Virus record (IMG/VR): IMGVR_UViG_3300032118_003132
Location: 6,874 to 70,873 of that record
Source: a virus
Direction: 5' to 3' (one strand)
DNA length: 64,000 bases
The notes under the pieces are model-generated. The model saw nothing but the letters and a program-made list of their open reading frames with translations, made no database searches and was not told where the DNA came from. Each line of letters begins with the position of its first letter. Within the stretch, counting starts at the first letter, position 1. The translations under genes were made by a program, and so were the position numbers. Shown piece after piece: positions 1-64,000 of this stretch.

Positions 1-2
1 AA

Positions 3-455
3 CTCCGAACCACCGAGACCTCTGGCAGAGTAAAAGCTCTGTGCTCCAATAGGAAAATCAAGATAGAGATGGATGGTGGTCTAGGTGCAGCTGTATATGA
101 TATGCTACGAGAGTTCGATGACATAAAGTCCAATCTCTGTCCTATCACTGTATCTGCCAAGACTGCTCACAGAGATAAGTCCGGACAATTAGGTTTTATC
201 AATGTTAGGTCTGCTATGTGGTGGAATATGCGTGAGCTACTGGATCCAGAGAATGGTATTGACGTATGTCTGCCCGATGTAGACGAGCTAATAGGAGATC
301 TAAGTGCTCCAAAGTGGGAGATGCTGAAAGACGCAGTTATAAAACTAGAATCGAAAAAAGAGATCATTGCAAGACTTGGAAGATCTACGGACTATGGAGA
401 TGCTGTCTGCTTAGCATTCTGGGATACATCTCGTGGAGGAGGAGTAGTGTTCTGA
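3..455 (+). CDS. terL: Terminase large subunit, C-terminal nuclease part (5' truncated by window edge)
   Basis: Frame is open from base 3. Motifs NxRSxMWWxMRExL, DLxAPxW and LESKxEIxxRLGRSTDYGDA are typical of the TerL C-terminus. Confidence 0.85.
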   Translation, partial: LRTTETSGRVKALCSNRKIKIEMDGGLGAAVYDMLREFDDIKSNLCPITVSAKTAHRDKSGQLGFINVRSAMWWNMRELLDPENGIDVCLPDVDELIGDLSAPKWEMLKDAVIKLESKKEIIARLGRSTDYGDAVCLAFWDTSRGGGVVF

Positions 456-553
456 ATAAGAATTGGGAGATCATGATACGAATAGTTACCATAGTCATTA
501 TTGTATTAGTGTTACTATTCATATTTGTGACCAGATATTGTATTCCTCTATGA

Positions 554-565
554 CAAGTTTAGTAT
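554..565 (+). promoter_or_regulatory. CAAGTTTAGTAT motif (putative phage promoter), copy 1
   Basis: Recurring 12-mer ending about 20 nt upstream of ATG 585, with GGAG between. Confidence 0.6.
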
Positions 566-584
566 TGCAGGAGAATGAAATATA

Positions 585-806
585 ATGAATACTACACTAA
601 TTATCTTTTACATACTATTAGTCATTTTGTGGTTGACCTTGATACTCATGGCAATACTCAACCAACATCTGTCAAGATGGTTTTGTGACCATTTAGGTTG
701 GCATCTTCCACCAATAAGTCAAGGATTTGATGGAGCCAGTCTCTATGGTACATGTCCCAGATGTAAGGAGAGAATTCTGCAAGATGGTCAAGGGAACTGG
801 TTCTAG
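585..806 (+). CDS. Small membrane-anchored protein with Cys/His motif
   Basis: N-terminal hydrophobic helix, then WFCDHLGWH...CPRC. RBS present. Confidence 0.65.
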   Translation: MNTTLIIFYILLVILWLTLILMAILNQHLSRWFCDHLGWHLPPISQGFDGASLYGTCPRCKERILQDGQGNWF

Positions 807-934
807 TATTCACAAAGAGTATGGAGAGATAATAATACGAGGATTCCTTGCTGGCATCACAATTGGTTCGATAATCACTATTATATGCCAGGCAACATTC
901 TTGTTATTTTTGATATTATCATCTATATAAAAGG

Positions 935-946
935 CAAGTTTAGTAT
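935..946 (+). promoter_or_regulatory. CAAGTTTAGTAT motif, copy 2 (continues as TATAAT)
   Basis: CAAGTTTAGTATAAT upstream of GTG 962. Confidence 0.6.
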
Positions 947-961
947 AATAAGAGAGTTATC

Positions 962-1192
962 GTGAACAATAGTACATATGGCAGCAATGTATGTCACAGA
1001 CTTTGTCCCAGATGTCTTAATCGTATTGATGAGCATCCAGCTTTGAGTCGTAGAGATAATGAGAGCGAGATATGTTCTCATTGTGGACGAGAGGAGGCTG
1101 TGGTAGATATGTTTAACTCTATACATGAAGAGATTCCACCAGACCAAAAGATAAAAGAAGAGCGGATGTATAAGTATCTAACACAAGTGTAA
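962..1192 (+). CDS. Small Zn-finger phage protein
   Basis: CPRC...PALSRRDN..ICSHCG..EA pattern, common in small phage ORFs. Confidence 0.65.
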   Translation: MNNSTYGSNVCHRLCPRCLNRIDEHPALSRRDNESEICSHCGREEAVVDMFNSIHEEIPPDQKIKEERMYKYLTQV

Positions 1193-1194
1193 CT

Positions 1195-1623
1195 ATGAAT
1201 ATTACAGCATTCAATGGAGAGTACAGGTTCTTATCTAACTTTTATCCTTGCAAGATAAGAGTAAGAGGATTAATATATCCTTCTGCCGAGCACGCATATC
1301 AGGCATGCAAGACTTTGGATATGACTGAGCGTGAGAAGATACGTAAAGCAAGATCGGCTGGATCGGCTAAGAGACTTGGCAAGACTTTGACTATACGTCT
1401 AGACTGGGAAGATATCAAGATAGAGGTTATGAGAGCTATCTTAAAACAGAAATTCAATAGTCATCCTACGTTGAGAAAGTTATTATTAGATACTGATAAT
1501 AGTAATATAATAGAAGTCAATGTCTGGAATGACACTTTCTGGGGAGAATGTAATGGTATAGGAGAAAATCATCTGGGAAAGCTATTGATGGAAGTGAGAG
1601 AATACGTGAGAACACAAGTTTAG
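1195..1623 (+). CDS. NADAR (YbiA-like) family hydrolase
   Basis: FLSNFY, YPSAEHAYQA, AKRLG, KF..H..LR..LL.T, D.FWG and G.NHLGKLLM motifs. Confidence 0.9.
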   Translation: MNITAFNGEYRFLSNFYPCKIRVRGLIYPSAEHAYQACKTLDMTEREKIRKARSAGSAKRLGKTLTIRLDWEDIKIEVMRAILKQKFNSHPTLRKLLLDTDNSNIIEVNVWNDTFWGECNGIGENHLGKLLMEVREYVRTQV

Positions 1624-1626
1624 TAT
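1615..1626 (+). promoter_or_regulatory. CAAGTTTAGTAT motif, copy 3 (overlaps NADAR stop)
   Basis: Exact 12-mer. It reads as Q-V-stop in the upstream gene. Confidence 0.6.
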
Positions 1627-1643
1627 TGTAAAGGCAAATTATC

Positions 1644-4037
1644 ATGAAAATTATTCTGTTGATTCTATCGATTTGTTTCCTTACATATCTATGGATTATA
1701 TCTACCGAGATTTATCAATATATTACTTGGATCTATACTGGTATGATAGGGAGTGCAATGTTTTATATTCACTCTAAATGGGTGAATGATTTTATAGATA
1801 GTTTACAGAGAGATTCACCATCTTGGTATTATGTGGAGAATGATATATGGTATTTCTAGATAAATATGAAACTATGATACAAGAACTGCGTAAGATAAAT
1901 ACTGAGTTGTTTGGAGAATCTTCCAAACCATCCTTTGCAGATAAAACCTTTACAATCATCTCATTAATTGCTTATACGATAGTCTGGTGGATACTGATGA
2001 TACCTATTGCAATTGTGGGAGGTATCTTTAAAGCTATTAGAGATTTAATAGATAAAATGATTGAGGTGTAATACGAGTATTAGACATTTGATGTCATTGT
2101 ATGAGTACCTTGCATATATGTTTGTCATACAAGTGGCAGACTTGTCTAATGATATAACTTATAATAAGGTCATTACTACTGATGACTTAACCGAGTTGTT
2201 GACGGACTTGAATACCAGTAAGCATATTTTACAGGGTACTGGTTATGCAGTTATATCTAATACACTTATACTCAATACGGACTCTAAAATATGAATGATA
2301 TAACTCACCAAATGTATGCAACAATACAGACTCCTACTAAGGAGGCTATGGAAAAGTGTCTCCGGGAAGTATATCATTTTGTAGTTACAGATGAGAATCA
2401 CGCAATAGAGACCACATTTGGCAATTGGGAAGGATGTTGGGAAGAGCACGATGGTCAGTTCTATGCTATGCTATTCAAAAGGGTGCAAGTTTAATATATT
2501 AGAAGGCTAAAATGAACCTAATGATATTTGTGTTAATTTTAATTATACTTATATTATTGATTACTATAGGTTTATTGAGATTTCGACAGCGAGAACTTAT
2601 TAATGAAATCCAAGTTCTAAAACAATGTCGTAGTGAATTGGAAAAAGATAATTGGGAAGAAATAAGTATATTCTTGACTGATAATAGAGAGGTCGGGAAA
2701 TGAAAGCCAAAGAGTATGCTCAGAGAATTACTCATAGTATACAGTTGCCTGGTACAGAATTCGATAAAGTAATATACTCTGTAATTCAGGATTTATTTGG
2801 AGAGATAGTTACTCTTGTTAAAATAAGACATTGTGGGTGTGACTCTGCCTATACTGCTGTATTCGATGAGATAGATAATAAATGGATAACTATCTGTCGA
2901 ATAGTAAATGAGCAATGCAATAATACTATTATTAGACCTATTGGCTTCCGAGAACTTGCATTTCACATAGCAGATAAAGCAGGTATGTGGCAGATGAGAA
3001 TGGCATGGAAACCCAAAAGGATATCTGTATGAGTACAACAATACCTATTATGTCTAATCCACTCCCTAAACATATCATACCACATCTAAGAATATATAAA
3101 CGTAGACATAAGGATGGTGGTTCTTTATATCTTGTTCTGATACAAGGTAGTATTGCATATAGCACCATAAGAGTTTGTATAAATTATGCAAAGAGCATTA
3201 AGGATTGGGATGCTGTAATGATTGGAAATCTTATGATGAGATTAAGTCATGAACAGAAGAGACAGGTTCTATTGAAACTTGGAGAATAAAATGCCAACAT
3301 TACCTTTAAGTTCAGAGGATATTGAGAAAGATAATATTGAGCATGTCAAACAGGCATATGCCGAACATCAGAGAGTACAGAACCTCCCTGCGGTGGAAGT
3401 AAAAATTATAGAAGATAATGTGAAATACACTATCACTATACAGATAGATGGAAATAAATTGATACTTAAACCTAATCAGGCTCTAGATTTATCTATAAAA
3501 TTACGACAAGCATGGAATAATTTGCGTGAGCATAATAAAAAGCAATTTAAGAAATATCATGGTAGAGCAAAAGGAGATAATAATGAAAAGGATAGAGATA
3601 ACAGTCAATGATAATACGAAACAGACTGATATAGATTATCTTGCAAATAAGATAACTGAACTGTTAGATGATCAGGGTATAACTGGAGTTATCTTAGTAC
3701 ATGTTGCAGAAGATAAAAAACTAAATGCACCCATCTATGGTAATGTCGCCAAATTTCCTCATGTTCCTCCTCCACCTTCCATTCTACCAGAAGGGAAATT
3801 CTAATGGAAAAGTATAATGTCACGATAATTCTCTACACGAGAGAAGGGGAAGTCATTGCCAAGTCTCAGGAGATGGATGAGGATAGACTAAAAGAACTGC
3901 GTGATAGTTTGGGTTATAAGTTGGTTAGTCCTAGTTATTATCTGGATCTGGATACTAACTCTGGCTTTATATTAGTTCCCCATGATATATTAATAAATTC
4001 AGTTATTGATGTTAAAGTAGAGAAAATTATATCATGA
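1644..4037 (+). other. Cluster of about 10 small hypothetical ORFs (1644-1859, 1847-2071, 2061-2294, 2291-2494, 2512-2703, 2700-3032, ~3029-3289, ~3291-3611, ~3583-3804, 3804-4037), several membrane-like
   Basis: Tightly packed, overlapping start/stop codons. No family recognised. Confidence 0.6.
2486..2497 (+). promoter_or_regulatory. CAAGTTTAATAT motif variant, copy 4
   Basis: One mismatch to the consensus. Overlaps the QV-stop of 2291-2494, upstream of ATG 2512. Confidence 0.5.
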
Positions 4038-4432
4038 CCTGGATAGAATCCCGTAAGACCGTCTGTGTGGACTTTGACGGTGTATTAAATGACTATCGAG
4101 GGTATGTTGAAGGGCATACATATCCACTAAATCAGACTGGAATTGAATTCCTTAGACAATTGAAAGAGATAGGTTTCAGAGTTGTTGTCTTATCTAGTGC
4201 CAGACTTGCGGATATAGAGAGAGCATTGCATGACGCATACTTAGATGATGTTGTAGATCAGATAACGAATGTCAAGGTGCCAGCAATAGCATATATTGAT
4301 GATAGAGCCATAACTTTCAGAGGAGATTTCCAAGAAACATTAAGAGAGTTGATGAATTTCAAGGCGTGGTGGGAGGACGAAAATCATGTAGAAACTCACG
4401 GATTCTCAGATAAATCATCTAAAAAGGAGTAA
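4034..4432 (+). CDS. HAD-superfamily phosphatase (possible 5'-nucleotidase)
   Basis: Motif I DFDGV, motif IV YIDDRA. Confidence 0.8.
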   Translation: MTWIESRKTVCVDFDGVLNDYRGYVEGHTYPLNQTGIEFLRQLKEIGFRVVVLSSARLADIERALHDAYLDDVVDQITNVKVPAIAYIDDRAITFRGDFQETLRELMNFKAWWEDENHVETHGFSDKSSKKE

Positions 4433-4435
4433 AAT

Positions 4436-5557
4436 ATGCCATTTCTTAACAGTTATGACTTTCAGACTGCATTTATTACATTGCTAGGAGAGTTGGTAGA
4501 GAATGGTCAGGACGTGGAGGTAAGAGGCAAGAAGACTAAAGAATTGCTCTCTTGCCATATCTCCATTGCTAATCCTCTACAACTCTGTTACTTTGTACCA
4601 TTCCGCAAGGATAATATCTTCGCACGCATAGCAGAGACATTGTGGGTTTTGCAAGGGAGGAATGATATAGAGTGGTTGAGTTATTATTTACCGAGGGCTA
4701 AAGATTATTCTGATGATGGCAATACCTGGAGGGCAGGATATGGTAAACGTCTGCGCAGGTGGCAATTAGATTCTGGTGATCCCATATTCGGTGGTAGTAT
4801 ATTAGATGAATACGACCAACTATCAGTGGCAATCAAAAAGTTGCAGATAAATCCATATACTCGTCAGGCAGTCATGTCCATATGGAGACCAGATGAGGAT
4901 AATAAATCTTCTCTAGATATCCCATGTAACAATTGGCTGCATTTCATCCTGCGAGACTTTGGTATTACCAGGTTTGCATTCTTGTTGGTGGCACAGCGGT
5001 CAGCCGATATCTTTTGGGGTTGGAGCAACATCAATGCCTTTGAGTGGTCTATACTTTTGCAGATGATGGCTTTCTGGACAAACTCTGAGGTTGGAAAAAT
5101 AGATTGGCTCGTGACCTCTATGCATATGTACGAGCACCATTATGAGACTGCTAATAAGATTCTGGAGACATATCCTAAAACATACAGTAGTTCTGATATA
5201 AACTTTGTGCCTCCAAAGTTCTCTACTGAGTTTGATTTACTAACCAGTAAACTGCAAAAATTGATGCAGGTCGAGACTATATTTAGGAATTCAGTTCCTG
5301 ATGATGTGCCGACTCATGAGTGGACAGGAGATGATTTGCTAGATACCTTCCTGCATATGCTCTTGATTTACATCAAGTTGCAGCAGAATTCCAGTACCTG
5401 GCTATTATCACATTTGCTTGGAGAGATGGATGAGTCTGAATATAAATATGCAGCGATGTTACATGTAGCAAGACAGAGAAAAGACCTGTTTACATGTATT
5501 CCAGAGAGTAATAAATACATTGATTTGGTAAAGTCTGTTATTTTGTCTGAGAATTAA
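4436..5557 (+). CDS. Thymidylate-synthase-family protein, probable dUMP hydroxymethylase
   Basis: YGxRLR, TRQAV, DIPCN catalytic Cys, QRSADIFWGWSNINAFEW with the dUMP-specifying Asn, SMHMY. Long C-terminal extension. 5hmdU-modifying genes occur elsewhere in the window. Confidence 0.8.
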   Translation: MPFLNSYDFQTAFITLLGELVENGQDVEVRGKKTKELLSCHISIANPLQLCYFVPFRKDNIFARIAETLWVLQGRNDIEWLSYYLPRAKDYSDDGNTWRAGYGKRLRRWQLDSGDPIFGGSILDEYDQLSVAIKKLQINPYTRQAVMSIWRPDEDNKSSLDIPCNNWLHFILRDFGITRFAFLLVAQRSADIFWGWSNINAFEWSILLQMMAFWTNSEVGKIDWLVTSMHMYEHHYETANKILETYPKTYSSSDINFVPPKFSTEFDLLTSKLQKLMQVETIFRNSVPDDVPTHEWTGDDLLDTFLHMLLIYIKLQQNSSTWLLSHLLGEMDESEYKYAAMLHVARQRKDLFTCIPESNKYIDLVKSVILSEN

Positions 5558-5588
5558 AGATATTTGTTATCCCATCTACATTGTACAC

Positions 5589-5760
5589 TTACACAATCGA
5601 CCGCTGTGTAATTGGTAACTCGATAAGTATATATTATAGTTAAGTACTTAAGTACCTTACCATTCAACCATTCAGTGGTTGAGTACTTCACCACTCGAGT
5701 GCTCGAGAACTCGAGTCCTTGAGTTGTTAAGTAATAATGTATTAATGTATAAAGAGAAAC
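5589..5760. repeat. Non-coding palindrome/inverted-repeat cluster followed by an AT-rich tract
   Basis: TTACACA..TGTGTAA; TTAAGTACTTAA (5640-5651); TCAACCA..TGGTTGA; CTCGAG x3 (5694, 5702, 5710). Confidence 0.6.
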
Positions 5761-5787
5761 AGACATTCGCTCTGGGACATAAGACTT

Positions 5788-7770
5788 ATGAGTTTATTCA
5801 ATAGAATCAATAGAGGGATTAGGATAGGTTTAAGAGCATTCCAGAATGTTCCAGATATGGATTTAGTTGCTAAACAATTAGATATCGCTATTGCCTCGGG
5901 TGCTCTTCCAGTTATAGAGGAGAAAGAGAAACCTATCTCCCAACTCGATATTAGAAGTACTGATAGAGATATGACGTTGAGTATGGCTTATGGCTCTCTT
6001 AGGGCATTCTTTTCTCATCATCCTATAGGTATCACACCTTACGGTACACCAGGGAGAGATACATATCTTTCTGAGTTTTGGAGATCTGAGCCAATATTGG
6101 CTGGTGCGGTCTATTCCATGTCTGCTAAAATGTCATCTCTTAGTTGGATTATGAGTGGTCCTAGATTAAAGGCTCTGAAGGCTGCTAGGTTGCTTGCCAG
6201 AGCTGCTCATATGGGAGGTCAGGATTGGGGTGGTTTCCTGTCTCCTTCAGCACAGGATTGGTATGCAACTAATAACGGAATATTCTGGGAGACTGCTAGA
6301 GATAATATTGGTCTTGGAAATCTCAATAATCTGGCTGGTCCTCTGGCAGATATAGGACATATTGACTCTTTATGTTGTACCCTGACTGGTAATACTGATC
6401 TGCCAATGCTATATGTCTCAGAGATATCTGGACAGACTCTTAGGTTCAGAGAGGGTGAGTATATCCATTTTGCATCTCTTCCTAGTGCACGTGAGCAATA
6501 TCTTGGCATAGGTTTCTGTGCTGTTGACAGAGCATATAGAGCTGCTAAATTGATAATGGGTCTTCATGATTACGATGCAGAAAAATTAGCCAATCTTCCT
6601 CCTGAGGGTATAGCAACAGTCACTGGTCTGACCATGGATGAGTTTATGGATGCTCTTAGACTTTGGAAATTGCAAAGAGAGAAGGATAATTCCCTCACGT
6701 TTCCTCAGATATTGTGGCTCATTGGTTCACAACCAAACACAGAAGTCAAGGTTGCGATTGAAGGATTTTCTCAAATTCCTGAGAGCTTTGACAGAGACAG
6801 TGTTATGAGCCATTATATTTCCACTCTTGCTTTGGACTTTGGTGTAGATGCTAGAGAGTTTTGGCCAATAAGCTCGGGTGCTTTGGGAACAGCATCTGAA
6901 TCCGAGATTCAGCACCTTAAGGCTAAAGGCAAAGGTCCAGGAGAGTTTATATCTACTTCTGAGAGAATGATTAATGGGGAACTGCCAGAGGGTGTGGACT
7001 TTGCATATGATACTCAGGATATCGAGGAAGACCAGAATGCTGCCACAGTTGCAAAAGCCTGGGTAGATGTATATTATCCTCTGTATCAAGGCACTCCTGC
7101 CGGCAAGACTGGTCAAGGTGTCTCACAACCTGAGCAGAAAGAAACTCCTGCAAGAACTGCCGAGACGGATTTCCAAAAACCTCCTAAGAATGGTATGATA
7201 GGAGACCAACAACCTAAGAATCCTCAGGAGAAACCTGGTGGGTTCCCCACAGGAATGCCTGGTAACTTTGGTGCTCCTCAAGTAGAGCAACTTATTACCA
7301 AAGACCAAATGATTCGACTTTTAGTAGATAAACGAGTATTGCCAGAATACATGATTAATGATGAGCGAATTAGTGTGTATGATTATGAGGTTCATCTTAC
7401 TAAGGAGAATAAGGAAGATGATGCTAAGTTTGTGTGGAGTAAGGGAGTTCTGAAAGAGGTGCGACTCTCTCCCATTGTTATATATTCCAAGCCGACCGAC
7501 CAGTCAATACCCGAGGTAGAGCCAGCTTTGGAAATTCAGACTTCTGAGGATAAAGTCTTAGAGTATCTCAAACAGAAGGAAAATGAGATCTTTGAGTCTA
7601 AACGTGATATAACTGGCAAACCTATTCCTGAAGGGGAAGTAGTTAGGGGAGCCTCTGTGACCAAAGTTACTATCCGTGATGAGATTAATCGATGGCGTGC
7701 ACATCCCGTACTTTCTCTATATGTTCCCACAACCGAGGAACTAGAAAAGCTATTGGGAGGTGCCAAATGA
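5788..7770 (+). CDS. Portal protein (with low-complexity C-terminal extension)
   Basis: 660 aa, first large gene of the head module. Portal-like pattern G..AV.RA..., LA..FGVD.RE.W, GTASE.E. Confidence 0.7.
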   Translation: MSLFNRINRGIRIGLRAFQNVPDMDLVAKQLDIAIASGALPVIEEKEKPISQLDIRSTDRDMTLSMAYGSLRAFFSHHPIGITPYGTPGRDTYLSEFWRSEPILAGAVYSMSAKMSSLSWIMSGPRLKALKAARLLARAAHMGGQDWGGFLSPSAQDWYATNNGIFWETARDNIGLGNLNNLAGPLADIGHIDSLCCTLTGNTDLPMLYVSEISGQTLRFREGEYIHFASLPSAREQYLGIGFCAVDRAYRAAKLIMGLHDYDAEKLANLPPEGIATVTGLTMDEFMDALRLWKLQREKDNSLTFPQILWLIGSQPNTEVKVAIEGFSQIPESFDRDSVMSHYISTLALDFGVDAREFWPISSGALGTASESEIQHLKAKGKGPGEFISTSERMINGELPEGVDFAYDTQDIEEDQNAATVAKAWVDVYYPLYQGTPAGKTGQGVSQPEQKETPARTAETDFQKPPKNGMIGDQQPKNPQEKPGGFPTGMPGNFGAPQVEQLITKDQMIRLLVDKRVLPEYMINDERISVYDYEVHLTKENKEDDAKFVWSKGVLKEVRLSPIVIYSKPTDQSIPEVEPALEIQTSEDKVLEYLKQKENEIFESKRDITGKPIPEGEVVRGASVTKVTIRDEINRWRAHPVLSLYVPTTEELEKLLGGAK

Positions 7771-8360
7771 CTTGTGGTGTATATCAAATACAAAATGTTA
7801 TTAATTATCATAGATATATAGGTTCTTCTATAAATATAGAAGGTCGAATTAGTGGTCATTCCAGAGGGTTGGAAAGAAATTGTCACAGCAATATGCATTT
7901 ACAGAGAGCTTTCAATAAATATGGAGAAGATAGTTTTGAATATGATATATTGATGATTTGTGATTTGAACATGTTGAGTTGGTATGAGCAAAGATGTTTA
8001 GATAAGTTTAAACCTGAATATAATATTGCTACAGACACTATTTCTCCAATGAGAGGAAAGAAATTTTCAGAAAAATATAGAAATAAAATATCTAAATCAT
8101 TAATTGGCAATAAGAATATGCTAGGACATAGACATACTGAAGAGTCTAGGAAAAAGATGTCTGAAGTTCAGAAAGGTCATCCACCGAGTAATAATAAGGG
8201 GGGTTTTACAGGGCATAAGCATAATGATGAAACTAAGAAAAAATTATCATTAATGAAAATAGGACATATACATAGTGATGAAACTAAGAAGAAAATATCT
8301 GAAGCCAGGAAACACTATTGGATAAAAAGAAATAATGGAAAACTATTAGGAGGTAAGTAA
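7767..8360 (+). CDS. Free-standing GIY-YIG homing endonuclease with NUMOD3 repeats
   Basis: GVYQI..YIGSS..R...H, HTEESRKKMS and HSDETKKKIS repeats. ATGA overlap with the portal stop. Confidence 0.9.
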   Translation: MTCGVYQIQNVINYHRYIGSSINIEGRISGHSRGLERNCHSNMHLQRAFNKYGEDSFEYDILMICDLNMLSWYEQRCLDKFKPEYNIATDTISPMRGKKFSEKYRNKISKSLIGNKNMLGHRHTEESRKKMSEVQKGHPPSNNKGGFTGHKHNDETKKKLSLMKIGHIHSDETKKKISEARKHYWIKRNNGKLLGGK

Positions 8361-8361
8361 T

Positions 8362-8817
8362 ATGCCATCAGCAGCGGAGATTTATCTAGAAAGAATATGG
8401 AAAAAATTAGGGGGTATCGGAGGTATGAGTTCATTATCCGTTGAAGATATATTGACTGAAACATTGGTCATAACTACAACAGGTGGTGCAGGTGTGGCAA
8501 CTGGAAATAGAATAATGACTTTGACACCTGTTGGTTTCTTATTGGATGTGCGTTTGAATTATCATGCAAGTTGTCCTGCCACAGCAGATGTGACAATTTC
8601 AGATCCGATTTTTGGAAATATTATGGTTAAGAGTAATAATGCAACAAGTATATGGCTTGCTCCTCGTATTGCTACAGTAGACGTTGCAGCTGCTGTAACA
8701 GGTTTATATGATTTAATTCCGTTGAATGCACCATTGACAGTCAGTATTGTTCAGGCAAATGCATTGGCATCATGTTTAGTGGTAATAATTCGTTGGATAT
8801 CTGTAAAGGAGAATTAA
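8362..8817 (+). CDS. Probable virion protein (beta-rich)
   Basis: Strong RBS, Thr/Ala/Val-rich, located in the head module. Confidence 0.55.
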   Translation: MPSAAEIYLERIWKKLGGIGGMSSLSVEDILTETLVITTTGGAGVATGNRIMTLTPVGFLLDVRLNYHASCPATADVTISDPIFGNIMVKSNNATSIWLAPRIATVDVAAAVTGLYDLIPLNAPLTVSIVQANALASCLVVIIRWISVKEN

Positions 8818-8821
8818 TATT

Positions 8822-8971
8822 ATGCATAACTGTCATAAGAAAGACGCAGCTGGTGCAGCCACGGGATTATATGACTTATTCCCTCTGAATGGCTCGATAA
8901 CCATGACGGTCACATTGAGCAATGCTTTGACTGCCGCATTGGTCTGCACGCTCAGATATTTGCAGTTATAG
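8822..8971 (+). pseudogene. 49-codon diverged duplicate of the C-terminus of 8362-8817
   Basis: DAAGAATGLYDLFPLNGSITMTVTLSNALTAALV versus DVAAAVTGLYDLIPLNAPLTVSIVQANALASCLV. Confidence 0.65.
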
Positions 8972-8973
8972 CC

Positions 8974-9618
8974 ATGTTACCGATATTGTTGCACAATAGA
9001 GGAATACCCTGGTATTTGCGGGGCGGTATACCAAAAGCGAATTGTTTGGCTGCATATCAACCCAAAAGTGCTGCAAGTTACGCAGTGAGTAAGGTCAATC
9101 TTGTCCTTCCAGGTACTTATGACTTAGTAGATGGGGTAGCATTTCCTACGTGGGATATAACCAATGGTTGGATTTTTCCTTCTCCAAGCATACAGGCAAT
9201 TCTAACCTCAACTGTAACCCTATCCAATGCGACTACGGTTCTGTGTCGCTTTGTGGGTGGTAATCCTACAATAGTCAATGGACGCCTGTTCAATAATAGT
9301 GCTGATTCCTTCCTTGTCATATTGGATACCGGAGCAACACATCAATATAAAAATGGTACCGTGGGTTTAAATGTGGGGGCTGGATTAACGGGATCGCACA
9401 TAATTGGGATTGCGGGTGCATCTGCAATATTGGATGGGGCGGTTGATGGCACGATTACAACCGCAGACATTGGAACAACTACAACTCTTGTAGTTGGCAA
9501 TCGTTCATCTGATACTGCACGGCAAGTTTATGCCAATATTCAGGCGCTTGTAGTTTATAGTGTAACCTTAACACTTCCTCAGATTGTGGCAGTCACCAAT
9601 GCCATGAATTTATTATGA
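8974..9618 (+). CDS. Probable virion protein with ConA/LamG-like beta-sandwich
   Basis: LVVGNR...ANIQALVVYSVTLTLPQI is a LamG-type C-terminal pattern. Confidence 0.55.
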   Translation: MLPILLHNRGIPWYLRGGIPKANCLAAYQPKSAASYAVSKVNLVLPGTYDLVDGVAFPTWDITNGWIFPSPSIQAILTSTVTLSNATTVLCRFVGGNPTIVNGRLFNNSADSFLVILDTGATHQYKNGTVGLNVGAGLTGSHIIGIAGASAILDGAVDGTITTADIGTTTTLVVGNRSSDTARQVYANIQALVVYSVTLTLPQIVAVTNAMNLL

Positions 9619-9715
9619 CACCGCGAAATAAAATTACATTAAAAGCATATTTTAATGGCATTTTTATAAATTCTATTAGGAGATTGACTATATTGTGGGA
9701 TCAACGAGTGTAGAG

Positions 9716-9847
9716 ATGCTATTGCATCTGATAAGAACAATCGGAAGTGCATTCTTGGAATTGAGAGGATTTCTTCTTAAATTAGAATCCTCGGATTATT
9801 TGCTATTGGAATCTAGCGACAAACTGATATTTAATGCCAGAGATTAA
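9716..9847 (+). CDS. 43-aa ORF with LxLESSD repeat (fibre-associated micro-protein)
   Basis: MLLHLIRTIGSAFLELRGFLLKLESSDYLLLESSDKLIFNARD. Ends at the RBS of 9860. Confidence 0.45.
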   Translation: MLLHLIRTIGSAFLELRGFLLKLESSDYLLLESSDKLIFNARD

Positions 9848-9859
9848 GGAGTTTGTATT

Positions 9860-11482
9860 ATGGCAGACCAAAAATTAACCGCACTTGTAGATTTACCCAC
9901 TCCATCTTCGGACGATATTCTCTATATCGTAGATGCTCCTAGTGGAACACCAATTAGCAAAAAAGTGACGGTTGGAAATCTGTCCTTTGTTATGAATGGT
10001 TTTTATAATGTTAAATTCTATGGCGCACATTCTATAACTGAACCGGGATATGCGACATTTGATAGTTCAACGGCAATCCAGGCGGCGTTAAATGCGGCAT
10101 TTGCGGCAGGTGGCGGGCAAGTATATATTCCTAGAGGAAAATATCTCTTATCGTCTTCGTTAATGCTTAAGCGAGGGGTTTCTATTCATGGGATTTATCC
10201 CGGGATAACGCCTACCGATCCAGGCATTGACCATTGGGATAATGGCTGGCTGGTAAGTACAGGTTCAATTCTTACATATCCTGGTGGAATAGTATTTACC
10301 CATGATTTAACCGCGGGTTTTGGATTTGTTACAGCCGTGGATGGAATTGTTGTAGAGAAACTTGGATTTGATAATGTTGCTTCGATCATGACAGCGGGGG
10401 ATGCAAATAAAACGGGAATTTGTGGCTCTGTAATTCGTGATATATATGCTTCAAATGTGACTGGTGTGGCTTTTGATTTGACCAATTCCATGCATCTTCA
10501 TATGAGTAATATTAAGGCGGCTTTGGTCTATCAGTTGCTCCGAATCACTAATGCTCATGATAGTACTATTGGAGATAATCAACCTGGCAACAGTTATTTT
10601 GAAGATTTTTATGGATTTATTACTGCCGCCGGTCATGCACAACCCTCCATTCATATCCGTTCCTTGAATACTGGCGGCAATGGCACTAATATGAATTATC
10701 TATATTTCAATCGAATGCAAGTTAATCGTTTCTTATCTACTAATTTAACTGGAAATCATTTGCGCATTGAGGGTGATACTGCAACTCAATCTATTACATC
10801 ATGCAATTTCGATGGATTGGATTTTGAGGGTTATGCAGATAAACGCATATATATTAATAATGTCACCAAAACGAAATTGCAATTTGCGGGTAATGCATTA
10901 GCCAATGTAAATTCCGACCTTTACGTACGCAATTCTAATATAGAAGTGGACTGCCCCGATTCAGGAATGCTTTTAGATATGGATGGTACGGCAAGAGTAA
11001 TATGGAATGGATCAATGAAAAACGTCATGGGAGGAGGCAAATTCCCTTATGGCTTATGGTATGACCAAACATTGAATGAACCAAGGCTGGGACTTGATAA
11101 ATTTGGAATAGGAACAATTCATTCCGCGGGTAATGATGGTATTACAACAATGCCAATCATGTATATGGATTTTCCATCGGGGGGTGATGTGCGACAAAGG
11201 GTAATAAACTGGGGAGGAGATGTGGTACTCATAAACTGTTATTTGGGATGCAACACATTATCCTTAAATAACGACCAAGCTGTTACCTTACCAGACGCGG
11301 CATTGTGCAAGGGTCAATCCACGACATTTAAAAAGATCGGTACACCAGGAACCGTAACTATAACCGGACACAATGGTCAGCATATTGATGGTGCAGATAC
11401 AAATATCTGGCTGGATACTCAATATAAATATATTACACTTCAATCGGATGGAGCGAATTGGCTCATAATATCAAAGGGATAA
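9860..11482 (+). CDS. Tailspike/fibre-like protein with pectate-lyase-3-type beta-helix
   Basis: NVKFYGA...DSSTAIQAALNAA...GGGQVYIPRGKY. C-terminal VTLP...IDG....L.SDG.NW fibre module. Confidence 0.75.
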   Translation: MADQKLTALVDLPTPSSDDILYIVDAPSGTPISKKVTVGNLSFVMNGFYNVKFYGAHSITEPGYATFDSSTAIQAALNAAFAAGGGQVYIPRGKYLLSSSLMLKRGVSIHGIYPGITPTDPGIDHWDNGWLVSTGSILTYPGGIVFTHDLTAGFGFVTAVDGIVVEKLGFDNVASIMTAGDANKTGICGSVIRDIYASNVTGVAFDLTNSMHLHMSNIKAALVYQLLRITNAHDSTIGDNQPGNSYFEDFYGFITAAGHAQPSIHIRSLNTGGNGTNMNYLYFNRMQVNRFLSTNLTGNHLRIEGDTATQSITSCNFDGLDFEGYADKRIYINNVTKTKLQFAGNALANVNSDLYVRNSNIEVDCPDSGMLLDMDGTARVIWNGSMKNVMGGGKFPYGLWYDQTLNEPRLGLDKFGIGTIHSAGNDGITTMPIMYMDFPSGGDVRQRVINWGGDVVLINCYLGCNTLSLNNDQAVTLPDAALCKGQSTTFKKIGTPGTVTITGHNGQHIDGADTNIWLDTQYKYITLQSDGANWLIISKG

Positions 11483-11539
11483 GAAACTAAACGATAGAAT
11501 ATTGTGGTTCAGATATTAGCGAGATTATAAGGTGGCGTA

Positions 11540-11911
11540 ATGTTCCAGCGCATTTTGCAGTGGATTAGGGAGCAATTGATACATAACCGCAATAATGGTA
11601 TAGGATTAAGATTGTGTTTTATCCGTTTTGGTAAAATTCCATCTTCAGGAAGATCTATGAATTATTTGATGAAAAAATCAGAGATGGGAATTTCGGTATA
11701 TGAAGCCATAGAAAGAAATGGCAATTATATGATCCTTATGCCCTCTTTGACTGGTTCGGCTTGTGTGACATTATCTGGAGAATTAGACAATCCGATGTAT
11801 GAGGTCTGTGGACAAATTGTTGGTATTGGAAGTGATGGGGAACCTTTACTTTCAAATTGTAGAATAATAAAAGAAATCATTCAAGTAAGAGATTCTCAGG
11901 GCTGGACATAA
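11540..11911 (+). CDS. Hypothetical protein whose first ~11 residues resemble a portal N-terminus
   Basis: MFQRILQWIRE start. The remainder has E.G.SVYEA and G.GSDGEPLL motifs. Confidence 0.5.
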   Translation: MFQRILQWIREQLIHNRNNGIGLRLCFIRFGKIPSSGRSMNYLMKKSEMGISVYEAIERNGNYMILMPSLTGSACVTLSGELDNPMYEVCGQIVGIGSDGEPLLSNCRIIKEIIQVRDSQGWT

Positions 11912-11912
11912 T

Positions 11913-12011
11913 ATGTTTGTTAAAATTCTCCAGTGGATACGTGAGGTAATAAATAAAATGATCGGACAAACTTCTGTTAAGGATGCATTGAAAATATATG
12001 TTGCTAGATAA
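11913..12011 (+). pseudogene. 32-codon relic resembling the N-terminus of an A118-type portal
   Basis: MFVKILQWIREVINKMIGQTSVKDALKIYVAR*, sharing ILQWIRE with 11540. Confidence 0.45.
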
Positions 12012-12651
12012 TATTATTGTTGCAAAGCAACTCCCAATAGATGAGGCTTCTAGGCAGAGACTTATAGATATTCGTACTTCTATCTTTAATAATGATGTGG
12101 AGAATCTGGCTGAGCGAGTGTTCACTGGGGAGGTATCGGTAGGGCAATTTGAGGAATCTATGAAAAAGTTAATCCGAGAATTGCACACTGCAAATGCTGC
12201 AATAGGCAAGGGTGGTTGGAATGAGATGACCTGGCAGGACTGGGGACGATTAGGTCCTATTATGAAAGAGCAATATAGATATTTACATGGTTTCTCTGAG
12301 TACATTGCAGATAATAAAGACACTATGTCTATAGAGTACCTAAAGGCACGTTCTAGGATGTATGGGAATGCTTCAAGTCAAGTTATATCTATGATGACTG
12401 CTGGATTTGAAGTTTCTAATAAATTGCCATGGTTACCAGGTGATCCTAGCACACGATGTCAAGGAAACTGTCTCTGTAGATGGGAGTTAAATATTATTGG
12501 AAAGTCTGGAGAGTTTAATATTGTTAAAGCGGTGTGGAGATTAAGTCCTGCCGAACATTGTGAGACGTGTTTAGGTAGGAATGGATATGAAGTCACATTT
12601 AAATTATATCAAACAATTGAAGTTCCTAAAATTATAGGACATAATCCATGA
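11998..12651 (+). CDS. Head morphogenesis / minor capsid protein (Mu gpF-like)
   Basis: QYRYLHGF, R.RMYG, LP.PGD..C..NC.C.W, W.L..AEHC..C. Confidence 0.65.
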   Translation: MLLDNIIVAKQLPIDEASRQRLIDIRTSIFNNDVENLAERVFTGEVSVGQFEESMKKLIRELHTANAAIGKGGWNEMTWQDWGRLGPIMKEQYRYLHGFSEYIADNKDTMSIEYLKARSRMYGNASSQVISMMTAGFEVSNKLPWLPGDPSTRCQGNCLCRWELNIIGKSGEFNIVKAVWRLSPAEHCETCLGRNGYEVTFKLYQTIEVPKIIGHNP

Positions 12652-13385
12652 TCATTTCGTATACCATACTTCATTATGGGAAAGAATGGTTGAAGTGGTC
12701 AATTCGCTCAGTCATAGACCAAGTCGATGAGGCACATATATTTTATACTCCTTATCCTTCGCACGGGCATGAAACAGATGCCATTAATCCAGAGACTAAA
12801 GAGCAATTATATGCCGAGGTATCCGATTATCTAAATAATGGTCTGTTTTGGCATGATTGTAATGATATGTTTCCTAATGAGATATGGCAGCGGAAATTTG
12901 CATTTGACTCATGTGTTCAGAGAGGTGCCGATACAATATTGGTTGTGGATGCAGATGAGATCTGGGATCCAGAGGTGCTTCGATTAGCACTCTTTGATTG
13001 TCAAAGAATTGAGGCGAACTATTTCAGGATCAACATGGCTCACTTTTGGAGATCTCTCAAATGGGTATGCTATGATGGTGCTATGCCTGGTCGCATAATA
13101 AGACCTAATATGCCACAATCAGAGAATTATTTGCCAGGTAGAGTGTTTCACACTGGATACGCTCAAACGCCAGAAATTATTAAATACAAAATGCAGATAC
13201 ATGGGCATAGTAATGAGATAATTCCTGGATGGTATGAGAATAAATTCTTGCCTTGGCAACCTGGTATGGGGGATGTTCATCCTGTTGACCATGATTATTG
13301 GAATCCAATACCATATATTGACAATGGAACTTTAGAGAGACTTGTGGGAGATCATAAATTTTGGAATATAGAGATGATAATATGA
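12648..13385 (+). CDS. GT-A fold (GT2-like) glycosyltransferase
   Basis: SIRSVIDQVDE, ILVVDADEIW (DxD), FHTGY. Confidence 0.75.
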   Translation: MIISYTILHYGKEWLKWSIRSVIDQVDEAHIFYTPYPSHGHETDAINPETKEQLYAEVSDYLNNGLFWHDCNDMFPNEIWQRKFAFDSCVQRGADTILVVDADEIWDPEVLRLALFDCQRIEANYFRINMAHFWRSLKWVCYDGAMPGRIIRPNMPQSENYLPGRVFHTGYAQTPEIIKYKMQIHGHSNEIIPGWYENKFLPWQPGMGDVHPVDHDYWNPIPYIDNGTLERLVGDHKFWNIEMII

Positions 13386-13978
13386 TAACTATCAAGAAAC
13401 TCATAGAGATTTCCAAAAGGATTATGGATGAGCCAATAGGTTTGGGAGATCCACAATTGGCTGCTCGTTGGGAAACCTTTCATCCTTATTATAGATTTTT
13501 ACATGCTGTGATGAAAGAGTTTAGGATGAAAGTTGCAGTCGAATGTGGGGTACAGAGAGGTGTTGCTACCGAACATATGATACTCTCATCCGAGGATAGT
13601 TTCATCATTGGTATAGATAGAGATTTCCATCCTGAGTATTTGGGAGTATATGAGCGTCATCCAAAAAATGTTGTTTTTCTGTGTGCAGATACCACTGCAT
13701 CTGGCAATAGAGTTAGGGAATTGTTGGAGGGTAGAACTATCGACTTACTTTTCATAGATTCCGACCATGATGGCATAACTCCTACCAAGGAGTTCGAGCA
13801 ATTCTCACCGATGTTCTCGGATGTTGCAGTGGTGTGCTGTGATGATACAGGATATGGAGAGGGGATGCAGATATTTTGGAAATGGCTGCCTGGTGAGAAA
13901 GTTGAATTGAATGATCTACATTGTTGGCAACTTGGTGGCGCACCGACAGGGTTTGGGGTATCAGTGGTTCGTCGTTGA
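13382..13978 (+). CDS. Class I SAM methyltransferase (Methyltransf_24-like)
   Basis: VECGVQRG, IGID, IDLLFIDSDH, CDD. Confidence 0.8.
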   Translation: MITIKKLIEISKRIMDEPIGLGDPQLAARWETFHPYYRFLHAVMKEFRMKVAVECGVQRGVATEHMILSSEDSFIIGIDRDFHPEYLGVYERHPKNVVFLCADTTASGNRVRELLEGRTIDLLFIDSDHDGITPTKEFEQFSPMFSDVAVVCCDDTGYGEGMQIFWKWLPGEKVELNDLHCWQLGGAPTGFGVSVVRR

Positions 13979-13992
13979 TATATAGGAGATAA

Positions 13993-14781
13993 ATGAATAT
14001 AACTTATTGCACCTATTATGACCATATTATAAGAGGTGGTTATTATCCAGAACTTGTTGTTGAGAATTGGAATAATTGTACCAAACGTCTCATCACTTGT
14101 GCCAATGGACAATATGATGTGCTTAGAGATATGAAACTTGATGCCGAGATAATTGGCATAGGAATTGATATCAATATTCCCTCGGATATTCCCAGAGCAT
14201 TCAATAGGACTTTGGATATAGGTTTTGATTTGGGAGCAGATGTGGTTGTGTTTATACATGGGGATATGTACTTAACAGATAGAGGGGATGAGCATTTATT
14301 TCGCATGATAAATAATAATCCTAATCCACTAGGTAGTATGTATGGTATGGGTGTGCAATTATATGCTTGGCAATATAATCATCCATTTCAGCTTACGATC
14401 TCATCAAGAGATCCCGAGAGACGAGCCATTGTAGATCCTAAAGGGGATGGTGAGAACATGATTAGAGGTGGTGGCTCCTGGACTGAAGATATAACTATGC
14501 TCTTGGATATAGGATACTATAACTCATTTCAATATTATACCAGACTTAAGAGTCACGTGAATGTGTGGGGACATGAGGGTTGGAAGGATGAAGTAATCAA
14601 ATTATATGAGAGTGGAGAGAAGAGACAGGCAATTGCTAGAGCATATAAGGAGATAAGAGCATGGGCAAGGAAACCTTTGGAGCCAGCAAATATGGAGCCA
14701 TATAGGAACCTGATGGATAGGTTTGACTTATGGGAAGATCATAAGTTCTGTTTAGATATATTAAAGGATTATTTAATATAA
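13993..14781 (+). CDS. Glycosyltransferase-like protein
   Basis: AFNR.L..G...GADVVVFIHGD is a GT-A-like nucleotide-sugar motif. Context supports it. Confidence 0.55.
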   Translation: MNITYCTYYDHIIRGGYYPELVVENWNNCTKRLITCANGQYDVLRDMKLDAEIIGIGIDINIPSDIPRAFNRTLDIGFDLGADVVVFIHGDMYLTDRGDEHLFRMINNNPNPLGSMYGMGVQLYAWQYNHPFQLTISSRDPERRAIVDPKGDGENMIRGGGSWTEDITMLLDIGYYNSFQYYTRLKSHVNVWGHEGWKDEVIKLYESGEKRQAIARAYKEIRAWARKPLEPANMEPYRNLMDRFDLWEDHKFCLDILKDYLI

Positions 14782-14793
14782 ATGATAATTGGA

Positions 14794-14818
14794 GTATATA
14801 TTGTTAGGAGTAGATATG
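14794..14818 (+). promoter_or_regulatory. Late-promoter/RBS motif GTATATATTnTTAGGAGTAnATATG, copy 1
   Basis: 23/25 identical to 53259-53283. Confidence 0.55.
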
Positions 14819-16246
14819 CCATATTCTTCGATAAGTGAAGCACGTATAAAAAAGCTCAATGGTACATCGTTGACGCTTACACAGATCAATAGTATTGCTT
14901 CTATGGCTGATGCCATAGGTGGGGAATATGGGTGGCCTACAGCGATCAGCAAATTCAAAAAGTCTCATCATGTAGAGGGTGGTGCATGGGTAAAGAATGC
15001 AGAAGAAAAGGAATTCTCTGAATTCATTATTTCCAAAGAAGACGATAAGTGGAAGATTGTTGCTATCTCTACTGCTGCGTTCAAAGATCAGGATGATGAG
15101 ACATTTACAACTCAGTGTATAGATTATGACGCTGCTGCTGCAAAACAATATGATGATTATCCGGAATTCCGCATGTTCCATAAAAAGTGGCTTGCGTTTG
15201 GAAAAGTCACCAAGATGCGAAGAGTTGGTCCTTTTGCCGTCGATGAGGGTTATGCTTATGATGATGAGTTCTCAAAAGAGGTTTGTGAGAATGTTCTCTC
15301 AACCAATGATGGCAAATGGCGTGTAAGCAGAGGTTTCTATGTTAAGGAGGTTTCAGGTGGATGTCCCACCTGTAGCACACAATTGCTTCTACAACAGAAG
15401 CATATGATTGCTGGTTTCAGGTGTCCAACCTGTAAATCTGTTCACTTAAGCAAGGGAGTGCTGAAAGATAGGCACTTTCTTAAAGCCAGAACTTTCGACG
15501 TGACGGTCACAGACATCCCCTGTGTACCTTATACGGGAGTCGGCGCATATAAAGAGAACATTGTGATGGAGGATTTTGTCATGAATAAGAAAGAATTACG
15601 CAAGAAACTACTTGAAGCTGGTCTCGATGAGGCAGTCGTTGATGAAAGACTCAAGGACGTAACCGATGTCCAGCTGAAAGAAATGTCCGACTTGCCAGAT
15701 GCAGAGGTTCTGAAGGAGTTCACCGAGGAAGAAGAGGAAGAGGAAGAGAAAAAGGAGAAGTCAGAACCTGAAGAATCCGATGAACAGACCTTTGTCTTGG
15801 ACGATGCCGTTCTGGAGTCCTTTGCCAAAATCGTCAAGAAAGAAGTTGCCGAGCAGTTGACAGAGCAATTAGCCAATATGGAAGTACAGGTTGCTGACCT
15901 GAATGGGTTCGATATTGACCTGAAAGAACTTCCTCAGTTGGCAGAACTCTTAACTGAGGTCAAGGGTTTGTCCAGTAAAATCGACAAGTTGTTAACGATC
16001 GATAAGGAACGTGTCGAGAAGATGCTTGGTGAGATGCCTCGCAATGGCAAGTTACGAATTCGTCGCTTCAAGTCTCAGAAAGAGGATGAGGAAGATGCCG
16101 ATGAAGAGGATGCTACCGATGAGGACGGCAATCCTATCCCTGAGAAGATTTCCAAACAACGTCTTGAAGAAGGCATTGTCATGGGTCCAGAGGGCGATGT
16201 TGCCCGCTCACTGACTGAGTTTGTATTTGGCAGCGGAGGTAAATAA
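14816..16246 (+). CDS. Prohead protease / scaffold protein
   Basis: Directly precedes the MCP. N-half has D..DE.F, FRMFH, SRGF and a Zn ribbon; C-half is an acidic coiled coil. Internal GGAGG+ATG at 15581. Confidence 0.7.
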   Translation: MPYSSISEARIKKLNGTSLTLTQINSIASMADAIGGEYGWPTAISKFKKSHHVEGGAWVKNAEEKEFSEFIISKEDDKWKIVAISTAAFKDQDDETFTTQCIDYDAAAAKQYDDYPEFRMFHKKWLAFGKVTKMRRVGPFAVDEGYAYDDEFSKEVCENVLSTNDGKWRVSRGFYVKEVSGGCPTCSTQLLLQQKHMIAGFRCPTCKSVHLSKGVLKDRHFLKARTFDVTVTDIPCVPYTGVGAYKENIVMEDFVMNKKELRKKLLEAGLDEAVVDERLKDVTDVQLKEMSDLPDAEVLKEFTEEEEEEEEKKEKSEPEESDEQTFVLDDAVLESFAKIVKKEVAEQLTEQLANMEVQVADLNGFDIDLKELPQLAELLTEVKGLSSKIDKLLTIDKERVEKMLGEMPRNGKLRIRRFKSQKEDEEDADEEDATDEDGNPIPEKISKQRLEEGIVMGPEGDVARSLTEFVFGSGGK

Positions 16247-16248
16247 GC

Positions 16249-17769
16249 ATGAAGACACGCTTTGATAGTCATAAAGTAAAAAAGACAGATATGGAAATGC
16301 TCGGTGACTCGATTGGTCAGTCAGTCGGACGTGCCATATTTGGATATCAAAATGCTTCTCGACCAAGTGCATTTGCCCCGATGTATAAAGAGACATTTGG
16401 CATTCATGCTCCGGCGACAAGCATTTACGGTCGTAATTCCATCTTTGACTGCTGCTCACCAGGTGATGTGTTCGGTTTGCAGGTTTCTACCAATGGTCTG
16501 ATGCAGTGGCTGGGATGGAGACCTAATCGGTTCTATCGTCGCCGAGTGGACTTTATCCCGTGGTATGGTCCAGAAGGCACTCACGAGGGAAGCCCTGGAA
16601 CTGGTGCAAATAGCCCTTGCGATACTCCTGATGGTTGGGAATATGCGGTCTGTGGTTATGATCTGTGCCACAAGTCCTGGTATTCCATCGCAAGTGAGGG
16701 TCTAGATCCTCATACAATCGTGCAAGATCGTTGTGAGACTTCTCCAAGATTCCGCTTGAATGGCATTATGATTGCGGATGACGTCGAGTGGCAGATGAAC
16801 GGCATCATGAACGTTCTGGCACAACAGATCCGACGTGCACAGGTTCATGGTTCCCACGACAATGCCAATGAGATGAATGGTCTGGAAAGTCTAGTCCGTG
16901 CCGGTTACGTCAATGATGATGGCACTACTTGTCCGTTTGTCGACTCGATCATGGTAGATTGGGATAATGATGATCTGGATGGTGTAGATAATGGATTTGG
17001 AAATTTCTTCGACTATCTGGATGAGGTCGTAACGGATATAGAATATCGTGCTCAAGATCTGGGCGGTATTGCCGAGACAGATATGATTCTATTAACTTCT
17101 CGCTTCATGGCGACCTGTCTGCTGGATGCATATGCTTGTTATACTACTTGTGGTCGCAATAACATTGTGGATGGTAGTTGGACAGGTGATGCTGGTGTTA
17201 CAGAGGCTGCTATGCGTGCTCAACAGAGAGCTGCTCGTATGGCTCTTAATGGTGGTCCGTTGTATGATGGCACCCGAGCGGTTGGGTTCTTGAACCTGAA
17301 AAGTGGTCGTCGCATCCCGATTATTGTTGAGGATGTTTTGGACATAGGCAGTCATGCAGCCACTTATTGCACCGATATTTACCTGCTCACACGCCAGATT
17401 GGTTCATTGGGTGTGCTATATGGCGAGTATCTGGACATGCGGGACTATGAGTCCAGAGTTAAGAAACAGATGCCTACATTCAGTGTTCGCACCGATGCTG
17501 GTGGACGTTTCGCAATGAAGGGCAAAGAAGACAACTTCTGCCTGAGTTTGGAAATGGGAACCTCACCGGAAATCTACCTGGCTGCACCATGGGCACAGGC
17601 AAGATTCTCGGATGTCTGCTGTGGTCGCAAACGCAAGCCACTAGTAGGTGATCCATTCCAACCTGGGTTTATGCCTGGAGGATATCCACTCCATGTAGCA
17701 ACTAAAGAACCTGGTTGTGATGAGTGCTATGAGGGTGAAGGTCCTGTAGCTTTAAGAATTCAGGATTAG
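16249..17769 (+). CDS. Major capsid protein
   Basis: 506 aa after protease/scaffold, G.......GL..L HK97-like segment, distinct codon usage, followed by a strong hairpin. Confidence 0.75.
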   Translation: MKTRFDSHKVKKTDMEMLGDSIGQSVGRAIFGYQNASRPSAFAPMYKETFGIHAPATSIYGRNSIFDCCSPGDVFGLQVSTNGLMQWLGWRPNRFYRRRVDFIPWYGPEGTHEGSPGTGANSPCDTPDGWEYAVCGYDLCHKSWYSIASEGLDPHTIVQDRCETSPRFRLNGIMIADDVEWQMNGIMNVLAQQIRRAQVHGSHDNANEMNGLESLVRAGYVNDDGTTCPFVDSIMVDWDNDDLDGVDNGFGNFFDYLDEVVTDIEYRAQDLGGIAETDMILLTSRFMATCLLDAYACYTTCGRNNIVDGSWTGDAGVTEAAMRAQQRAARMALNGGPLYDGTRAVGFLNLKSGRRIPIIVEDVLDIGSHAATYCTDIYLLTRQIGSLGVLYGEYLDMRDYESRVKKQMPTFSVRTDAGGRFAMKGKEDNFCLSLEMGTSPEIYLAAPWAQARFSDVCCGRKRKPLVGDPFQPGFMPGGYPLHVATKEPGCDECYEGEGPVALRIQD

Positions 17770-17792
17770 TCATTTTCTCCCCTCCTGAGTAC

Positions 17793-17828
17793 GCTGGAGA
17801 GGACCAATCCTCCTCTCCAGCATGTTTA
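17793..17828 (+). terminator. Hairpin after the MCP gene
   Basis: GCTGGAGAGGA / TCCTCTCCAGC 11-bp stem with a short T tract. Confidence 0.65.
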
Positions 17829-17841
17829 TAAGATTTAATTA

Positions 17842-18681
17842 ATGGAAATCGTATTTGTCCGTACTCGTTATCATTACGATAGTTATATTGATTTTTGGAA
17901 GTTAGTTGAGTTATCTGGTTTCCCCACTTGTTACACCGATGAAGTGAATATTCATAAGAATGTGACTTATCTGGTCTCTCCCTATAATGGTGAATGGCGA
18001 CCAATCATTGATGCCAAGAATACTTTCCGAAAAGCCAGACTATTCATGTTGAATCTGGAGCGACCAGGGGGCAGTGGATCGCTAGAGAAATACATCTCAG
18101 ATAATAATGAGCACATACAACTCAGATACTTTGACAATATATTCGTTGTAGATAAGGAATTATCTAGGTTATCTGGGTTTCCCTATATGATGATAGGTGG
18201 ACACGAAGGATTTGGTTCAATTGGAAATCGTTTCAATAAGGTCTATGATATCATAACATTATCTTGTTATAGTCCAGCAAGAGCCTGGATGTTCGACAAT
18301 TCTCAATATAAGTTGCATAGCCATCTAGGTGGGATGAAGATGGCTCCTAATGCTCCAATTGGAGACCTAAGGGATATCCTGTTGAAATCAAGTAAGGCTA
18401 TACTAAATGTGCATCAGGACAATTTTAATTTTATTGAGCCTCTGCGTTTTATTATTGCTATAATGTATGGTCTTCCTATCTTTACTGAGGAATGTGATAT
18501 TAGTAATTATCCATCATGCCACAAGTTTAGTAAATTTAGTGAGTATTCACATATGATTAAGGATTTATTGGATAATGATTATAATCGATTATATGATGAA
18601 GCAATACAAGCCAGAGTCTTATTTACTACTGAATATACATTTCGTAATATGATCTTGAGAGCTATTAATGGAAAAAATTAG
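17842..18681 (+). CDS. Glycosyltransferase-like (GT-B, Glyco_trans_1_2-like C-half)
   Basis: SKAILNVH...EPLRF..A...GLPIFTE. Confidence 0.65.
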   Translation: MEIVFVRTRYHYDSYIDFWKLVELSGFPTCYTDEVNIHKNVTYLVSPYNGEWRPIIDAKNTFRKARLFMLNLERPGGSGSLEKYISDNNEHIQLRYFDNIFVVDKELSRLSGFPYMMIGGHEGFGSIGNRFNKVYDIITLSCYSPARAWMFDNSQYKLHSHLGGMKMAPNAPIGDLRDILLKSSKAILNVHQDNFNFIEPLRFIIAIMYGLPIFTEECDISNYPSCHKFSKFSEYSHMIKDLLDNDYNRLYDEAIQARVLFTTEYTFRNMILRAINGKN

Positions 18682-20377
18682 ACCGCTGATTTCTGTTGTA
18701 TCTGGTACATATAATCGTCTGCCATATTTACAACAGATGGTTAATTCTGTGCAAAGTTCGATATTTAATCTATTGTATGAAATAATAATCATCGATGGTG
18801 GTTCATCTGATGGTACTCAGTTATGGTGTGCTGAGCAATCTGATATTCGATTAATTTCGCATGGCAGATTGCTAGGTGCAGTAAAAGCCTTCAACGATGG
18901 TGCCTATGCAGCGATAGGGAAATACGTTGTCTTAGCGAATGATGACATAATATTTAATGATGAATCTTTGTTAGCTGCTTACTCGTTCATGGAGGACAAT
19001 CCCACTATAGGTATCGGATGTTTTTACCAGGATAGAAGTCAGAAACATTGGCATGTAGACAGAATGTCAGCAGTTAATCCAGATGGTAGCATGGGGTGGG
19101 TATATTATGGTCAAGTATGCATTGTGCCTCGTGAGTTGGGGAATGAGGTAGGGTGGTGGCAAACTTATTTGCGTACGTATGGCGGTGACAACGAGATGAG
19201 CTGCAATATTTTGGAGTTGGGTTATAAAGTGGAGCCAATACCATGTGCTTGCATTAATGACCTGGAACCTATGGATGAATTAAGAACAATTAATCAACAA
19301 AATCTGAAAAAGCATCCGGATTCTACTATTTGGGGGATAAAGTGGACTAGGGATAAGAAGTTAGGTCCAAGGTTACCTGAAGTATGGAAATCCAGAGTAT
19401 ATACTAAGGAATTGCGTATATTATATGCTCCAATATATGAACAGGGTTATCAGGTTCAAAAGATACAAAAACGTGGTTTGAGAGTGGCTTTGGAGAGAGT
19501 GGCTTCAGTTGTGGAGATAGATTGGGTATCTGCCTCTTTGGATTATGTTCATGATGTGGCATTATCATTTAAACCTAATATATTCTTATTGCAGATACAT
19601 AATCCTGATAATATAGATGCTATAGATGCAATTAGAAAAGAGTTTCCAGAATCCATATTGATAAATTGGAATGGTGATTATCATCCTGAGATGCTATTTA
19701 GTCAGAGATATATAGATTATTTGAAATCATTTGATCTTACAGGATTGGTTACAACATCAGTCAATGATATCTATGACAAACAAAGAATTAATCATTTTTA
19801 TTGGCAGATAGGTTATGAGGATTCTGATGCTACTCCAGATTTTCATACACCTGAGCATGATGTATTATTTTTAGGAAACTCATATACATTAGAGCGGAAT
19901 ACTTTTGGCAGATTTCTTCGAGGATTACCATATAATGTTGGATTATATGGTAATTGGGCACAAGAATTGAAACCTAATGGTAATACTCTATATAATTTCG
20001 ATGAGGGAGCAAAGTTATATAGAGCATGTAAGATAGCAGTTAGTGATAGTCAATGGCCACAAGCCACAGGGTTTGTATCTAATAGATTGTTTCAGGCTAT
20101 GGCTGCTGGAGCTTTTATGTTGCAGCAACATTTTGATGGTATGGGGGAATTGTTAGGACTTGAAGATGGTGTTCATTTGGTAACTTGGAAATCTTTGTCG
20201 GAGTTATATGATAAGATAAAATATTATTTAGATAATTCAGGAAAGAGAACTCATATAGCTAAGACAGGACATAAATATATATTGGAACATCATTCATTTG
20301 ATTCTAGGGTTAAGGAATTGTTATATGAACTTAAGCAACGTGGTCGTGATTATACCAGTGTATATAACCACCGATGA
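18668..20377 (+). CDS. Bifunctional glycosyltransferase (GT2 + GT-B/Glyco_trans_1_2)
   Basis: ISVV.GTYNR, IIIDGGSSDGT, ANDD. C-half has DVLFLG, SNRLFQAMAAGAF, HSFDSRV. Confidence 0.85.
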   Translation: MEKIRPLISVVSGTYNRLPYLQQMVNSVQSSIFNLLYEIIIIDGGSSDGTQLWCAEQSDIRLISHGRLLGAVKAFNDGAYAAIGKYVVLANDDIIFNDESLLAAYSFMEDNPTIGIGCFYQDRSQKHWHVDRMSAVNPDGSMGWVYYGQVCIVPRELGNEVGWWQTYLRTYGGDNEMSCNILELGYKVEPIPCACINDLEPMDELRTINQQNLKKHPDSTIWGIKWTRDKKLGPRLPEVWKSRVYTKELRILYAPIYEQGYQVQKIQKRGLRVALERVASVVEIDWVSASLDYVHDVALSFKPNIFLLQIHNPDNIDAIDAIRKEFPESILINWNGDYHPEMLFSQRYIDYLKSFDLTGLVTTSVNDIYDKQRINHFYWQIGYEDSDATPDFHTPEHDVLFLGNSYTLERNTFGRFLRGLPYNVGLYGNWAQELKPNGNTLYNFDEGAKLYRACKIAVSDSQWPQATGFVSNRLFQAMAAGAFMLQQHFDGMGELLGLEDGVHLVTWKSLSELYDKIKYYLDNSGKRTHIAKTGHKYILEHHSFDSRVKELLYELKQRGRDYTSVYNHR

Positions 20378-21629
20378 GCAACTTGAGTGGTTTGATGAGT
20401 GCCTAAAAAGCGTTGTTGGACAGGGTTGTAAAGTCTCTATTCACGATGATGGTTCGAAGGTTGACATTACCAAGATAATAAGTAAATATTATAAGAAGAC
20501 TACTGCAATATTCTCTCGCTCAGAGACCAATGTTGGAGTATCCCATGCGAGAAATGAGGCAGTCAGGAATGCTCCGGATAATAGTCTGATATTTCCTCTA
20601 GATTGTGATGATACACTCAAAGAGGGAACAATTAGCAAGTTAGTTAATTCTTGGAATGGTGTACCGTTATATCCGGATGTGGCAAAATTTGGAGATGAGA
20701 ATGTAGAACATTACGTTTTGATGGAGTTTGATTGTTCTCACCTTTGCAATTTTGTGGGTTATACATCTGTTAATGTTCTACATTCTAAAGAGCAATGGAA
20801 AGCTCTTGGAGGTTGGAATGAGGAGTTGGATTTCTATGAAGATGGAGAATATAATGCGAGATTGTTTGGGACTTATCGAGCAAAAAGATTTCCTGAACCT
20901 CTTGTAAATTATAGAATTCATCATGGACAGCGCACCAAACTGTACAGTGGTGTTTCTAAGAAGTATGCAGATAAGATTTTGAGTTATATTAGGAGGTTAG
21001 ACATGGCAGGTTGTCCTGGTGGTTGTGGTGGTAAAAAAAGAAATGGTGGTTCTGGAATAACAAGGACCTCTAACAGTAAAGTTCAAATAACAGGTCAAAG
21101 AGGAGAGAATATTATGGTAGATAACGCAAATTTGCCTTTGGAGTTCGAGGGTAAGGTGCTTGCTAGATATGTTGGTGGTAAAGGAAAAGGCAAACATTAT
21201 TATCAGGGTTTGGGTTCAAAGACATATTACCGAAATGTACAGTATGGGGTATTGATATATGCTGATCCTCGTGATGTTTCCGAGGAAGAGGGTAATCCTT
21301 CTAAGTTGATAAAGGTTAAACACACTGTTATACCGTCTAGATCTGTTCCGATCGCTGCTCCTGCTTCAATTAAGAAACCTGAACCAATAGAATTGGAAAG
21401 ATCTATTGTCGAGGAGGAAATTACTAGGATTCCTAAGGTTGAGGTTGAGAAAGCACCTGTTACTGAGGAAGTAGAAGTCGATTTTGATGACATTTCCAAG
21501 ATGTCTCTTAAGGACTTGAAGGGTGTAGAGATAACTTGTGAGGATGCCAAGGAATTGCTTGCCATTGAGGAAAAAGGCTCTAATAGACCCTCCGTTATCC
21601 GATATCTGAAGAGTTTATGTTCAGAATAG
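20325..21629 (+). CDS. GT2 glycosyltransferase fused to a C-terminal non-enzymatic (probably virion) domain
   Basis: VIIPVY, HDDGS, GVSHARN, LDCDD, GGWNE, ED. In-frame AGGAGG+ATG at 21003. Confidence 0.8.
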   Translation: MNLSNVVVIIPVYITTDEQLEWFDECLKSVVGQGCKVSIHDDGSKVDITKIISKYYKKTTAIFSRSETNVGVSHARNEAVRNAPDNSLIFPLDCDDTLKEGTISKLVNSWNGVPLYPDVAKFGDENVEHYVLMEFDCSHLCNFVGYTSVNVLHSKEQWKALGGWNEELDFYEDGEYNARLFGTYRAKRFPEPLVNYRIHHGQRTKLYSGVSKKYADKILSYIRRLDMAGCPGGCGGKKRNGGSGITRTSNSKVQITGQRGENIMVDNANLPLEFEGKVLARYVGGKGKGKHYYQGLGSKTYYRNVQYGVLIYADPRDVSEEEGNPSKLIKVKHTVIPSRSVPIAAPASIKKPEPIELERSIVEEEITRIPKVEVEKAPVTEEVEVDFDDISKMSLKDLKGVEITCEDAKELLAIEEKGSNRPSVIRYLKSLCSE

Positions 21630-21949
21630 AAGATTTTATAGTACTATCATTAGTAGTATTTACCTTAACAGTGTTGTTTAAGGATACTGAGGGTCCATTT
21701 CACATCTTTGAGAAGGCAAGGAATTTTCTGGTAGGTTCTGAGGGACATGAGAGAAAATTCTTTGTAGAATTGTTAGCCTGTCCATGGTGTGTAGGAACTT
21801 GGATGTCATTACTAGTGACATTGCTATATTGGTTGGTGAGTAAATGTACATTTCCAATATTTTTAGCATATTGTATAGCAGCCATAGGTGTAACAGGACT
21901 CTTATATGCTATGTTGTATTCATTCGTGAGTGATGGAGGAGAAAAATGA
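21617..21949 (+). CDS. DUF1360-like membrane protein
   Basis: GPF..F...R, ELLACPWCVGTW, three hydrophobic segments. Confidence 0.7.
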   Translation: MFRIEDFIVLSLVVFTLTVLFKDTEGPFHIFEKARNFLVGSEGHERKFFVELLACPWCVGTWMSLLVTLLYWLVSKCTFPIFLAYCIAAIGVTGLLYAMLYSFVSDGGEK

Positions 21950-22078
21950 GGAATTTAGTGTGGAATATTCGAGTTAGGTTGGGAGATTGGTGGCGAGTGA
22001 TGTATCGGAAGATACGACCTGCCAAAAAGCATTATGTTTTGGAAATTCATGATTCAAGTCTAAAGATAGGAGATGACG

Positions 22079-22447
22079 ATGGCTAAAAGTGCACATTCAG
22101 ATGTTTTGGATGGGTGTGGTGGAGTTGTCAAGAGTAACTGTAACTTGATGATTGCCTGTTCACAAGAGCCGACTACCAGGACTGAGGCAGTTACGACTTA
22201 TGCCTTGGCTGATGTGGCAATGGCTTCAGGTGACTTTACTCCAGCAGTAGATGGTACAGGAAGAAAGCTCACAGTTGGTGCTAAAAGTGCTGTTCCGATT
22301 GATGTAACTGGATCGGCAACACATATTGCTTTTGTTGATGCAACTAGATTATTGTATGTGACCTTATGTACTAGCCAATTGCTGACCTTGGGTGGGACGG
22401 TAGACCTTCCCTCACATAATATCTGTAAAATACCCCAACCGACATAA
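22079..22447 (+). CDS. Small virion structural protein
   Basis: AGGAG RBS. Beta-rich, with G.ATH.A..D...LLY pattern, preceding the repeat fibre. Confidence 0.6.
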   Translation: MAKSAHSDVLDGCGGVVKSNCNLMIACSQEPTTRTEAVTTYALADVAMASGDFTPAVDGTGRKLTVGAKSAVPIDVTGSATHIAFVDATRLLYVTLCTSQLLTLGGTVDLPSHNICKIPQPT

Positions 22448-22459
22448 TAGTATGTTGGT

Positions 22460-23974
22460 ATGACGACTATACTGTATCTGCCGATATCAGGTGCACCGCC
22501 ACTTGCGTCATTAGCGGTTAATTCGAACTGGGAATATTCAAACAACCTAGTTCGTCTGCCGTGCTTTACTACAAAACAGAATAGTGCTCTTACAACTTAT
22601 ACTTATCAGCCACCTACGGCATCGGGAACTTATCAATGGGTATGGCGACAATGGCAGAGTGATATTCTCAAGGCTGCTTATAACTGGACTACTTCTGATA
22701 CAGTCTCTATGGTTATCGGTAAGTGCGGAGAGACCTCAAATAGTGGCGATGCACATTTAGCTTATATCATTAGGGTAGTAAGTGGAGATGGTTCAGTTAT
22801 TCGAGGTGTCATTGGTCTATTTCACGCTACTAGCACAGAATTTCCACTCATAGGAACTGCACCTGCTACCCGTATCCATAATGCCAGGGTAGATGGAGCA
22901 ACAACTTTTTCTAGTCAAATTGGGGATAGAATAATTATTGAAATTGGTCTGCATCTGGTAACTCCTGCTATTGAGAATATGCAGATGCGGTTTGGTGACC
23001 CAAATGCGGTTGCCGACTTTGCACTTACTGCCGGACTTACCACCGACCTTGACCCATGGGTTCGACTTTCTCAAACAGTCGAATTTGGCAATCCTCCCCT
23101 GGCGATTCAAGATGCTGCTAGTGCTCATACGGCTGATAGTCTGGCACTAATTCAACATAACATCTTGGCAATACAGGATGCCTCTAATGCTCATACATCT
23201 GAAAATATTGCTCTGGCGCAGCATAATATTCTCTCAATTGCAGATAGTATTCATGGACATACAGCCGAGAATATTACACTAACGGTGCATGAGGCAAATA
23301 CTCAATTGGTTATTCAGGATGCTTCTCATGGACATATCTCTGAATCTATAACTTTAATTCAACATAACATTCTTGCAATTCAAGATGGTACTCACATTCA
23401 TACTACTGAAAGTCCTGCATTAATACAACATAATGTTTTATCAATTATGAATGCTGCGCATGGGCACACTACAGATAATATCAGTTTGACTCAGCATAAT
23501 ATTCTCTCGATTGCATATGCATCACATGCTCACATTGCTGATAGCCTGAATCTGGTACAACATAATATTCTATCAATCTCTGATGCCTCTAATGGACATT
23601 ATGCAGATAATCTTGAATTAATACAACATAATATATTGGCTGTACAGAATGCTAATCATGGGCATATATCAGAAAATGTTAGTTTAACACAACATAATAT
23701 TCTATCAATTGCCGATGGTTCTCATGAGCATACTGCTGGAAATCTTATCTTAACTCAGCATAATGTCTTATCAATTGCTGATGCTTCCAGTGGGCACATG
23801 GCTGATAATATAACTCTTATTTACCATTCACCAGGTGCAGTGGTATTGATAATTGCAGATGCTACTCATGGACATATGGCAGATACTGTCATTTTGGTGC
23901 AACATATTCATCCTATAAATCCTGAGGTGTTTATTAGAGTGTTTGATCCTATAATCAAAGGAATCTTTAATTAA
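22460..23974 (+). CDS. Fibre-like protein with about 12 His-containing 22-aa repeats
   Basis: Repeat consensus L.I.DA.H.H..(D/E)N..L.QHN(I/V). Confidence 0.7.
   Translation: MTTILYLPISGAPPLASLAVNSNWEYSNNLVRLPCFTTKQNSALTTYTYQPPTASGTYQWVWRQWQSDILKAAYNWTTSDTVSMVIGKCGETSNSGDAHLAYIIRVVSGDGSVIRGVIGLFHATSTEFPLIGTAPATRIHNARVDGATTFSSQIGDRIIIEIGLHLVTPAIENMQMRFGDPNAVADFALTAGLTTDLDPWVRLSQTVEFGNPPLAIQDAASAHTADSLALIQHNILAIQDASNAHTSENIALAQHNILSIADSIHGHTAENITLTVHEANTQLVIQDASHGHISESITLIQHNILAIQDGTHIHTTESPALIQHNVLSIMNAAHGHTTDNISLTQHNILSIAYASHAHIADSLNLVQHNILSISDASNGHYADNLELIQHNILAVQNANHGHISENVSLTQHNILSIADGSHEHTAGNLILTQHNVLSIADASSGHMADNITLIYHSPGAVVLIIADATHGHMADTVILVQHIHPINPEVFIRVFDPIIKGIFN
23099..23905 (+). repeat. 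~66-bp tandem coding repeats
   Basis: Recurring CA(A/G)CATAA(T/C)(A/G)T at about 66 nt period. Confidence 0.8.
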
Positions 23975-24010
23975 TAATAATGTATATCATATATAGGAGT
24001 AATTTACCTC

Positions 24011-24628
24011 ATGACAAAATGGCTTGAAACTGATACAAATATAGATATCGATATTTCAACAATGACTATAATTGGATCTTATATTGCTGATGAAGACAGT
24101 ATGATTATAGCACAGATATTTGCTTCTCAGGTGGCTGGGGCAGGTAATTATATATTCCACGCAGGATTGCAAATTGGTGGTATTGGATTGAATTATGCTA
24201 TGATTCCAAAGACAACTGCTGCTGCCGATGTTGGAGAAACTGCCATTGGAGCACAATCCTCCTTGATAGCCATGCGTAATGGAGATATATTGACCATTTA
24301 CATTGAAGGTTTGCCAGGAGATAATACTACACCAGATACAATTGTCCGATTCTTCAAACTTGCTAATTTATTTCCAGCAGGAGCAATTCCATTTACTTAT
24401 ATAGTTACAGATGATATAACTCATTTGCCAATTGATGGTGTTGATGTATGGTTTAGTACAGATAATCCTGCAATCAATATTGTTTGGAAAGGTAATACGG
24501 ATACTTTCGGTGTGGCTCGTGACGTATATGGAAATCTCCCTAATCTTGATGTAGGAGTTTATTTCGTCTGGCGACAAAAAACAAATTATTTATTTATTGA
24601 TCCCGATACGGAGGTAATATCACCATGA
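24011..24628 (+). CDS. Probable virion protein
   Basis: C-terminal PIDGVDVW...TDTFG prealbumin-like motif. RBS present. Confidence 0.5.
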   Translation: MTKWLETDTNIDIDISTMTIIGSYIADEDSMIIAQIFASQVAGAGNYIFHAGLQIGGIGLNYAMIPKTTAAADVGETAIGAQSSLIAMRNGDILTIYIEGLPGDNTTPDTIVRFFKLANLFPAGAIPFTYIVTDDITHLPIDGVDVWFSTDNPAINIVWKGNTDTFGVARDVYGNLPNLDVGVYFVWRQKTNYLFIDPDTEVISP

Positions 24629-25722
24629 GTCCTACGAGCGGTAGTGGTACAGGTATGCATATTTCCGGCACTCTGGGTATTGGTGGTGGAACTTGTGATA
24701 TAAACATACTTAATGGAGTCCAATTAGGACTTACATTGGATCGTTACCAGGAGTTGATGCGATTGCCTCCTGCTGCCTTTAATGGTCTAAATAAGCCGGA
24801 TGAGGTAGGATGTTATGACTGTGCTGCTATATGGAAGCAGACCGATAGGGATGGTATGGCTATCGTAATAGCAGAGGCAGAGGAAATGCGTGAGCGGGAA
24901 TTGAGTTATCATGTGGCTCCTAAATGGGAGATAGAGGAGCAGGATTTTACATATAGTGGTATGTATTTCTTACGCATGAAACATCTAATAAAGATTGGCA
25001 CATATGTCTCTTCTGATATTTCCATTTGCGAACCTGTGGTTCTTACCACATTGCATGGTGGATTGCAAGACCCTGTTATATTAACAGTGGTAACAACAGT
25101 AATAGATCCGGATGAGATATGTGTATTCCACCCAGATACAGATATTATGATTTATCCATCTAAGATTACAATAAGTGGTGGGATTGCTACGATTTGTATT
25201 CCCAGACCAAGATTGCGATTGCTAAGTGTGGATACTAATTGTGATCCTCCTCCGGATTACGATGACGACGATAATTTCGAGACTTGTGTTGATATAAAGC
25301 GTTGTTATATTGATGAGACGGATGGGGTGGTTATTGTTTGTAGACATCACTGTAGTTGTGATACCACAACTGTGACAGATACTTGCTCTTATATAAGAGA
25401 CTACCGTTTGTCGGTAATAAATGTGGTTCCAACCTCATGTTTAGCATTATGTTGCCATCCAAGTAAGACTATTATTCCGTACTTATCAGGTATACAATCC
25501 TCGATTTATACAGAGATGATGACTGCATCACTGGCTCATTCTCTATTAAAGGATATAATTCCTGGAATGGTAAACTTATGTGATTGTTGGAAGACAGATA
25601 TGGAAGTCAGTGATAATGCAGACTATAATCCATATGGCATATCAAATGGAGCTGTTAAGGCATGGCTGGCTGATAGTCGCGCGAAATGTGGACAGGGCGG
25701 TAAGTTTCCAAGAGTTAGATAG
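24625..25722 (+). CDS. Cys-rich probable head-tail adaptor
   Basis: AEAEEMRERELSY adaptor-like helix, located at the end of the head module. Confidence 0.45.
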   Translation: MSPTSGSGTGMHISGTLGIGGGTCDINILNGVQLGLTLDRYQELMRLPPAAFNGLNKPDEVGCYDCAAIWKQTDRDGMAIVIAEAEEMRERELSYHVAPKWEIEEQDFTYSGMYFLRMKHLIKIGTYVSSDISICEPVVLTTLHGGLQDPVILTVVTTVIDPDEICVFHPDTDIMIYPSKITISGGIATICIPRPRLRLLSVDTNCDPPPDYDDDDNFETCVDIKRCYIDETDGVVIVCRHHCSCDTTTVTDTCSYIRDYRLSVINVVPTSCLALCCHPSKTIIPYLSGIQSSIYTEMMTASLAHSLLKDIIPGMVNLCDCWKTDMEVSDNADYNPYGISNGAVKAWLADSRAKCGQGGKFPRVR

Positions 25723-25724
25723 AT

Positions 25725-26459
25725 ATGATATCTGGCGTATATTGTATTAAGAATGTGATAAGTAATAAAATGTATATTGGTTCTTCTTGTAATGTAGAAG
25801 ATAGAATCTATATGCATTTTTATGATTTAGAGAATGGAAATCATTTTAATCATCATTTGCAAAGTGCATATAATAAATATGGTGATGATACTTTCATAAC
25901 CATATTATTGAAGACCTGTAAAAGGAAGAATTTATTTTATTGGGAACAAGCATTCATAGATGATTATAATCCATCTTATAATATACGGAAAATAGTTGAA
26001 GGTCCAGGAAAGAATTCAGAAGAATCTAGACACAAAATGTCCTTGGCATTGAAATTGCGCAAAGAACGTCTTGGATATACGCATTCTCCAGAAACCAAAA
26101 GAAAGATATCTGAAACTTTGAAGGGTCGTATTTCTCAAATGAAAGGGAAGAAAATGTCTAAAGAATCTAGACATAGAATGTCTCTTTCTAAGATAGGTAA
26201 ACCCCCACCAAATAAAGGTAAGAAGATGTCTAAAGAATTTAGAGATAAAATATCGAAAGCTGGGATTGGTAGAATTCCATGGAATAAAGGTAAGAAAATG
26301 TCCGAAGAATTTAGGAAAAATGTATCAGAAGGTCATAAAGGTCATGTTCCTTGGAATAAAGGTAAAGTAGGATATAAAATATGTAAAATATCCGAAGAAA
26401 CTAAGAAGAAAATATCTAGGACATTGAGATATAGATATAGTATGATGCATTCAAATTAG
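25725..26459 (+). CDS. GIY-YIG homing endonuclease with NUMOD3 repeats
   Basis: GVYCI..YIGSS..R, HSPETKRKIS, PWNKGKK repeats. Confidence 0.9.
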   Translation: MISGVYCIKNVISNKMYIGSSCNVEDRIYMHFYDLENGNHFNHHLQSAYNKYGDDTFITILLKTCKRKNLFYWEQAFIDDYNPSYNIRKIVEGPGKNSEESRHKMSLALKLRKERLGYTHSPETKRKISETLKGRISQMKGKKMSKESRHRMSLSKIGKPPPNKGKKMSKEFRDKISKAGIGRIPWNKGKKMSEEFRKNVSEGHKGHVPWNKGKVGYKICKISEETKKKISRTLRYRYSMMHSN

Positions 26460-26473
26460 AGTAACGAATATGA

Positions 26474-26485
26474 CAAGTTTAGTAT
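26474..26485 (+). promoter_or_regulatory. CAAGTTTAGTAT motif, copy 5, at the start of the replication module
   Basis: TATGACAAGTTTAGTATT(A/G)CAG is shared with copy 1. Confidence 0.65.
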
Positions 26486-26489
26486 TACA

Positions 26490-26612
26490 GAGCAATCGAA
26501 TTCCTTTTCTGTAGATCAGAAATCCCCTCCTTAGTCCGATTGCTCACGATCCTTTGGTGTGTCCCCTGAGTTTCTGAAGTCGCTAAGCGTCCCTCAGGAC
26601 TCAGGGGACATA
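26490..26612 (+). promoter_or_regulatory. Structured 5' leader with two hairpins before the helicase gene
   Basis: GAGCAATCG/CGATTGCTC and TGTCCCCTGAGT/ACTCAGGGGACA stems. Confidence 0.55.
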
Positions 26613-26620
26613 GGCTCAAA

Positions 26621-27961
26621 ATGAAAATAAAAGTTGATGACATTTATAGTCAAGTGCTGAAACCTATTTACTTCCCTGGTCTGGATATAGTTAGAGAAGT
26701 ATGTAGAGCTAGACCATCCGGATTTCTGTTTATGCCAAAATATAAATCTGGCAGGTGGGATGGCTATATTTCCCTTATGGGCAGCAATACGAAGTTCCCA
26801 ACTGGTCTGCTGGATAGAGTTATTTCAGCACTTGCTAATAAAGATATAAAGGTGGAGTTAGAGTCTTCTAAGATCTATAACTCAGATTGGGATATTGGAA
26901 ATGATGAGTTAAACGGCATAACTCTGCGAGATTATCAGATAGAGGCTGCTAAAAAACTTTTGAGCATGGGGAGGGGAGTTGCTAAGATGGCAACCAACTC
27001 TGGCAAGACAGAGGTCATGGCTGTTATTATCAAAAAATTATCTCTTCCAACAGTTGTGATTGTGCACCGTAAGGAGTTATTATATCAGACTGCCGAGAGA
27101 CTTAGCAAGAGGATAGGTTGCAAAGTAGGCATGATAGGGGATGGTGTAGCAGATATGCAGGATATAACGGTTGCTATGGTGCAAACATTGAGCAATCGTA
27201 ACATAGACTTTTCCAATAATAAAGTTTTAATAGTGGATGAATGTCATCATATATCCTCTGACCAGATGTTGAATGTGGTATTTAGAATACCTGGGGAATA
27301 TAGATTTGGGTTCTCTGGAACTCCCCTGAAGCATGAGGTTCTATCTGACCTGAAGTTAATTGCTGCGACTGGAGAGGTTCTGATAGATATTTCCAATAAA
27401 TATTTGGTAGATTCTGGTTATAGTGCTAAACCAAAGGTGCATATAATAACTGTGGAAAGTACCGATATTGATGAGTGGGAGACCTCTTATTTTGAGGCAT
27501 ATGAATCATTTATAGTAAACAATACTAAAAGGAATGCAATCATTGCTGAGATAGCGAGTATTTCCAGTGGTACGGTGCTGATTTTGGTTGAGAGAATAGA
27601 GCATGGGGAGATATTACATAGCCTTATACCTGGGTCTGTGTTTGTGAATGGCTCTATGGATACGGAATATAGGAGAGGTGTTTTGGAAAATATGAAAAGT
27701 GGTGGGGTGTTCATAGCAACTCCTATATTTGATGAGGGTATTGATGTACCCTCCATAAGCACTCTCATTGTTGCTTGTGGAGGCAATTCCAGTAATAAAC
27801 TACTTCAGAGACTTGGTCGTGGTATGCGCAAAAAGGTATATGAGAATGTTATCCAGGTATATGACTTCTTGGATGATACTAACCAATATTTGTTCAAACA
27901 TTCTGATAAAAGAATTGAGACTTTCATAGAGGAAGGATTTGAGGTGGTAAAATATGGATAA
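26621..27961 (+). CDS. SF2 DNA helicase (UvsW/XPB-like)
   Basis: LRDYQ, ATNSGKT, DECH, SGTP, EGIDVP, QRLGRGMR. Confidence 0.9.
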   Translation: MKIKVDDIYSQVLKPIYFPGLDIVREVCRARPSGFLFMPKYKSGRWDGYISLMGSNTKFPTGLLDRVISALANKDIKVELESSKIYNSDWDIGNDELNGITLRDYQIEAAKKLLSMGRGVAKMATNSGKTEVMAVIIKKLSLPTVVIVHRKELLYQTAERLSKRIGCKVGMIGDGVADMQDITVAMVQTLSNRNIDFSNNKVLIVDECHHISSDQMLNVVFRIPGEYRFGFSGTPLKHEVLSDLKLIAATGEVLIDISNKYLVDSGYSAKPKVHIITVESTDIDEWETSYFEAYESFIVNNTKRNAIIAEIASISSGTVLILVERIEHGEILHSLIPGSVFVNGSMDTEYRRGVLENMKSGGVFIATPIFDEGIDVPSISTLIVACGGNSSNKLLQRLGRGMRKKVYENVIQVYDFLDDTNQYLFKHSDKRIETFIEEGFEVVKYG

Positions 27962-28364
27962 TGAATTGAAAGTGAAAACAGAAATAGAACAATTTCATGA
28001 ATTAGCAAATATTACTAGAAAGTTGGATATTCCAATAACTATGAGTGTCAATTCAATTGTATCATTATCAGATGAAATAGATATCCTACAAGAACAGATT
28101 AAAACTTTGAAGTCTGGGCATTTGGTTTTTAGTGATGGTTATGAAAATAAATGGATAAAACAAGAAGATTACAATGCCCTGTAAGCCAAACTGGAGGCAA
28201 TGACCGAAAATATACGAGTATTTCAACATCGCGGCGATACTTTGCAAGCCAAGTTGGATATTGTGAGGGAGGCAATAAAGAGAGCAAAATTCGAATTATG
28301 GGGCATGCCAGGACGTGCCGATCATATCCTTGAAGATGCACTGGAAAAGATAAAGGAGGCATAA
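27954..28364 (+). pseudogene. Coiled-coil ORF interrupted by an in-frame TAA at 28182
   Basis: Frame continues to ...LEKIKEA*. Paralog 29416-29775 has CAA (Gln) at the equivalent position. Confidence 0.6.
28341..28364 (+). repeat. 24-bp direct repeat CTGGAAAAGATAAAGGAGGCATAA (second copy 29752-29775)
   Basis: Exact match. Confidence 0.85.
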
Positions 28365-28724
28365 ATGAGCGAAGAATTGAAATTATGCTCACATTGTGGA
28401 CATGAGGGAGAAATAAAATTATATCCATGCAATCAGAAATGGGTGAGTTGTCTGAATCCAGATTGTTCTGCAATGCTACCATTTGAGTCTTGGCAACGTC
28501 GCCCCATTGAAGATGCCCTCCGCAAGCAGCTGGAAGAACAAAGCCACAATTTGGATATTGCAATTGGACAGAATGAAATAATCGATGCCCAATTAGAGGC
28601 GGCGATTGGAGCACTGAAAAGTATGTCTAATCAGGCTACGTGTCGGGTTTACGTTAGAGAAAAACTTGCCGAAATCGAGCGAATAGGGAAGGAGGCTGGA
28701 GATGTTAAGCCGAAAGACGATTGA
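28365..28724 (+). CDS. Lar-like Zn-finger protein
   Basis: LKLCSHCG...VSC...C......W.RR. Confidence 0.55.
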   Translation: MSEELKLCSHCGHEGEIKLYPCNQKWVSCLNPDCSAMLPFESWQRRPIEDALRKQLEEQSHNLDIAIGQNEIIDAQLEAAIGALKSMSNQATCRVYVREKLAEIERIGKEAGDVKPKDD

Positions 28725-29112
28725 GTTATTGATTAAAGTATTGATTTATTATGATGGTGGCGAATGGTATGAGCCAAAAGAACGCGCAGATATTGATATT
28801 GCCACTCTAGAACTCGAAGCCGCGCTGAAAGAATTGGAGGCGACCAATGCTTCGAATGATGATATTGAAATTATAAAAGCCAATCTCGAATTTCTACAGA
28901 ACGCCAAAGATGAAATATTTACTATGTTTGAAGAAGTTCGCAGCAATTTTGATGGTAGTGATTATCAACAAGGCGAAAAAAATGGGTTGCGAATTGCTTT
29001 ATCGATATTAGGGAATGTTGAAATGATAGATTTCAATCGCGGCAATTCAAGGGCAAGAGAAGGACTAGGCAAAAACGAACGAATCTCCTCCTTGCCATCG
29101 GAAACTATTTGA
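28702..29112 (+). CDS. Hypothetical protein
   Basis: GGAGG RBS, ORF only. Confidence 0.5.
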   Translation: MLSRKTIELLIKVLIYYDGGEWYEPKERADIDIATLELEAALKELEATNASNDDIEIIKANLEFLQNAKDEIFTMFEEVRSNFDGSDYQQGEKNGLRIALSILGNVEMIDFNRGNSRAREGLGKNERISSLPSETI

Positions 29113-29145
29113 CGATTGTTTTCAATACGAATGAAAGGATGAGAG

Positions 29146-29331
29146 ATGGAAGAAACCGAAGATTTATCTCATGTTGAAGAATTTATAGACGAAATATTGG
29201 ATGTTCTTGATTTGGGGAATGCCGATGGGGGATATGGGGAAACTATTTATGGATTGTCGCGTGGGACTGATAAACAAGAACAACTTAGAAAAATTCGTGA
29301 TATTGTGAAGAAATATTTTTCTGGCATTTGA
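29146..29331 (+). CDS. Hypothetical protein
   Basis: RBS plus ORF. Confidence 0.45.
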   Translation: MEETEDLSHVEEFIDEILDVLDLGNADGGYGETIYGLSRGTDKQEQLRKIRDIVKKYFSGI

Positions 29332-29415
29332 TGGTATTTATGACGAAAAAATGAACAAACTTTTATATTACTTCGTGTTGGTCATATTAACTATATTCGC
29401 TGTAATGCAGGGGAT

Positions 29416-29775
29416 ATGGGGATTGTTAAAGAAATGGAGTGTGAAATGCCGATAGCAGATGCGAGCCAATATTCACCCGAGGAAATGTTCAAGAAGATGC
29501 ATCCTGAAATGGAGAGTAAAATGAATGACGAAGATATAAATCCAACTTTTCCAGAATTAGAGGGTAGTTGGATTCGCAAAGAAAACTACGACGCCCTGCA
29601 AGCCAAATTGGATGAATGTGAACTGGCGCTGGACGATATGCGCTTAGGTAAGGCAATCGCAGAGAGTAAGTTGGATGATGCGAGGGAGGGACTGATGGAT
29701 ATAAACGCGGAATTCGTGGGTACACCAGCCGGAATTATTGCAAGAGAAACGCTGGAAAAGATAAAGGAGGCATAA
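29416..29775 (+). CDS. Hypothetical coiled-coil protein (paralog of 27954-28364)
   Basis: WIRKENYDALQAKL...LEKIKEA. Confidence 0.55.
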   Translation: MGIVKEMECEMPIADASQYSPEEMFKKMHPEMESKMNDEDINPTFPELEGSWIRKENYDALQAKLDECELALDDMRLGKAIAESKLDDAREGLMDINAEFVGTPAGIIARETLEKIKEA

Positions 29776-29776
29776 T

Positions 29777-30391
29777 ATGGATGATTATCCACAGATTGTG
29801 TCATATTATATAAGTGCTACGAGGAAAGTATTTGGGCATGGCATTCGGGTTAGTCCAAGTAATTATTCTAAGTTCAGGGTATTGGAGGATGATTTGCGTG
29901 ATGTTGGTGCTGATTCTAGAGTATATGCCTATACAGTTATGACTATGCTTAAGGATTGGGCACAGAAACGTAATATGAATTTCTTGTCAGTTAATATGTT
30001 CTGTGGGGACTTTGCATTCAAGAAATTCTTGAAGGTTTGGAAATCCAAGACTGTGGTTATAGAGCATAATCCAGAGATTGAATTAATTCATTCGGAGAAG
30101 ATGGTTGCAGAAACATATATTTCTAGTAATCTTGTTCTTGGCAGTAATAAATCATTTGAAGATGCGGTCAAAGAACTGAGACCATTGTTATCAAAAGAGT
30201 GGTTGGAAATGTTTAAATCTGGTAAATACCGACCTTGTACCGATGAGGTATTAGAGGATTTATGCTCAAAGTACAAGGTCTTATATGCTAGGGATTATCA
30301 TATGTTGTTGGAAAAGATCACGCAGGGACAGGTCTTTAACAAATTGACCACCAAGTTTGTAAAAGATGCAAGACCATTACGAGTTCGATAG
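29777..30391 (+). CDS. Hypothetical protein coupled to the DnaB-like gene
   Basis: ORF overlaps the helicase start. No motif recognised. Confidence 0.55.
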   Translation: MDDYPQIVSYYISATRKVFGHGIRVSPSNYSKFRVLEDDLRDVGADSRVYAYTVMTMLKDWAQKRNMNFLSVNMFCGDFAFKKFLKVWKSKTVVIEHNPEIELIHSEKMVAETYISSNLVLGSNKSFEDAVKELRPLLSKEWLEMFKSGKYRPCTDEVLEDLCSKYKVLYARDYHMLLEKITQGQVFNKLTTKFVKDARPLRVR

Positions 30392-31661
30392 AACTTTTCG
30401 CATAAAGATTTTAGCGTGTTTACTAGATCCTGTCTGGTATAGCATGCATTCTACTATTATCAAGCCAGAGTATTTCCCATTGGAGGATGAGTCAGAATTC
30501 GTAACAGCGATTGATAGATATCATGAGCAGTATTCCCGTATACCTTCAGATCCATATGACTTGGAGGTATTAATTACCAATTCTGATGGCATAGAATTAA
30601 TTCATATAGTATTTGATACATATGAGCAATATGACTTATTTCTTGCAGCGGATAAAGCATTAGAGTTTGCCAAACAACAAGCTGTGAAGTTAGCTATTCT
30701 TCAATCGGTTGATGATATAGATACAGGAGATTTATCACTTATTGTAGACAGAATGAAGGATGCTTTGGCAGTTGGTTCTGATATGGGTTCTATAGGTTTA
30801 GATCCATATGCAGATGTGGATAAATGGCTGTATGATTATTGGAAGGATAAAGTTAGAACTGGTTGGTTACACATAGATAGAGCACTAGAGGGAGGATTAT
30901 CTCCAGGAGAGTTGGGAGTTATACTTGGTCCTCAACATCGTGGCAAGAGCATGTCTTTGATTAATTTAGGTTTTGGTGCTGCTTCTATTGGTTCGGGTAA
31001 GAATGTTGTTCATATAACTCATGAGATGAGTGTGGCTCAAACAGCAAAACGCTATGCAGCTAGAACTGCATTTAGATTTCCAAATGTGGATGATAATCTA
31101 GATGATTACAGTGATGAGTTATATAAGGCTGCTCATAGATTAATAACAGGTAAAATAAGAATATTAGGAGCAACTGATGTAAAGAAATCTGCTGGTAGTA
31201 TGAGTGTTGTGGATGTTCGTTCCAGACTTGCAACATTGCAAAATAGTGGATTTAATATTGATTTGATAATAGATGATTATGCTGATCTGCTTAAACCTTC
31301 TAGACGTTTCAAGGAGAGAAGGTTTGAATTGTCTGATATATATCAATCATTGCGTGAATTAGGAGGGGAATTTGGTTGTCCTATTTGGACTGCATCACAA
31401 TCTAGCAGAGCTTCTCATTCTAAAGAGATTATAACAATGCAGGACATTGCAGAGGATATAAATAAGGTTTCTATTGCCGATGTGATAATATCACTTTGCC
31501 AGACCAAGGAAGAGCATGACTCTAATTTATGCAGACTTTTTACTGCTAAAGTCAGGGATAATAGTAGTGGTGTAACATTTGGTGCAAAGTTTTATTCAAA
31601 AATGCAAGCCATTATTACGACCGGAATTGCCGAAAAGAAAGTGAATGAAAAAGATGCTTAG
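30366..31661 (+). CDS. dnaB: Replicative DnaB-like (SF4) helicase
   Basis: GGL.PGELGVILG...RGKS, HITHEM, IIDDYADLL, IWTASQ. Confidence 0.9.
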   Translation: MQDHYEFDRTFRIKILACLLDPVWYSMHSTIIKPEYFPLEDESEFVTAIDRYHEQYSRIPSDPYDLEVLITNSDGIELIHIVFDTYEQYDLFLAADKALEFAKQQAVKLAILQSVDDIDTGDLSLIVDRMKDALAVGSDMGSIGLDPYADVDKWLYDYWKDKVRTGWLHIDRALEGGLSPGELGVILGPQHRGKSMSLINLGFGAASIGSGKNVVHITHEMSVAQTAKRYAARTAFRFPNVDDNLDDYSDELYKAAHRLITGKIRILGATDVKKSAGSMSVVDVRSRLATLQNSGFNIDLIIDDYADLLKPSRRFKERRFELSDIYQSLRELGGEFGCPIWTASQSSRASHSKEIITMQDIAEDINKVSIADVIISLCQTKEEHDSNLCRLFTAKVRDNSSGVTFGAKFYSKMQAIITTGIAEKKVNEKDA

Positions 31662-32553
31662 AATAGATTCCTTTATTAATAGATATTTTCCAGAGGCTAT
31701 GGCATATGGTAGTCCGATCACGGACATGGCTGTGAATTGTCCATTCTGTGGGGATACTAAGAGGCATCTAATGATAAGCCTGAATAAAGAGGTATGTCAT
31801 TGTTTTAAGTGTGATTATAAAGCCTCTTGGATTAGTCTTGTAATTATTATAACTGGACTGTCCTATTATAAGGCATTGAATGAGTTATATTACCAGCCAA
31901 AGTTATTAGACACTGACTCCATAATAGCTAAGTTACATAATATTTCCAATAAGTTGGAGACTAAGGGTAATATTGCAGAATTGCCAAAGGATTTCAAGTT
32001 ATTGACAAATAACAATTTAATTGCAGCTAGGATGATCAAGCAATATCTCTCACATAGAGGATTTGATGAGTATTATTGGCAGAAGTATAATCTTGGTATG
32101 TCAGAGACATATCCTATGAGAGTTATCATTCCAATAGAACACGGATATTGGCAGGGTAGATCTATTGTTAATTGGAATGAGCCAAAGTATATCAATCCGA
32201 AAGCCAGTGCCAGGAATGTAATATTCAATGCTGAAGCCTTGGAAATGTCTGATGAGATAGTGGTCTGCGAGGGAGCATTCTCCGCTATGGCTGTTGGTAG
32301 TAATGCTATAGCTCTTATAGGTAAAGAAGTTACAAAGGAAAAATTGCAGCGCATAATTAACTCTAATGCCAAACGGATAATAATTGCCTTGGAGCTAGGA
32401 GCTTTCAACAGTATGCAGGTTCTTATGGAAACAGTCTATATGCATGATAAAGAGGTAATCGTTTGGAAATATAATGCAGGAGATCCGGCAGACTCTACGA
32501 ATTTTGAAATCATAAACTATAATCTTAAGGAAAATATTTTGTTGCGATGGTGA
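31645..32553 (+). CDS. DNA primase (Zn-finger + Toprim)
   Basis: CPFCGD...HCFKC, YL..RG, KYINP, VCEGAFSA. Confidence 0.85.
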   Translation: MKKMLRIDSFINRYFPEAMAYGSPITDMAVNCPFCGDTKRHLMISLNKEVCHCFKCDYKASWISLVIIITGLSYYKALNELYYQPKLLDTDSIIAKLHNISNKLETKGNIAELPKDFKLLTNNNLIAARMIKQYLSHRGFDEYYWQKYNLGMSETYPMRVIIPIEHGYWQGRSIVNWNEPKYINPKASARNVIFNAEALEMSDEIVVCEGAFSAMAVGSNAIALIGKEVTKEKLQRIINSNAKRIIIALELGAFNSMQVLMETVYMHDKEVIVWKYNAGDPADSTNFEIINYNLKENILLRW

Positions 32554-32560
32554 GGAAGAT

Positions 32561-33145
32561 ATGAGTAGATTAGAACCTAGTATGGGAGTTGAGATTATAA
32601 ATGATATTCGCCTTGCACATACATGGTATGAGGTATCTGTGTTAGAGAATTTTATCAAAGAGCAAAAACCCAAATACTTTATCGAGATTGGAATTCATGA
32701 GGGTGGACTATCTTATGCATTAATACCGAAATTATCTTGTTATTATATTGGGATAGAAATAAATTGTGAAGTGATTAGACATGAAGTTATAAAAATATAT
32801 GAAGATTATATTATGACTGCCACTCTCATGTGTTTTGATTGTTTCAATCTTGTTATATATAATCATCTTATTGGATTAGATAATAAGATTATTTATTGCG
32901 ATGGTGGAAATAAAGCACTGGAATTATCGCATTTCAAGTCTTCTTGTAATCTTGGTGATATTATCATGGCTCATGATTTTCATGATGGGATTAGACAAGT
33001 AAGAGATATTCCAACAGAGTATTTGCAACCTGAGATAAGGTTGGATGATGTACAGGTTTATGAAAGTGATCCAATGTTCGAGCGTTTATCAGAGGATATA
33101 TTCAAGGAAACAAGAATTATTGGATGGAAAAGAATAGGAGAATGA
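32561..33145 (+). CDS. Class I SAM methyltransferase-like (CmcI-like)
   Basis: [19 protein letters not shown]. Confidence 0.65.
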
Positions 33146-33146
33146 T

Positions 33147-33731
33147 ATGCCAGGATTATTGCCTGATTGGAGAATAAAACAACTTGTTGAATTGCAGGGC
33201 ATGATATATCCGTTTATCGAAAAGCAGGAACAGTTAGGTGGGTTTGATGAATTTTCAGATAAAGTTATCTCATTTGGGTTATCATCCTATGGTTATGACA
33301 TGCGTGTGGCAGGTGAATTCAAGATATTCAATAATGCCAATTATGGGATCATAGATCCAAAAGATTTTATGGAAAGTGCCTCTGTAATAAAAAGTATGGG
33401 AATGCCTGTGGTTATACCTCCAAACTCATTTGCTCTGGCATGTTCTGTAGAATATTTCAAAATACCTCGCAATATTATGTGTTTATGCATAGGTAAAAGT
33501 ACATATGCCAGATGTGGGGTATTAGTGAACGTGACAGCATTTGAACCTGAATGGAAAGGTTATGTGACAATAGAGATTTCCAATACTACACCTTTACCTG
33601 TCAGGATATATCCATTTGAAGGTATAGCTCAGGTATTATTCTTTGAAGTTGAAAAAGAGTGTGCTGTATCTTATGCCGATAAGAAGGGTAAATATCAGGA
33701 TCAATATGGTATAACTCTTCCAATTGTATAG
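33147..33731 (+). CDS. dcd: dCTP deaminase
   Basis: [44 protein letters not shown]. Confidence 0.95.
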
Positions 33732-33732
33732 G

Positions 33733-33761
33733 TTGCTTAATATTTGAAAAAGGAGTATAAT
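33733..33761 (+). promoter_or_regulatory. Sigma70-type promoter TTGCTT-N17-TATAAT
   Basis: Consensus -10 with 17-nt spacer. Confidence 0.6.
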
Positions 33762-33768
33762 TGGGAAA

Positions 33769-33973
33769 ATGGTAGTTACGGATGGTGTTCATTTAGTTTC
33801 AAAAGACCTTGCAGAGCTGCACGAATTTGCCGCAAGGTGTGGCATAAAACGATGTCATTTCCAAAGTGGTAGAAAACATAGATATCCCTAAATTTATTGG
33901 GTGGAGTTTATTGGTAAATCGCGGTGCTTGGTTAGTCACTACTAGAGAATTATTAAATTTTCTAAAAATATAA
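33769..33973 (+). pseudogene. Disrupted DUF4031-like gene
   Basis: HLVSKDLAELHEFAARCGIKRCHFQ then stop at 33889. The expected C-terminus GAWLVTTRELL lies in another frame. Confidence 0.55.
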
Positions 33974-33977
33974 TTTG

Positions 33978-34646
33978 ATGAATAAGAGTGGTATTTATTG
34001 GATAAGAAATAAAATTAATAATCATATTTATATAGGATCATCTATAAATATGATTGGTAGGAAACATAAGCATTCTCGTTTGTTAAATAGGAAAGCACAT
34101 GAAAATAGTCATTTACAAAATGTGTATAATAAATATGGTCTCAAGAATTTTAGATTTAAAATATTAATAATCTGTGATCCAAATATGTTATTATTCTATG
34201 AGCAACAATTTTTGGATTATTTTCATCCTCAATATAATATATGTCCAACTGCTGGTAATAATGGAGGTCATAAATGTTCTGAAGAAACTAAAAGAAAAAT
34301 ATCTTTGGCACATATAGGATATAAATTCTCTAAAGATGCCAAGAAGAATATGTCTATTGCACAAATGGGACACAAACGAAAAGGATGGAAATTATCAAAA
34401 GAAACAAAAAAGAAAATATCTATTGCGCGTAAAGGGCATATGGTATCTGAAGAAACAAAAAAGAAAATATCAAAATCAAATGTTGGACAAAAACGTTCTG
34501 AAAATACCAAACATAAAATATCAGAATGTTTGATAGGTAATAAAAATAGTAAAGGACGTAAATGGTCTGATGAGGATAAACGTAAAATATCAGAACGTAT
34601 GAAAGGTAATAGGAATTGGGACAATGGATATAATGATTGGAAATAA
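33978..34646 (+). CDS. GIY-YIG homing endonuclease with NUMOD3 repeats, next to the tRNA
   Basis: GIYWI..YIGSS..R, SEETKRKIS repeats. Confidence 0.9.
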   Translation: MNKSGIYWIRNKINNHIYIGSSINMIGRKHKHSRLLNRKAHENSHLQNVYNKYGLKNFRFKILIICDPNMLLFYEQQFLDYFHPQYNICPTAGNNGGHKCSEETKRKISLAHIGYKFSKDAKKNMSIAQMGHKRKGWKLSKETKKKISIARKGHMVSEETKKKISKSNVGQKRSENTKHKISECLIGNKNSKGRKWSDEDKRKISERMKGNRNWDNGYNDWK

Positions 34647-34655
34647 TTTAAATCT

Positions 34656-34727
34656 GCTCCTGTGGCTTAATGGTAAAGCAAACGGCTGTTAACCGTGAGA
34701 TTGCAGGTTCGAATCCTGCCAGGAGCG
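34656..34727 (+). tRNA. tRNA-Asn (GTT), CCA not encoded
   Basis: GCTCCTG/CAGGAGC acceptor stem, D arm GCTT/AAGC, anticodon loop CTGTTAA, T arm GCAGG-TTCGAAT-CCTGC. Confidence 0.93.
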
Positions 34728-34728
34728 C

Positions 34729-34866
34729 AGACCAATTGTCTATATTGGGTCTTTACTTTTTCATAAAAAGGAGTATAATGATATTATGAAGTCTTGTTTT
34801 GAGAAGACCAATTGTCTAAGCAATATCTGTTTTACCCTTGCTTTTTTGGAGATGTAGTAGTATAAT
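34729..34866 (+). promoter_or_regulatory. Tandem sigma70-type early promoters with a 14-bp repeat AGACCAATTGTCTA
   Basis: TTTACT-N16-TATAAT (34752-34779), TTGCTT-N17-TATAAT (34838-34866). Repeat at 34729 and 34805. Confidence 0.65.
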
Positions 34867-34891
34867 GAGTTTAACCTAATAAGGAGGATGA

Positions 34892-35314
34892 ATGAAAACA
34901 CTGGATGTCAAATTCACTCGCAATCCCAAGTTTACCCCAGTCAACCTAACTGATCGACAAATGTCACGTATAGAGTGGCTAGTCAAGGCTACATTTGCCA
35001 GGCACCTGCCTCGCTATGTTATGGGGGATTGGGAAATCCATTCTGGTAAGGATGCACTTGCCAGTTTGACTACAAAATGGTTTGCACCCTATTGGATGTT
35101 TGAACATATATCTGGCATACCTGAAGATAAGATAGTACCACAGCGTAAAATTGCTCATGATCATGTTATGCTCTGGCTGACTGGTGATTGTGCCAAATAT
35201 TTTGTTTCATGCTGGAATTATCTACTTGCAGTCGCCAGGAATAATGGTGAATTGCACAATGCAGAAAGACATTCTCGTGCTTATTATGCAGAGAAATATT
35301 CAGGGTATAACTAG
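34892..35314 (+). CDS. Hypothetical early protein
   Basis: AAGGAGG RBS directly after the promoter. Confidence 0.65.
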   Translation: MKTLDVKFTRNPKFTPVNLTDRQMSRIEWLVKATFARHLPRYVMGDWEIHSGKDALASLTTKWFAPYWMFEHISGIPEDKIVPQRKIAHDHVMLWLTGDCAKYFVSCWNYLLAVARNNGELHNAERHSRAYYAEKYSGYN

Positions 35315-35342
35315 GAAGGGATAACCGAATAAGGAGGCTGAA

Positions 35343-35519
35343 ATGACAATAAAAGTAATATTGAATTATACGAATGATAAAGCCAGGGGGTTGAAATGGT
35401 TATTGGGTAAGAAATATGGGAAAAGAAAATCATTGGAAGCTTTGATAAAGTTGGCTGCCAATGATATTGCTTTAGAGGAAGCCAAAAAAGAAGTTGAAGA
35501 AAGTTTAAAAAGAATTTAG
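35343..35519 (+). CDS. 58-aa hypothetical protein
   Basis: AAGGAGGCTGAAATG start, ORF MTIKVILNY...LKRI. Confidence 0.55.
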   Translation: MTIKVILNYTNDKARGLKWLLGKKYGKRKSLEALIKLAANDIALEEAKKEVEESLKRI

Positions 35520-35602
35520 GAGGCTAAAATAGTAAAATATATAACATATTGCTCTTACTAATAGTCTGTATTAACTCATATTTGTGGGATAAAGAGGCTG
35601 AA

Positions 35603-36211
35603 ATGATAAATAACCAGACAAGCAAGTTTAGTGCAATAGAGAATGATGAGCTTTTCCAGGAATTACAAGGTTTAGTAAATTGGTTTGCTTATCATGGATC
35701 GAATCCGGAAAATGTTATGTTAAGTTTCGACGATGTCAGACAAGAGTTGATGATAGAGCTGATGAAGGGTTTGCGATATTACGAGGATAAACCATTACCG
35801 GAGAAGAGAAAACTTGTCAAGACAATGATGGATAGGAGAGTTAAAGAGTTGCATTATCGTTATTATGTTACCCATCGTGGTTTGGGTAACAGTGCTGTAC
35901 AGTTGGATGATATAGAGTTCGTTGCCGAGACGGTGGCGACGGATGCTGACAGTCATGAGTTCATAGAGACTTTATCAGAAAAACTCTCTCTTGAATCCAA
36001 AAAGGTCTTGGAAGTCATTATAAAACCGAGCAGTGCTATGGCTGCAACTCTGTCACTATCGGCACTGCGATATAAGCAGTTGAATAAAGTTCGCAATCGT
36101 AAACCCTGGTATCTTATTCAGCCCTGGCACGTTGCCGAGGTTTTGGGGATGGACATAAGGAAATGCCGATTATGTTTCAATGAGATACGATTAGCAATGA
36201 GTGGAGGCTGA
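35603..36211 (+). CDS. Sigma-factor-like protein 1
   Basis: Region-2-like DDVRQELMIELMKGLRYY. C-terminal HTH-like VAEVLGMDIRKCRLCFNEIR. Confidence 0.55.
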   Translation: MINNQTSKFSAIENDELFQELQGLVNWFAYHGSNPENVMLSFDDVRQELMIELMKGLRYYEDKPLPEKRKLVKTMMDRRVKELHYRYYVTHRGLGNSAVQLDDIEFVAETVATDADSHEFIETLSEKLSLESKKVLEVIIKPSSAMAATLSLSALRYKQLNKVRNRKPWYLIQPWHVAEVLGMDIRKCRLCFNEIRLAMSGG

Positions 36212-36212
36212 A

Positions 36213-36455
36213 ATGATATATAAACTCATAATACGTAAGAAAATAGAATATCAAAAGTCATTTAGGGAACAAATTTTGCCATTTATGATCTCTAATCCAA
36301 CTACGGATTTAATTAATCAAACATGGGCAGCATTTATACGGGCATGTTATGATGATGGAGATGATATTTCTAAAAAGGAACTATACCGTTGGACTAGAGA
36401 AGGTTTTATTAGTCAAAAGACCAGATATTGGAATATGAGACATACTGGAGGCTAA
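36213..36455 (+). CDS. Hypothetical protein
   Basis: GGAGGCTGAAATG start. Confidence 0.55.
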   Translation: MIYKLIIRKKIEYQKSFREQILPFMISNPTTDLINQTWAAFIRACYDDGDDISKKELYRWTREGFISQKTRYWNMRHTGG

Positions 36456-36456
36456 A

Positions 36457-36663
36457 ATGACTGATAAACCGAAATATCCAAACATCGAAGTTGAATTGTC
36501 GGGTAAAGATGGCAATGCGTTTGCCATTTTAGGTAGGGTGAAAACAGCCATGCGTAAGGCAAACGTTCCCGTTGCAGATATTACTGAGTTCCTTTCTGAA
36601 GCGATGGCAGGTGATTACGATGACCTTCTTCAAACCTGTATGCGTTGGGTAGAGGTATTATAA
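36457..36663 (+). CDS. Conserved small phage protein
   Basis: G.DGNAFAILG...EA.AGDY..LL motif. Confidence 0.7.
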   Translation: MTDKPKYPNIEVELSGKDGNAFAILGRVKTAMRKANVPVADITEFLSEAMAGDYDDLLQTCMRWVEVL

Positions 36664-37127
36664 TGTTAACTGATCTGGACTGTGTAAAGATATTTGAGAA
36701 ACCTGAGTTATTGGAAATCGCAAAGGAATTAGATATTGCCATTGATATATCTGTTCCTTATACGAAAATTTATGGTCTCATCATGGATGACATAAAGGAT
36801 AAGGGAGTGCCAGAGATTGACGAAAGTATATCTGATTTGCTTGGCTCTTTCCTTGTTACAGTTGGTTTCGTTGATGAAGATGGCAATCTATTGGAAATAA
36901 ATTCCGAGGGAGAGGAGGAGGAACAAATAAAGCCACCCTGCTGGTCATTCCACAGCGAGTATGACCCTGCATGTCAGGGTTGTAAAGTAAAAGGTAGATG
37001 TGAACTCGCACGCATAACCAATAGACCGGAATGTTTTGGCAGGTATGAGGCAACTGATGATAATTGCAAACAGTGTTTAGAATTAACCGAATGTAATAAA
37101 ATCCAGTTTGCTGGAATTAATCAATAA
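36663..37127 (+). CDS. Protein with two C-terminal four-Cys modules
   Basis: CWS...C..C....C and CFG...C..C....C. Confidence 0.6.
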   Translation: MLTDLDCVKIFEKPELLEIAKELDIAIDISVPYTKIYGLIMDDIKDKGVPEIDESISDLLGSFLVTVGFVDEDGNLLEINSEGEEEEQIKPPCWSFHSEYDPACQGCKVKGRCELARITNRPECFGRYEATDDNCKQCLELTECNKIQFAGINQ

Positions 37128-37149
37128 TCTAACAAAAGGAGAGTAACAA

Positions 37150-37854
37150 ATGGTTATCAAAAGGCGTTTAATCCGTCGCAAGCCAGTTGAGGAAGAAGTC
37201 GAGGACGAAGAAGTAGAGGAAGTGGAAGACACCGAGGTGGAAGAGGATGAGGTGGATGTCGAGGAAGAAGATGAGGATTATGAGGAAGAGGGTGAGGAAG
37301 AAGAACCTCAACCTGTCAAGAAACTCGTATCTCGTGGCATCGCTCCGAGACCTGTTGCCAAACTCCCTATGGTTCAAGCCAAACCTGTTCCCAAACAACT
37401 GAAGTTGGAAAAGGTTGAGGAAGAAGTGGCACCTGCCAAGACAGTCAAGGTTATGAAAGTTGAAGAGACTGTGGTTGCCTCTGTCCTGATGGAAGCCATG
37501 AAGCAGTTGGCTGATGGAAAGGTTATGATCGTTACGAACCTGGGAAATGGCAAGTTCAGTATTGGTCATTCGGACAATCTTCCCACTGGTGCAACTAGTA
37601 AACTGCGTGGCAATGCTTACTATGATGCTGTGGTAAGTCCTGAGTACGAGAAGTGGTCTGCTGAATGGAAAACCAAGACCTACGAGGAGAAGGTGAGGTT
37701 TGCTCAGAAGAAGAAAATCACCTGGGATGAATATCCTAATCCTAAGGTGGACGTGATCCGTCTGACTGAAGCAGTTCGGACTGCACTAGGGATCGAGAAA
37801 TATCGTCCAGAATATCGGACGAGGGCATCTCGCGCAGCTCTTCGTGGTGGATAA
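37150..37854 (+). CDS. Protein with a highly acidic N-terminal tract
   Basis: Strong RBS, E/D run, followed by a terminator. Confidence 0.7.
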   Translation: MVIKRRLIRRKPVEEEVEDEEVEEVEDTEVEEDEVDVEEEDEDYEEEGEEEEPQPVKKLVSRGIAPRPVAKLPMVQAKPVPKQLKLEKVEEEVAPAKTVKVMKVEETVVASVLMEAMKQLADGKVMIVTNLGNGKFSIGHSDNLPTGATSKLRGNAYYDAVVSPEYEKWSAEWKTKTYEEKVRFAQKKKITWDEYPNPKVDVIRLTEAVRTALGIEKYRPEYRTRASRAALRGG

Positions 37855-37875
37855 ATAATTCAATATATGATCACA

Positions 37876-37910
37876 CTGGGAGACTCAAAAGGTCTCCCAG
37901 CAATTCTTTT
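37876..37910 (+). terminator. Intrinsic-terminator-like hairpin
   Basis: CTGGGAGAC/GTCTCCCAG stem, then CAATTCTTTT. Confidence 0.65.
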
Positions 37911-37923
37911 GGAGAGTGAAGAA

Positions 37924-39012
37924 ATGAATAAACAAGTAAGGGTTGCCATAATCGGTGTGGGTAACTGTTGTTCATCTCTGGTTCAGGGAGTGCAGTTCTA
38001 TCATAATATTAAAGAGGGTGCCGAGATTCCTGGATTAATGCATGTGAATTTAGGTGGTTATCATATCAATGATATAATGTTTACGGCAGCATTCGATGTT
38101 GTAGAGGGGAAGGTTGGTAAGGACTTATCGGAGGCTATTTTCGCCTATCCAAATAATACATATAAATTCTGTGATGTGCCATACTCTGGTGCATTGGTTT
38201 ATAGAGGAATGACTCTTGATGGTCTAGGAAAATATCTGTCTGAGATATTAAAGAAAGCTCCTGGTCCGACAGCTAATATTGTTGAAATCTTGAAAGAGAC
38301 CAAAACAGATGTTGTAATAAATTACTTGCCTGTTGGTTCTGAGGATGCTACTAGATGGTATGTTGAGCAGATATTAGAGGCAGGTTGTGCTATGATAAAT
38401 TGCATTCCTGTGTTTATTGCTAGTTCTAAGTATTGGGCAGACCGATTTTCCGAGAAAGGATTGCCTGTCATTGGAGATGATATCAAGAGTCAGGTAGGAG
38501 CCACCATAGTTCATAGGGTACTAACTACTCTGTTTGAGGATAGAGGAGTTTATCTGGATAGAACCTATCAATTGAACTTTGGGGGCAATACTGATTTCCT
38601 TAATATGTTGGAGCGCGAGCGTTTGGAATCTAAGAAGATTTCCAAAACCAATGCTGTGAAGAGTATGTTATCAAGGGAGATAGCTCCCGATGACATTCAT
38701 GTTGGTCCAAGTGATTATGTTCCCTGGCTCACAGATCGTAAGTTCTGTTATATCCGTATGGAGGGAACAACCTTTGGAAATGTTCCTCTAAACCTCGAGT
38801 TAAAGCTAGAGGTATGGGATTCTCCCAATTCAGCAGGAGTTGTCATTGATGCAGTCCGCTGTGCAAAGTTAGCTTTGGATAGAGGTCAATCTGGGTCATT
38901 GGCTCTGCCGTCAGCTTACTTTATGAAAAGCCCGAGCATACAGTTTGAGGATGGTTTGGCTAGGGACAGTCTTGAAGAGTGGATTCGCAATGGAAATGTA
39001 TCAACATCCTAG
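37924..39012 (+). CDS. ino1: myo-Inositol-1(3)-phosphate synthase
   Basis: [62 protein letters not shown]. Confidence 0.95.
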
Positions 39013-39649
39013 TGGTGTGTGGTTGAGGAAAGATACCCACGATAAGTATGTGGTAGGTCAGATATCACAATATAAACTGTTGGATATTACACCTGGATGT
39101 AGAGTGTTGGATATTGGTGGGCATATAGGTTTATTTTCCAGATATGCTGCTAATAGGGGTGCAGGTTATGTATTAGCCATTGAGCCTCATCCCGGTAATT
39201 GTGATATGTTTATGCTGAATCTAAAGAATTATGATTGTGTTGAGTTGATAGAGGCTGCTGTTGTTTCTAATAATTATAAACAGAAAACTATGAAATTATA
39301 TGAGAGCAACACAGATACCAGTGCACACTCACTCGTTCCTACCAGAGGACGTAATAAGATGGTTGTCAATACCATACATTTCGGTTATGCATTGGTTGAA
39401 GCACAACCTAGTGTTGTGAAGATTGACATTGAGGGTTATGAGTATGATTTGCAAGATGAGATTCTTGGATTATTTCCAAAGAATAATATTAAATCATTTG
39501 CCATAGAATTTCATCTAAATAGAAAAGACTGGCGACAGAAAGCCAGGGAATTTGTAAAACAAATAGAGAAGATTTATAAACCTGTACGGATTGCCAATAT
39601 TACTGAGAGAGCCTGGAACGCTACAGGGGTTTGGTGTATAAATGGGTAA
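38990..39649 (+). CDS. FkbM-family SAM methyltransferase
   Basis: [15 protein letters not shown]...N, KIDIEGYE. Confidence 0.85.
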
Positions 39650-39715
39650 CTTATTACCTAAACTCACTATAAAACGCTCCTGTCTCTTCCTGGAATACAA
39701 TGTAGAGGGTGGGAT

Positions 39716-40759
39716 ATGGCTCACAGGGATTTAAATACCGTCGACCATTTATCCACCGAACAGCACTGGGATAACTTTGCCGATTTCTGTTATTATGATA
39801 TGTTATCGGGTGGTCCAGACGCTCACCTAACTCTGGCAGGTTATATGAGTAAGGATTTGCCTTTGCGTGAGCGGTTATGGCATGCTGGGGTTTATGTTGG
39901 TGTATACAATGTTCCAACTGCTGAAATCATTTGGTCGACCTTCTCTCATAAGGATATGATGAAGATATCCCACAAGGATTTGACTTATTGGCTAACAGAG
40001 AATTGGAAAGGTATAACTACTCGCACCGAACGCAAGTGTGTGCGAGTGCCAGCCAATATGGCATTCTACTTTAAGAATTATGCTGAGTGGGTAGACTCAT
40101 ATCCTTGGAAATCTCTACAAGCATATACACCAGAGCAAAGATATGAGAACTTATGGGTAGAATCACAAAAGTCTGTGAAGTTCCTTGGCAGATATAGTGG
40201 CTTCAAGTTATTAGAATATTATACAAAATGGTGTGATATTCCCATTAAACTGCCAGATATAAGACCTATTGGAGGGTGGTCTCCTCGTAGTATGTTATCT
40301 ATTTTGTATCCAGATTATAAAGATATTTTATTAGGAGATGATTCACCAAAGAACATTGCTACAATAAATGATATATCTAATAATCTATTAGATTGGCTTA
40401 ATAGTCATAAGGGTACAAAGTGGATAAATGGCATGGACTTATATAAAATGGAGGTATTCCTATGCGACTATAAGCAGTGCTATTTTGGTAGAAGGCAATA
40501 CCCTGGCAGGTCTCAGGACTCTGAAATACAATATCATGAGAAAATATCAGCCTATTGGGACTATGACTTTGAGATGATAAGAGCCAGGAGCGAGATATTT
40601 CCAAATTGGACATTGGGGGAGAAGAATGGTTGGACTAATGTTAGGAAAGAGTTAGGGACGGTGTTATATGATTATGGTTACATGTGGTCGGACTCATTAT
40701 ATGATTATAAAAATACTCTGGACTTGTCGGTACCAACTCCGAAAGTGTGCAAGATATGA
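39716..40759 (+). CDS. Amino acid:DNA transferase family (aGPT-Pplase2-like, HhH fold)
   Basis: ERK, GRYSGFKLLEY, EVFLCDYK...YPG. Adjacent to the 5hmdU kinase genes. Confidence 0.7.
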   Translation: MAHRDLNTVDHLSTEQHWDNFADFCYYDMLSGGPDAHLTLAGYMSKDLPLRERLWHAGVYVGVYNVPTAEIIWSTFSHKDMMKISHKDLTYWLTENWKGITTRTERKCVRVPANMAFYFKNYAEWVDSYPWKSLQAYTPEQRYENLWVESQKSVKFLGRYSGFKLLEYYTKWCDIPIKLPDIRPIGGWSPRSMLSILYPDYKDILLGDDSPKNIATINDISNNLLDWLNSHKGTKWINGMDLYKMEVFLCDYKQCYFGRRQYPGRSQDSEIQYHEKISAYWDYDFEMIRARSEIFPNWTLGEKNGWTNVRKELGTVLYDYGYMWSDSLYDYKNTLDLSVPTPKVCKI

Positions 40760-41202
40760 AGTTCTATGCTATCTTACCTGATAATTTATATCAGAGAGGG
40801 GAATTCATCAAGGCAAGTTTAGATGAGAAACTAGCAGCATTGAAATCCATAGGAGCGGATGTGATAGTCAATGTTTGGACTCATGAGGATAAAGAGATTA
40901 TTCCCTACTTGGATGAGTACATTTATTACCCTATGACGGATGGAAATAACTTTGATCCTCTTGAATTGATAGATTTGGCAGAGTATGTTGCCGATGTGAT
41001 TTGGTCTGGGCACTGTGTTATTATACACTGTCATGCTGGCAGAAATCGTAGCAGTCTGGTAAGTGCTCTGGTGCTAAGAGAGTTATATGATATGACCGGA
41101 GAACAAGCTATGGATTGTGTCTGTGTTTGCAGACCTAATGCCTTTGGAAATAAATACTTTGCAGACTTCTTGAAAGGATTACCGAGACCGAATGATAATT
41201 AA
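40756..41202 (+). CDS. Dual-specificity/PTP-family phosphatase
   Basis: PMTDG acid loop, IHCHAGRNRS (CX5R). Confidence 0.9.
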   Translation: MKFYAILPDNLYQRGEFIKASLDEKLAALKSIGADVIVNVWTHEDKEIIPYLDEYIYYPMTDGNNFDPLELIDLAEYVADVIWSGHCVIIHCHAGRNRSSLVSALVLRELYDMTGEQAMDCVCVCRPNAFGNKYFADFLKGLPRPNDN

Positions 41203-41800
41203 TGTCAGAGGTACGTCAGGCTCAGGAAAAACATATACAGTTAGAAAGTTCATGGATTTCTATGGTCCAAGCACTATGATAAATGATAATGATGGAAAAC
41301 CTATTGCGCATGTTATATTTTATAATATGATGCCTGTATATTTCATAGGTTCCTATGCTAATGTATGTGGAGGATGTGATAATGTTCCTACTCAGGATAT
41401 GATATGTAGTCTAGTGAGACATTTTTCACAATTTGGTCATGTCATTTTCGAAGGTTTAATTATGAGTCATAGTTATGCTCGGTATGCTGCTTTGTGGAAA
41501 GAATTGACAGAACTATGTATACCATTTATATTTGCTTACATGGATACATCTCTTCAGGATTGTCTTGAAAGAGTTAAACAGCGCAGATTAGATAAAGGTA
41601 ACACGAAAGAATTCAATCCTCAGAACACTATCTCTGCTTATGATAGTATATGGGGAACTATGAAGAAATTTCAAGATGCTGGTGTAGATACGACCATAAT
41701 TAAGCATAAAAAAGATCCAATTATGCAGATCATAAATTTGCTGGATAAAGATAAAGAATTGCGATTCGACTATAGCTATAGAGAAGAGAAATTTCGATGA
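41192..41800 (+). CDS. P-loop kinase (probable kinase module of the 5hmdU DNA kinase, or a nucleotide kinase)
   Basis: RGTSGSGKT, G.Y...CGGCD, VIFEG, C..RV..RR. Confidence 0.75.
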   Translation: MIINVRGTSGSGKTYTVRKFMDFYGPSTMINDNDGKPIAHVIFYNMMPVYFIGSYANVCGGCDNVPTQDMICSLVRHFSQFGHVIFEGLIMSHSYARYAALWKELTELCIPFIFAYMDTSLQDCLERVKQRRLDKGNTKEFNPQNTISAYDSIWGTMKKFQDAGVDTTIIKHKKDPIMQIINLLDKDKELRFDYSYREEKFR

Positions 41801-42714
41801 AAAATATTTATATGGAACTTCTTCGATGGTTTTGGTATTATATAAGTGAGCGACATTCAATTTGGATAAGGCGAGATAGAGGAGATTCATTCCCATGGAC
41901 TGAGGATGAAATACTTTCTACATATAAATTCTGTAATGTATTTCGGGAATTGGACAAAGGCACAATCTGGTGCAGAAAAAATATCCGTGAGCCATATGCC
42001 AATCATCCCGAGTTATTCTTCAATATTGCTGCATATAGACTTTACAATCTGGTCTCCACAGCCACTGAGATAATGGAAAAAGTTGGCTTTATAGAGAAAC
42101 AGAGCCAATTAAATGATGTTGTGAAAGTGGTGCGTGCTAGAAGAGCAAGAGGGGAGCGGATATTCACTGGTGCACACATGATAACTGGCACATTGGGTGG
42201 AGATAAGATTCATCAGATATTCGAGATATGTTTGCCAAAGTTATGGCAGAATAGGCGACTACTGGAGCCTATTGATGGCAACACCTTGGAAATCGCATTC
42301 AATAGATTATGCAGTCACACACCTGGATATGGTCCGTTCACGAGTTATGAGGTTATCACAGATCTGAGGCATACCAGATATTTACAGAATGCCTCAGATA
42401 TAATGACCTGGGCTAATCCTGGTCCAGGAGCAAAGAGAGGAATTTGCAGACTGTTAGGATTACAGGTGAGAACTACGAATGGTGGAACTCCATCTTTGGA
42501 AATAAGACATCAATATCCAAAGAGAGAAGAATATATTGAATATATGAAATTTATCCTAAATATATCCGGAGTTTATCTAAATTCTTGGATTTCACCATTA
42601 GAAATGAGGGACGTGGAACATTCACTCTGCGAATGGGATAAGTATGAGAGAACAAGACTAGGTGAGGGTAGACCTCGCTCTAAATATGTCCCACCGCATT
42701 TGCGACAAGTTTAG
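41797..42714 (+). CDS. 5hmdU DNA kinase helical domain (aGPT-Pplase1 family)
   Basis: ERH.IW.RR..G...PWT.D.IL..YKFCNV.RE.D, G.GPF..YE...DL, GPGA.RG, EHSLCEWDKY.R. Confidence 0.88.
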   Translation: MKNIYMELLRWFWYYISERHSIWIRRDRGDSFPWTEDEILSTYKFCNVFRELDKGTIWCRKNIREPYANHPELFFNIAAYRLYNLVSTATEIMEKVGFIEKQSQLNDVVKVVRARRARGERIFTGAHMITGTLGGDKIHQIFEICLPKLWQNRRLLEPIDGNTLEIAFNRLCSHTPGYGPFTSYEVITDLRHTRYLQNASDIMTWANPGPGAKRGICRLLGLQVRTTNGGTPSLEIRHQYPKREEYIEYMKFILNISGVYLNSWISPLEMRDVEHSLCEWDKYERTRLGEGRPRSKYVPPHLRQV

Positions 42715-42717
42715 TAC
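42706..42717 (+). promoter_or_regulatory. CAAGTTTAGTAC motif, copy 6
   Basis: Overlaps a QV-stop, followed by AGGAG and ATG 42732. Confidence 0.55.
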
Positions 42718-42731
42718 ATCAGGAGAAATAA

Positions 42732-43007
42732 ATGGACGGAAAATTATCTATTGAAATACCTAAACAATATCTATTAATCATAGCAGTACATGGAAATATG
42801 GGAGATGGTGAATTACCAGATATAATGCGTATTTGGGCACAAAATGAATGCAGACGTTTAGGTATTGAAAAGCAACTTATTGAACTTCAGAATGACCATC
42901 TACGAGAATTAGAGAAACGTATGAGGAATGTATTAGGGGATGATGTAATGGATAAATTGACAACAAATATTAAAAAGGTTGCTAAAGCAATAAGTGATAC
43001 AAAATAG
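42732..43007 (+). CDS. Hypothetical protein
   Basis: RBS plus ORF. Confidence 0.55.
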   Translation: MDGKLSIEIPKQYLLIIAVHGNMGDGELPDIMRIWAQNECRRLGIEKQLIELQNDHLRELEKRMRNVLGDDVMDKLTTNIKKVAKAISDTK

Positions 43008-43018
43008 AAAATAAATTT

Positions 43019-43282
43019 ATGATTGGCAAACTAATATATTTTAGGAACATGGATAAGAAGGGATTATTAACTGAGGTGGTGGTCAATAAAATCATACATG
43101 ATTTTACAGTAAAAATGCATTATCCTCCAAAGGAGATTGTAGCCAGGAGAGAGGATGTTGGTGATGATATTATTGATATGGTTACTTCAGTGAATAAGGG
43201 GTTACAGTTAGGACATGTCCTTGTATATCCAATAATAAATAGAGAACCAATGCGATTTCAGGGAGAGAGGACGCCTGTATGA
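43019..43282 (+). CDS. Hypothetical protein
   Basis: ORF coupled to the next gene. Confidence 0.5.
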   Translation: MIGKLIYFRNMDKKGLLTEVVVNKIIHDFTVKMHYPPKEIVARREDVGDDIIDMVTSVNKGLQLGHVLVYPIINREPMRFQGERTPV

Positions 43283-43695
43283 ATAAAGTAGTTGTGACGA
43301 AAGAGGAATTTGAAAAAATACTTTTACAGGCTTGTAATATAAAAGATCTTGTAGATCTCATAAAGGAAATCACTGATTTGGTATATGATAAAAATCAGGA
43401 TTATGGTGATGCATGGCAGCGATATGGTATCTTCACTCCGCTCATCCGCATCAATGACAAAATCCTACGTATTGAGAAATTATCAGATGGACGTCATGCA
43501 CTTATAAATAATGAGAATATTGAAGATACCTTGAAAGATATTGTGGGTTATGCAGTGTTAGCTCTAATGTGGTTGCATAATATTAAATTACTATCGCAGT
43601 CTAAATTTCCCAATGATGATGATCCTAAAGAACTTGAAAAAGAATTTGATAATATGATTGAGCGATTACGATATCATGAACCCAGGAAAGAATAA
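43279..43695 (+). CDS. DUF1599 / nucleotide-modification-associated all-alpha protein
   Basis: KNQDYGDAW, DKILRI, EDTLKDIVGYA. Confidence 0.8.
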   Translation: MNKVVVTKEEFEKILLQACNIKDLVDLIKEITDLVYDKNQDYGDAWQRYGIFTPLIRINDKILRIEKLSDGRHALINNENIEDTLKDIVGYAVLALMWLHNIKLLSQSKFPNDDDPKELEKEFDNMIERLRYHEPRKE

Positions 43696-46234
43696 TCCTA
43701 TTTGTAGAGAATGTAAACTCTGGGAGAACTGTTCCTCACCATTTATGAAGCCAGATGGTTCCTCATCATTTATCACGAAAGCTCTTGTTATAGGTGAGGC
43801 TCCAGGTGAGGAAGAGGATTTAGTTGGTAAACCATTCGTTGGTAGGTCTGGAACATTATTGCGCACCGCTATTGATGGTATAGGTTTATCTAAGGATGAT
43901 GTTGTATATACTAACATAGTACGGTGCAGACCTTCAAATAATAAGATTTCCAAGGTAGCAATAAATTTCTGTAAAGCGTTTGCTATTCAGGATATCGAAG
44001 AATATAAGCCAAAATTCGTTCTCCTTATGGGAAATAGTCCCTTGGAAGGTATATTAGGGGAGACAGGCATAACAAATTGGAATGGAATAATTATAAAGAA
44101 AAATGGTAGAAAATATTTGCCTTTATATCATCCTGCATATATACTTAGGAATCCAGGTGCAACGGATGATTGGTTGACTGGATTCCTGTCTATGGAAGAT
44201 AGTGATGTATCTTCTAGCGAATATAAATTGGTTGTACCTAGAAATCTTAAAGAAGTCAAGGATATGCAGGATGAATTGGTGCTTTATAATTATATTGCCT
44301 ATGATACTGAGGTAATATCTCTCAATCCTTTCTCTGTTGGTAGCATCCTGTTAGCAGTTTCCTTTGCTGTTCCAGATAAAAAATTTGCTGTTCCTATTGA
44401 CCATAAAGATAGTTGGTTTAAAGGAAATGGAAATGTTAAAGATATAATCATAAATATATTGAAGACTCATGATAATGCTATCATTGGGCATAATCTGAAA
44501 TTCGATCAGATGCAGTCTGTTAAACATCTAGGAGTGAAGTTTAGTGGTTGTGCTGATACAATGCTAATTAGTCATATGCTTGATAGCCGGCAAGGGATAC
44601 ATGGTCTGAAGAGATTGGCTGGCGTATATTGTGGGATGTATGGTTATGATAGAGAGTTGGAGGCATATAAATTATCTCATCCTGAGGCTAATCCTGATAA
44701 GGGTGGTAACTATGGAGAGATACCTTTGGAAATATTATTGCCTTATGCTGCCAATGATGTCGAGGCAACCACCAAATTGTATTTAGCATTATACAATAAA
44801 TTGACGATTAAACAGAAATATATACATGAAGAGATGATTATGAAGTTCAGTGATATGCTATGTCAGGTGCAATGTAATGGTGTGGTATTAGACTCTGATA
44901 TGGCACATTGGTATAAGGCACTTTATAATACTTTTCATGATGATATGTATCAAGGACTTCTAAGCAATAAATATGTAACCAAATTATGGGTAAATCATAA
45001 GGATAAGAAGGGTTATATATTCAATCCTAACTCATCCGTGCAACTCTCGGAATTATACTTTGATATTTGTAAGATACCTGTGGTAGAATATACTCCAACA
45101 GGGAAACGCTCTACAAAAGCAGAACTCTTCAAGATTATGGAAGACAAATTTCCAATATTATATCAGGTTAGGCAATATAAATTATTAGGGAAAATGTTAT
45201 CTACTTATCTTAATCCTGCCACAGATGGTTCTTGGTTATCTAATGATGGTAGAGTGCGGTCAACATATAATCTACATGGAACAAAGACTAGTCGTATATC
45301 TAGTAGTAATCCAAACCTTCAGAATATTCCAACTCCAGAGAAGGAACCTGGAACTTTATTGGAATATAAACCTATAAAGAATGTCTTCACGCATTCCTAT
45401 ATAAACCATGCAGCAAAAGGTTATGTAGATAGGTATTGTGATGGAGTAACGCTATCGGCAGATTATTCTGGTGCAGAATTGCGAGTATTTGCCAGTCTTT
45501 CTAGATGTAAACCTATGATAGATATACATAAAAGTGGTAAGGATTTCCATTCTTGTATTGCTATTATGACTATGGAAGGTAAATACCCGAGTGAGATAAC
45601 TATGGAGGATATCAAGGCTCTTCCAAAGGCTGTGAGATATATCTATAAGTGGACAAACTGGACTCTCTTATATGGTGGTGGTATTGGTACTCTTATCTCT
45701 ATGTATAATATTAAAGAGGATAAAGCCAAAGAGGCAGTTAAGAAATATTATGAATTGTTTCCAGAAGTATTAGAATATCGTGAGGAATGTATAGATTTTG
45801 CTACGACTCATGGTTATATTGAGAGTCCATTTGGTAGGATAGAGAATCTTCCTGATATAAATAGTCAGGATATGAAGAGGCACAATAAGGCTGTCAGAGA
45901 GGCTATAAATATGCCAACACAGTCGGGTGCCTCAGATCTGACTTTATGTTCTGCCCATATTGTTTCTAAGAAAATACAAGAATATAAAGATTTAAGGTCT
46001 AAAATAATAAATACGGTGCATGATAGTATAGTTCTAGATGTTCCTAAGAATGAAATATATTCTATTGCTCATATATGCACTGATGCGATGGAAAATATAA
46101 AAACTTTGGGTAAAGTACATTTTCCTCATATTGATTTTGATTGGTTAATCTGCCCTCTTAAGGCGAATATAGAAATCGGGACGCATTATGGCTCCGAAAT
46201 AGGTTTGAAAGAATGGGTTAGTCTCTATGGATGA
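43676..46234 (+). CDS. polA: Family A DNA polymerase with N-terminal family-4 UDG-like domain and 3'-5' exonuclease
   Basis: GEAPG..E...G.PFVG.SG, CRP, YHPAY; DTE, HNLKFD, YAANDV; SSSNPNLQNIP, ADYSGAELR, VHDS. Confidence 0.93.
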   Translation: MNPGKNNPICRECKLWENCSSPFMKPDGSSSFITKALVIGEAPGEEEDLVGKPFVGRSGTLLRTAIDGIGLSKDDVVYTNIVRCRPSNNKISKVAINFCKAFAIQDIEEYKPKFVLLMGNSPLEGILGETGITNWNGIIIKKNGRKYLPLYHPAYILRNPGATDDWLTGFLSMEDSDVSSSEYKLVVPRNLKEVKDMQDELVLYNYIAYDTEVISLNPFSVGSILLAVSFAVPDKKFAVPIDHKDSWFKGNGNVKDIIINILKTHDNAIIGHNLKFDQMQSVKHLGVKFSGCADTMLISHMLDSRQGIHGLKRLAGVYCGMYGYDRELEAYKLSHPEANPDKGGNYGEIPLEILLPYAANDVEATTKLYLALYNKLTIKQKYIHEEMIMKFSDMLCQVQCNGVVLDSDMAHWYKALYNTFHDDMYQGLLSNKYVTKLWVNHKDKKGYIFNPNSSVQLSELYFDICKIPVVEYTPTGKRSTKAELFKIMEDKFPILYQVRQYKLLGKMLSTYLNPATDGSWLSNDGRVRSTYNLHGTKTSRISSSNPNLQNIPTPEKEPGTLLEYKPIKNVFTHSYINHAAKGYVDRYCDGVTLSADYSGAELRVFASLSRCKPMIDIHKSGKDFHSCIAIMTMEGKYPSEITMEDIKALPKAVRYIYKWTNWTLLYGGGIGTLISMYNIKEDKAKEAVKKYYELFPEVLEYREECIDFATTHGYIESPFGRIENLPDINSQDMKRHNKAVREAINMPTQSGASDLTLCSAHIVSKKIQEYKDLRSKIINTVHDSIVLDVPKNEIYSIAHICTDAMENIKTLGKVHFPHIDFDWLICPLKANIEIGTHYGSEIGLKEWVSLYG

Positions 46235-46424
46235 TGATGAATTGCTGATTCAAGCCAAAGGATTACAGTCTTGCGTTGAAATGGTAAATTCTCTTAAAGC
46301 ACAGAATCAGGAGTTGATAGCAGCCTTAGAAAGGATTGTGTTAGCAAAGTATTGGATTGGCAGAGATTATAAATTATTTGCTGAAGGAATTTTGTTAAAG
46401 ACAAAGGAGAAATACAATGGCTAA
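46227..46424 (+). CDS. Hypothetical protein
   Basis: Overlaps both neighbours. Confidence 0.5.
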   Translation: MDDDELLIQAKGLQSCVEMVNSLKAQNQELIAALERIVLAKYWIGRDYKLFAEGILLKTKEKYNG

Positions 46425-46920
46425 AGTAATTGAGGTTATATTCCCTGGTAAGGAAAAGGTTCTAATCAACCTTGATGAATTATTGGAAATCCATGAGGAG
46501 AACCTGGTTGCCGAATATGCCAAACAGGCATCATTATATGCCTATCATGGTACACTATATAATCGGGCTGATAAATCGGTTATGGAATTGGAGGCAGCTA
46601 AGGACTCATCTTATGCCGAGTTAGATTTGGCATATCGGGAAGACTTGAAGGATGAGAAGACTACCGAGACTAAAATAAAATCCATGGTATTAACAGATAA
46701 AGGTTATGATGAGATTTTGGGAAAGCTGAACTATGCAATTTATCGTAAAGGCATTATGCGTACTCTTATGGATGCTCTAAAAATGAGAGCCGATATGCTG
46801 GTCTCTATGGGAGCACATCTCCGTGCAGAGTTTGAACAGACTGGCATGAGCCTTAAAGCAGATAAATGGCTGAAGGATTTCGAAGAAAGTTTGGATAAGA
46901 TAAAGAATAAACAAGTTTAG
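46417..46920 (+). CDS. UvsY-like recombination mediator (coiled coil)
   Basis: K.TETKIKSMV..D..Y...AL..R..ML pattern, near ssb and recA. Confidence 0.55.
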   Translation: MAKVIEVIFPGKEKVLINLDELLEIHEENLVAEYAKQASLYAYHGTLYNRADKSVMELEAAKDSSYAELDLAYREDLKDEKTTETKIKSMVLTDKGYDEILGKLNYAIYRKGIMRTLMDALKMRADMLVSMGAHLRAEFEQTGMSLKADKWLKDFEESLDKIKNKQV

Positions 46921-46923
46921 TAT
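46912..46923 (+). promoter_or_regulatory. CAAGTTTAGTAT motif, copy 7
   Basis: Exact 12-mer overlapping a QV-stop, immediately before the structured RNA. Confidence 0.6.
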
Positions 46924-46924
46924 A

Positions 46925-47265
46925 TTATGACTACTCTACTCATCTCGTGTCGCTTGACAGCACTTTGGCGTGATTTCCGAGATGCAGGGTCGCACCCTTG
47001 TCTTGGTTGTCTTGGAGCAAAGGTCGCAACTTAGACGAATGAATGGAGTAATCATAACTAGCCGAGAGGGTTGCATTAAAGACCCGTGAGAGGGAAACCT
47101 CTCCTCGGCTACATCTTGCCAGTCTCTGCACCCAACCGAATTCAGCCCCTTTGGGTGGGCAGGTAAAAGGGTCCGAATCCCGGACTGGCACTTGGAAGAC
47201 TGTCAGAAATCTCATAGAGCCTGGTGACATGGTTGCATAGAGACAAAAATGAGTCCGCAAAGACT
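46925..47265 (+). ncRNA. Candidate multi-domain structured non-coding RNA
   Basis: GC-rich gap with many nested stems (three closed multi-way junctions), a GAAA tetraloop and a T-loop-like hairpin. Confidence 0.65.
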
Positions 47266-47290
47266 GCAAAATCTTATGTAAAGGAGAAAT

Positions 47291-48136
47291 ATGGCTACAA
47301 AAGTAAGTCCCACCAAACAGGTAAGTAAATTGGATAAACTAAAAGAGCGACTCTCCAAGATCGATATGGGCTTCGGCTCCGGTTTCTTTGGTCCAAAAGA
47401 GGGACGCAATGTTATCCGCATTCTGCCTCCTGTGGGCGATATGGAATATTTCTTTCAGACCGTTGGAAGACATTATTTCCCACCCGATGGAAAGAAGAAT
47501 GTGTATTGTCCCAATTTCACCAGTGATGGAGAGTTGTCTTGTCCAGTTTGTGAATTGGTTACACAACTGAAGACAGCTGGTGAAAAGAAGATGGCTGATG
47601 ATCTGAAACTCCGTCGTAACTTCTGGATGAATATTATCAACAGAGACGATGTGGGTGCAGGAGTGTTAATTTATACTCCTGGTATCATAGTCTTCAGTGA
47701 ACTTTCCAGTCTGATCTCAGATCCAGACTATGGTGATATCACAGATATCAATAATGGTTATGATATCATTATTGAAAAGAGTGGTACAGGTAGAGATACC
47801 GAATACCATGTTAAACCTCGTCCAAAAGTAACTCCCTTAACCGATGACCAGGATGAACTAGATAATTGGCTGGAAAAAGCCAATGATTTATCCTTTGTGG
47901 AGGTTAGTGAAGATCCAGAAGAGGATAAGGAATTATCCAAGGGACATACCCTTTATGTTCTGCCATATGATCGGATTGTGAGGGAATTCCAACTCGATGA
48001 ATTGACAGAGACAGAAGAAGATGAAGAAGTTGAGGAGGAGGAAGAAGAAGCCGAGGAAGAGGAAGTACCTGTAAAAAAGCATGCCGTAAAAGAAGAGGTT
48101 AATTTCCGTCGGAAGCGACGTGCTATCAGAAGGTAA
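47291..48136 (+). CDS. T4 gp32-like single-stranded DNA-binding protein
   Basis: G.N.IRILPP, H, C...CPVC, D...GYDI.I.K.G.G..TEY.V, acidic tail. Confidence 0.8.
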   Translation: MATKVSPTKQVSKLDKLKERLSKIDMGFGSGFFGPKEGRNVIRILPPVGDMEYFFQTVGRHYFPPDGKKNVYCPNFTSDGELSCPVCELVTQLKTAGEKKMADDLKLRRNFWMNIINRDDVGAGVLIYTPGIIVFSELSSLISDPDYGDITDINNGYDIIIEKSGTGRDTEYHVKPRPKVTPLTDDQDELDNWLEKANDLSFVEVSEDPEEDKELSKGHTLYVLPYDRIVREFQLDELTETEEDEEVEEEEEEAEEEEVPVKKHAVKEEVNFRRKRRAIRR

Positions 48137-48141
48137 TTGAT

Positions 48142-49326
48142 TTGAAAATTTGTCACTTTGCGGACTCACATATTGCTGCAAGTATGGATGGTCCAACGGA
48201 TCCAGGAACTGGTTTGAATGGGAGAGTACTAGATTTCTTGGATTCGTTGGACTGTTTAATTGATTATTGTATAGATAATGATGCTGATCTAGTATTATTT
48301 GCAGGAGATGCATTTCATAAATCTTCTCCAAATACTGTTATATTGAATGAATACACTAAACGCATATATCGTCTCTCCAAACAATGCCCTATTGTTCTTT
48401 TGGTTGGAAATCATGATGCTCCTTACAGCAATACTGAAAAAGTATCCTCGATTGAGGTTTATAATTCTTTAAAAATACCAAATATTGTAATTGGAAATAA
48501 ATATGAAGTCATATCAATAGAAACAAAGAGTGGTATAATACAGATTGCAACATTCCCTTATCCTTCTAGACAAATATTCAAGACTGCAAAAGATATTTCC
48601 AATAAAATAAAATCATTGGAGAAATGTATAACTCAATCATCTCCTGCTATATTCCTAGGGCATTTTGGTATAAAGGGTGCCAAAGTTGGCTCAGAAAGTG
48701 AATATATCATATCTGATGAGGCACAATTGGAAGTCTCTTGGTTAACCAGAGGTCCTTGGGATTATGTTGCTCTAGGACATATACATAATTATCAATGTTT
48801 GAATGAGGGAGAAATTCCTCCAGTTGTATATCCTGGAAGTCTGGATAGAGTAAACTTTGGGGAGGAGAATCAGGATAAAGGTTTTATATGGTTGGAAATA
48901 ACTAAGGAGACAATAGATTATTATTTTGTCAGTGTAAATCCTAGACCAATGATAACATTGGATTATGAGTTTGATAATGCATCTAGGCATATTACCAGAA
49001 AGATAGTAGAGGATATAGAAAGTAGAGATTTGCGAGATAGCATAGTGCGAGTTAGGATAAAAATACCTGATAGATTATCTAATATGCTTAGAACTGTTGA
49101 GATTTATGAGGCTCTCAGAGGATGTTATTTTATACATTCATTATCAATTTCTAGGACTAGAGAACTAGAGGAAACTAGGTTGGGAGATTTAGGTGTGCCA
49201 TTATCATCCTTACCAAGTTTAGAATTATTAGATAAGTACTTTACTTCCATTGTTCCAGTGGTAGGCGATGGAAAGCGCAAATTATTGAAATTAGCAACGG
49301 AGATTATGGAGGAAAGCAATGAATAG
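48142..49326 (+). CDS. sbcD: SbcD/Mre11-family nuclease
   Basis: ADSH, AGD.F, GNHD, LGHIH, YPGS...F.E. Confidence 0.9.
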   Translation: MKICHFADSHIAASMDGPTDPGTGLNGRVLDFLDSLDCLIDYCIDNDADLVLFAGDAFHKSSPNTVILNEYTKRIYRLSKQCPIVLLVGNHDAPYSNTEKVSSIEVYNSLKIPNIVIGNKYEVISIETKSGIIQIATFPYPSRQIFKTAKDISNKIKSLEKCITQSSPAIFLGHFGIKGAKVGSESEYIISDEAQLEVSWLTRGPWDYVALGHIHNYQCLNEGEIPPVVYPGSLDRVNFGEENQDKGFIWLEITKETIDYYFVSVNPRPMITLDYEFDNASRHITRKIVEDIESRDLRDSIVRVRIKIPDRLSNMLRTVEIYEALRGCYFIHSLSISRTRELEETRLGDLGVPLSSLPSLELLDKYFTSIVPVVGDGKRKLLKLATEIMEESNE

Positions 49327-49760
49327 TGATTTGAGTATGGCTCAAGGAATTATAATTATTAGTCTTTGTCTAATTATGATATTTGGAGTAATAAATATGA
49401 TGAGAGTGCATGTTCGCACTCAGAAATATATCAAAAGAATTAGAGAAGAAAGAGAAACTGAAAGAGAATTGGAAAAGCAATCTCAAGAGGATATGAAAGA
49501 AGCCATGAGGCATTATGACTGATAGTCGAGATATGTTTGGAATGATTATGGGGATTAAGATATTTTATTCTTTGGCTATGGATGATGTTAAAATAGTCAG
49601 TCGTACATGGAAAGAACGATTATTCTCATTACCTTGGAAGCCACTCCAACGGATCAAAGTCATCCATAAACCCTATTGTGCTATTATAAATAACAATTTA
49701 TATGCACACCCATCACTTAAAGAAGAAATCGAACATATCTGCAAAAAGGTAACTATATGA
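49319..49760 (+). other. Two small hypothetical ORFs (49319-49522 membrane-anchored; 49515-49760)
   Basis: Overlapping start/stop codons. Confidence 0.55.
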
Positions 49761-50734
49761 CTAAGATTTCCGATGATCTGAAACAAAAGAAATTGAGTGT
49801 TATGTTCCTTAATGATGAGGAATCTCCCTGTGTTGTATCGGAATGGGTGAGTACTGGCTGTTTGGCTCTTGATGCCATAATGGGTGGTGGTTTGCCAGTC
49901 GGGAGATTAGTGGAAATATTCGGAGATCCCTCTACTGGTAAATCTTTAATAGCTTCTCAGATAGCAGCTATTGCTCAACAGATGGATGCCATAGTGCTGT
50001 ATATTGATACTGAGACAGCGGTATCTAAGGATATGATGGCTGAGGTTGGAGTGGATATTTCCAAACTTTTATATGCTTCTCCAGATACAGTAGAAGAAGT
50101 ATTCACCATAATTTCTGAGACTATAGACTCTAAAATTAGTATCGATCCTGATTGTTTATTAGTGATAATTTGGGATAGTATTGCTGCCACTTCTATAAAG
50201 CAGGAGATGGAGGCTGAGTTTGGAAAAGCCACTATGGGGAGACATGCTGCTCTGATAAGTCAAGGACTGAGGAAGATTACTAGAAAAATATCAAAGAATA
50301 AGGTTTGTTTTGTGGTATTGAACCAGACTAAGGAAAAGTTAGGTATTCTGTTTGGGGATAATGTTACCACTTTTGGTGGCAAGGCAGTATCATTCCATTC
50401 TTCTATCCGTCTTCATCTTCACATGAGTGGCAAAATTAAGTTAAATAAACATATTATTGGGATTAATGTGAAAGCTGTTACCGATAAGAATAAGATAGCA
50501 GTACCATATAGGGAGGCAATCCTCCCGATTTACTTTGGGCACGGAATAGATGATACAGAGGCATCACTTTTATTTCTTAAGGATGCTGGCATAATTACTA
50601 CCAGTGGAGCATATTCTTATATTTCTATCACCGGAACAAAATTCAAATTTCAGAGACAGGGATGGGATAAATTATATGAAAATAATTATAATGCTATTGA
50701 GGAAATAGTGATGAGTGTCTATGATGCAAACTAA
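49757..50734 (+). CDS. recA: RecA/UvsX recombinase
   Basis: STG..ALD..MGGGLP.GR.VEIFG..STGKS, IDTE, WDSIAA, NQ, T.GGKA..F..S.R. Confidence 0.93.
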   Translation: MTKISDDLKQKKLSVMFLNDEESPCVVSEWVSTGCLALDAIMGGGLPVGRLVEIFGDPSTGKSLIASQIAAIAQQMDAIVLYIDTETAVSKDMMAEVGVDISKLLYASPDTVEEVFTIISETIDSKISIDPDCLLVIIWDSIAATSIKQEMEAEFGKATMGRHAALISQGLRKITRKISKNKVCFVVLNQTKEKLGILFGDNVTTFGGKAVSFHSSIRLHLHMSGKIKLNKHIIGINVKAVTDKNKIAVPYREAILPIYFGHGIDDTEASLLFLKDAGIITTSGAYSYISITGTKFKFQRQGWDKLYENNYNAIEEIVMSVYDAN

Positions 50735-50924
50735 ACCAGAACCTTATTGCCCTGTATGTGGTGCAAAAATGATTTTGCGTCAACCAAAACCTAATCAATC
50801 TTGGAAATCTTTTTGGGGATGTGGTCAATATCCTGATTGTAAAGGCACAAGAAATATTAATCCAGAAACAGGAAAGCCAGTAGATGACTTTGATGATGAC
50901 GATGATTATTTATTGGATGATTAA
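50721..50924 (+). CDS. Stand-alone topoisomerase-type C4 zinc-ribbon protein
   Basis: CPVCGAKM.LR....FWGC..YP.C..T. Confidence 0.8.
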   Translation: MMQTKPEPYCPVCGAKMILRQPKPNQSWKSFWGCGQYPDCKGTRNINPETGKPVDDFDDDDDYLLDD

Positions 50925-50952
50925 ATGATACTTCTGGTGGATAGGAGATAAT

Positions 50953-51096
50953 ATGGCACTTCGTGATAATTTGAAATGGGAAGATTGGATTTGTCCCGAA
51001 TGTGGAATATTTGTTAAAAGAGGAATAAATCATCGTTGTCATCCTAAAGCAATTCGGATAAATAGAAAGATAACAAAAAAAGACAACAAAAAATGA
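50953..51096 (+). CDS. 47-aa Zn-finger micro-protein
   Basis: AGGAG RBS, WICPECG....HRC, ATGA overlap with the next gene. Confidence 0.5.
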   Translation: MALRDNLKWEDWICPECGIFVKRGINHRCHPKAIRINRKITKKDNKK

Positions 51097-52052
51097 TACT
51101 TTTGATTGACGGGAACAACATGGCTTATAAATGTAAATTTGTATTTAGTCTATCCAATAAGGGGATGAATGTTTCCGTCACTTATGGGTTTATTCATACA
51201 CTCAACAGTCTAATGGCAAGATACAATCCATCCTCCATAATTGTCTGTTGGGATGGAGGAATTCCGGATTTCAGGCGTCAAGCTCTGCCCCAATATAAAG
51301 CCAACAGAGTCAAGGATTGGGACGATGTTGAGCGCGAGGATTTCTATAGGCAGATAAATGAGTTGGCTGATTTTGTACTCCCAATTATGGGAGTTATTTC
51401 CATTAGGCAGTCTGGTGCCGAGGCAGACGATTTATTATATCATGCATCTAAAATCATATGTGATAAAGATATAATAATAGTCACATCGGATAAGGATTTA
51501 TTTCAGGCTTGTAATGGAAATGTTAGAGTTCTGAAAGGTGATAAATTAATAACTACGAAAGAGGTAGAGGAATATATAGGTTTGCCATTCTGTGAATTTA
51601 TAGAATGGAGAGCATTACAGGGTGATAAATCTGATAATATTCCAGGAATACCTGGTGTTGGGGAGGTTACAGCTACCAAGTTATTGAATACCTTTGGAGA
51701 TATATCATGCCTATGGAACTCTGCTAATGGGGCAAGTCCTAAAAAGAATCTAATGAACTTAAAGATGGCAGATAAGATAAAATCGTTTGGATTTCAGGCA
51801 TTGGTAACAAACATAGTTGTATCTAGATTATATATTGACAAGGTTGGAGCCAGATTGGCACTCATTTCCAATATCTATCCTTATAGCGGTGCAAATATAC
51901 GTATGCTAAAAGGATTCCTTATATCTAGAACCTTCACATCATTATTGGCTTCAGAATTATTTACAAATGTGCGGAAATTGAAGCCTCCTAGAATAAAGCA
52001 TAATATGGTATTCCCAGTAAATATTGGGAGGAGGTATCCAGTTGGAATATAG
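51093..52052 (+). CDS. 5'-3' exonuclease / flap endonuclease (PolI N-terminal type)
   Basis: LIDGNN, WDG, YKANR, EADD, SDKD, GDKSDNIPGIPGVGE.TA. Confidence 0.92.
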   Translation: MILLIDGNNMAYKCKFVFSLSNKGMNVSVTYGFIHTLNSLMARYNPSSIIVCWDGGIPDFRRQALPQYKANRVKDWDDVEREDFYRQINELADFVLPIMGVISIRQSGAEADDLLYHASKIICDKDIIIVTSDKDLFQACNGNVRVLKGDKLITTKEVEEYIGLPFCEFIEWRALQGDKSDNIPGIPGVGEVTATKLLNTFGDISCLWNSANGASPKKNLMNLKMADKIKSFGFQALVTNIVVSRLYIDKVGARLALISNIYPYSGANIRMLKGFLISRTFTSLLASELFTNVRKLKPPRIKHNMVFPVNIGRRYPVGI

Positions 52053-52545
52053 ATATTTTATGGGAATTGACCCTGGTAAGTCTGGGGGAATTGCTGTTAT
52101 AAATATAAGGGATAATCTTGTATCTGTGACACCAATGATATTTGATGGAAAATTTATTGATTTTCATAAGATGGCACAATGGATTAAGGCTCATTGTGGT
52201 TATGGGATTAATCAAGCAAATGCGATTGGTAGCACTATTGTTGCTATCGAGAAAGTCAATGCTATGCCAGGTCAGGGTGTAGTATCTATGTTTAGTTTTG
52301 GTACATCATTTGGAGGGATGCTTGGTATACTTGCAGCTTTGGAAATCCCAACTATCATGGTTCCACCTCAGAGGTGGAAGAAATTTACTCTTGCCGATAC
52401 TGATAAATCCAAAGAGGCTGCCATAACATTCTGCACTATGGCATATCCTAATGTAAATCTTCGTGCCACTGAGCGATCTAAGAAACCGCACAGTGGCATT
52501 TGTGATGCTCTGTGTATTGCATACTATGCTTGCTATACTTACTAA
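52042..52545 (+). CDS. RuvC-like Holliday junction resolvase
   Basis: GIDPGKSGGIA, IEKV..MPGQGV.S.F.FG, P..WKK, DAL.IA. Confidence 0.85.
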   Translation: MEYRYFMGIDPGKSGGIAVINIRDNLVSVTPMIFDGKFIDFHKMAQWIKAHCGYGINQANAIGSTIVAIEKVNAMPGQGVVSMFSFGTSFGGMLGILAALEIPTIMVPPQRWKKFTLADTDKSKEAAITFCTMAYPNVNLRATERSKKPHSGICDALCIAYYACYTY

Positions 52546-52557
52546 CATTGATGACTA

Positions 52558-53256
52558 ATGATATTCGATGCAGAGAATGTAAAGAAGTCGGTTATCGAGT
52601 GGCAGTGCACGAAATCTGTTACTGTTCTTGAACGCATTTATGTTGGTACAAATAAGCTAATAGAAGTAATAGTTTCATCCTATGATCCACTTTTCAGGGA
52701 CGACATGATTCAGGAATGTCGTCTCAAATTAATTACAGGAGCATTGCAGGGTTATGACTCGGGATATTCCCTGCATAATTATCTTACAACAGTATTTCAT
52801 AATTGTTGTAGGACATATATGAAAAAGCAATATAAGATTTCCAATTTGTTCGAGGATTTTGAGGTTGTAGAGCATATTCCAATTATAATTTCTAATGATA
52901 CTGAAATCATGGATGATGCTATATGTCGTAACCGCTCAAGATTTCCATCTTTGCCAGTGGAAGTCATAGATGATGTCACTGAATATGTATTGATTAGGTT
53001 GGCAGGTGATATGGGGAAGAAACGTGGAATTGTTGCAGAGATAATGGAAAATTTTAATATCTCTAGGCATATTGCCACAGTTATTTATCATAGTATTATG
53101 ATATATATTAGGGGGAAATATGATGCCAATGTTATGGATATTCCCAAAGAGTTAAATGAATTTTCATTGTTACCAGATTTGCGTGAGGAATTAGGAGACG
53201 CTGCTGTTCAGAGATTGTTGTTAGTGTTCTCTGGATTATGCATTCGTATCCCATAA
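52558..53256 (+). CDS. Sigma-region-2-like protein with Mor-like C-terminal motif (putative late transcription factor)
   Basis: DDMIQE...YD....NYLT...N; ELGDAAVQRLLLVFSGLCIRIP. Confidence 0.5.
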   Translation: MIFDAENVKKSVIEWQCTKSVTVLERIYVGTNKLIEVIVSSYDPLFRDDMIQECRLKLITGALQGYDSGYSLHNYLTTVFHNCCRTYMKKQYKISNLFEDFEVVEHIPIIISNDTEIMDDAICRNRSRFPSLPVEVIDDVTEYVLIRLAGDMGKKRGIVAEIMENFNISRHIATVIYHSIMIYIRGKYDANVMDIPKELNEFSLLPDLREELGDAAVQRLLLVFSGLCIRIP

Positions 53257-53258
53257 GC

Positions 53259-53283
53259 GTATATATTCTTAGGAGTATATATG
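53259..53283 (+). promoter_or_regulatory. Late-promoter/RBS motif, copy 2, at the start of the tail operon
   Basis: GTATATATTCTTAGGAGTATATATG. Confidence 0.55.
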
Positions 53284-53778
53284 CTCTTTGTATTTAAGCA
53301 AATTAAACCTGCTAGGTTGAAGGTTGATGCCTTGAGGCTTGCACTCTTAACAGGTATACATGAGGTGCAGCGTGAAGCCTTGAAGGATTATAAAGCTATT
53401 ACAGAGACATGGGAACATAAGGTAGTGTGGGATACTGCCATTTCTCTCATGGGTGGTCCAACAATAATCATAGGCTCTGATGATCAGATATTACGATGGT
53501 TGAATGACGGTACTCCTCCTCACGATATACCTAAAAGGAGAGGAGCAAAGACTTTGAAATTTCAGAGTGGTTTTATTCCTAAAACTTCACCCGGATGGAT
53601 AGGCTCACGTAAAGGTGGAAAATCTGGTGATTATGTCAAACGCAAAAGAGTTAGGCATCCCGGATTTGAAGCAAGAAATTATGAAAAAGTCTTAGGAGAT
53701 AAATGGAAACCAAGATTTAAACGTCGCATGGAGCAGGCAATGAGGGATGCTGCTAAAGCTTCAGGTCATGGAGTGTGA
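53281..53778 (+). CDS. HK97 gp10-like neck/tail completion protein
   Basis: GT.PH.I...L.F....V.HPG. Confidence 0.65.
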   Translation: MLFVFKQIKPARLKVDALRLALLTGIHEVQREALKDYKAITETWEHKVVWDTAISLMGGPTIIIGSDDQILRWLNDGTPPHDIPKRRGAKTLKFQSGFIPKTSPGWIGSRKGGKSGDYVKRKRVRHPGFEARNYEKVLGDKWKPRFKRRMEQAMRDAAKASGHGV

Positions 53779-54140
53779 ATATGATAGTTATTGTTAAGAG
53801 CAGAGAAAAGAAAGCTGTAGTCGTCGAGTATCTTGATGATAATAGTGTAAAGCAGCGATGTATAATTCCGGAGGAATCTCTTGGAGATGGAAATGTAGTC
53901 AGGGATGAACTACTCTCCGCATCTATTCCTTATGGGGTAGATTGGGAATTCCATTTAGAGGGAGTGGTCGGAAATGTGACCTCGGCATCAATCGCTGAAG
54001 AATTCCACAAAGTCGGTTTATGGACAGCAGAGGATATCATGAAAAATCCTGGTAAAGTCCAGGGAGCATTGCAGTCTGCCTATGGACTGGACTACGCTGG
54101 AGTCATAAATATTGCTAAGAATTTAGCAAGAAAAGTGTAG
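53775..54140 (+). CDS. Hypothetical protein in the tail module
   Basis: Coupled ORF. Confidence 0.55.
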   Translation: MNMIVIVKSREKKAVVVEYLDDNSVKQRCIIPEESLGDGNVVRDELLSASIPYGVDWEFHLEGVVGNVTSASIAEEFHKVGLWTAEDIMKNPGKVQGALQSAYGLDYAGVINIAKNLARKV

Positions 54141-54150
54141 GAGGTTTATT

Positions 54151-55644
54151 ATGTCTGAAGGCTATTCGTTAGCTGGTGAAGGAGTAATCTGGATACAACC
54201 AGAGGGTCCTAACACTGAGCCAAAGGTTCTTGCCTGTCACATGATAGGAGATATTGCAGAGCCTCAAGGCGATGTTACACGCTTCTATTGTCCAGATCCG
54301 GAAATTCCCAATAAGTTCAATGTGAAAGGCAGTTTCCAGGGTGAGCCTGGTGCCATAACTTTTGCTATTGAAACCGATATGATGAAGACGTTTGATTACT
54401 TGGAAAAAGTCCATTGCCCTGTGTCTATTTATGTTGGTAAAGTGAGTTGTGGTCGCAAGAATGTGTTTGGAGCATATGACCGCATGTTTGTTATGGAGAG
54501 AAGTTGGCTCACTTCTAAGGGCATGAGTAATATGGTTGCAAGTGATCCTGCATCTCAAGAGCGTACCAAACAAAAATTCGAAATCAGTCCGGAAATAATG
54601 CTAAGAGTCTTCAAGCGTGAGGCTGCGAGAGTAGCTATTGCCGAGACTGAAGGATTGAACACCATAACTGCTTGCAGTGAATTCCAATGTGCAGGTGATT
54701 GTGGTAATGCCACGAACCTAGGAGATAACCTATTCGTTGGTGGTGATACTTTGGCAGGTTCTCCTGTCAATACCGCAGATGTTTGGGAATCTGAAGATGC
54801 GGCAGGTAGTTGGGATTTAGCTCCAACAGATCCGTTTGTTGCAGCAGAAATTATTGCTGCTATCAAATGTGTGAAAATTGACCGAGATACCGTCCGGATA
54901 ATCGTCACATGTGGTACAACTGGAGCTGGTCATGCACACATTGCTTATAGTGATGACGGTGGTGTGACCTGGGCACAAGTGGATGTTGGTGATGTAGATA
55001 CTGCATATTTCACTGGTCCAAAATCTCTATTTGTATTGGATTACTATAATATCTGGGCAGTTACCACCGATGGTCATATCTATAAAAGTAGTGATGGTGC
55101 TACTACCTGGGTTGAGCAGGGTATTGGTGTTACCATTCAAGACTTGAATGCGGTTAGTTTCTCTGATAGTCTAAATGGTTACGTCGTTGGAAATTCCAAT
55201 GTAATCCTAAAAACAGAAGACGGTGGAAATCTGTGGTATATCGTTACCGCTCCTATTGCTCAAGCTGGCTTCGATATTCTTAGTGTGAAGTGTCATAGTA
55301 AACATCGAGCATTCATCGGTTATGACACTAACACTGGGGAATTGTACTATACCCATAATGGTGGTATCGATTGGTATAGGCGTGCTACTCCGGTGTCGGG
55401 TGCTGGCGCGATTGTGGCAATGGATTGGTACGACGAACATGTTGGTGCGTTTATCCATAATACCGCTGGTCTGGTTGGTTCCATCTACTGGACAGTGAAT
55501 GGTGGATACACCTGGGAAGTTGTGCCATTATCAGAATCCAACTCTGGCTTGAATGATATCATCATGATTGATGTGAATACAGCCTATGTGGTTGGAGAAA
55601 TTGATGGTGGTACAGCAATGATTTACAAAGTAACAGGTGGATAA
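54151..55644 (+). CDS. Probable major tail (tube) protein with C-terminal Asp-box beta-propeller
   Basis: Strong RBS, upstream of chaperone and TMP. Repeated S.DGG.TW boxes in the C-terminal two thirds. Confidence 0.65.
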   Translation: MSEGYSLAGEGVIWIQPEGPNTEPKVLACHMIGDIAEPQGDVTRFYCPDPEIPNKFNVKGSFQGEPGAITFAIETDMMKTFDYLEKVHCPVSIYVGKVSCGRKNVFGAYDRMFVMERSWLTSKGMSNMVASDPASQERTKQKFEISPEIMLRVFKREAARVAIAETEGLNTITACSEFQCAGDCGNATNLGDNLFVGGDTLAGSPVNTADVWESEDAAGSWDLAPTDPFVAAEIIAAIKCVKIDRDTVRIIVTCGTTGAGHAHIAYSDDGGVTWAQVDVGDVDTAYFTGPKSLFVLDYYNIWAVTTDGHIYKSSDGATTWVEQGIGVTIQDLNAVSFSDSLNGYVVGNSNVILKTEDGGNLWYIVTAPIAQAGFDILSVKCHSKHRAFIGYDTNTGELYYTHNGGIDWYRRATPVSGAGAIVAMDWYDEHVGAFIHNTAGLVGSIYWTVNGGYTWEVVPLSESNSGLNDIIMIDVNTAYVVGEIDGGTAMIYKVTGG

Positions 55645-55675
55645 AGTATTTCCAAAACTCGGAGAGTTATGTCAT

Positions 55676-55716
55676 CCTTGCAGTTGGTGCGAAACTCTCC
55701 CGCATCAGCTGCAAGG
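55676..55716 (+). terminator. 16-bp hairpin after the tail tube gene
   Basis: CCTTGCAGTTGGTGCG / CGCATCAGCTGCAAGG with two G-U pairs. No U tract. Confidence 0.5.
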
Positions 55717-55737
55717 TTGAGATAGAGGACAAATAAA

Positions 55738-56328
55738 ATGACTAAGAAAGTGGAAATCCCTAAAAAAGAGAAAGATATAGTTACATTTACAACCAGTCTT
55801 GGTAAGACTGTGATAATTAGGAAAATTCCTCAATTACTGTTGGATAAAATTCAGGCTTCTATTGATAGACCTGAACCTCCAAAGTATAAAATAATTACTG
55901 CTAGTGGTGAGGAAGTATGGGAGTCTCATACTGAGAATACTTTGGAAACAGATGATGATAAACTTTTATACAAGAAATATAAAGAGGCAATGACTGAGGC
56001 TGATAATAAACTTAACGAGAATATGTTCAAGGTTATTATTATGCGAGGTATAGATATTCCTTTGCCAGAAGATACTTCATGGATAGATATGCAGCGTTTC
56101 TTAGGAGTGAAGATACCCGATGATCCTCTAGAACTGAAATATCTATATATTCAGACAGAGATCATAGGTACTGCCGAAGATATCGTGGCACTGACCTCTA
56201 TGGTAATGGAAATGACTGGTGTCCCGGAGGACGCTCTGGCTGAAGCCAGGAAATCCTTTCAGGGTATTGTTCAAAGGACAGCAACTCCTGAAAATGGAGA
56301 ACCTGGTGAGCAACAGGTGGAAAGCTAG
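55738..56328 (+). CDS. Tail assembly chaperone (gpG-like)
   Basis: Lies between tail tube and TMP. Confidence 0.65.
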   Translation: MTKKVEIPKKEKDIVTFTTSLGKTVIIRKIPQLLLDKIQASIDRPEPPKYKIITASGEEVWESHTENTLETDDDKLLYKKYKEAMTEADNKLNENMFKVIIMRGIDIPLPEDTSWIDMQRFLGVKIPDDPLELKYLYIQTEIIGTAEDIVALTSMVMEMTGVPEDALAEARKSFQGIVQRTATPENGEPGEQQVES

Positions 56329-56494
56329 TCCTGGTTTTGCTCTTTTACAAACTGCTAAAGATTGGGGTTACAAACCGAGTGTTTTAGGTTTATGTGACCC
56401 AGAAGAAGACCTGCTATATATGGTGGCTTATACTGCCACGGTGGCAGACATGGAAGCAGTAGAGAAAAAAGAAACCGAGGCAAGTAATACTTAA
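56258..56494 (+). CDS. Frameshifted chaperone extension (gpT-like, +1 frame)
   Basis: Overlapping +1-frame ORF ending at the TMP start, with no RBS of its own. TCC TTT CAG at 56254-56262. Confidence 0.55.
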   Translation, partial: FRVLFKGQQLLKMENLVSNRWKASPGFALLQTAKDWGYKPSVLGLCDPEEDLLYMVAYTATVADMEAVEKKETEASNT

Positions 56495-59400
56495 TGGAAA
56501 AGATTGGTCTTGAGGCACAGCTAAAAGATGCAGTGTTTACTGCTGCTATCGACGCCTATATGAAAGGTATCGATAAATTGAATATGGCAAACCAGAAGTA
56601 TGTTGGTAGTGCTGCTCAGATCAATGCTGCAAGTAAAGGAATAAATACAAGCCTTGGAGATTTGGCAGAGTCTTATGGGGATGCAGGCTCAGGATCAGAG
56701 GGATTTAATATAAAATCCATGGCATTGGCTGTCACTCTTGGAAATATTTTAGCCAATGCCATTACATCTGTAATAAGTAAATTAAAAGAAATGGTATCAG
56801 CTGGAATTATGTCGGCAGCTAGAGTGGAGGAAATGGATGTTGTTCTTCAGCTTATTGGTGGTAGGGCAGGATATACAGCAGAACAATTAGATGAGATGGT
56901 TGCCAGTATTGTGAAATTAGGTATTCAAACAGATGTTGCTCAGAATACTTTACAGCAATTTATTAGATATAATATGAAATTAGAAGATGCCTCAAAGTTG
57001 GCTCGGGTTGCTCAGGATGCAGCCGTTATTGGTATGATAGATTCAAGTCAGGCTCTAGATCGTTTGATTTGGGGTATTCAGAGATATGATACTCAGATTT
57101 TACAGGGTATAGGAATTAACATCAGAAGTGATGATGCATTTAGAGCATATGCGGATACTTTACACAAAACAGCTGCCGAATTAACAGAAAATGAGAAACA
57201 GCAAGCATTCCTGAATGCAGTATTATTGGAAGGCAAGAGAAATGCTGGCATATATGAAGCATCTATGAAAACTGCTGGCAAACAACTACGCTCAATATCT
57301 CGTGAAACTTGGGAATTAGCCAGAATTATGGGTGAGCCATTTTTGAGTGCATTTTCTACAGTTATTAAAACAATAAGGGAATTGATAGCCAAATTCACTG
57401 AAGCATTCAAAGAGGGTGGTGCATTTTATAATACTATGATACAGCTGGGAGCTGCTGCATCTATACTTGCAGATTATATAAGTATAGTATCCAAAAAGTT
57501 TGCGGATTGGTTTATCAATCTTGCACAAGGTAAGGATTTATTGACGTTTATTGAAGATGCCATAGCTAATTTGTCTCCTCAGGTTATGGCAACAGTAGCA
57601 GCCATTGGAGCTTTGGTTGGAGCATTTGTAGCCTTAAAGGTTGTTATTGCTGTGGGAGGTATGCTTCTTTCTGTAGCAAATACGATATCTTTCATAGGGT
57701 TTGCAGTCAAGTTCTTTCTTACTAATCTTAATTTAATTGTACCAGTAATAGCGACATTATTTTCGAAAGCATTTCCATTTTTGGCAATGGCAATTTCCAG
57801 AGTTGGAACTGCGTTTGTTAGTCTTGCTGCTGTCATTGATGCTCCCTTATTGGCAATTATAATTGCAGTAGCTGCTGTAATAGCCATAATTGTTGCATTG
57901 GCTACCAATGTTGGTGGGGCAAGAGATAAGTTAGTCACTTTCTTCAAACAAATTGGTGATATGGCTGCAAAGGCAGCGGAATGGATAGGGAAAGCATTCA
58001 CAGATATTGCCAATTGGGTAGCTGATGCTGCGGTGAAAGCATGGAATTGGGGAGTTAATCTAGTAACTAATTTTGCAAATGGCATTATAAATGCAGCTTC
58101 CTCAGTTCTTAATTCAGCTATGGAATATCTTGGAAATATCTTAAGTTGGTGGTTGTCACCTGGCTCTCCCCCAAAGATTGCTCCAGATTTGGTAAAATGG
58201 GGTATTGGAGCTGTAAATGAATGGCTGAAAGGTTTCACACAGGGAGATTTTGATATAATAAAAGGTATTCAGGCTCCTCTCAAACAGGTATTTGATTATT
58301 TAGAAAGCATTGGTAAGATAGGTGAGGGGACAGCGGGACAAATGTTTGCTGATTTGTCTAAACAAATGATTGAAGCCACTAAGACTGGCAAGGATTACCA
58401 AAATATAGTTGCTCAAATAATATCTCAAACAGGAGTGTTTGGTCCTGAATTAGGTAAATTGACACAGCAATATTTCCAATTAGCAGGAGTATTGGCAGAT
58501 GTAACAAGTCGTGAGAAAGCTTTGGCAGATGCTCAAAAGAGACAATCTGATGCTAACAAAAATACCAATAAACTGGTTAGGGAATATAATCAAATGTTGC
58601 GGAGTGGAGCCTCGAAAGCTGATTTGGCTGCTAAATTAAAAGCTATTGATGCTTCTAAGGCTGAGGAAATGGCAGCAAGTAAAAAAGTTAAGAAAGAAGA
58701 AGATGCATTAAAGGTTTCACAAGATTCTGTAAACACTCTCAAAGAGCAGATAAAATTGCAGGAACAGTTAGTGTCTATGTTGTTGCAATTAGCAGAGGCT
58801 CAAACAAAGAGAGCGGAACCAGAAAAGGCAACCAAAGCTGGAGGTGTCAAGGCAGGAATTGGTGCTGGTGGAATTCCAGAAGTGAAATTGCCAGATATAC
58901 AGAGTGCTATTTCTATAGCTATAGATAATGCTAAAAAGTTGTTGTTGAGGCGTTTAGGTGATATTTGGCAGGGTCTTAAAGATAAATGGAATCGTTTCTG
59001 GTTTGACGTAGAAATGTTTTTAAGGACTACTTGGAGAAAAATAGTTGTATGGGGGACAGTTACTTGGCAGAATTTTACATATTGGATATATGATACTTGG
59101 CAATCTATAAAATTGAAAGCTATCGAGATTTGGGGAGGAATAAAACAGTGGTTCTCTGACACTTGGAATGATATAAAATTGAAAGCTGTTGAGATTTGGG
59201 GAGGTATAAAACAATGGTTTATTGATGCCTGGAACGGCATAAAATTGAAAGCTATTGAAATATGGACAGGCATTAAGGAATGGGTTCTTGATTTATTGCG
59301 AAAATGGTTTGCATCAATGGGGATAGACTTTGATGAGTATGTAGAGAGATGGAAGAAAATTTGGGAAAATATAAAATTAATCGTTGTTACTATTTGGAAT

Positions 59401-60201
59401 AGAATAAAAGAACATGTATCTGAAAAGATAGTTGCAATAAGACAATGGATACAAGATAAATTGGATGAGATAAAGACCAAATGGGAAGATATTTGGAATA
59501 AAGTGTCTACGAAAGCAACTGAAATTTGGAATGCAATTTATACTTTTATATCTGATAAAACAGCAGGTATAAGGGATTGGATAAGAGATAGAGTTGATGA
59601 AATAAAGACTAAGTGGGATACTTTTTGGAATGGTATAAAGACAAAAGTGGAAGAAGTTTGGAATGGTCCTGATGGAATTAAAGCTAAAATAGAGGCAGCA
59701 GTGAATTCTGTAAAGAATTTTTTCACAAATGCAGAGGGAACAGGTTTATTTGATATTATTGGAACTATGGCTGCCGATGTCTGGAATAAGGCAGTTGAGA
59801 TCGGTACAAATTTATTGAGTGGCATAAAACAGGGCATCATAAATGCTGCTGGTAGTTTATTAAAAGGCGTAACAGGGGTTGTTGAAAGTGTTCTTAAGAT
59901 AATAATGAATTTGCTTGGTATTGGCTCTGAATCTAAAGTCTTAAAACAATATGGTAAATTTGTTATGCAGGGTTTTGGATCAGGTATTCAAAAGAATGCT
60001 AATATTCCACAAAAAGCAATGACTGATGCAATAGCTAATGCCATAAGTCCAGTTATTAGATTGCCTCAATCAGTGATAAATACTGTAAATAGAACTGCTA
60101 CCATAAATATGGGAGGAGTAACGGTTAATAATGGTATGGATGTGGCTGCTTTTAGAGGCGTGATTAAGAGTGTATTGCGTGAAGAGATGGGAGGAATATA
60201 G
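56494..60201 (+). CDS. Tape measure protein
   Basis: 1235 aa, Ala-rich helical, hydrophobic middle, 11/22-aa Trp repeats, SPP/SESK motifs. Confidence 0.92.
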   Translation: MEKIGLEAQLKDAVFTAAIDAYMKGIDKLNMANQKYVGSAAQINAASKGINTSLGDLAESYGDAGSGSEGFNIKSMALAVTLGNILANAITSVISKLKEMVSAGIMSAARVEEMDVVLQLIGGRAGYTAEQLDEMVASIVKLGIQTDVAQNTLQQFIRYNMKLEDASKLARVAQDAAVIGMIDSSQALDRLIWGIQRYDTQILQGIGINIRSDDAFRAYADTLHKTAAELTENEKQQAFLNAVLLEGKRNAGIYEASMKTAGKQLRSISRETWELARIMGEPFLSAFSTVIKTIRELIAKFTEAFKEGGAFYNTMIQLGAAASILADYISIVSKKFADWFINLAQGKDLLTFIEDAIANLSPQVMATVAAIGALVGAFVALKVVIAVGGMLLSVANTISFIGFAVKFFLTNLNLIVPVIATLFSKAFPFLAMAISRVGTAFVSLAAVIDAPLLAIIIAVAAVIAIIVALATNVGGARDKLVTFFKQIGDMAAKAAEWIGKAFTDIANWVADAAVKAWNWGVNLVTNFANGIINAASSVLNSAMEYLGNILSWWLSPGSPPKIAPDLVKWGIGAVNEWLKGFTQGDFDIIKGIQAPLKQVFDYLESIGKIGEGTAGQMFADLSKQMIEATKTGKDYQNIVAQIISQTGVFGPELGKLTQQYFQLAGVLADVTSREKALADAQKRQSDANKNTNKLVREYNQMLRSGASKADLAAKLKAIDASKAEEMAASKKVKKEEDALKVSQDSVNTLKEQIKLQEQLVSMLLQLAEAQTKRAEPEKATKAGGVKAGIGAGGIPEVKLPDIQSAISIAIDNAKKLLLRRLGDIWQGLKDKWNRFWFDVEMFLRTTWRKIVVWGTVTWQNFTYWIYDTWQSIKLKAIEIWGGIKQWFSDTWNDIKLKAVEIWGGIKQWFIDAWNGIKLKAIEIWTGIKEWVLDLLRKWFASMGIDFDEYVERWKKIWENIKLIVVTIWNRIKEHVSEKIVAIRQWIQDKLDEIKTKWEDIWNKVSTKATEIWNAIYTFISDKTAGIRDWIRDRVDEIKTKWDTFWNGIKTKVEEVWNGPDGIKAKIEAAVNSVKNFFTNAEGTGLFDIIGTMAADVWNKAVEIGTNLLSGIKQGIINAAGSLLKGVTGVVESVLKIIMNLLGIGSESKVLKQYGKFVMQGFGSGIQKNANIPQKAMTDAIANAISPVIRLPQSVINTVNRTATINMGGVTVNNGMDVAAFRGVIKSVLREEMGGI

Positions 60202-62834
60202 TGGGATTTCCAATATTTGCCATAACAGATGGTACTGATAGAATAGATTTATTGACATTCTTAAGCCTAAAAGAGTTCAAGTCATCTATTATAGAGCCAG
60301 AGGGAGGTGGTATTTGGGGCAGCAGTCCATTCTCGGATGGTAGAATACCGATAGCTATGCAGTTTGGAAATCTTATGATTGAATCTATATTCTCGGCACA
60401 TGGTTGTGACCAGGATGATTTAGCTTATAAGGCACAATTGGTAAGAAGATTATTAGAGAATGCCAGGCAATATTGGCTGTCACCTTCTTGGAAGACTCCT
60501 GTATGGGTGGAAATGCGTGGCTCTAATGAGACTAATATACGTTATGCATATATCTTCGATTATAGAGCACCGGGCACTGGAAACCCATTCGCTGCTCCTA
60601 CGTTTGATAACGGAAACTCTATGATGATATTCCCATTAATCTTAGAAACCACTCCTTGGCAAAGTAATCCTCTTGGTTCTTCGAATTGCATTGAAATTAG
60701 TAGTTTGCAGAGAGCCATTATTTCTGGCAGTACTATAACTGCTCATTTTCACGTAATATCGAGTGATGATGATGCAGAAGTTGCATATCCTAGTTATGAT
60801 GTGGTTATGGGAGATGTAACCGCTAAGATGGGAACTGATATCAATTTGATGTATAAATATTTTACTATATTTAGAAATATTACTATTCCGGTAGGTTCTA
60901 TAATTACAAGTGCTTTTATACGTTATACCGCTGCTTCAAACCAAGCTAGTACTCCAGTAACTTTAAGAATATATGGCGAGAGAGATATTGATCCTCCTGC
61001 TTATTGTGATGATTATTTTATCTGTTTTGCTCCAACTACATCAGGTAGTACTCCTCGTATATACACATATAGTTATGTAGATTGGGATCCTGGTATATGG
61101 ACTCAGAATACTCAATATGATACTCCAGATATATCTAATATTGTGCAAGAAATAATAAATTTGGAGGGTTGGGAATCTGGTTGTGATATAGCTATAAATA
61201 CAGGGGATAAAATGGCTAAGACTGCTGGTCCTTATTATTATAGAGATGCCTATACATTTGATAATGGTTCTAAAGATCCAGAATTACATATCATATATTC
61301 TCCTCCAGCAGATGTAGGCGTAAATGCGACATGCTCTAAAGAAGTAATTATTTCCAATAAACATAATAAGGCACAAATAAATCAAATTCTCTTATATGAT
61401 AAGAATGTTGGATACATTGATTTGATTGCAGCTGGATATCCATATGCGTTATTCCCAGCAGTCCCAGTCGCAGGAGATGATTATTTATTAATAGGTATTG
61501 ATACTGCATATATGGACAGTGGTCCATTTAGGAGTTTGGTATTTAATTTAAGTATTGCTTGTAGTGGCATAACATTTACTGTAAAATATTCACAAACTGC
61601 TGCTTTTGCAGCTGTAATAGGTGCAACTGATAACACTAATGCACTTAGTGTATTGGGAGTATCATCATATCACTTTAAACCACCATTAGATTTTGACCAT
61701 CAAGTCATAAGTGGTAAAGATTGTTGGTGGATTAAATTAGATATTACAGGTGTTGCTGGCACTTATGTTGTTCCAGTGCAACAAGATAGAAATATTTATA
61801 CTATTGTTACTCCATATTTTGATATAAATGAAGACCAAGTGAGAGGTGATTTACCTGTACTCGCACGTACATTATTATTTAATAGAGGATATTCAACAAA
61901 TAATCCAATGTGGAATAATCCTTCCGCTGCTGCACCGTATGCTAAGAAAATATTTTTAGCAACTCGTAAACTTTCTAGGGGTGAAGATTTTACTCCATAT
62001 TTGAATGCTTCAGATTGGCAATTACCACCTGGAATAACATATACTGTTGCAGGTGCTGGTGATCATGTTACTATGGAAGAGGATACAGCAGTAGATGTCT
62101 TAATGCATACTGCTGAAGATATTGATGGTAGTCCAACAGGAAAAATGACATTGTTTGATTATCCGCATACTGTAATAGATCCATTAACGATCAGAGGGAC
62201 TTGGACATTTGCATACAATATTGCTAGACAATATGCTGGCAGATATGCAGCATACTTGCGTTGTACAACAGAAGGTCCTGGAGCCATTAATTTTCAAATA
62301 GGTTTACAATTATGTTATGGTTTATCTCCTAACTACACTACATATCCAACTAAGACTATATTTCTTAATTCCAATCCTATGTTTACATACGTAGATTCAT
62401 TTTCCATTATGGAAGATCTTATGGAAGATGAATATTTAGCTAATTTCCATATTAATCTAATGATAGGTATTCCTGAGGATATAGCATATTCTAATTTGTA
62501 TATATATGATCTCATAGTGGTGCCAGTAGATGAATTTTTGTATACTGCTGAAACAGAATCTACAATACTTGCTGTTGATGCTCCTCCTAATGGTAATGGT
62601 GTTTATATAGATGCAGATTCTATTGGAAATCCTAAAATTATGCGTTCTGTAGCTAGAGTTGAAATTAATGATGATAAACTTGCTAATCTAATAAGAATGT
62701 CTAGAAATCCTTGGATGCTTAATCCCAGAACATCACAGAGAATATGGTTCTTTAGTCCAGCCTCTATGAATATATCTTATATTCCAAAACAATACGGTAT
62801 ATTTAGATATTTTGACTTGCGAGGAAAAGATTAA
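60201..62834 (+). CDS. Distal-tail/baseplate-type protein with inserted accessory domains
   Basis: First gene after TMP. DDA.., F.NI.IP.GS.I.SA.I, TPDIS.IVQEII...GW.SG, P.L.I.Y module. Confidence 0.6.
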   Translation: MGFPIFAITDGTDRIDLLTFLSLKEFKSSIIEPEGGGIWGSSPFSDGRIPIAMQFGNLMIESIFSAHGCDQDDLAYKAQLVRRLLENARQYWLSPSWKTPVWVEMRGSNETNIRYAYIFDYRAPGTGNPFAAPTFDNGNSMMIFPLILETTPWQSNPLGSSNCIEISSLQRAIISGSTITAHFHVISSDDDAEVAYPSYDVVMGDVTAKMGTDINLMYKYFTIFRNITIPVGSIITSAFIRYTAASNQASTPVTLRIYGERDIDPPAYCDDYFICFAPTTSGSTPRIYTYSYVDWDPGIWTQNTQYDTPDISNIVQEIINLEGWESGCDIAINTGDKMAKTAGPYYYRDAYTFDNGSKDPELHIIYSPPADVGVNATCSKEVIISNKHNKAQINQILLYDKNVGYIDLIAAGYPYALFPAVPVAGDDYLLIGIDTAYMDSGPFRSLVFNLSIACSGITFTVKYSQTAAFAAVIGATDNTNALSVLGVSSYHFKPPLDFDHQVISGKDCWWIKLDITGVAGTYVVPVQQDRNIYTIVTPYFDINEDQVRGDLPVLARTLLFNRGYSTNNPMWNNPSAAAPYAKKIFLATRKLSRGEDFTPYLNASDWQLPPGITYTVAGAGDHVTMEEDTAVDVLMHTAEDIDGSPTGKMTLFDYPHTVIDPLTIRGTWTFAYNIARQYAGRYAAYLRCTTEGPGAINFQIGLQLCYGLSPNYTTYPTKTIFLNSNPMFTYVDSFSIMEDLMEDEYLANFHINLMIGIPEDIAYSNLYIYDLIVVPVDEFLYTAETESTILAVDAPPNGNGVYIDADSIGNPKIMRSVARVEINDDKLANLIRMSRNPWMLNPRTSQRIWFFSPASMNISYIPKQYGIFRYFDLRGKD

Positions 62835-64000
62835 TGGAATCATTATTTAGGCATACTGGCATTACCATTAATTTTTACGATCCATGGCCATTATATTCAG
62901 TAAATAATGAGATAGTTTATAAATGTGAGCATTATACTTCATATACTCATGAGATTGGAGCTATGGGAGGTTATTTATCTGCTACTGTGGAAATTCCCAT
63001 GACGGTGGCAGATGCAAAAATATGGTATGAAAAAGGTATTGGTAGGAGAATAAAAGTATTCAATCACGCTGGTGTTTGTGTTTGGAACGGATTCGTGAAT
63101 GATATAGATATAAGATTCGGAGCAGATACTGCACATATTGGTCCAATGACGAACATTGGAAATATTATTGGAGTTATGTTTACTCCAGTAGATTTCGATA
63201 ATGGGACAGTGGGTACAGAGACCGAGACAACACTGGTGCAGGATATTTATAGTCAGGAAACCTATGGAAAATGGGAAAAGTGGTTATCTGCTGGTCAGGC
63301 TGAGGAAACAGCTGCTGAACAAGTAAGAGATGTATTCTTAGCTGATATGGCATACCCAAAATCTACAGATGATTTGAGTATTTATTCTGGTGCCTCTCCA
63401 GTGGTAACATTGAGTTGTGTTGGAAATCTATATTGGTTGACAGCTTATATATATAACAATTTATCGGATGGTTTGGATACATTAAGAACCAAATTAGAGC
63501 TTGTATTGGATGCCGATCCAAATTTCATTATAAATCATGATTATAGTTATATAGAAGATAACTTATATCTTGTAAATATAAAAGAGGACAGAAATAGATG
63601 TGCTTGGGATATAATCAAAGAGTTATTATCTATTGGAAATGATACCGATGATTCCAGGAGGATGTTTGGAGTATATGAGGATGGGTTGGTAAAATATTCT
63701 AGAATTCCAGATGCAATTGAATATTATCATTATTTGGGAGATCCCTCCCGTAAAATAACTACTGCGGATATGGCAGTTATACCTCCTTGGGAAGTAGTGC
63801 CTGGCAAATGGCTAAAGGTTCCCGATTTTATGTTTGCTGGAGCATTTACCTCTTTACATTTTATAAAAGATGATCCAAGGAACAGATTTCTTGAATCAGT
63901 GAAATATACTTCTCCATATGGTCTTGATCTCGGTGGAGGACGGAATGACAAACTCTCACAAATGCTTTCCAAGATAGCATATTCTGGAGGAATGCTCTGA
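62834..64000 (+). CDS. Tail tip/hub protein
   Basis: Second gene after TMP. W.GFV.., D..SQ..YG..E pattern. Stop codon at the window end. Confidence 0.55.
   Translation: MESLFRHTGITINFYDPWPLYSVNNEIVYKCEHYTSYTHEIGAMGGYLSATVEIPMTVADAKIWYEKGIGRRIKVFNHAGVCVWNGFVNDIDIRFGADTAHIGPMTNIGNIIGVMFTPVDFDNGTVGTETETTLVQDIYSQETYGKWEKWLSAGQAEETAAEQVRDVFLADMAYPKSTDDLSIYSGASPVVTLSCVGNLYWLTAYIYNNLSDGLDTLRTKLELVLDADPNFIINHDYSYIEDNLYLVNIKEDRNRCAWDIIKELLSIGNDTDDSRRMFGVYEDGLVKYSRIPDAIEYYHYLGDPSRKITTADMAVIPPWEVVPGKWLKVPDFMFAGAFTSLHFIKDDPRNRFLESVKYTSPYGLDLGGGRNDKLSQMLSKIAYSGGML

Follow-up and report, generated by a model that had tools for sequence, protein, structure and literature searches.

Why would a virus keep an inositol-3-phosphate synthase gene (Ino1) among enzymes that decorate thymine in DNA? 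The question is raised by a 64,000-nt stretch of DNA from an uncultured phage (IMG/VR record IMGVR_UViG_3300032118_003132, positions 6,874 to 70,873; hereafter the window), in which Ino1, a methyltransferase and a small phosphatase lie within such an enzyme set, a combination that points to an inositol-type DNA base. The favoured reading, held at a probability of roughly 60%, is that 5hmdU in DNA is phosphorylated and the phosphate then swapped for a group derived from inositol and probably O-methylated. This reading builds on the families and folds of the proteins, on catalytic residues that are conserved, on the order and fusions of the genes and on conservation of the neighbourhood.

Organization of the operon

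The operon consists of six co-oriented genes that overlap for the most part and occupy positions 37924–42714 of the plus strand (Table 1). Profile and ORF evidence located all six where the original prediction had placed them, and its identification of each gene proved right. Both ATGA overlaps that it described were borne out by the ORF coordinates, the transferase stopping at 40759 with an in-frame phosphatase ATG at 40756, and the kinase ending at 41800 with the HMUDK_hel ATG at 41797. The longest Ino1 ORF spans 37867–39012; the start at ATG 37924 is backed by a Shine-Dalgarno sequence (GGAGAG) 8 nt upstream and also by the 10-bp hairpin and T-tract at 37876–37900. The FkbM ORF (38945–39649) opens at TTG 38945, and its start is most likely ATG 38990, giving a 23-nt overlap with Ino1. 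The full ORF of the phosphatase is 40747–41202.

Table 1. Features of the operon and of supporting loci in the window
Feature	Coordinates	Strand	Evidence
Small HAD-like protein, directly 5' of the TS homologue	4034..4432	+	Weak: PF00702 E 7.7e-4, below cut-off
Divergent thymidylate-synthase (TS)-family protein	4436..5557	+	PF00303 E 1.4e-26
dCTP deaminase, would supply dUMP/dUTP	33147..33731	+	PF22769 E 1.9e-31
Terminator-like hairpin	37876..37900	+	10-bp stem, 6 GC pairs, then CAATTCTTTT
Ino1, inositol-3-phosphate synthase homologue	37924..39012	+	362 aa from ATG 37924; PF01658 E 6.9e-38
FkbM-family SAM methyltransferase	38990..39649	+	PF05050 E 4.8e-11
ADDT / aGPT-Pplase2-like DNA transferase	39716..40759	+	PF18724 34.3 bits, cut-off 26.2
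Minimal Cys-based dual-specificity phosphatase (DSP)	40756..41202	+	148 aa, HCHAGRNRS; PF00782 34.2 bits, cut-off 33.5
P-loop kinase, 5-hmdU DNA kinase family	41192..41800	+	Walker A GTSGSGKT; PF18748 E 2.2e-4, below cut-off
HMUDK_hel / aGPT-Pplase1-type helical protein	41797..42714	+	PF18723 E 3.3e-51
DUF1599 'nucleotide modification associated domain 1' protein	43279..43695	+	PF07659 E 1.8e-11
UDG-exonuclease-PolA fusion DNA polymerase	43658..46234	+	PF03167, PF01612, PF00476

The operon had also been described as lying between a terminator and a promoter motif. The terminator half of this claim stands, with the hairpin and T-tract situated between an upstream acidic-protein gene and Ino1, although the hairpin is weak taken alone because terminator-like sites across the region (5) did not exceed those in shuffled sequences (3.8 ± 1.8). 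The promoter half does not, as scanning for sigma-70 sites turned up nothing promoter-like where the operon ends (~42700–42730); region-wide, such sites were likewise not in excess (32 versus 26.7 ± 5.4 in shuffles). Given that the next ORF begins only 17 nt after HMUDK_hel, the transcription unit probably continues into the DUF1599 and UDG-PolA genes.

Candidate enzymes for making and activating 5hmdU

The proposed link to 5-HMUDK/ADDT thymidine hypermodification was supported by tests of family, fold and catalytic Cys. The transferase belongs to the ADDT family, as had been predicted, scoring above the family cut-off, and its profile (A1) matched PDB entry 25qc_A, 'Amino acid:DNA transferase domain' (E 9.4e-6). 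In this alignment the Cys of an LC(D/E)Y motif falls on the catalytic Cys of PUGT, Cys247 (PMC11472151), and all 24 sequences compared have the equivalent Cys250. The predicted model (pLDDT 91.1) was closest to PaMx11 gp46/PUGT (8z2n_B; Z 16.4, rmsd 3.1 Å over 237 residues), the runner-up reaching Z 9.6. A C-terminal extension of ~50 residues is conserved and specific to the clade, which was not found in any cultured phage of the collection searched. Residues G10, G12 and K13 of the kinase are invariant, and 19 of 24 kinase orthologues matched PF18748 (best E 4.9e-12). The HMUDK_hel match covers positions 3–277 of the 281 in the PF18723 profile.

Genes that could provide the 5hmdU lie elsewhere in the window. 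The TS homologue falls far under every NCBIfam TS equivalog cut-off (77.9 versus 327), and its best PDB match is the CMP hydroxymethylase MilA (66.5 bits; best TS, 61.3 bits). Where MilA carries the Asp that specifies cytosine, the TS homologue, of the uracil type, has Asn. It is a candidate dUMP hydroxymethylase that would supply 5hmdU. The dCTP deaminase scored 147.3 bits against TIGR02274 (cut-off 92.8). UDG-PolA fusions are known from phages with T-hypermodified genomes (PMC13697223), and the DUF1599 gene is conserved 3' of the operon in five relatives (L002, L003, L005, L022 and L039).

Conservation of Ino1 beside the transferase

Among 43 related viral loci retrieved with the transferase, at identities down to ~28–30%, Ino1 was present in 27, absent from the fetched flanks in 11 and not judgeable in 5. 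Where present, it usually lies directly upstream of the transferase, and in several loci the frames abut or overlap (e.g. L005, L015, L016, L018, L020 and L055). A survey from the Ino1 side covered the 80 best viral Ino1 loci with up to 8 kb of flank fetched on each side. Of the 27 loci at least 50% identical to the window Ino1, 20 had the transferase and the DSP in these flanks, mostly in the order Ino1-transferase-DSP and directly downstream, compared with just 1 among the 53 less similar loci. The expectation that ino1 is conserved next to the transferase in relatives thus held for 27 of 43 loci and failed within the fetched flanks of 11, two of which are whole genomes with terminal repeats.

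These exceptions speak for a different reading, which we consider unlikely, that thymidine is hypermodified with a non-inositol group such as a host amino acid, polyamine, sugar phosphate or glycerol phosphate, and that Ino1 is an AMG in an early/replication operon. PF01658 was not found in any of five whole Ino1-less records tested. Two of them end in direct terminal repeats (one of 82 kb and 100% complete, the other of 54.6 kb), and these still carry orthologues of the radical SAM, transferase, DSP, kinase and TS genes, which makes Ino1 an accessory to a conserved core rather than a core member. In a transferase tree built by a quick method, loci with and without Ino1 are intermingled, well-supported branches forcing at least three changes, so that no correspondence between transferase specificity and Ino1 is visible. 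In addition, the transferase is missing from the fetched flanks of 59 of the 80 Ino1 loci surveyed, and in Stenotrophomonas phage Mendera Ino1 has GTP cyclohydrolase I on one side and a QueE-like gene on the other. Against this stands the position of Ino1, which in most of the clade's deep branches directly precedes the transferase, often in overlapping frames. As originally noted, moreover, neither the six operon proteins nor the three flanking genes scanned, namely a 234-aa upstream gene (37150–37854), DUF1599 and UDG-PolA, included a PLP enzyme (such as a decarboxylase), a radical SAM enzyme or an acetyltransferase.

The genes that occupy the slot between Ino1 and the transferase also count against a non-inositol group. 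Two unrelated methyltransferase families take the same slot, an FkbM enzyme in the window, L004, L006 and L022 (in the window scoring 62.7 bits against TIGR01444, cut-off 37.7) and a non-homologous class-I methyltransferase in L002 and L003, the closest relatives of the window. Elsewhere the slot holds SDR and Gfo/Idh/MocA dehydrogenases (L008), a HAD phosphatase (L011 and L012) or a radical SAM/SPASM enzyme that, among solved structures, is by far closest to the cyclitol dehydrogenase BtrN (E 4.9e-13; next NifB, 3e-4). L093 combines a Gfo/Idh/MocA dehydrogenase, a methyltransferase and a DegT aminotransferase, and among the five top solved relatives of the last, three act as glutamine:scyllo-inositol or 2-deoxy-scyllo-inosose aminotransferases. 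Neither these DegT matches nor those of the Gfo/Idh/MocA enzymes clearly tell cyclitol from sugar-nucleotide enzymes. Judged by their families, the slot genes fit polyol or cyclitol-type tailoring; the BtrN-like, Gfo/Idh/MocA and inosose-type aminotransferase genes, together with glycosyltransferases, suit such chemistry and not amino-acid tailoring.

The phosphatase and the proposed pathway

The original prediction assigned the CX5R phosphatase to inositol phosphate. Its family is that of the DSPs, with C92 and R98 invariant in 24 of 24 orthologues, and its model (pLDDT 97.1) has a DUSP fold (TM ~0.77), of a generic kind that offers no clue to the substrate. The assigned role is uncertain, as the DSP is retained in Ino1-less genomes and, in L011 and L012, stands alongside the separate HAD phosphatase; it may act on something other than inositol phosphate. 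A second alternative, less probable than a non-inositol group, builds on this: the adduct is inositol-derived and keeps its phosphate, as an inositol-phosphate ether or as a phosphodiester formed via a phosphate nucleophile, while the DSP would clear unreacted 5-phosphomethyl-dU or trim a pyrophosphate on DNA. The DSP is the most constant neighbour of the transferase (42 of 43 loci), to which it is fused in L009 (a single 625-aa ORF), and it is fused to the P-loop kinase in L006 (a single 354-aa ORF). The extra HAD phosphatase could leave it free for another task, and PMC8989533 reports intermediates with pyrophosphorylated 5hmdU in PhiW-14 and SP10. A phosphatase undoing the work of its fused kinase would nevertheless seem futile unless site-selective.

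It is very improbable that the Ino1 homologue has an altered function and that another cyclitol or sugar phosphate is attached, such as the five-membered cyclitol phosphate that Ari2 makes: the five-membered-cyclitol-phosphate synthase 6k96 is the second-best solved relative (198.8 bits) and the TIGR03450 score (509.7 bits, E 4e-153) lies under the equivalog cut-off of 638, yet M. tuberculosis Ino1 (1GR0) is far closer, at 481 bits over its full length (residues 17–373), collinear across 357 residues with long identical motifs (e.g. 25- and 11-letter stretches), as befits a near-canonical MIPS.

In the inositol-based pathway, the dCTP deaminase and the TS homologue, with its putative hydroxymethylase activity, would yield 5hmdUMP, and the UDG-PolA polymerase would bring 5hmdU into DNA. 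The P-loop kinase and its HMUDK_hel partner would then phosphorylate the 5-hydroxymethyl group in DNA. Attack of transferase Cys250 at C6 would expel the phosphate, and an inositol-type hydroxyl, the presumed nucleophile, derived by Ino1 from glucose-6-phosphate, would add to the exocyclic methylene, leaving a cyclitol ether-linked to the thymine C5-methyl. The DSP would take off a phosphate at some step, and the FkbM enzyme would O-methylate the cyclitol, before or after the DSP acts. No inositol-bearing DNA base was found in the literature searched, and an inositol-type (cyclitol) base is not known to have been demonstrated by chemical means.

Among known systems, the window transferase resembles PaMx11 gp46/PUGT in the fold of its model and in its catalytic Cys. 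The characterised M6, ViI and PaMx11 systems have no known requirement for a phosphatase, a word that PMC8989533 uses once, in a methods context, and this weighs against a DSP acting on DNA phosphates.

Layout and enzyme assignments of the operon

Six genes lie head to tail on the plus strand within the operon, and family models recovered each of those named in the original prediction: Ino1, an FkbM methyltransferase, an ADDT-like transferase, a CX5R dual-specificity phosphatase (DSP), a P-loop kinase and HMUDK_hel. The two predicted ATGA overlaps agree with the ORF coordinates. Of the terminator and promoter predicted to bracket the operon, a 10-bp terminator-like hairpin with a T-tract is present at the upstream end and, together with a GGAGAG box, supports the assigned Ino1 start; a promoter at the downstream end was not confirmed. 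The FkbM gene probably starts within the 3' end of Ino1. The ORF following HMUDK_hel begins 17 nt downstream, and the transcription unit probably also takes in a DUF1599 ('nucleotide modification associated') gene and, after it, the gene for a UDG-exonuclease-PolA fusion polymerase. A separate observation, made from the sequence alone, records a dispersed CAAGTTTAGTAT motif.

The transferase matches PF18724 at 34.3 bits against a cut-off of 26.2 which, with its PUGT fold and aligned catalytic Cys, bears out the predicted ADDT membership. Within the motif LC[D/E]Y, C250 is invariant in an alignment of 24 transferase orthologues (24/24), and a search with the profile of this alignment retrieved 25qc_A (E 9.4e-6), a solved chain annotated 'Amino acid:DNA transferase domain', where the Cys of LCKW aligns with C250. 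An AlphaFold model generated from the same alignment (pLDDT 91.1) superimposed on PUGT (8z2n_B) with a Z-score of 16.4 and an rmsd of 3.1 Å over 237 residues, the next matches being helix-hairpin-helix glycosylases at Z of at most 9.6. Foldseek alone gave this match at an E-value of just 0.02, and it was resolved by the second structural alignment. According to PMC11472151, PaMx11 gp46/PUGT uses Cys247 as its catalytic nucleophile; attack of this residue at C6 displaces the phosphate from 5-phosphomethyl-dU (5-PmdU).

The best Pfam match of the P-loop kinase is PF18748, the 5-hmdU DNA kinase family, at an E-value of 2.2e-4 that falls under the cut-off. This family is matched by 19 of 24 kinase orthologues (best 4.9e-12) with an invariant Walker A motif, and it is through these orthologues that the kinase can be assigned to it. 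HMUDK_hel matches PF18723 (aGPT-Pplase1) over almost the whole profile length (E 3.3e-51). The putative source of 5hmdU, a divergent thymidylate-synthase-family protein (TS homologue), has a uracil-type Asn where MilA has a cytosine-specifying Asp; it is marginally nearer the hydroxymethylase MilA than TS and under every TS equivalog cut-off, in a range where the tools do not separate hydroxymethylase from methylase. The dCTP deaminase encoded in the window scores above its equivalog cut-off. UDG-PolA fusions are tied to phages with T-hypermodified DNA in PMC13697223. Taken together, the transferase fold and catalytic Cys, the kinase family, the dCTP deaminase, the TS homologue and the UDG-PolA fusion make thymidine hypermodification through 5-PmdU a well-supported reading of the operon, with a probability of roughly 0.9.

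Ino1 aligned with Mycobacterium tuberculosis Ino1 (1GR0) at 481 bits, residues 17-373 against 9-365, collinear over 357 residues with long motifs identical, and the next solved relative, a five-membered-cyclitol-phosphate synthase, scored 198.8 bits. It matches PF01658 (E 6.9e-38) and TIGR03450 at 509.7 bits, under the equivalog cut-off of 638, and is judged by homology to be a near-canonical inositol-3-phosphate synthase homologue. Curated models place the adjacent gene in the FkbM methyltransferase family, with both TIGR01444 (62.7 bits against 37.7) and PF05050 (43.5 against 22.7) over cut-off. PLP, radical-SAM-isomerase, FAD-lyase and acetyltransferase families were absent among the six operon proteins and the three flanking genes scanned, as had been predicted for PLP decarboxylase, radical SAM and acetyltransferase genes; in place of the tailoring of an amino-acid or polyamine donor seen in 5-HMUDK/ADDT systems (Lee et al. 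2018, 2021), the operon carries Ino1, FkbM and DSP.

Positions of features in the window and in related viral sequences
Feature	Sequence	Positions
Six-gene operon, plus strand	window	37924-42714
Hairpin with T-tract	window	37876-37900
Ino1 start (ATG)	window	37924
FkbM start (ATG), probable	window	38990
Transferase	window	39716-40759
DSP	window	40756-41202
ATGA overlaps	window	40756 and 41797
HMUDK_hel gene end (...CAAGTTTAGTAC), immediately 5' of the next ribosome-binding site	window	42700-42731
TS homologue	window	4436-5557
dCTP deaminase	window	33147-33731
Large-protein regions of the PHROGs scan	window	5788-7770, 14789-17769, 22460-25722, 60201-62834
Glycosyltransferases and Methyltransf_24 protein, structural-gene region	window	18668-20377, 20298-21629, 13361-13978
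GIY-YIG/NUMOD3 homing-endonuclease genes	window	7692-8360, 25725-26459, 33975-34646
Tet/JBP dioxygenase gene	L099	5947-6966
C5 cytosine DNA methylase and AAA-like protein	L007	12024-14173
HMUDK_hel homologue, ORF120	RP13, LC554890.1	4924-5898
Ino1 homologue, ORF125	RP13, LC554890.1	9001-10281
Ino1 neighbourhood	Stenotrophomonas phage Mendera, MN098328.1	8092-13618

The IMG/VR record is 70.9 kb in total, of which the window is the larger part. A tape-measure gene identifies a tailed phage, and T4-like replication genes (gp32, a UvsW-like helicase, RecA/UvsX, DnaB and primase) are present in the window. The first 6.9 kb of the record are also phage, with a 1133-aa protein and a terminase-like ORF and without tRNA, and the record's 'provirus' label pointed to no host. 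A nucleotide search with 37800-42800 against 50,697 phage records gave zero matches, and seven of ten large window proteins scanned against PHROGs had no match at E 1e-5. When an alignment of eight transferases was used as a pattern to scan species-representative genome contigs, 25 stretches matched and none encodes a relative, giving no prophage or host lead. The phage seems to be a member of a poorly sampled lineage. The structural-gene region of the window also encodes a double glycosyltransferase (GT2 and GT1-like domains), a second GT2 protein and a Methyltransf_24 protein, and three homing-endonuclease genes are dispersed through the window.

Conservation of the neighbourhood in related viruses

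Searching from the Ino1 side returned 206 viral stretches that encode a relative, the best 80 of which were examined. Within these 80, transferase and DSP were found in the fetched flanks of 20 of the 27 loci whose Ino1 is at least 50% identical to that of the window, mostly in the order Ino1-transferase-DSP; the kinase and the TS homologue usually come next. The 53 more distant loci among the same best 80, with Ino1 at 39-46% identity (L029-L084; L-numbers denote the related viral loci compared), form a second type of Ino1 neighbourhood, having an FkbM-like gene just downstream in 23 and a TS-family gene a few kb upstream in 28; an ADDT-like transferase is found in only one of the 53 and a DSP in none.

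Pooling the Ino1-side and transferase-side searches gave 43 loci apart from the window, including near-identical copies (L091/L097, L102-L104, L098/L101 and L106/L107). The DSP adjoins the transferase in 42 of these, the exception being the long-branch outlier L061. Co-occurrence of ino1 and ADDT, put forward as a check in the original prediction, was seen in 27 of the 43 loci; Ino1 was absent from the fetched flanks of 11, and in five a contig end prevents judgement. One of these five, L089, was so placed given that the radical SAM gene at its contig start is 88% identical to that of L010, in which Ino1 directly precedes the radical SAM gene. Gene order is maintained down to ~28-30% transferase identity to the window, and the Ino1 and transferase frames overlap or abut in several loci.

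PF01658 was missing from all five whole records of Ino1-less loci, which include terminal-repeat genomes of 82 kb (100% complete) and 54.6 kb. The radical SAM genes of the 82-kb genome and of L014, which does have Ino1, share 74% identity. In a transferase tree built by a quick method, Ino1-less rows fall in among those with Ino1, and the well-supported branches cannot be reconciled with fewer than three changes. Ino1 is an accessory gene of the module. Either the host provides the Ino1-less phages with the same donor, Ino1 then being a supply gene for some hosts only, or something other than inositol is the donor.

Between Ino1 and the transferase, or adjoining the pair, is a slot whose gene content differs from relative to relative. 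An FkbM methyltransferase occupies it in the window, L004, L006 and L022, and a class-I methyltransferase unrelated to FkbM does so in L002 and L003, the closest relatives of the window. Because two non-homologous methyltransferases share the slot within the window's own subclade, we argue from gene content that methylation of the Ino1-derived moiety may be under selection. Other occupants are an SDR with a Gfo/Idh/MocA dehydrogenase (L008), a HAD phosphatase (L011, L012), glycosyltransferases (TET-associated in L061, AGT-like in L089) and a radical SAM/SPASM enzyme (L010, L014, the Ino1-less L091, L094 and L103, and L089, in which Ino1 cannot be judged). The best solved relative of the radical SAM family profile is BtrN (E 4.9e-13), followed by NifB (3e-4); BtrN oxidises a cyclitol hydroxyl during butirosin synthesis. 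A Gfo/Idh/MocA dehydrogenase, a methyltransferase and a DegT aminotransferase lie directly 3' of the DSP in L093. The best NCBIfam match of this dehydrogenase is iolG, far under cut-off, and for the Gfo/Idh/MocA proteins of L008 and L093 alike, PDB and NCBIfam do not separate inositol from sugar or sugar-nucleotide dehydrogenases. The top five solved relatives of the aminotransferase include one glutamine:scyllo-inositol transaminase and two 2-deoxy-scyllo-inosose aminotransferases, at scores near those of sugar aminotransferases. By family assignment the variable genes appear to be polyol-, cyclitol- or sugar-type enzymes, and none appears to be an amino-acid tailoring enzyme.

Further genes were observed around the module. 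A 377-aa gene 5' of the L089 transferase, considered as a diverged Ino1, was ruled out, since in the protein atlas it falls among AGT-like and GT4 glycosyltransferases. In the Ino1-less relative L099, the gene directly 5' of the transferase-DSP pair encodes a Tet/JBP dioxygenase, an arrangement which suggests that 5hmU is made there by thymine oxidation in DNA, not by a TS-family hydroxymethylase. Four relatives (L007, L008, L011 and L012) have conserved genes for a C5 cytosine DNA methylase and an AAA-like protein in the interval separating the kinase from the TS homologue, and L007 carries a homing-endonuclease gene related to the GIY-YIG/NUMOD3 set of the window between Ino1 and the transferase.

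The phosphatase and the proposed product

The DSP is a 148-aa protein that barely exceeds the PF00782 cut-off and contains the CX5R P-loop HCHAGRNRS, with C92 and R98 invariant in 24 of 24 orthologues. Its model (pLDDT 97.1) has a TM-score of ~0.77 to DUSP10 and DUSP8; the top Foldseek rows are protein-type DUSPs and PTPMT1 appears at rank 45, the fold being a generic DUSP fold with which the search does not discriminate protein, lipid, glucan and inositol-phosphate substrates. Scores against the PTP-like-phytase family PF14566 were 18.8 bits in the window and 17.7 bits in L009 (cut-off 27). The transferase and DSP are fused in one 625-aa ORF in L009, as are the DSP and P-loop kinase in one 354-aa ORF in L006, and these two natural fusions appear to tie the phosphatase into the modification machinery. 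A predicted transferase-DSP complex scored 0.00 in a run that had no controls and speaks neither for nor against binding. Free inositol phosphate, DNA-tethered inositol phosphate or unreacted 5-PmdU could each be the substrate, since the DSP follows the transferase rather than Ino1 and a HAD phosphatase co-exists with it in L011 and L012. The constant pairing with the transferase and the fusions point to a processing step by a Cys-phosphatase, within DNA hypermodification or alongside it, for which described pathways offer no equivalent.

A scheme was assembled on the basis of homology, fold, conserved residues and gene context, from which we infer the donor, linkage, order of steps and product. 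5hmdU would be incorporated into DNA and converted to 5-PmdU by the kinase and HMUDK_hel. Cys250 of the transferase would then add at C6 and the phosphate would leave, and the inositol(-phosphate) that Ino1 produces would add to the methylene through one of its hydroxyls. The DSP would take off a phosphate and FkbM would O-methylate the product. An inositol-derived adduct is the outcome we lean towards. The fully specified product, an O-methyl-inositol ether on the thymine C5-methyl, is put forward tentatively. With similar reserve, at somewhat under even odds, this ether would be the first cyclitol-bearing nucleobase and the wider phage family would bear keto-, epi- and amino-cyclitol (aminoglycoside-like) DNA decorations, some glycosylated further, where relatives combine the transferase-phosphatase-kinase core with BtrN-like, Gfo/Idh/MocA and inosose-aminotransferase genes.

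To our knowledge, all characterised thymidine hypermodifications via 5-PmdU append an amino acid or a polyamine. A cyclitol, if confirmed, would add a new chemical class to the natural DNA bases, couple the glucose-6-P to inositol-P step of primary sugar metabolism with chemistry carried out on DNA after replication, and extend the substrate range of ADDT transferases to bulky polyol hydroxyls. Such a range would be relevant to restriction and glycosylase evasion, enzymatic DNA labelling and poorly sequencing viral diversity, and six small genes together with DNA containing 5hmdU would suffice for a direct test of the prediction. In the literature searched, no inositol- or cyclitol-bearing DNA base is described and the sole co-mentions are names of glycosyltransferase structural matches. 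The word 'inositol' occurs in the main text of neither PMC8989533 (Lee et al. 2021), whose supplements list metagenomic co-associations and may bear on novelty, nor PMC13697223.

Relation to known systems

The transferase clade has no cultured member in the collection of 50,697 phage records, where the seven matches, at 25-28% identity, are to Gordonia and Microbacterium phages. Ino1 is found in cultured phages of the Stenotrophomonas Mendera group, Caulobacter Cr30 and Ralstonia RP13. In RP13 (L085), a cultured phage reported to be hypermodified, an HMUDK_hel homologue (tblastn E 4e-11) lies 3 kb upstream of the Ino1 homologue, and no ADDT, DSP or P-loop kinase was found within 9 kb on either side of this Ino1 at E 1e-2. 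In the cultured Menderavirus phages (L086, Stenotrophomonas phage Mendera), the Ino1 homologue (44.6% identity) has GTP cyclohydrolase I on one side and a QueE-like gene on the other, a neighbourhood whose gene content indicates 7-deazaguanine-type DNA modification, not thymidine modification.

PMC13697223 describes SP-15, YerA41, Carin-5 and RP13 as T-hypermodified phages with a UDG-fused PolA containing three large insertions. The fusion polymerase adjoins thymine-modification genes there, as in the window (858 aa); the modifications of that group are described as glycosylated linkers, not cyclitols. Among bacterial inositol and aminocyclitol pathways (M. tuberculosis Ino1, butirosin BtrN/BtrR, scyllo-inosose aminotransferases), the window Ino1 is near the mycobacterial enzyme, and relatives of the operon add BtrN-like radical SAM enzymes, Gfo/Idh/MocA dehydrogenases and a DegT aminotransferase nearest to cyclitol aminotransferases. 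However, the bacterial pathways yield free metabolites or antibiotics, whereas the phage genes sit inside an operon for DNA modification, and of such genes the window carries only Ino1 and a methyltransferase.

The PaMx11 system is described, in PMC11472151 and PMC8989533, as the N-alpha-GlyT, 5-NmdU and 5-AcNmdU pathway, and its gp46/PUGT with 5-HMUDK (PDB 8Z2M/8Z2N) has the fold, Pfam family and catalytic Cys in common with the window transferase. Both systems include a P-loop partner of the 5-hmdU DNA kinase family, and 5hmdU would derive from a TS-family enzyme. However, the two transferases are just 12-13% identical, and the last ~50 residues of the window protein, conserved in its clade, are without counterpart in PUGT. 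In place of the FAD lyase and acetyltransferase, the window carries Ino1, a methyltransferase and a Cys-phosphatase, and the nucleophile is probably a polyol hydroxyl as opposed to the glycine amine of PaMx11.

In Salmonella phage ViI, the product is oxygen-linked via the C5-methylene and serine is attached through its hydroxyl; because of this, ViI is by analogy the closest precedent, in chemical terms, for ether formation with a hydroxyl donor. Its 5-NeOmdU pathway comprises 5-HMUDK paralogues, aGPT-Pplase paralogues and a PLP enzyme (PMC5889632, PMC8989533), and the kinase with paired aGPT-Pplase-type proteins resembles HMUDK_hel and the ADDT-like transferase of the window. Unlike ViI, the window has no PLP decarboxylase; the donor would be a cyclitol from a phage-encoded synthase, with a phosphatase and a methyltransferase for its tailoring or processing. 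Relative to the literature, the kinase-transferase logic is known, whereas the proposed donor class and the phosphatase partner are new.
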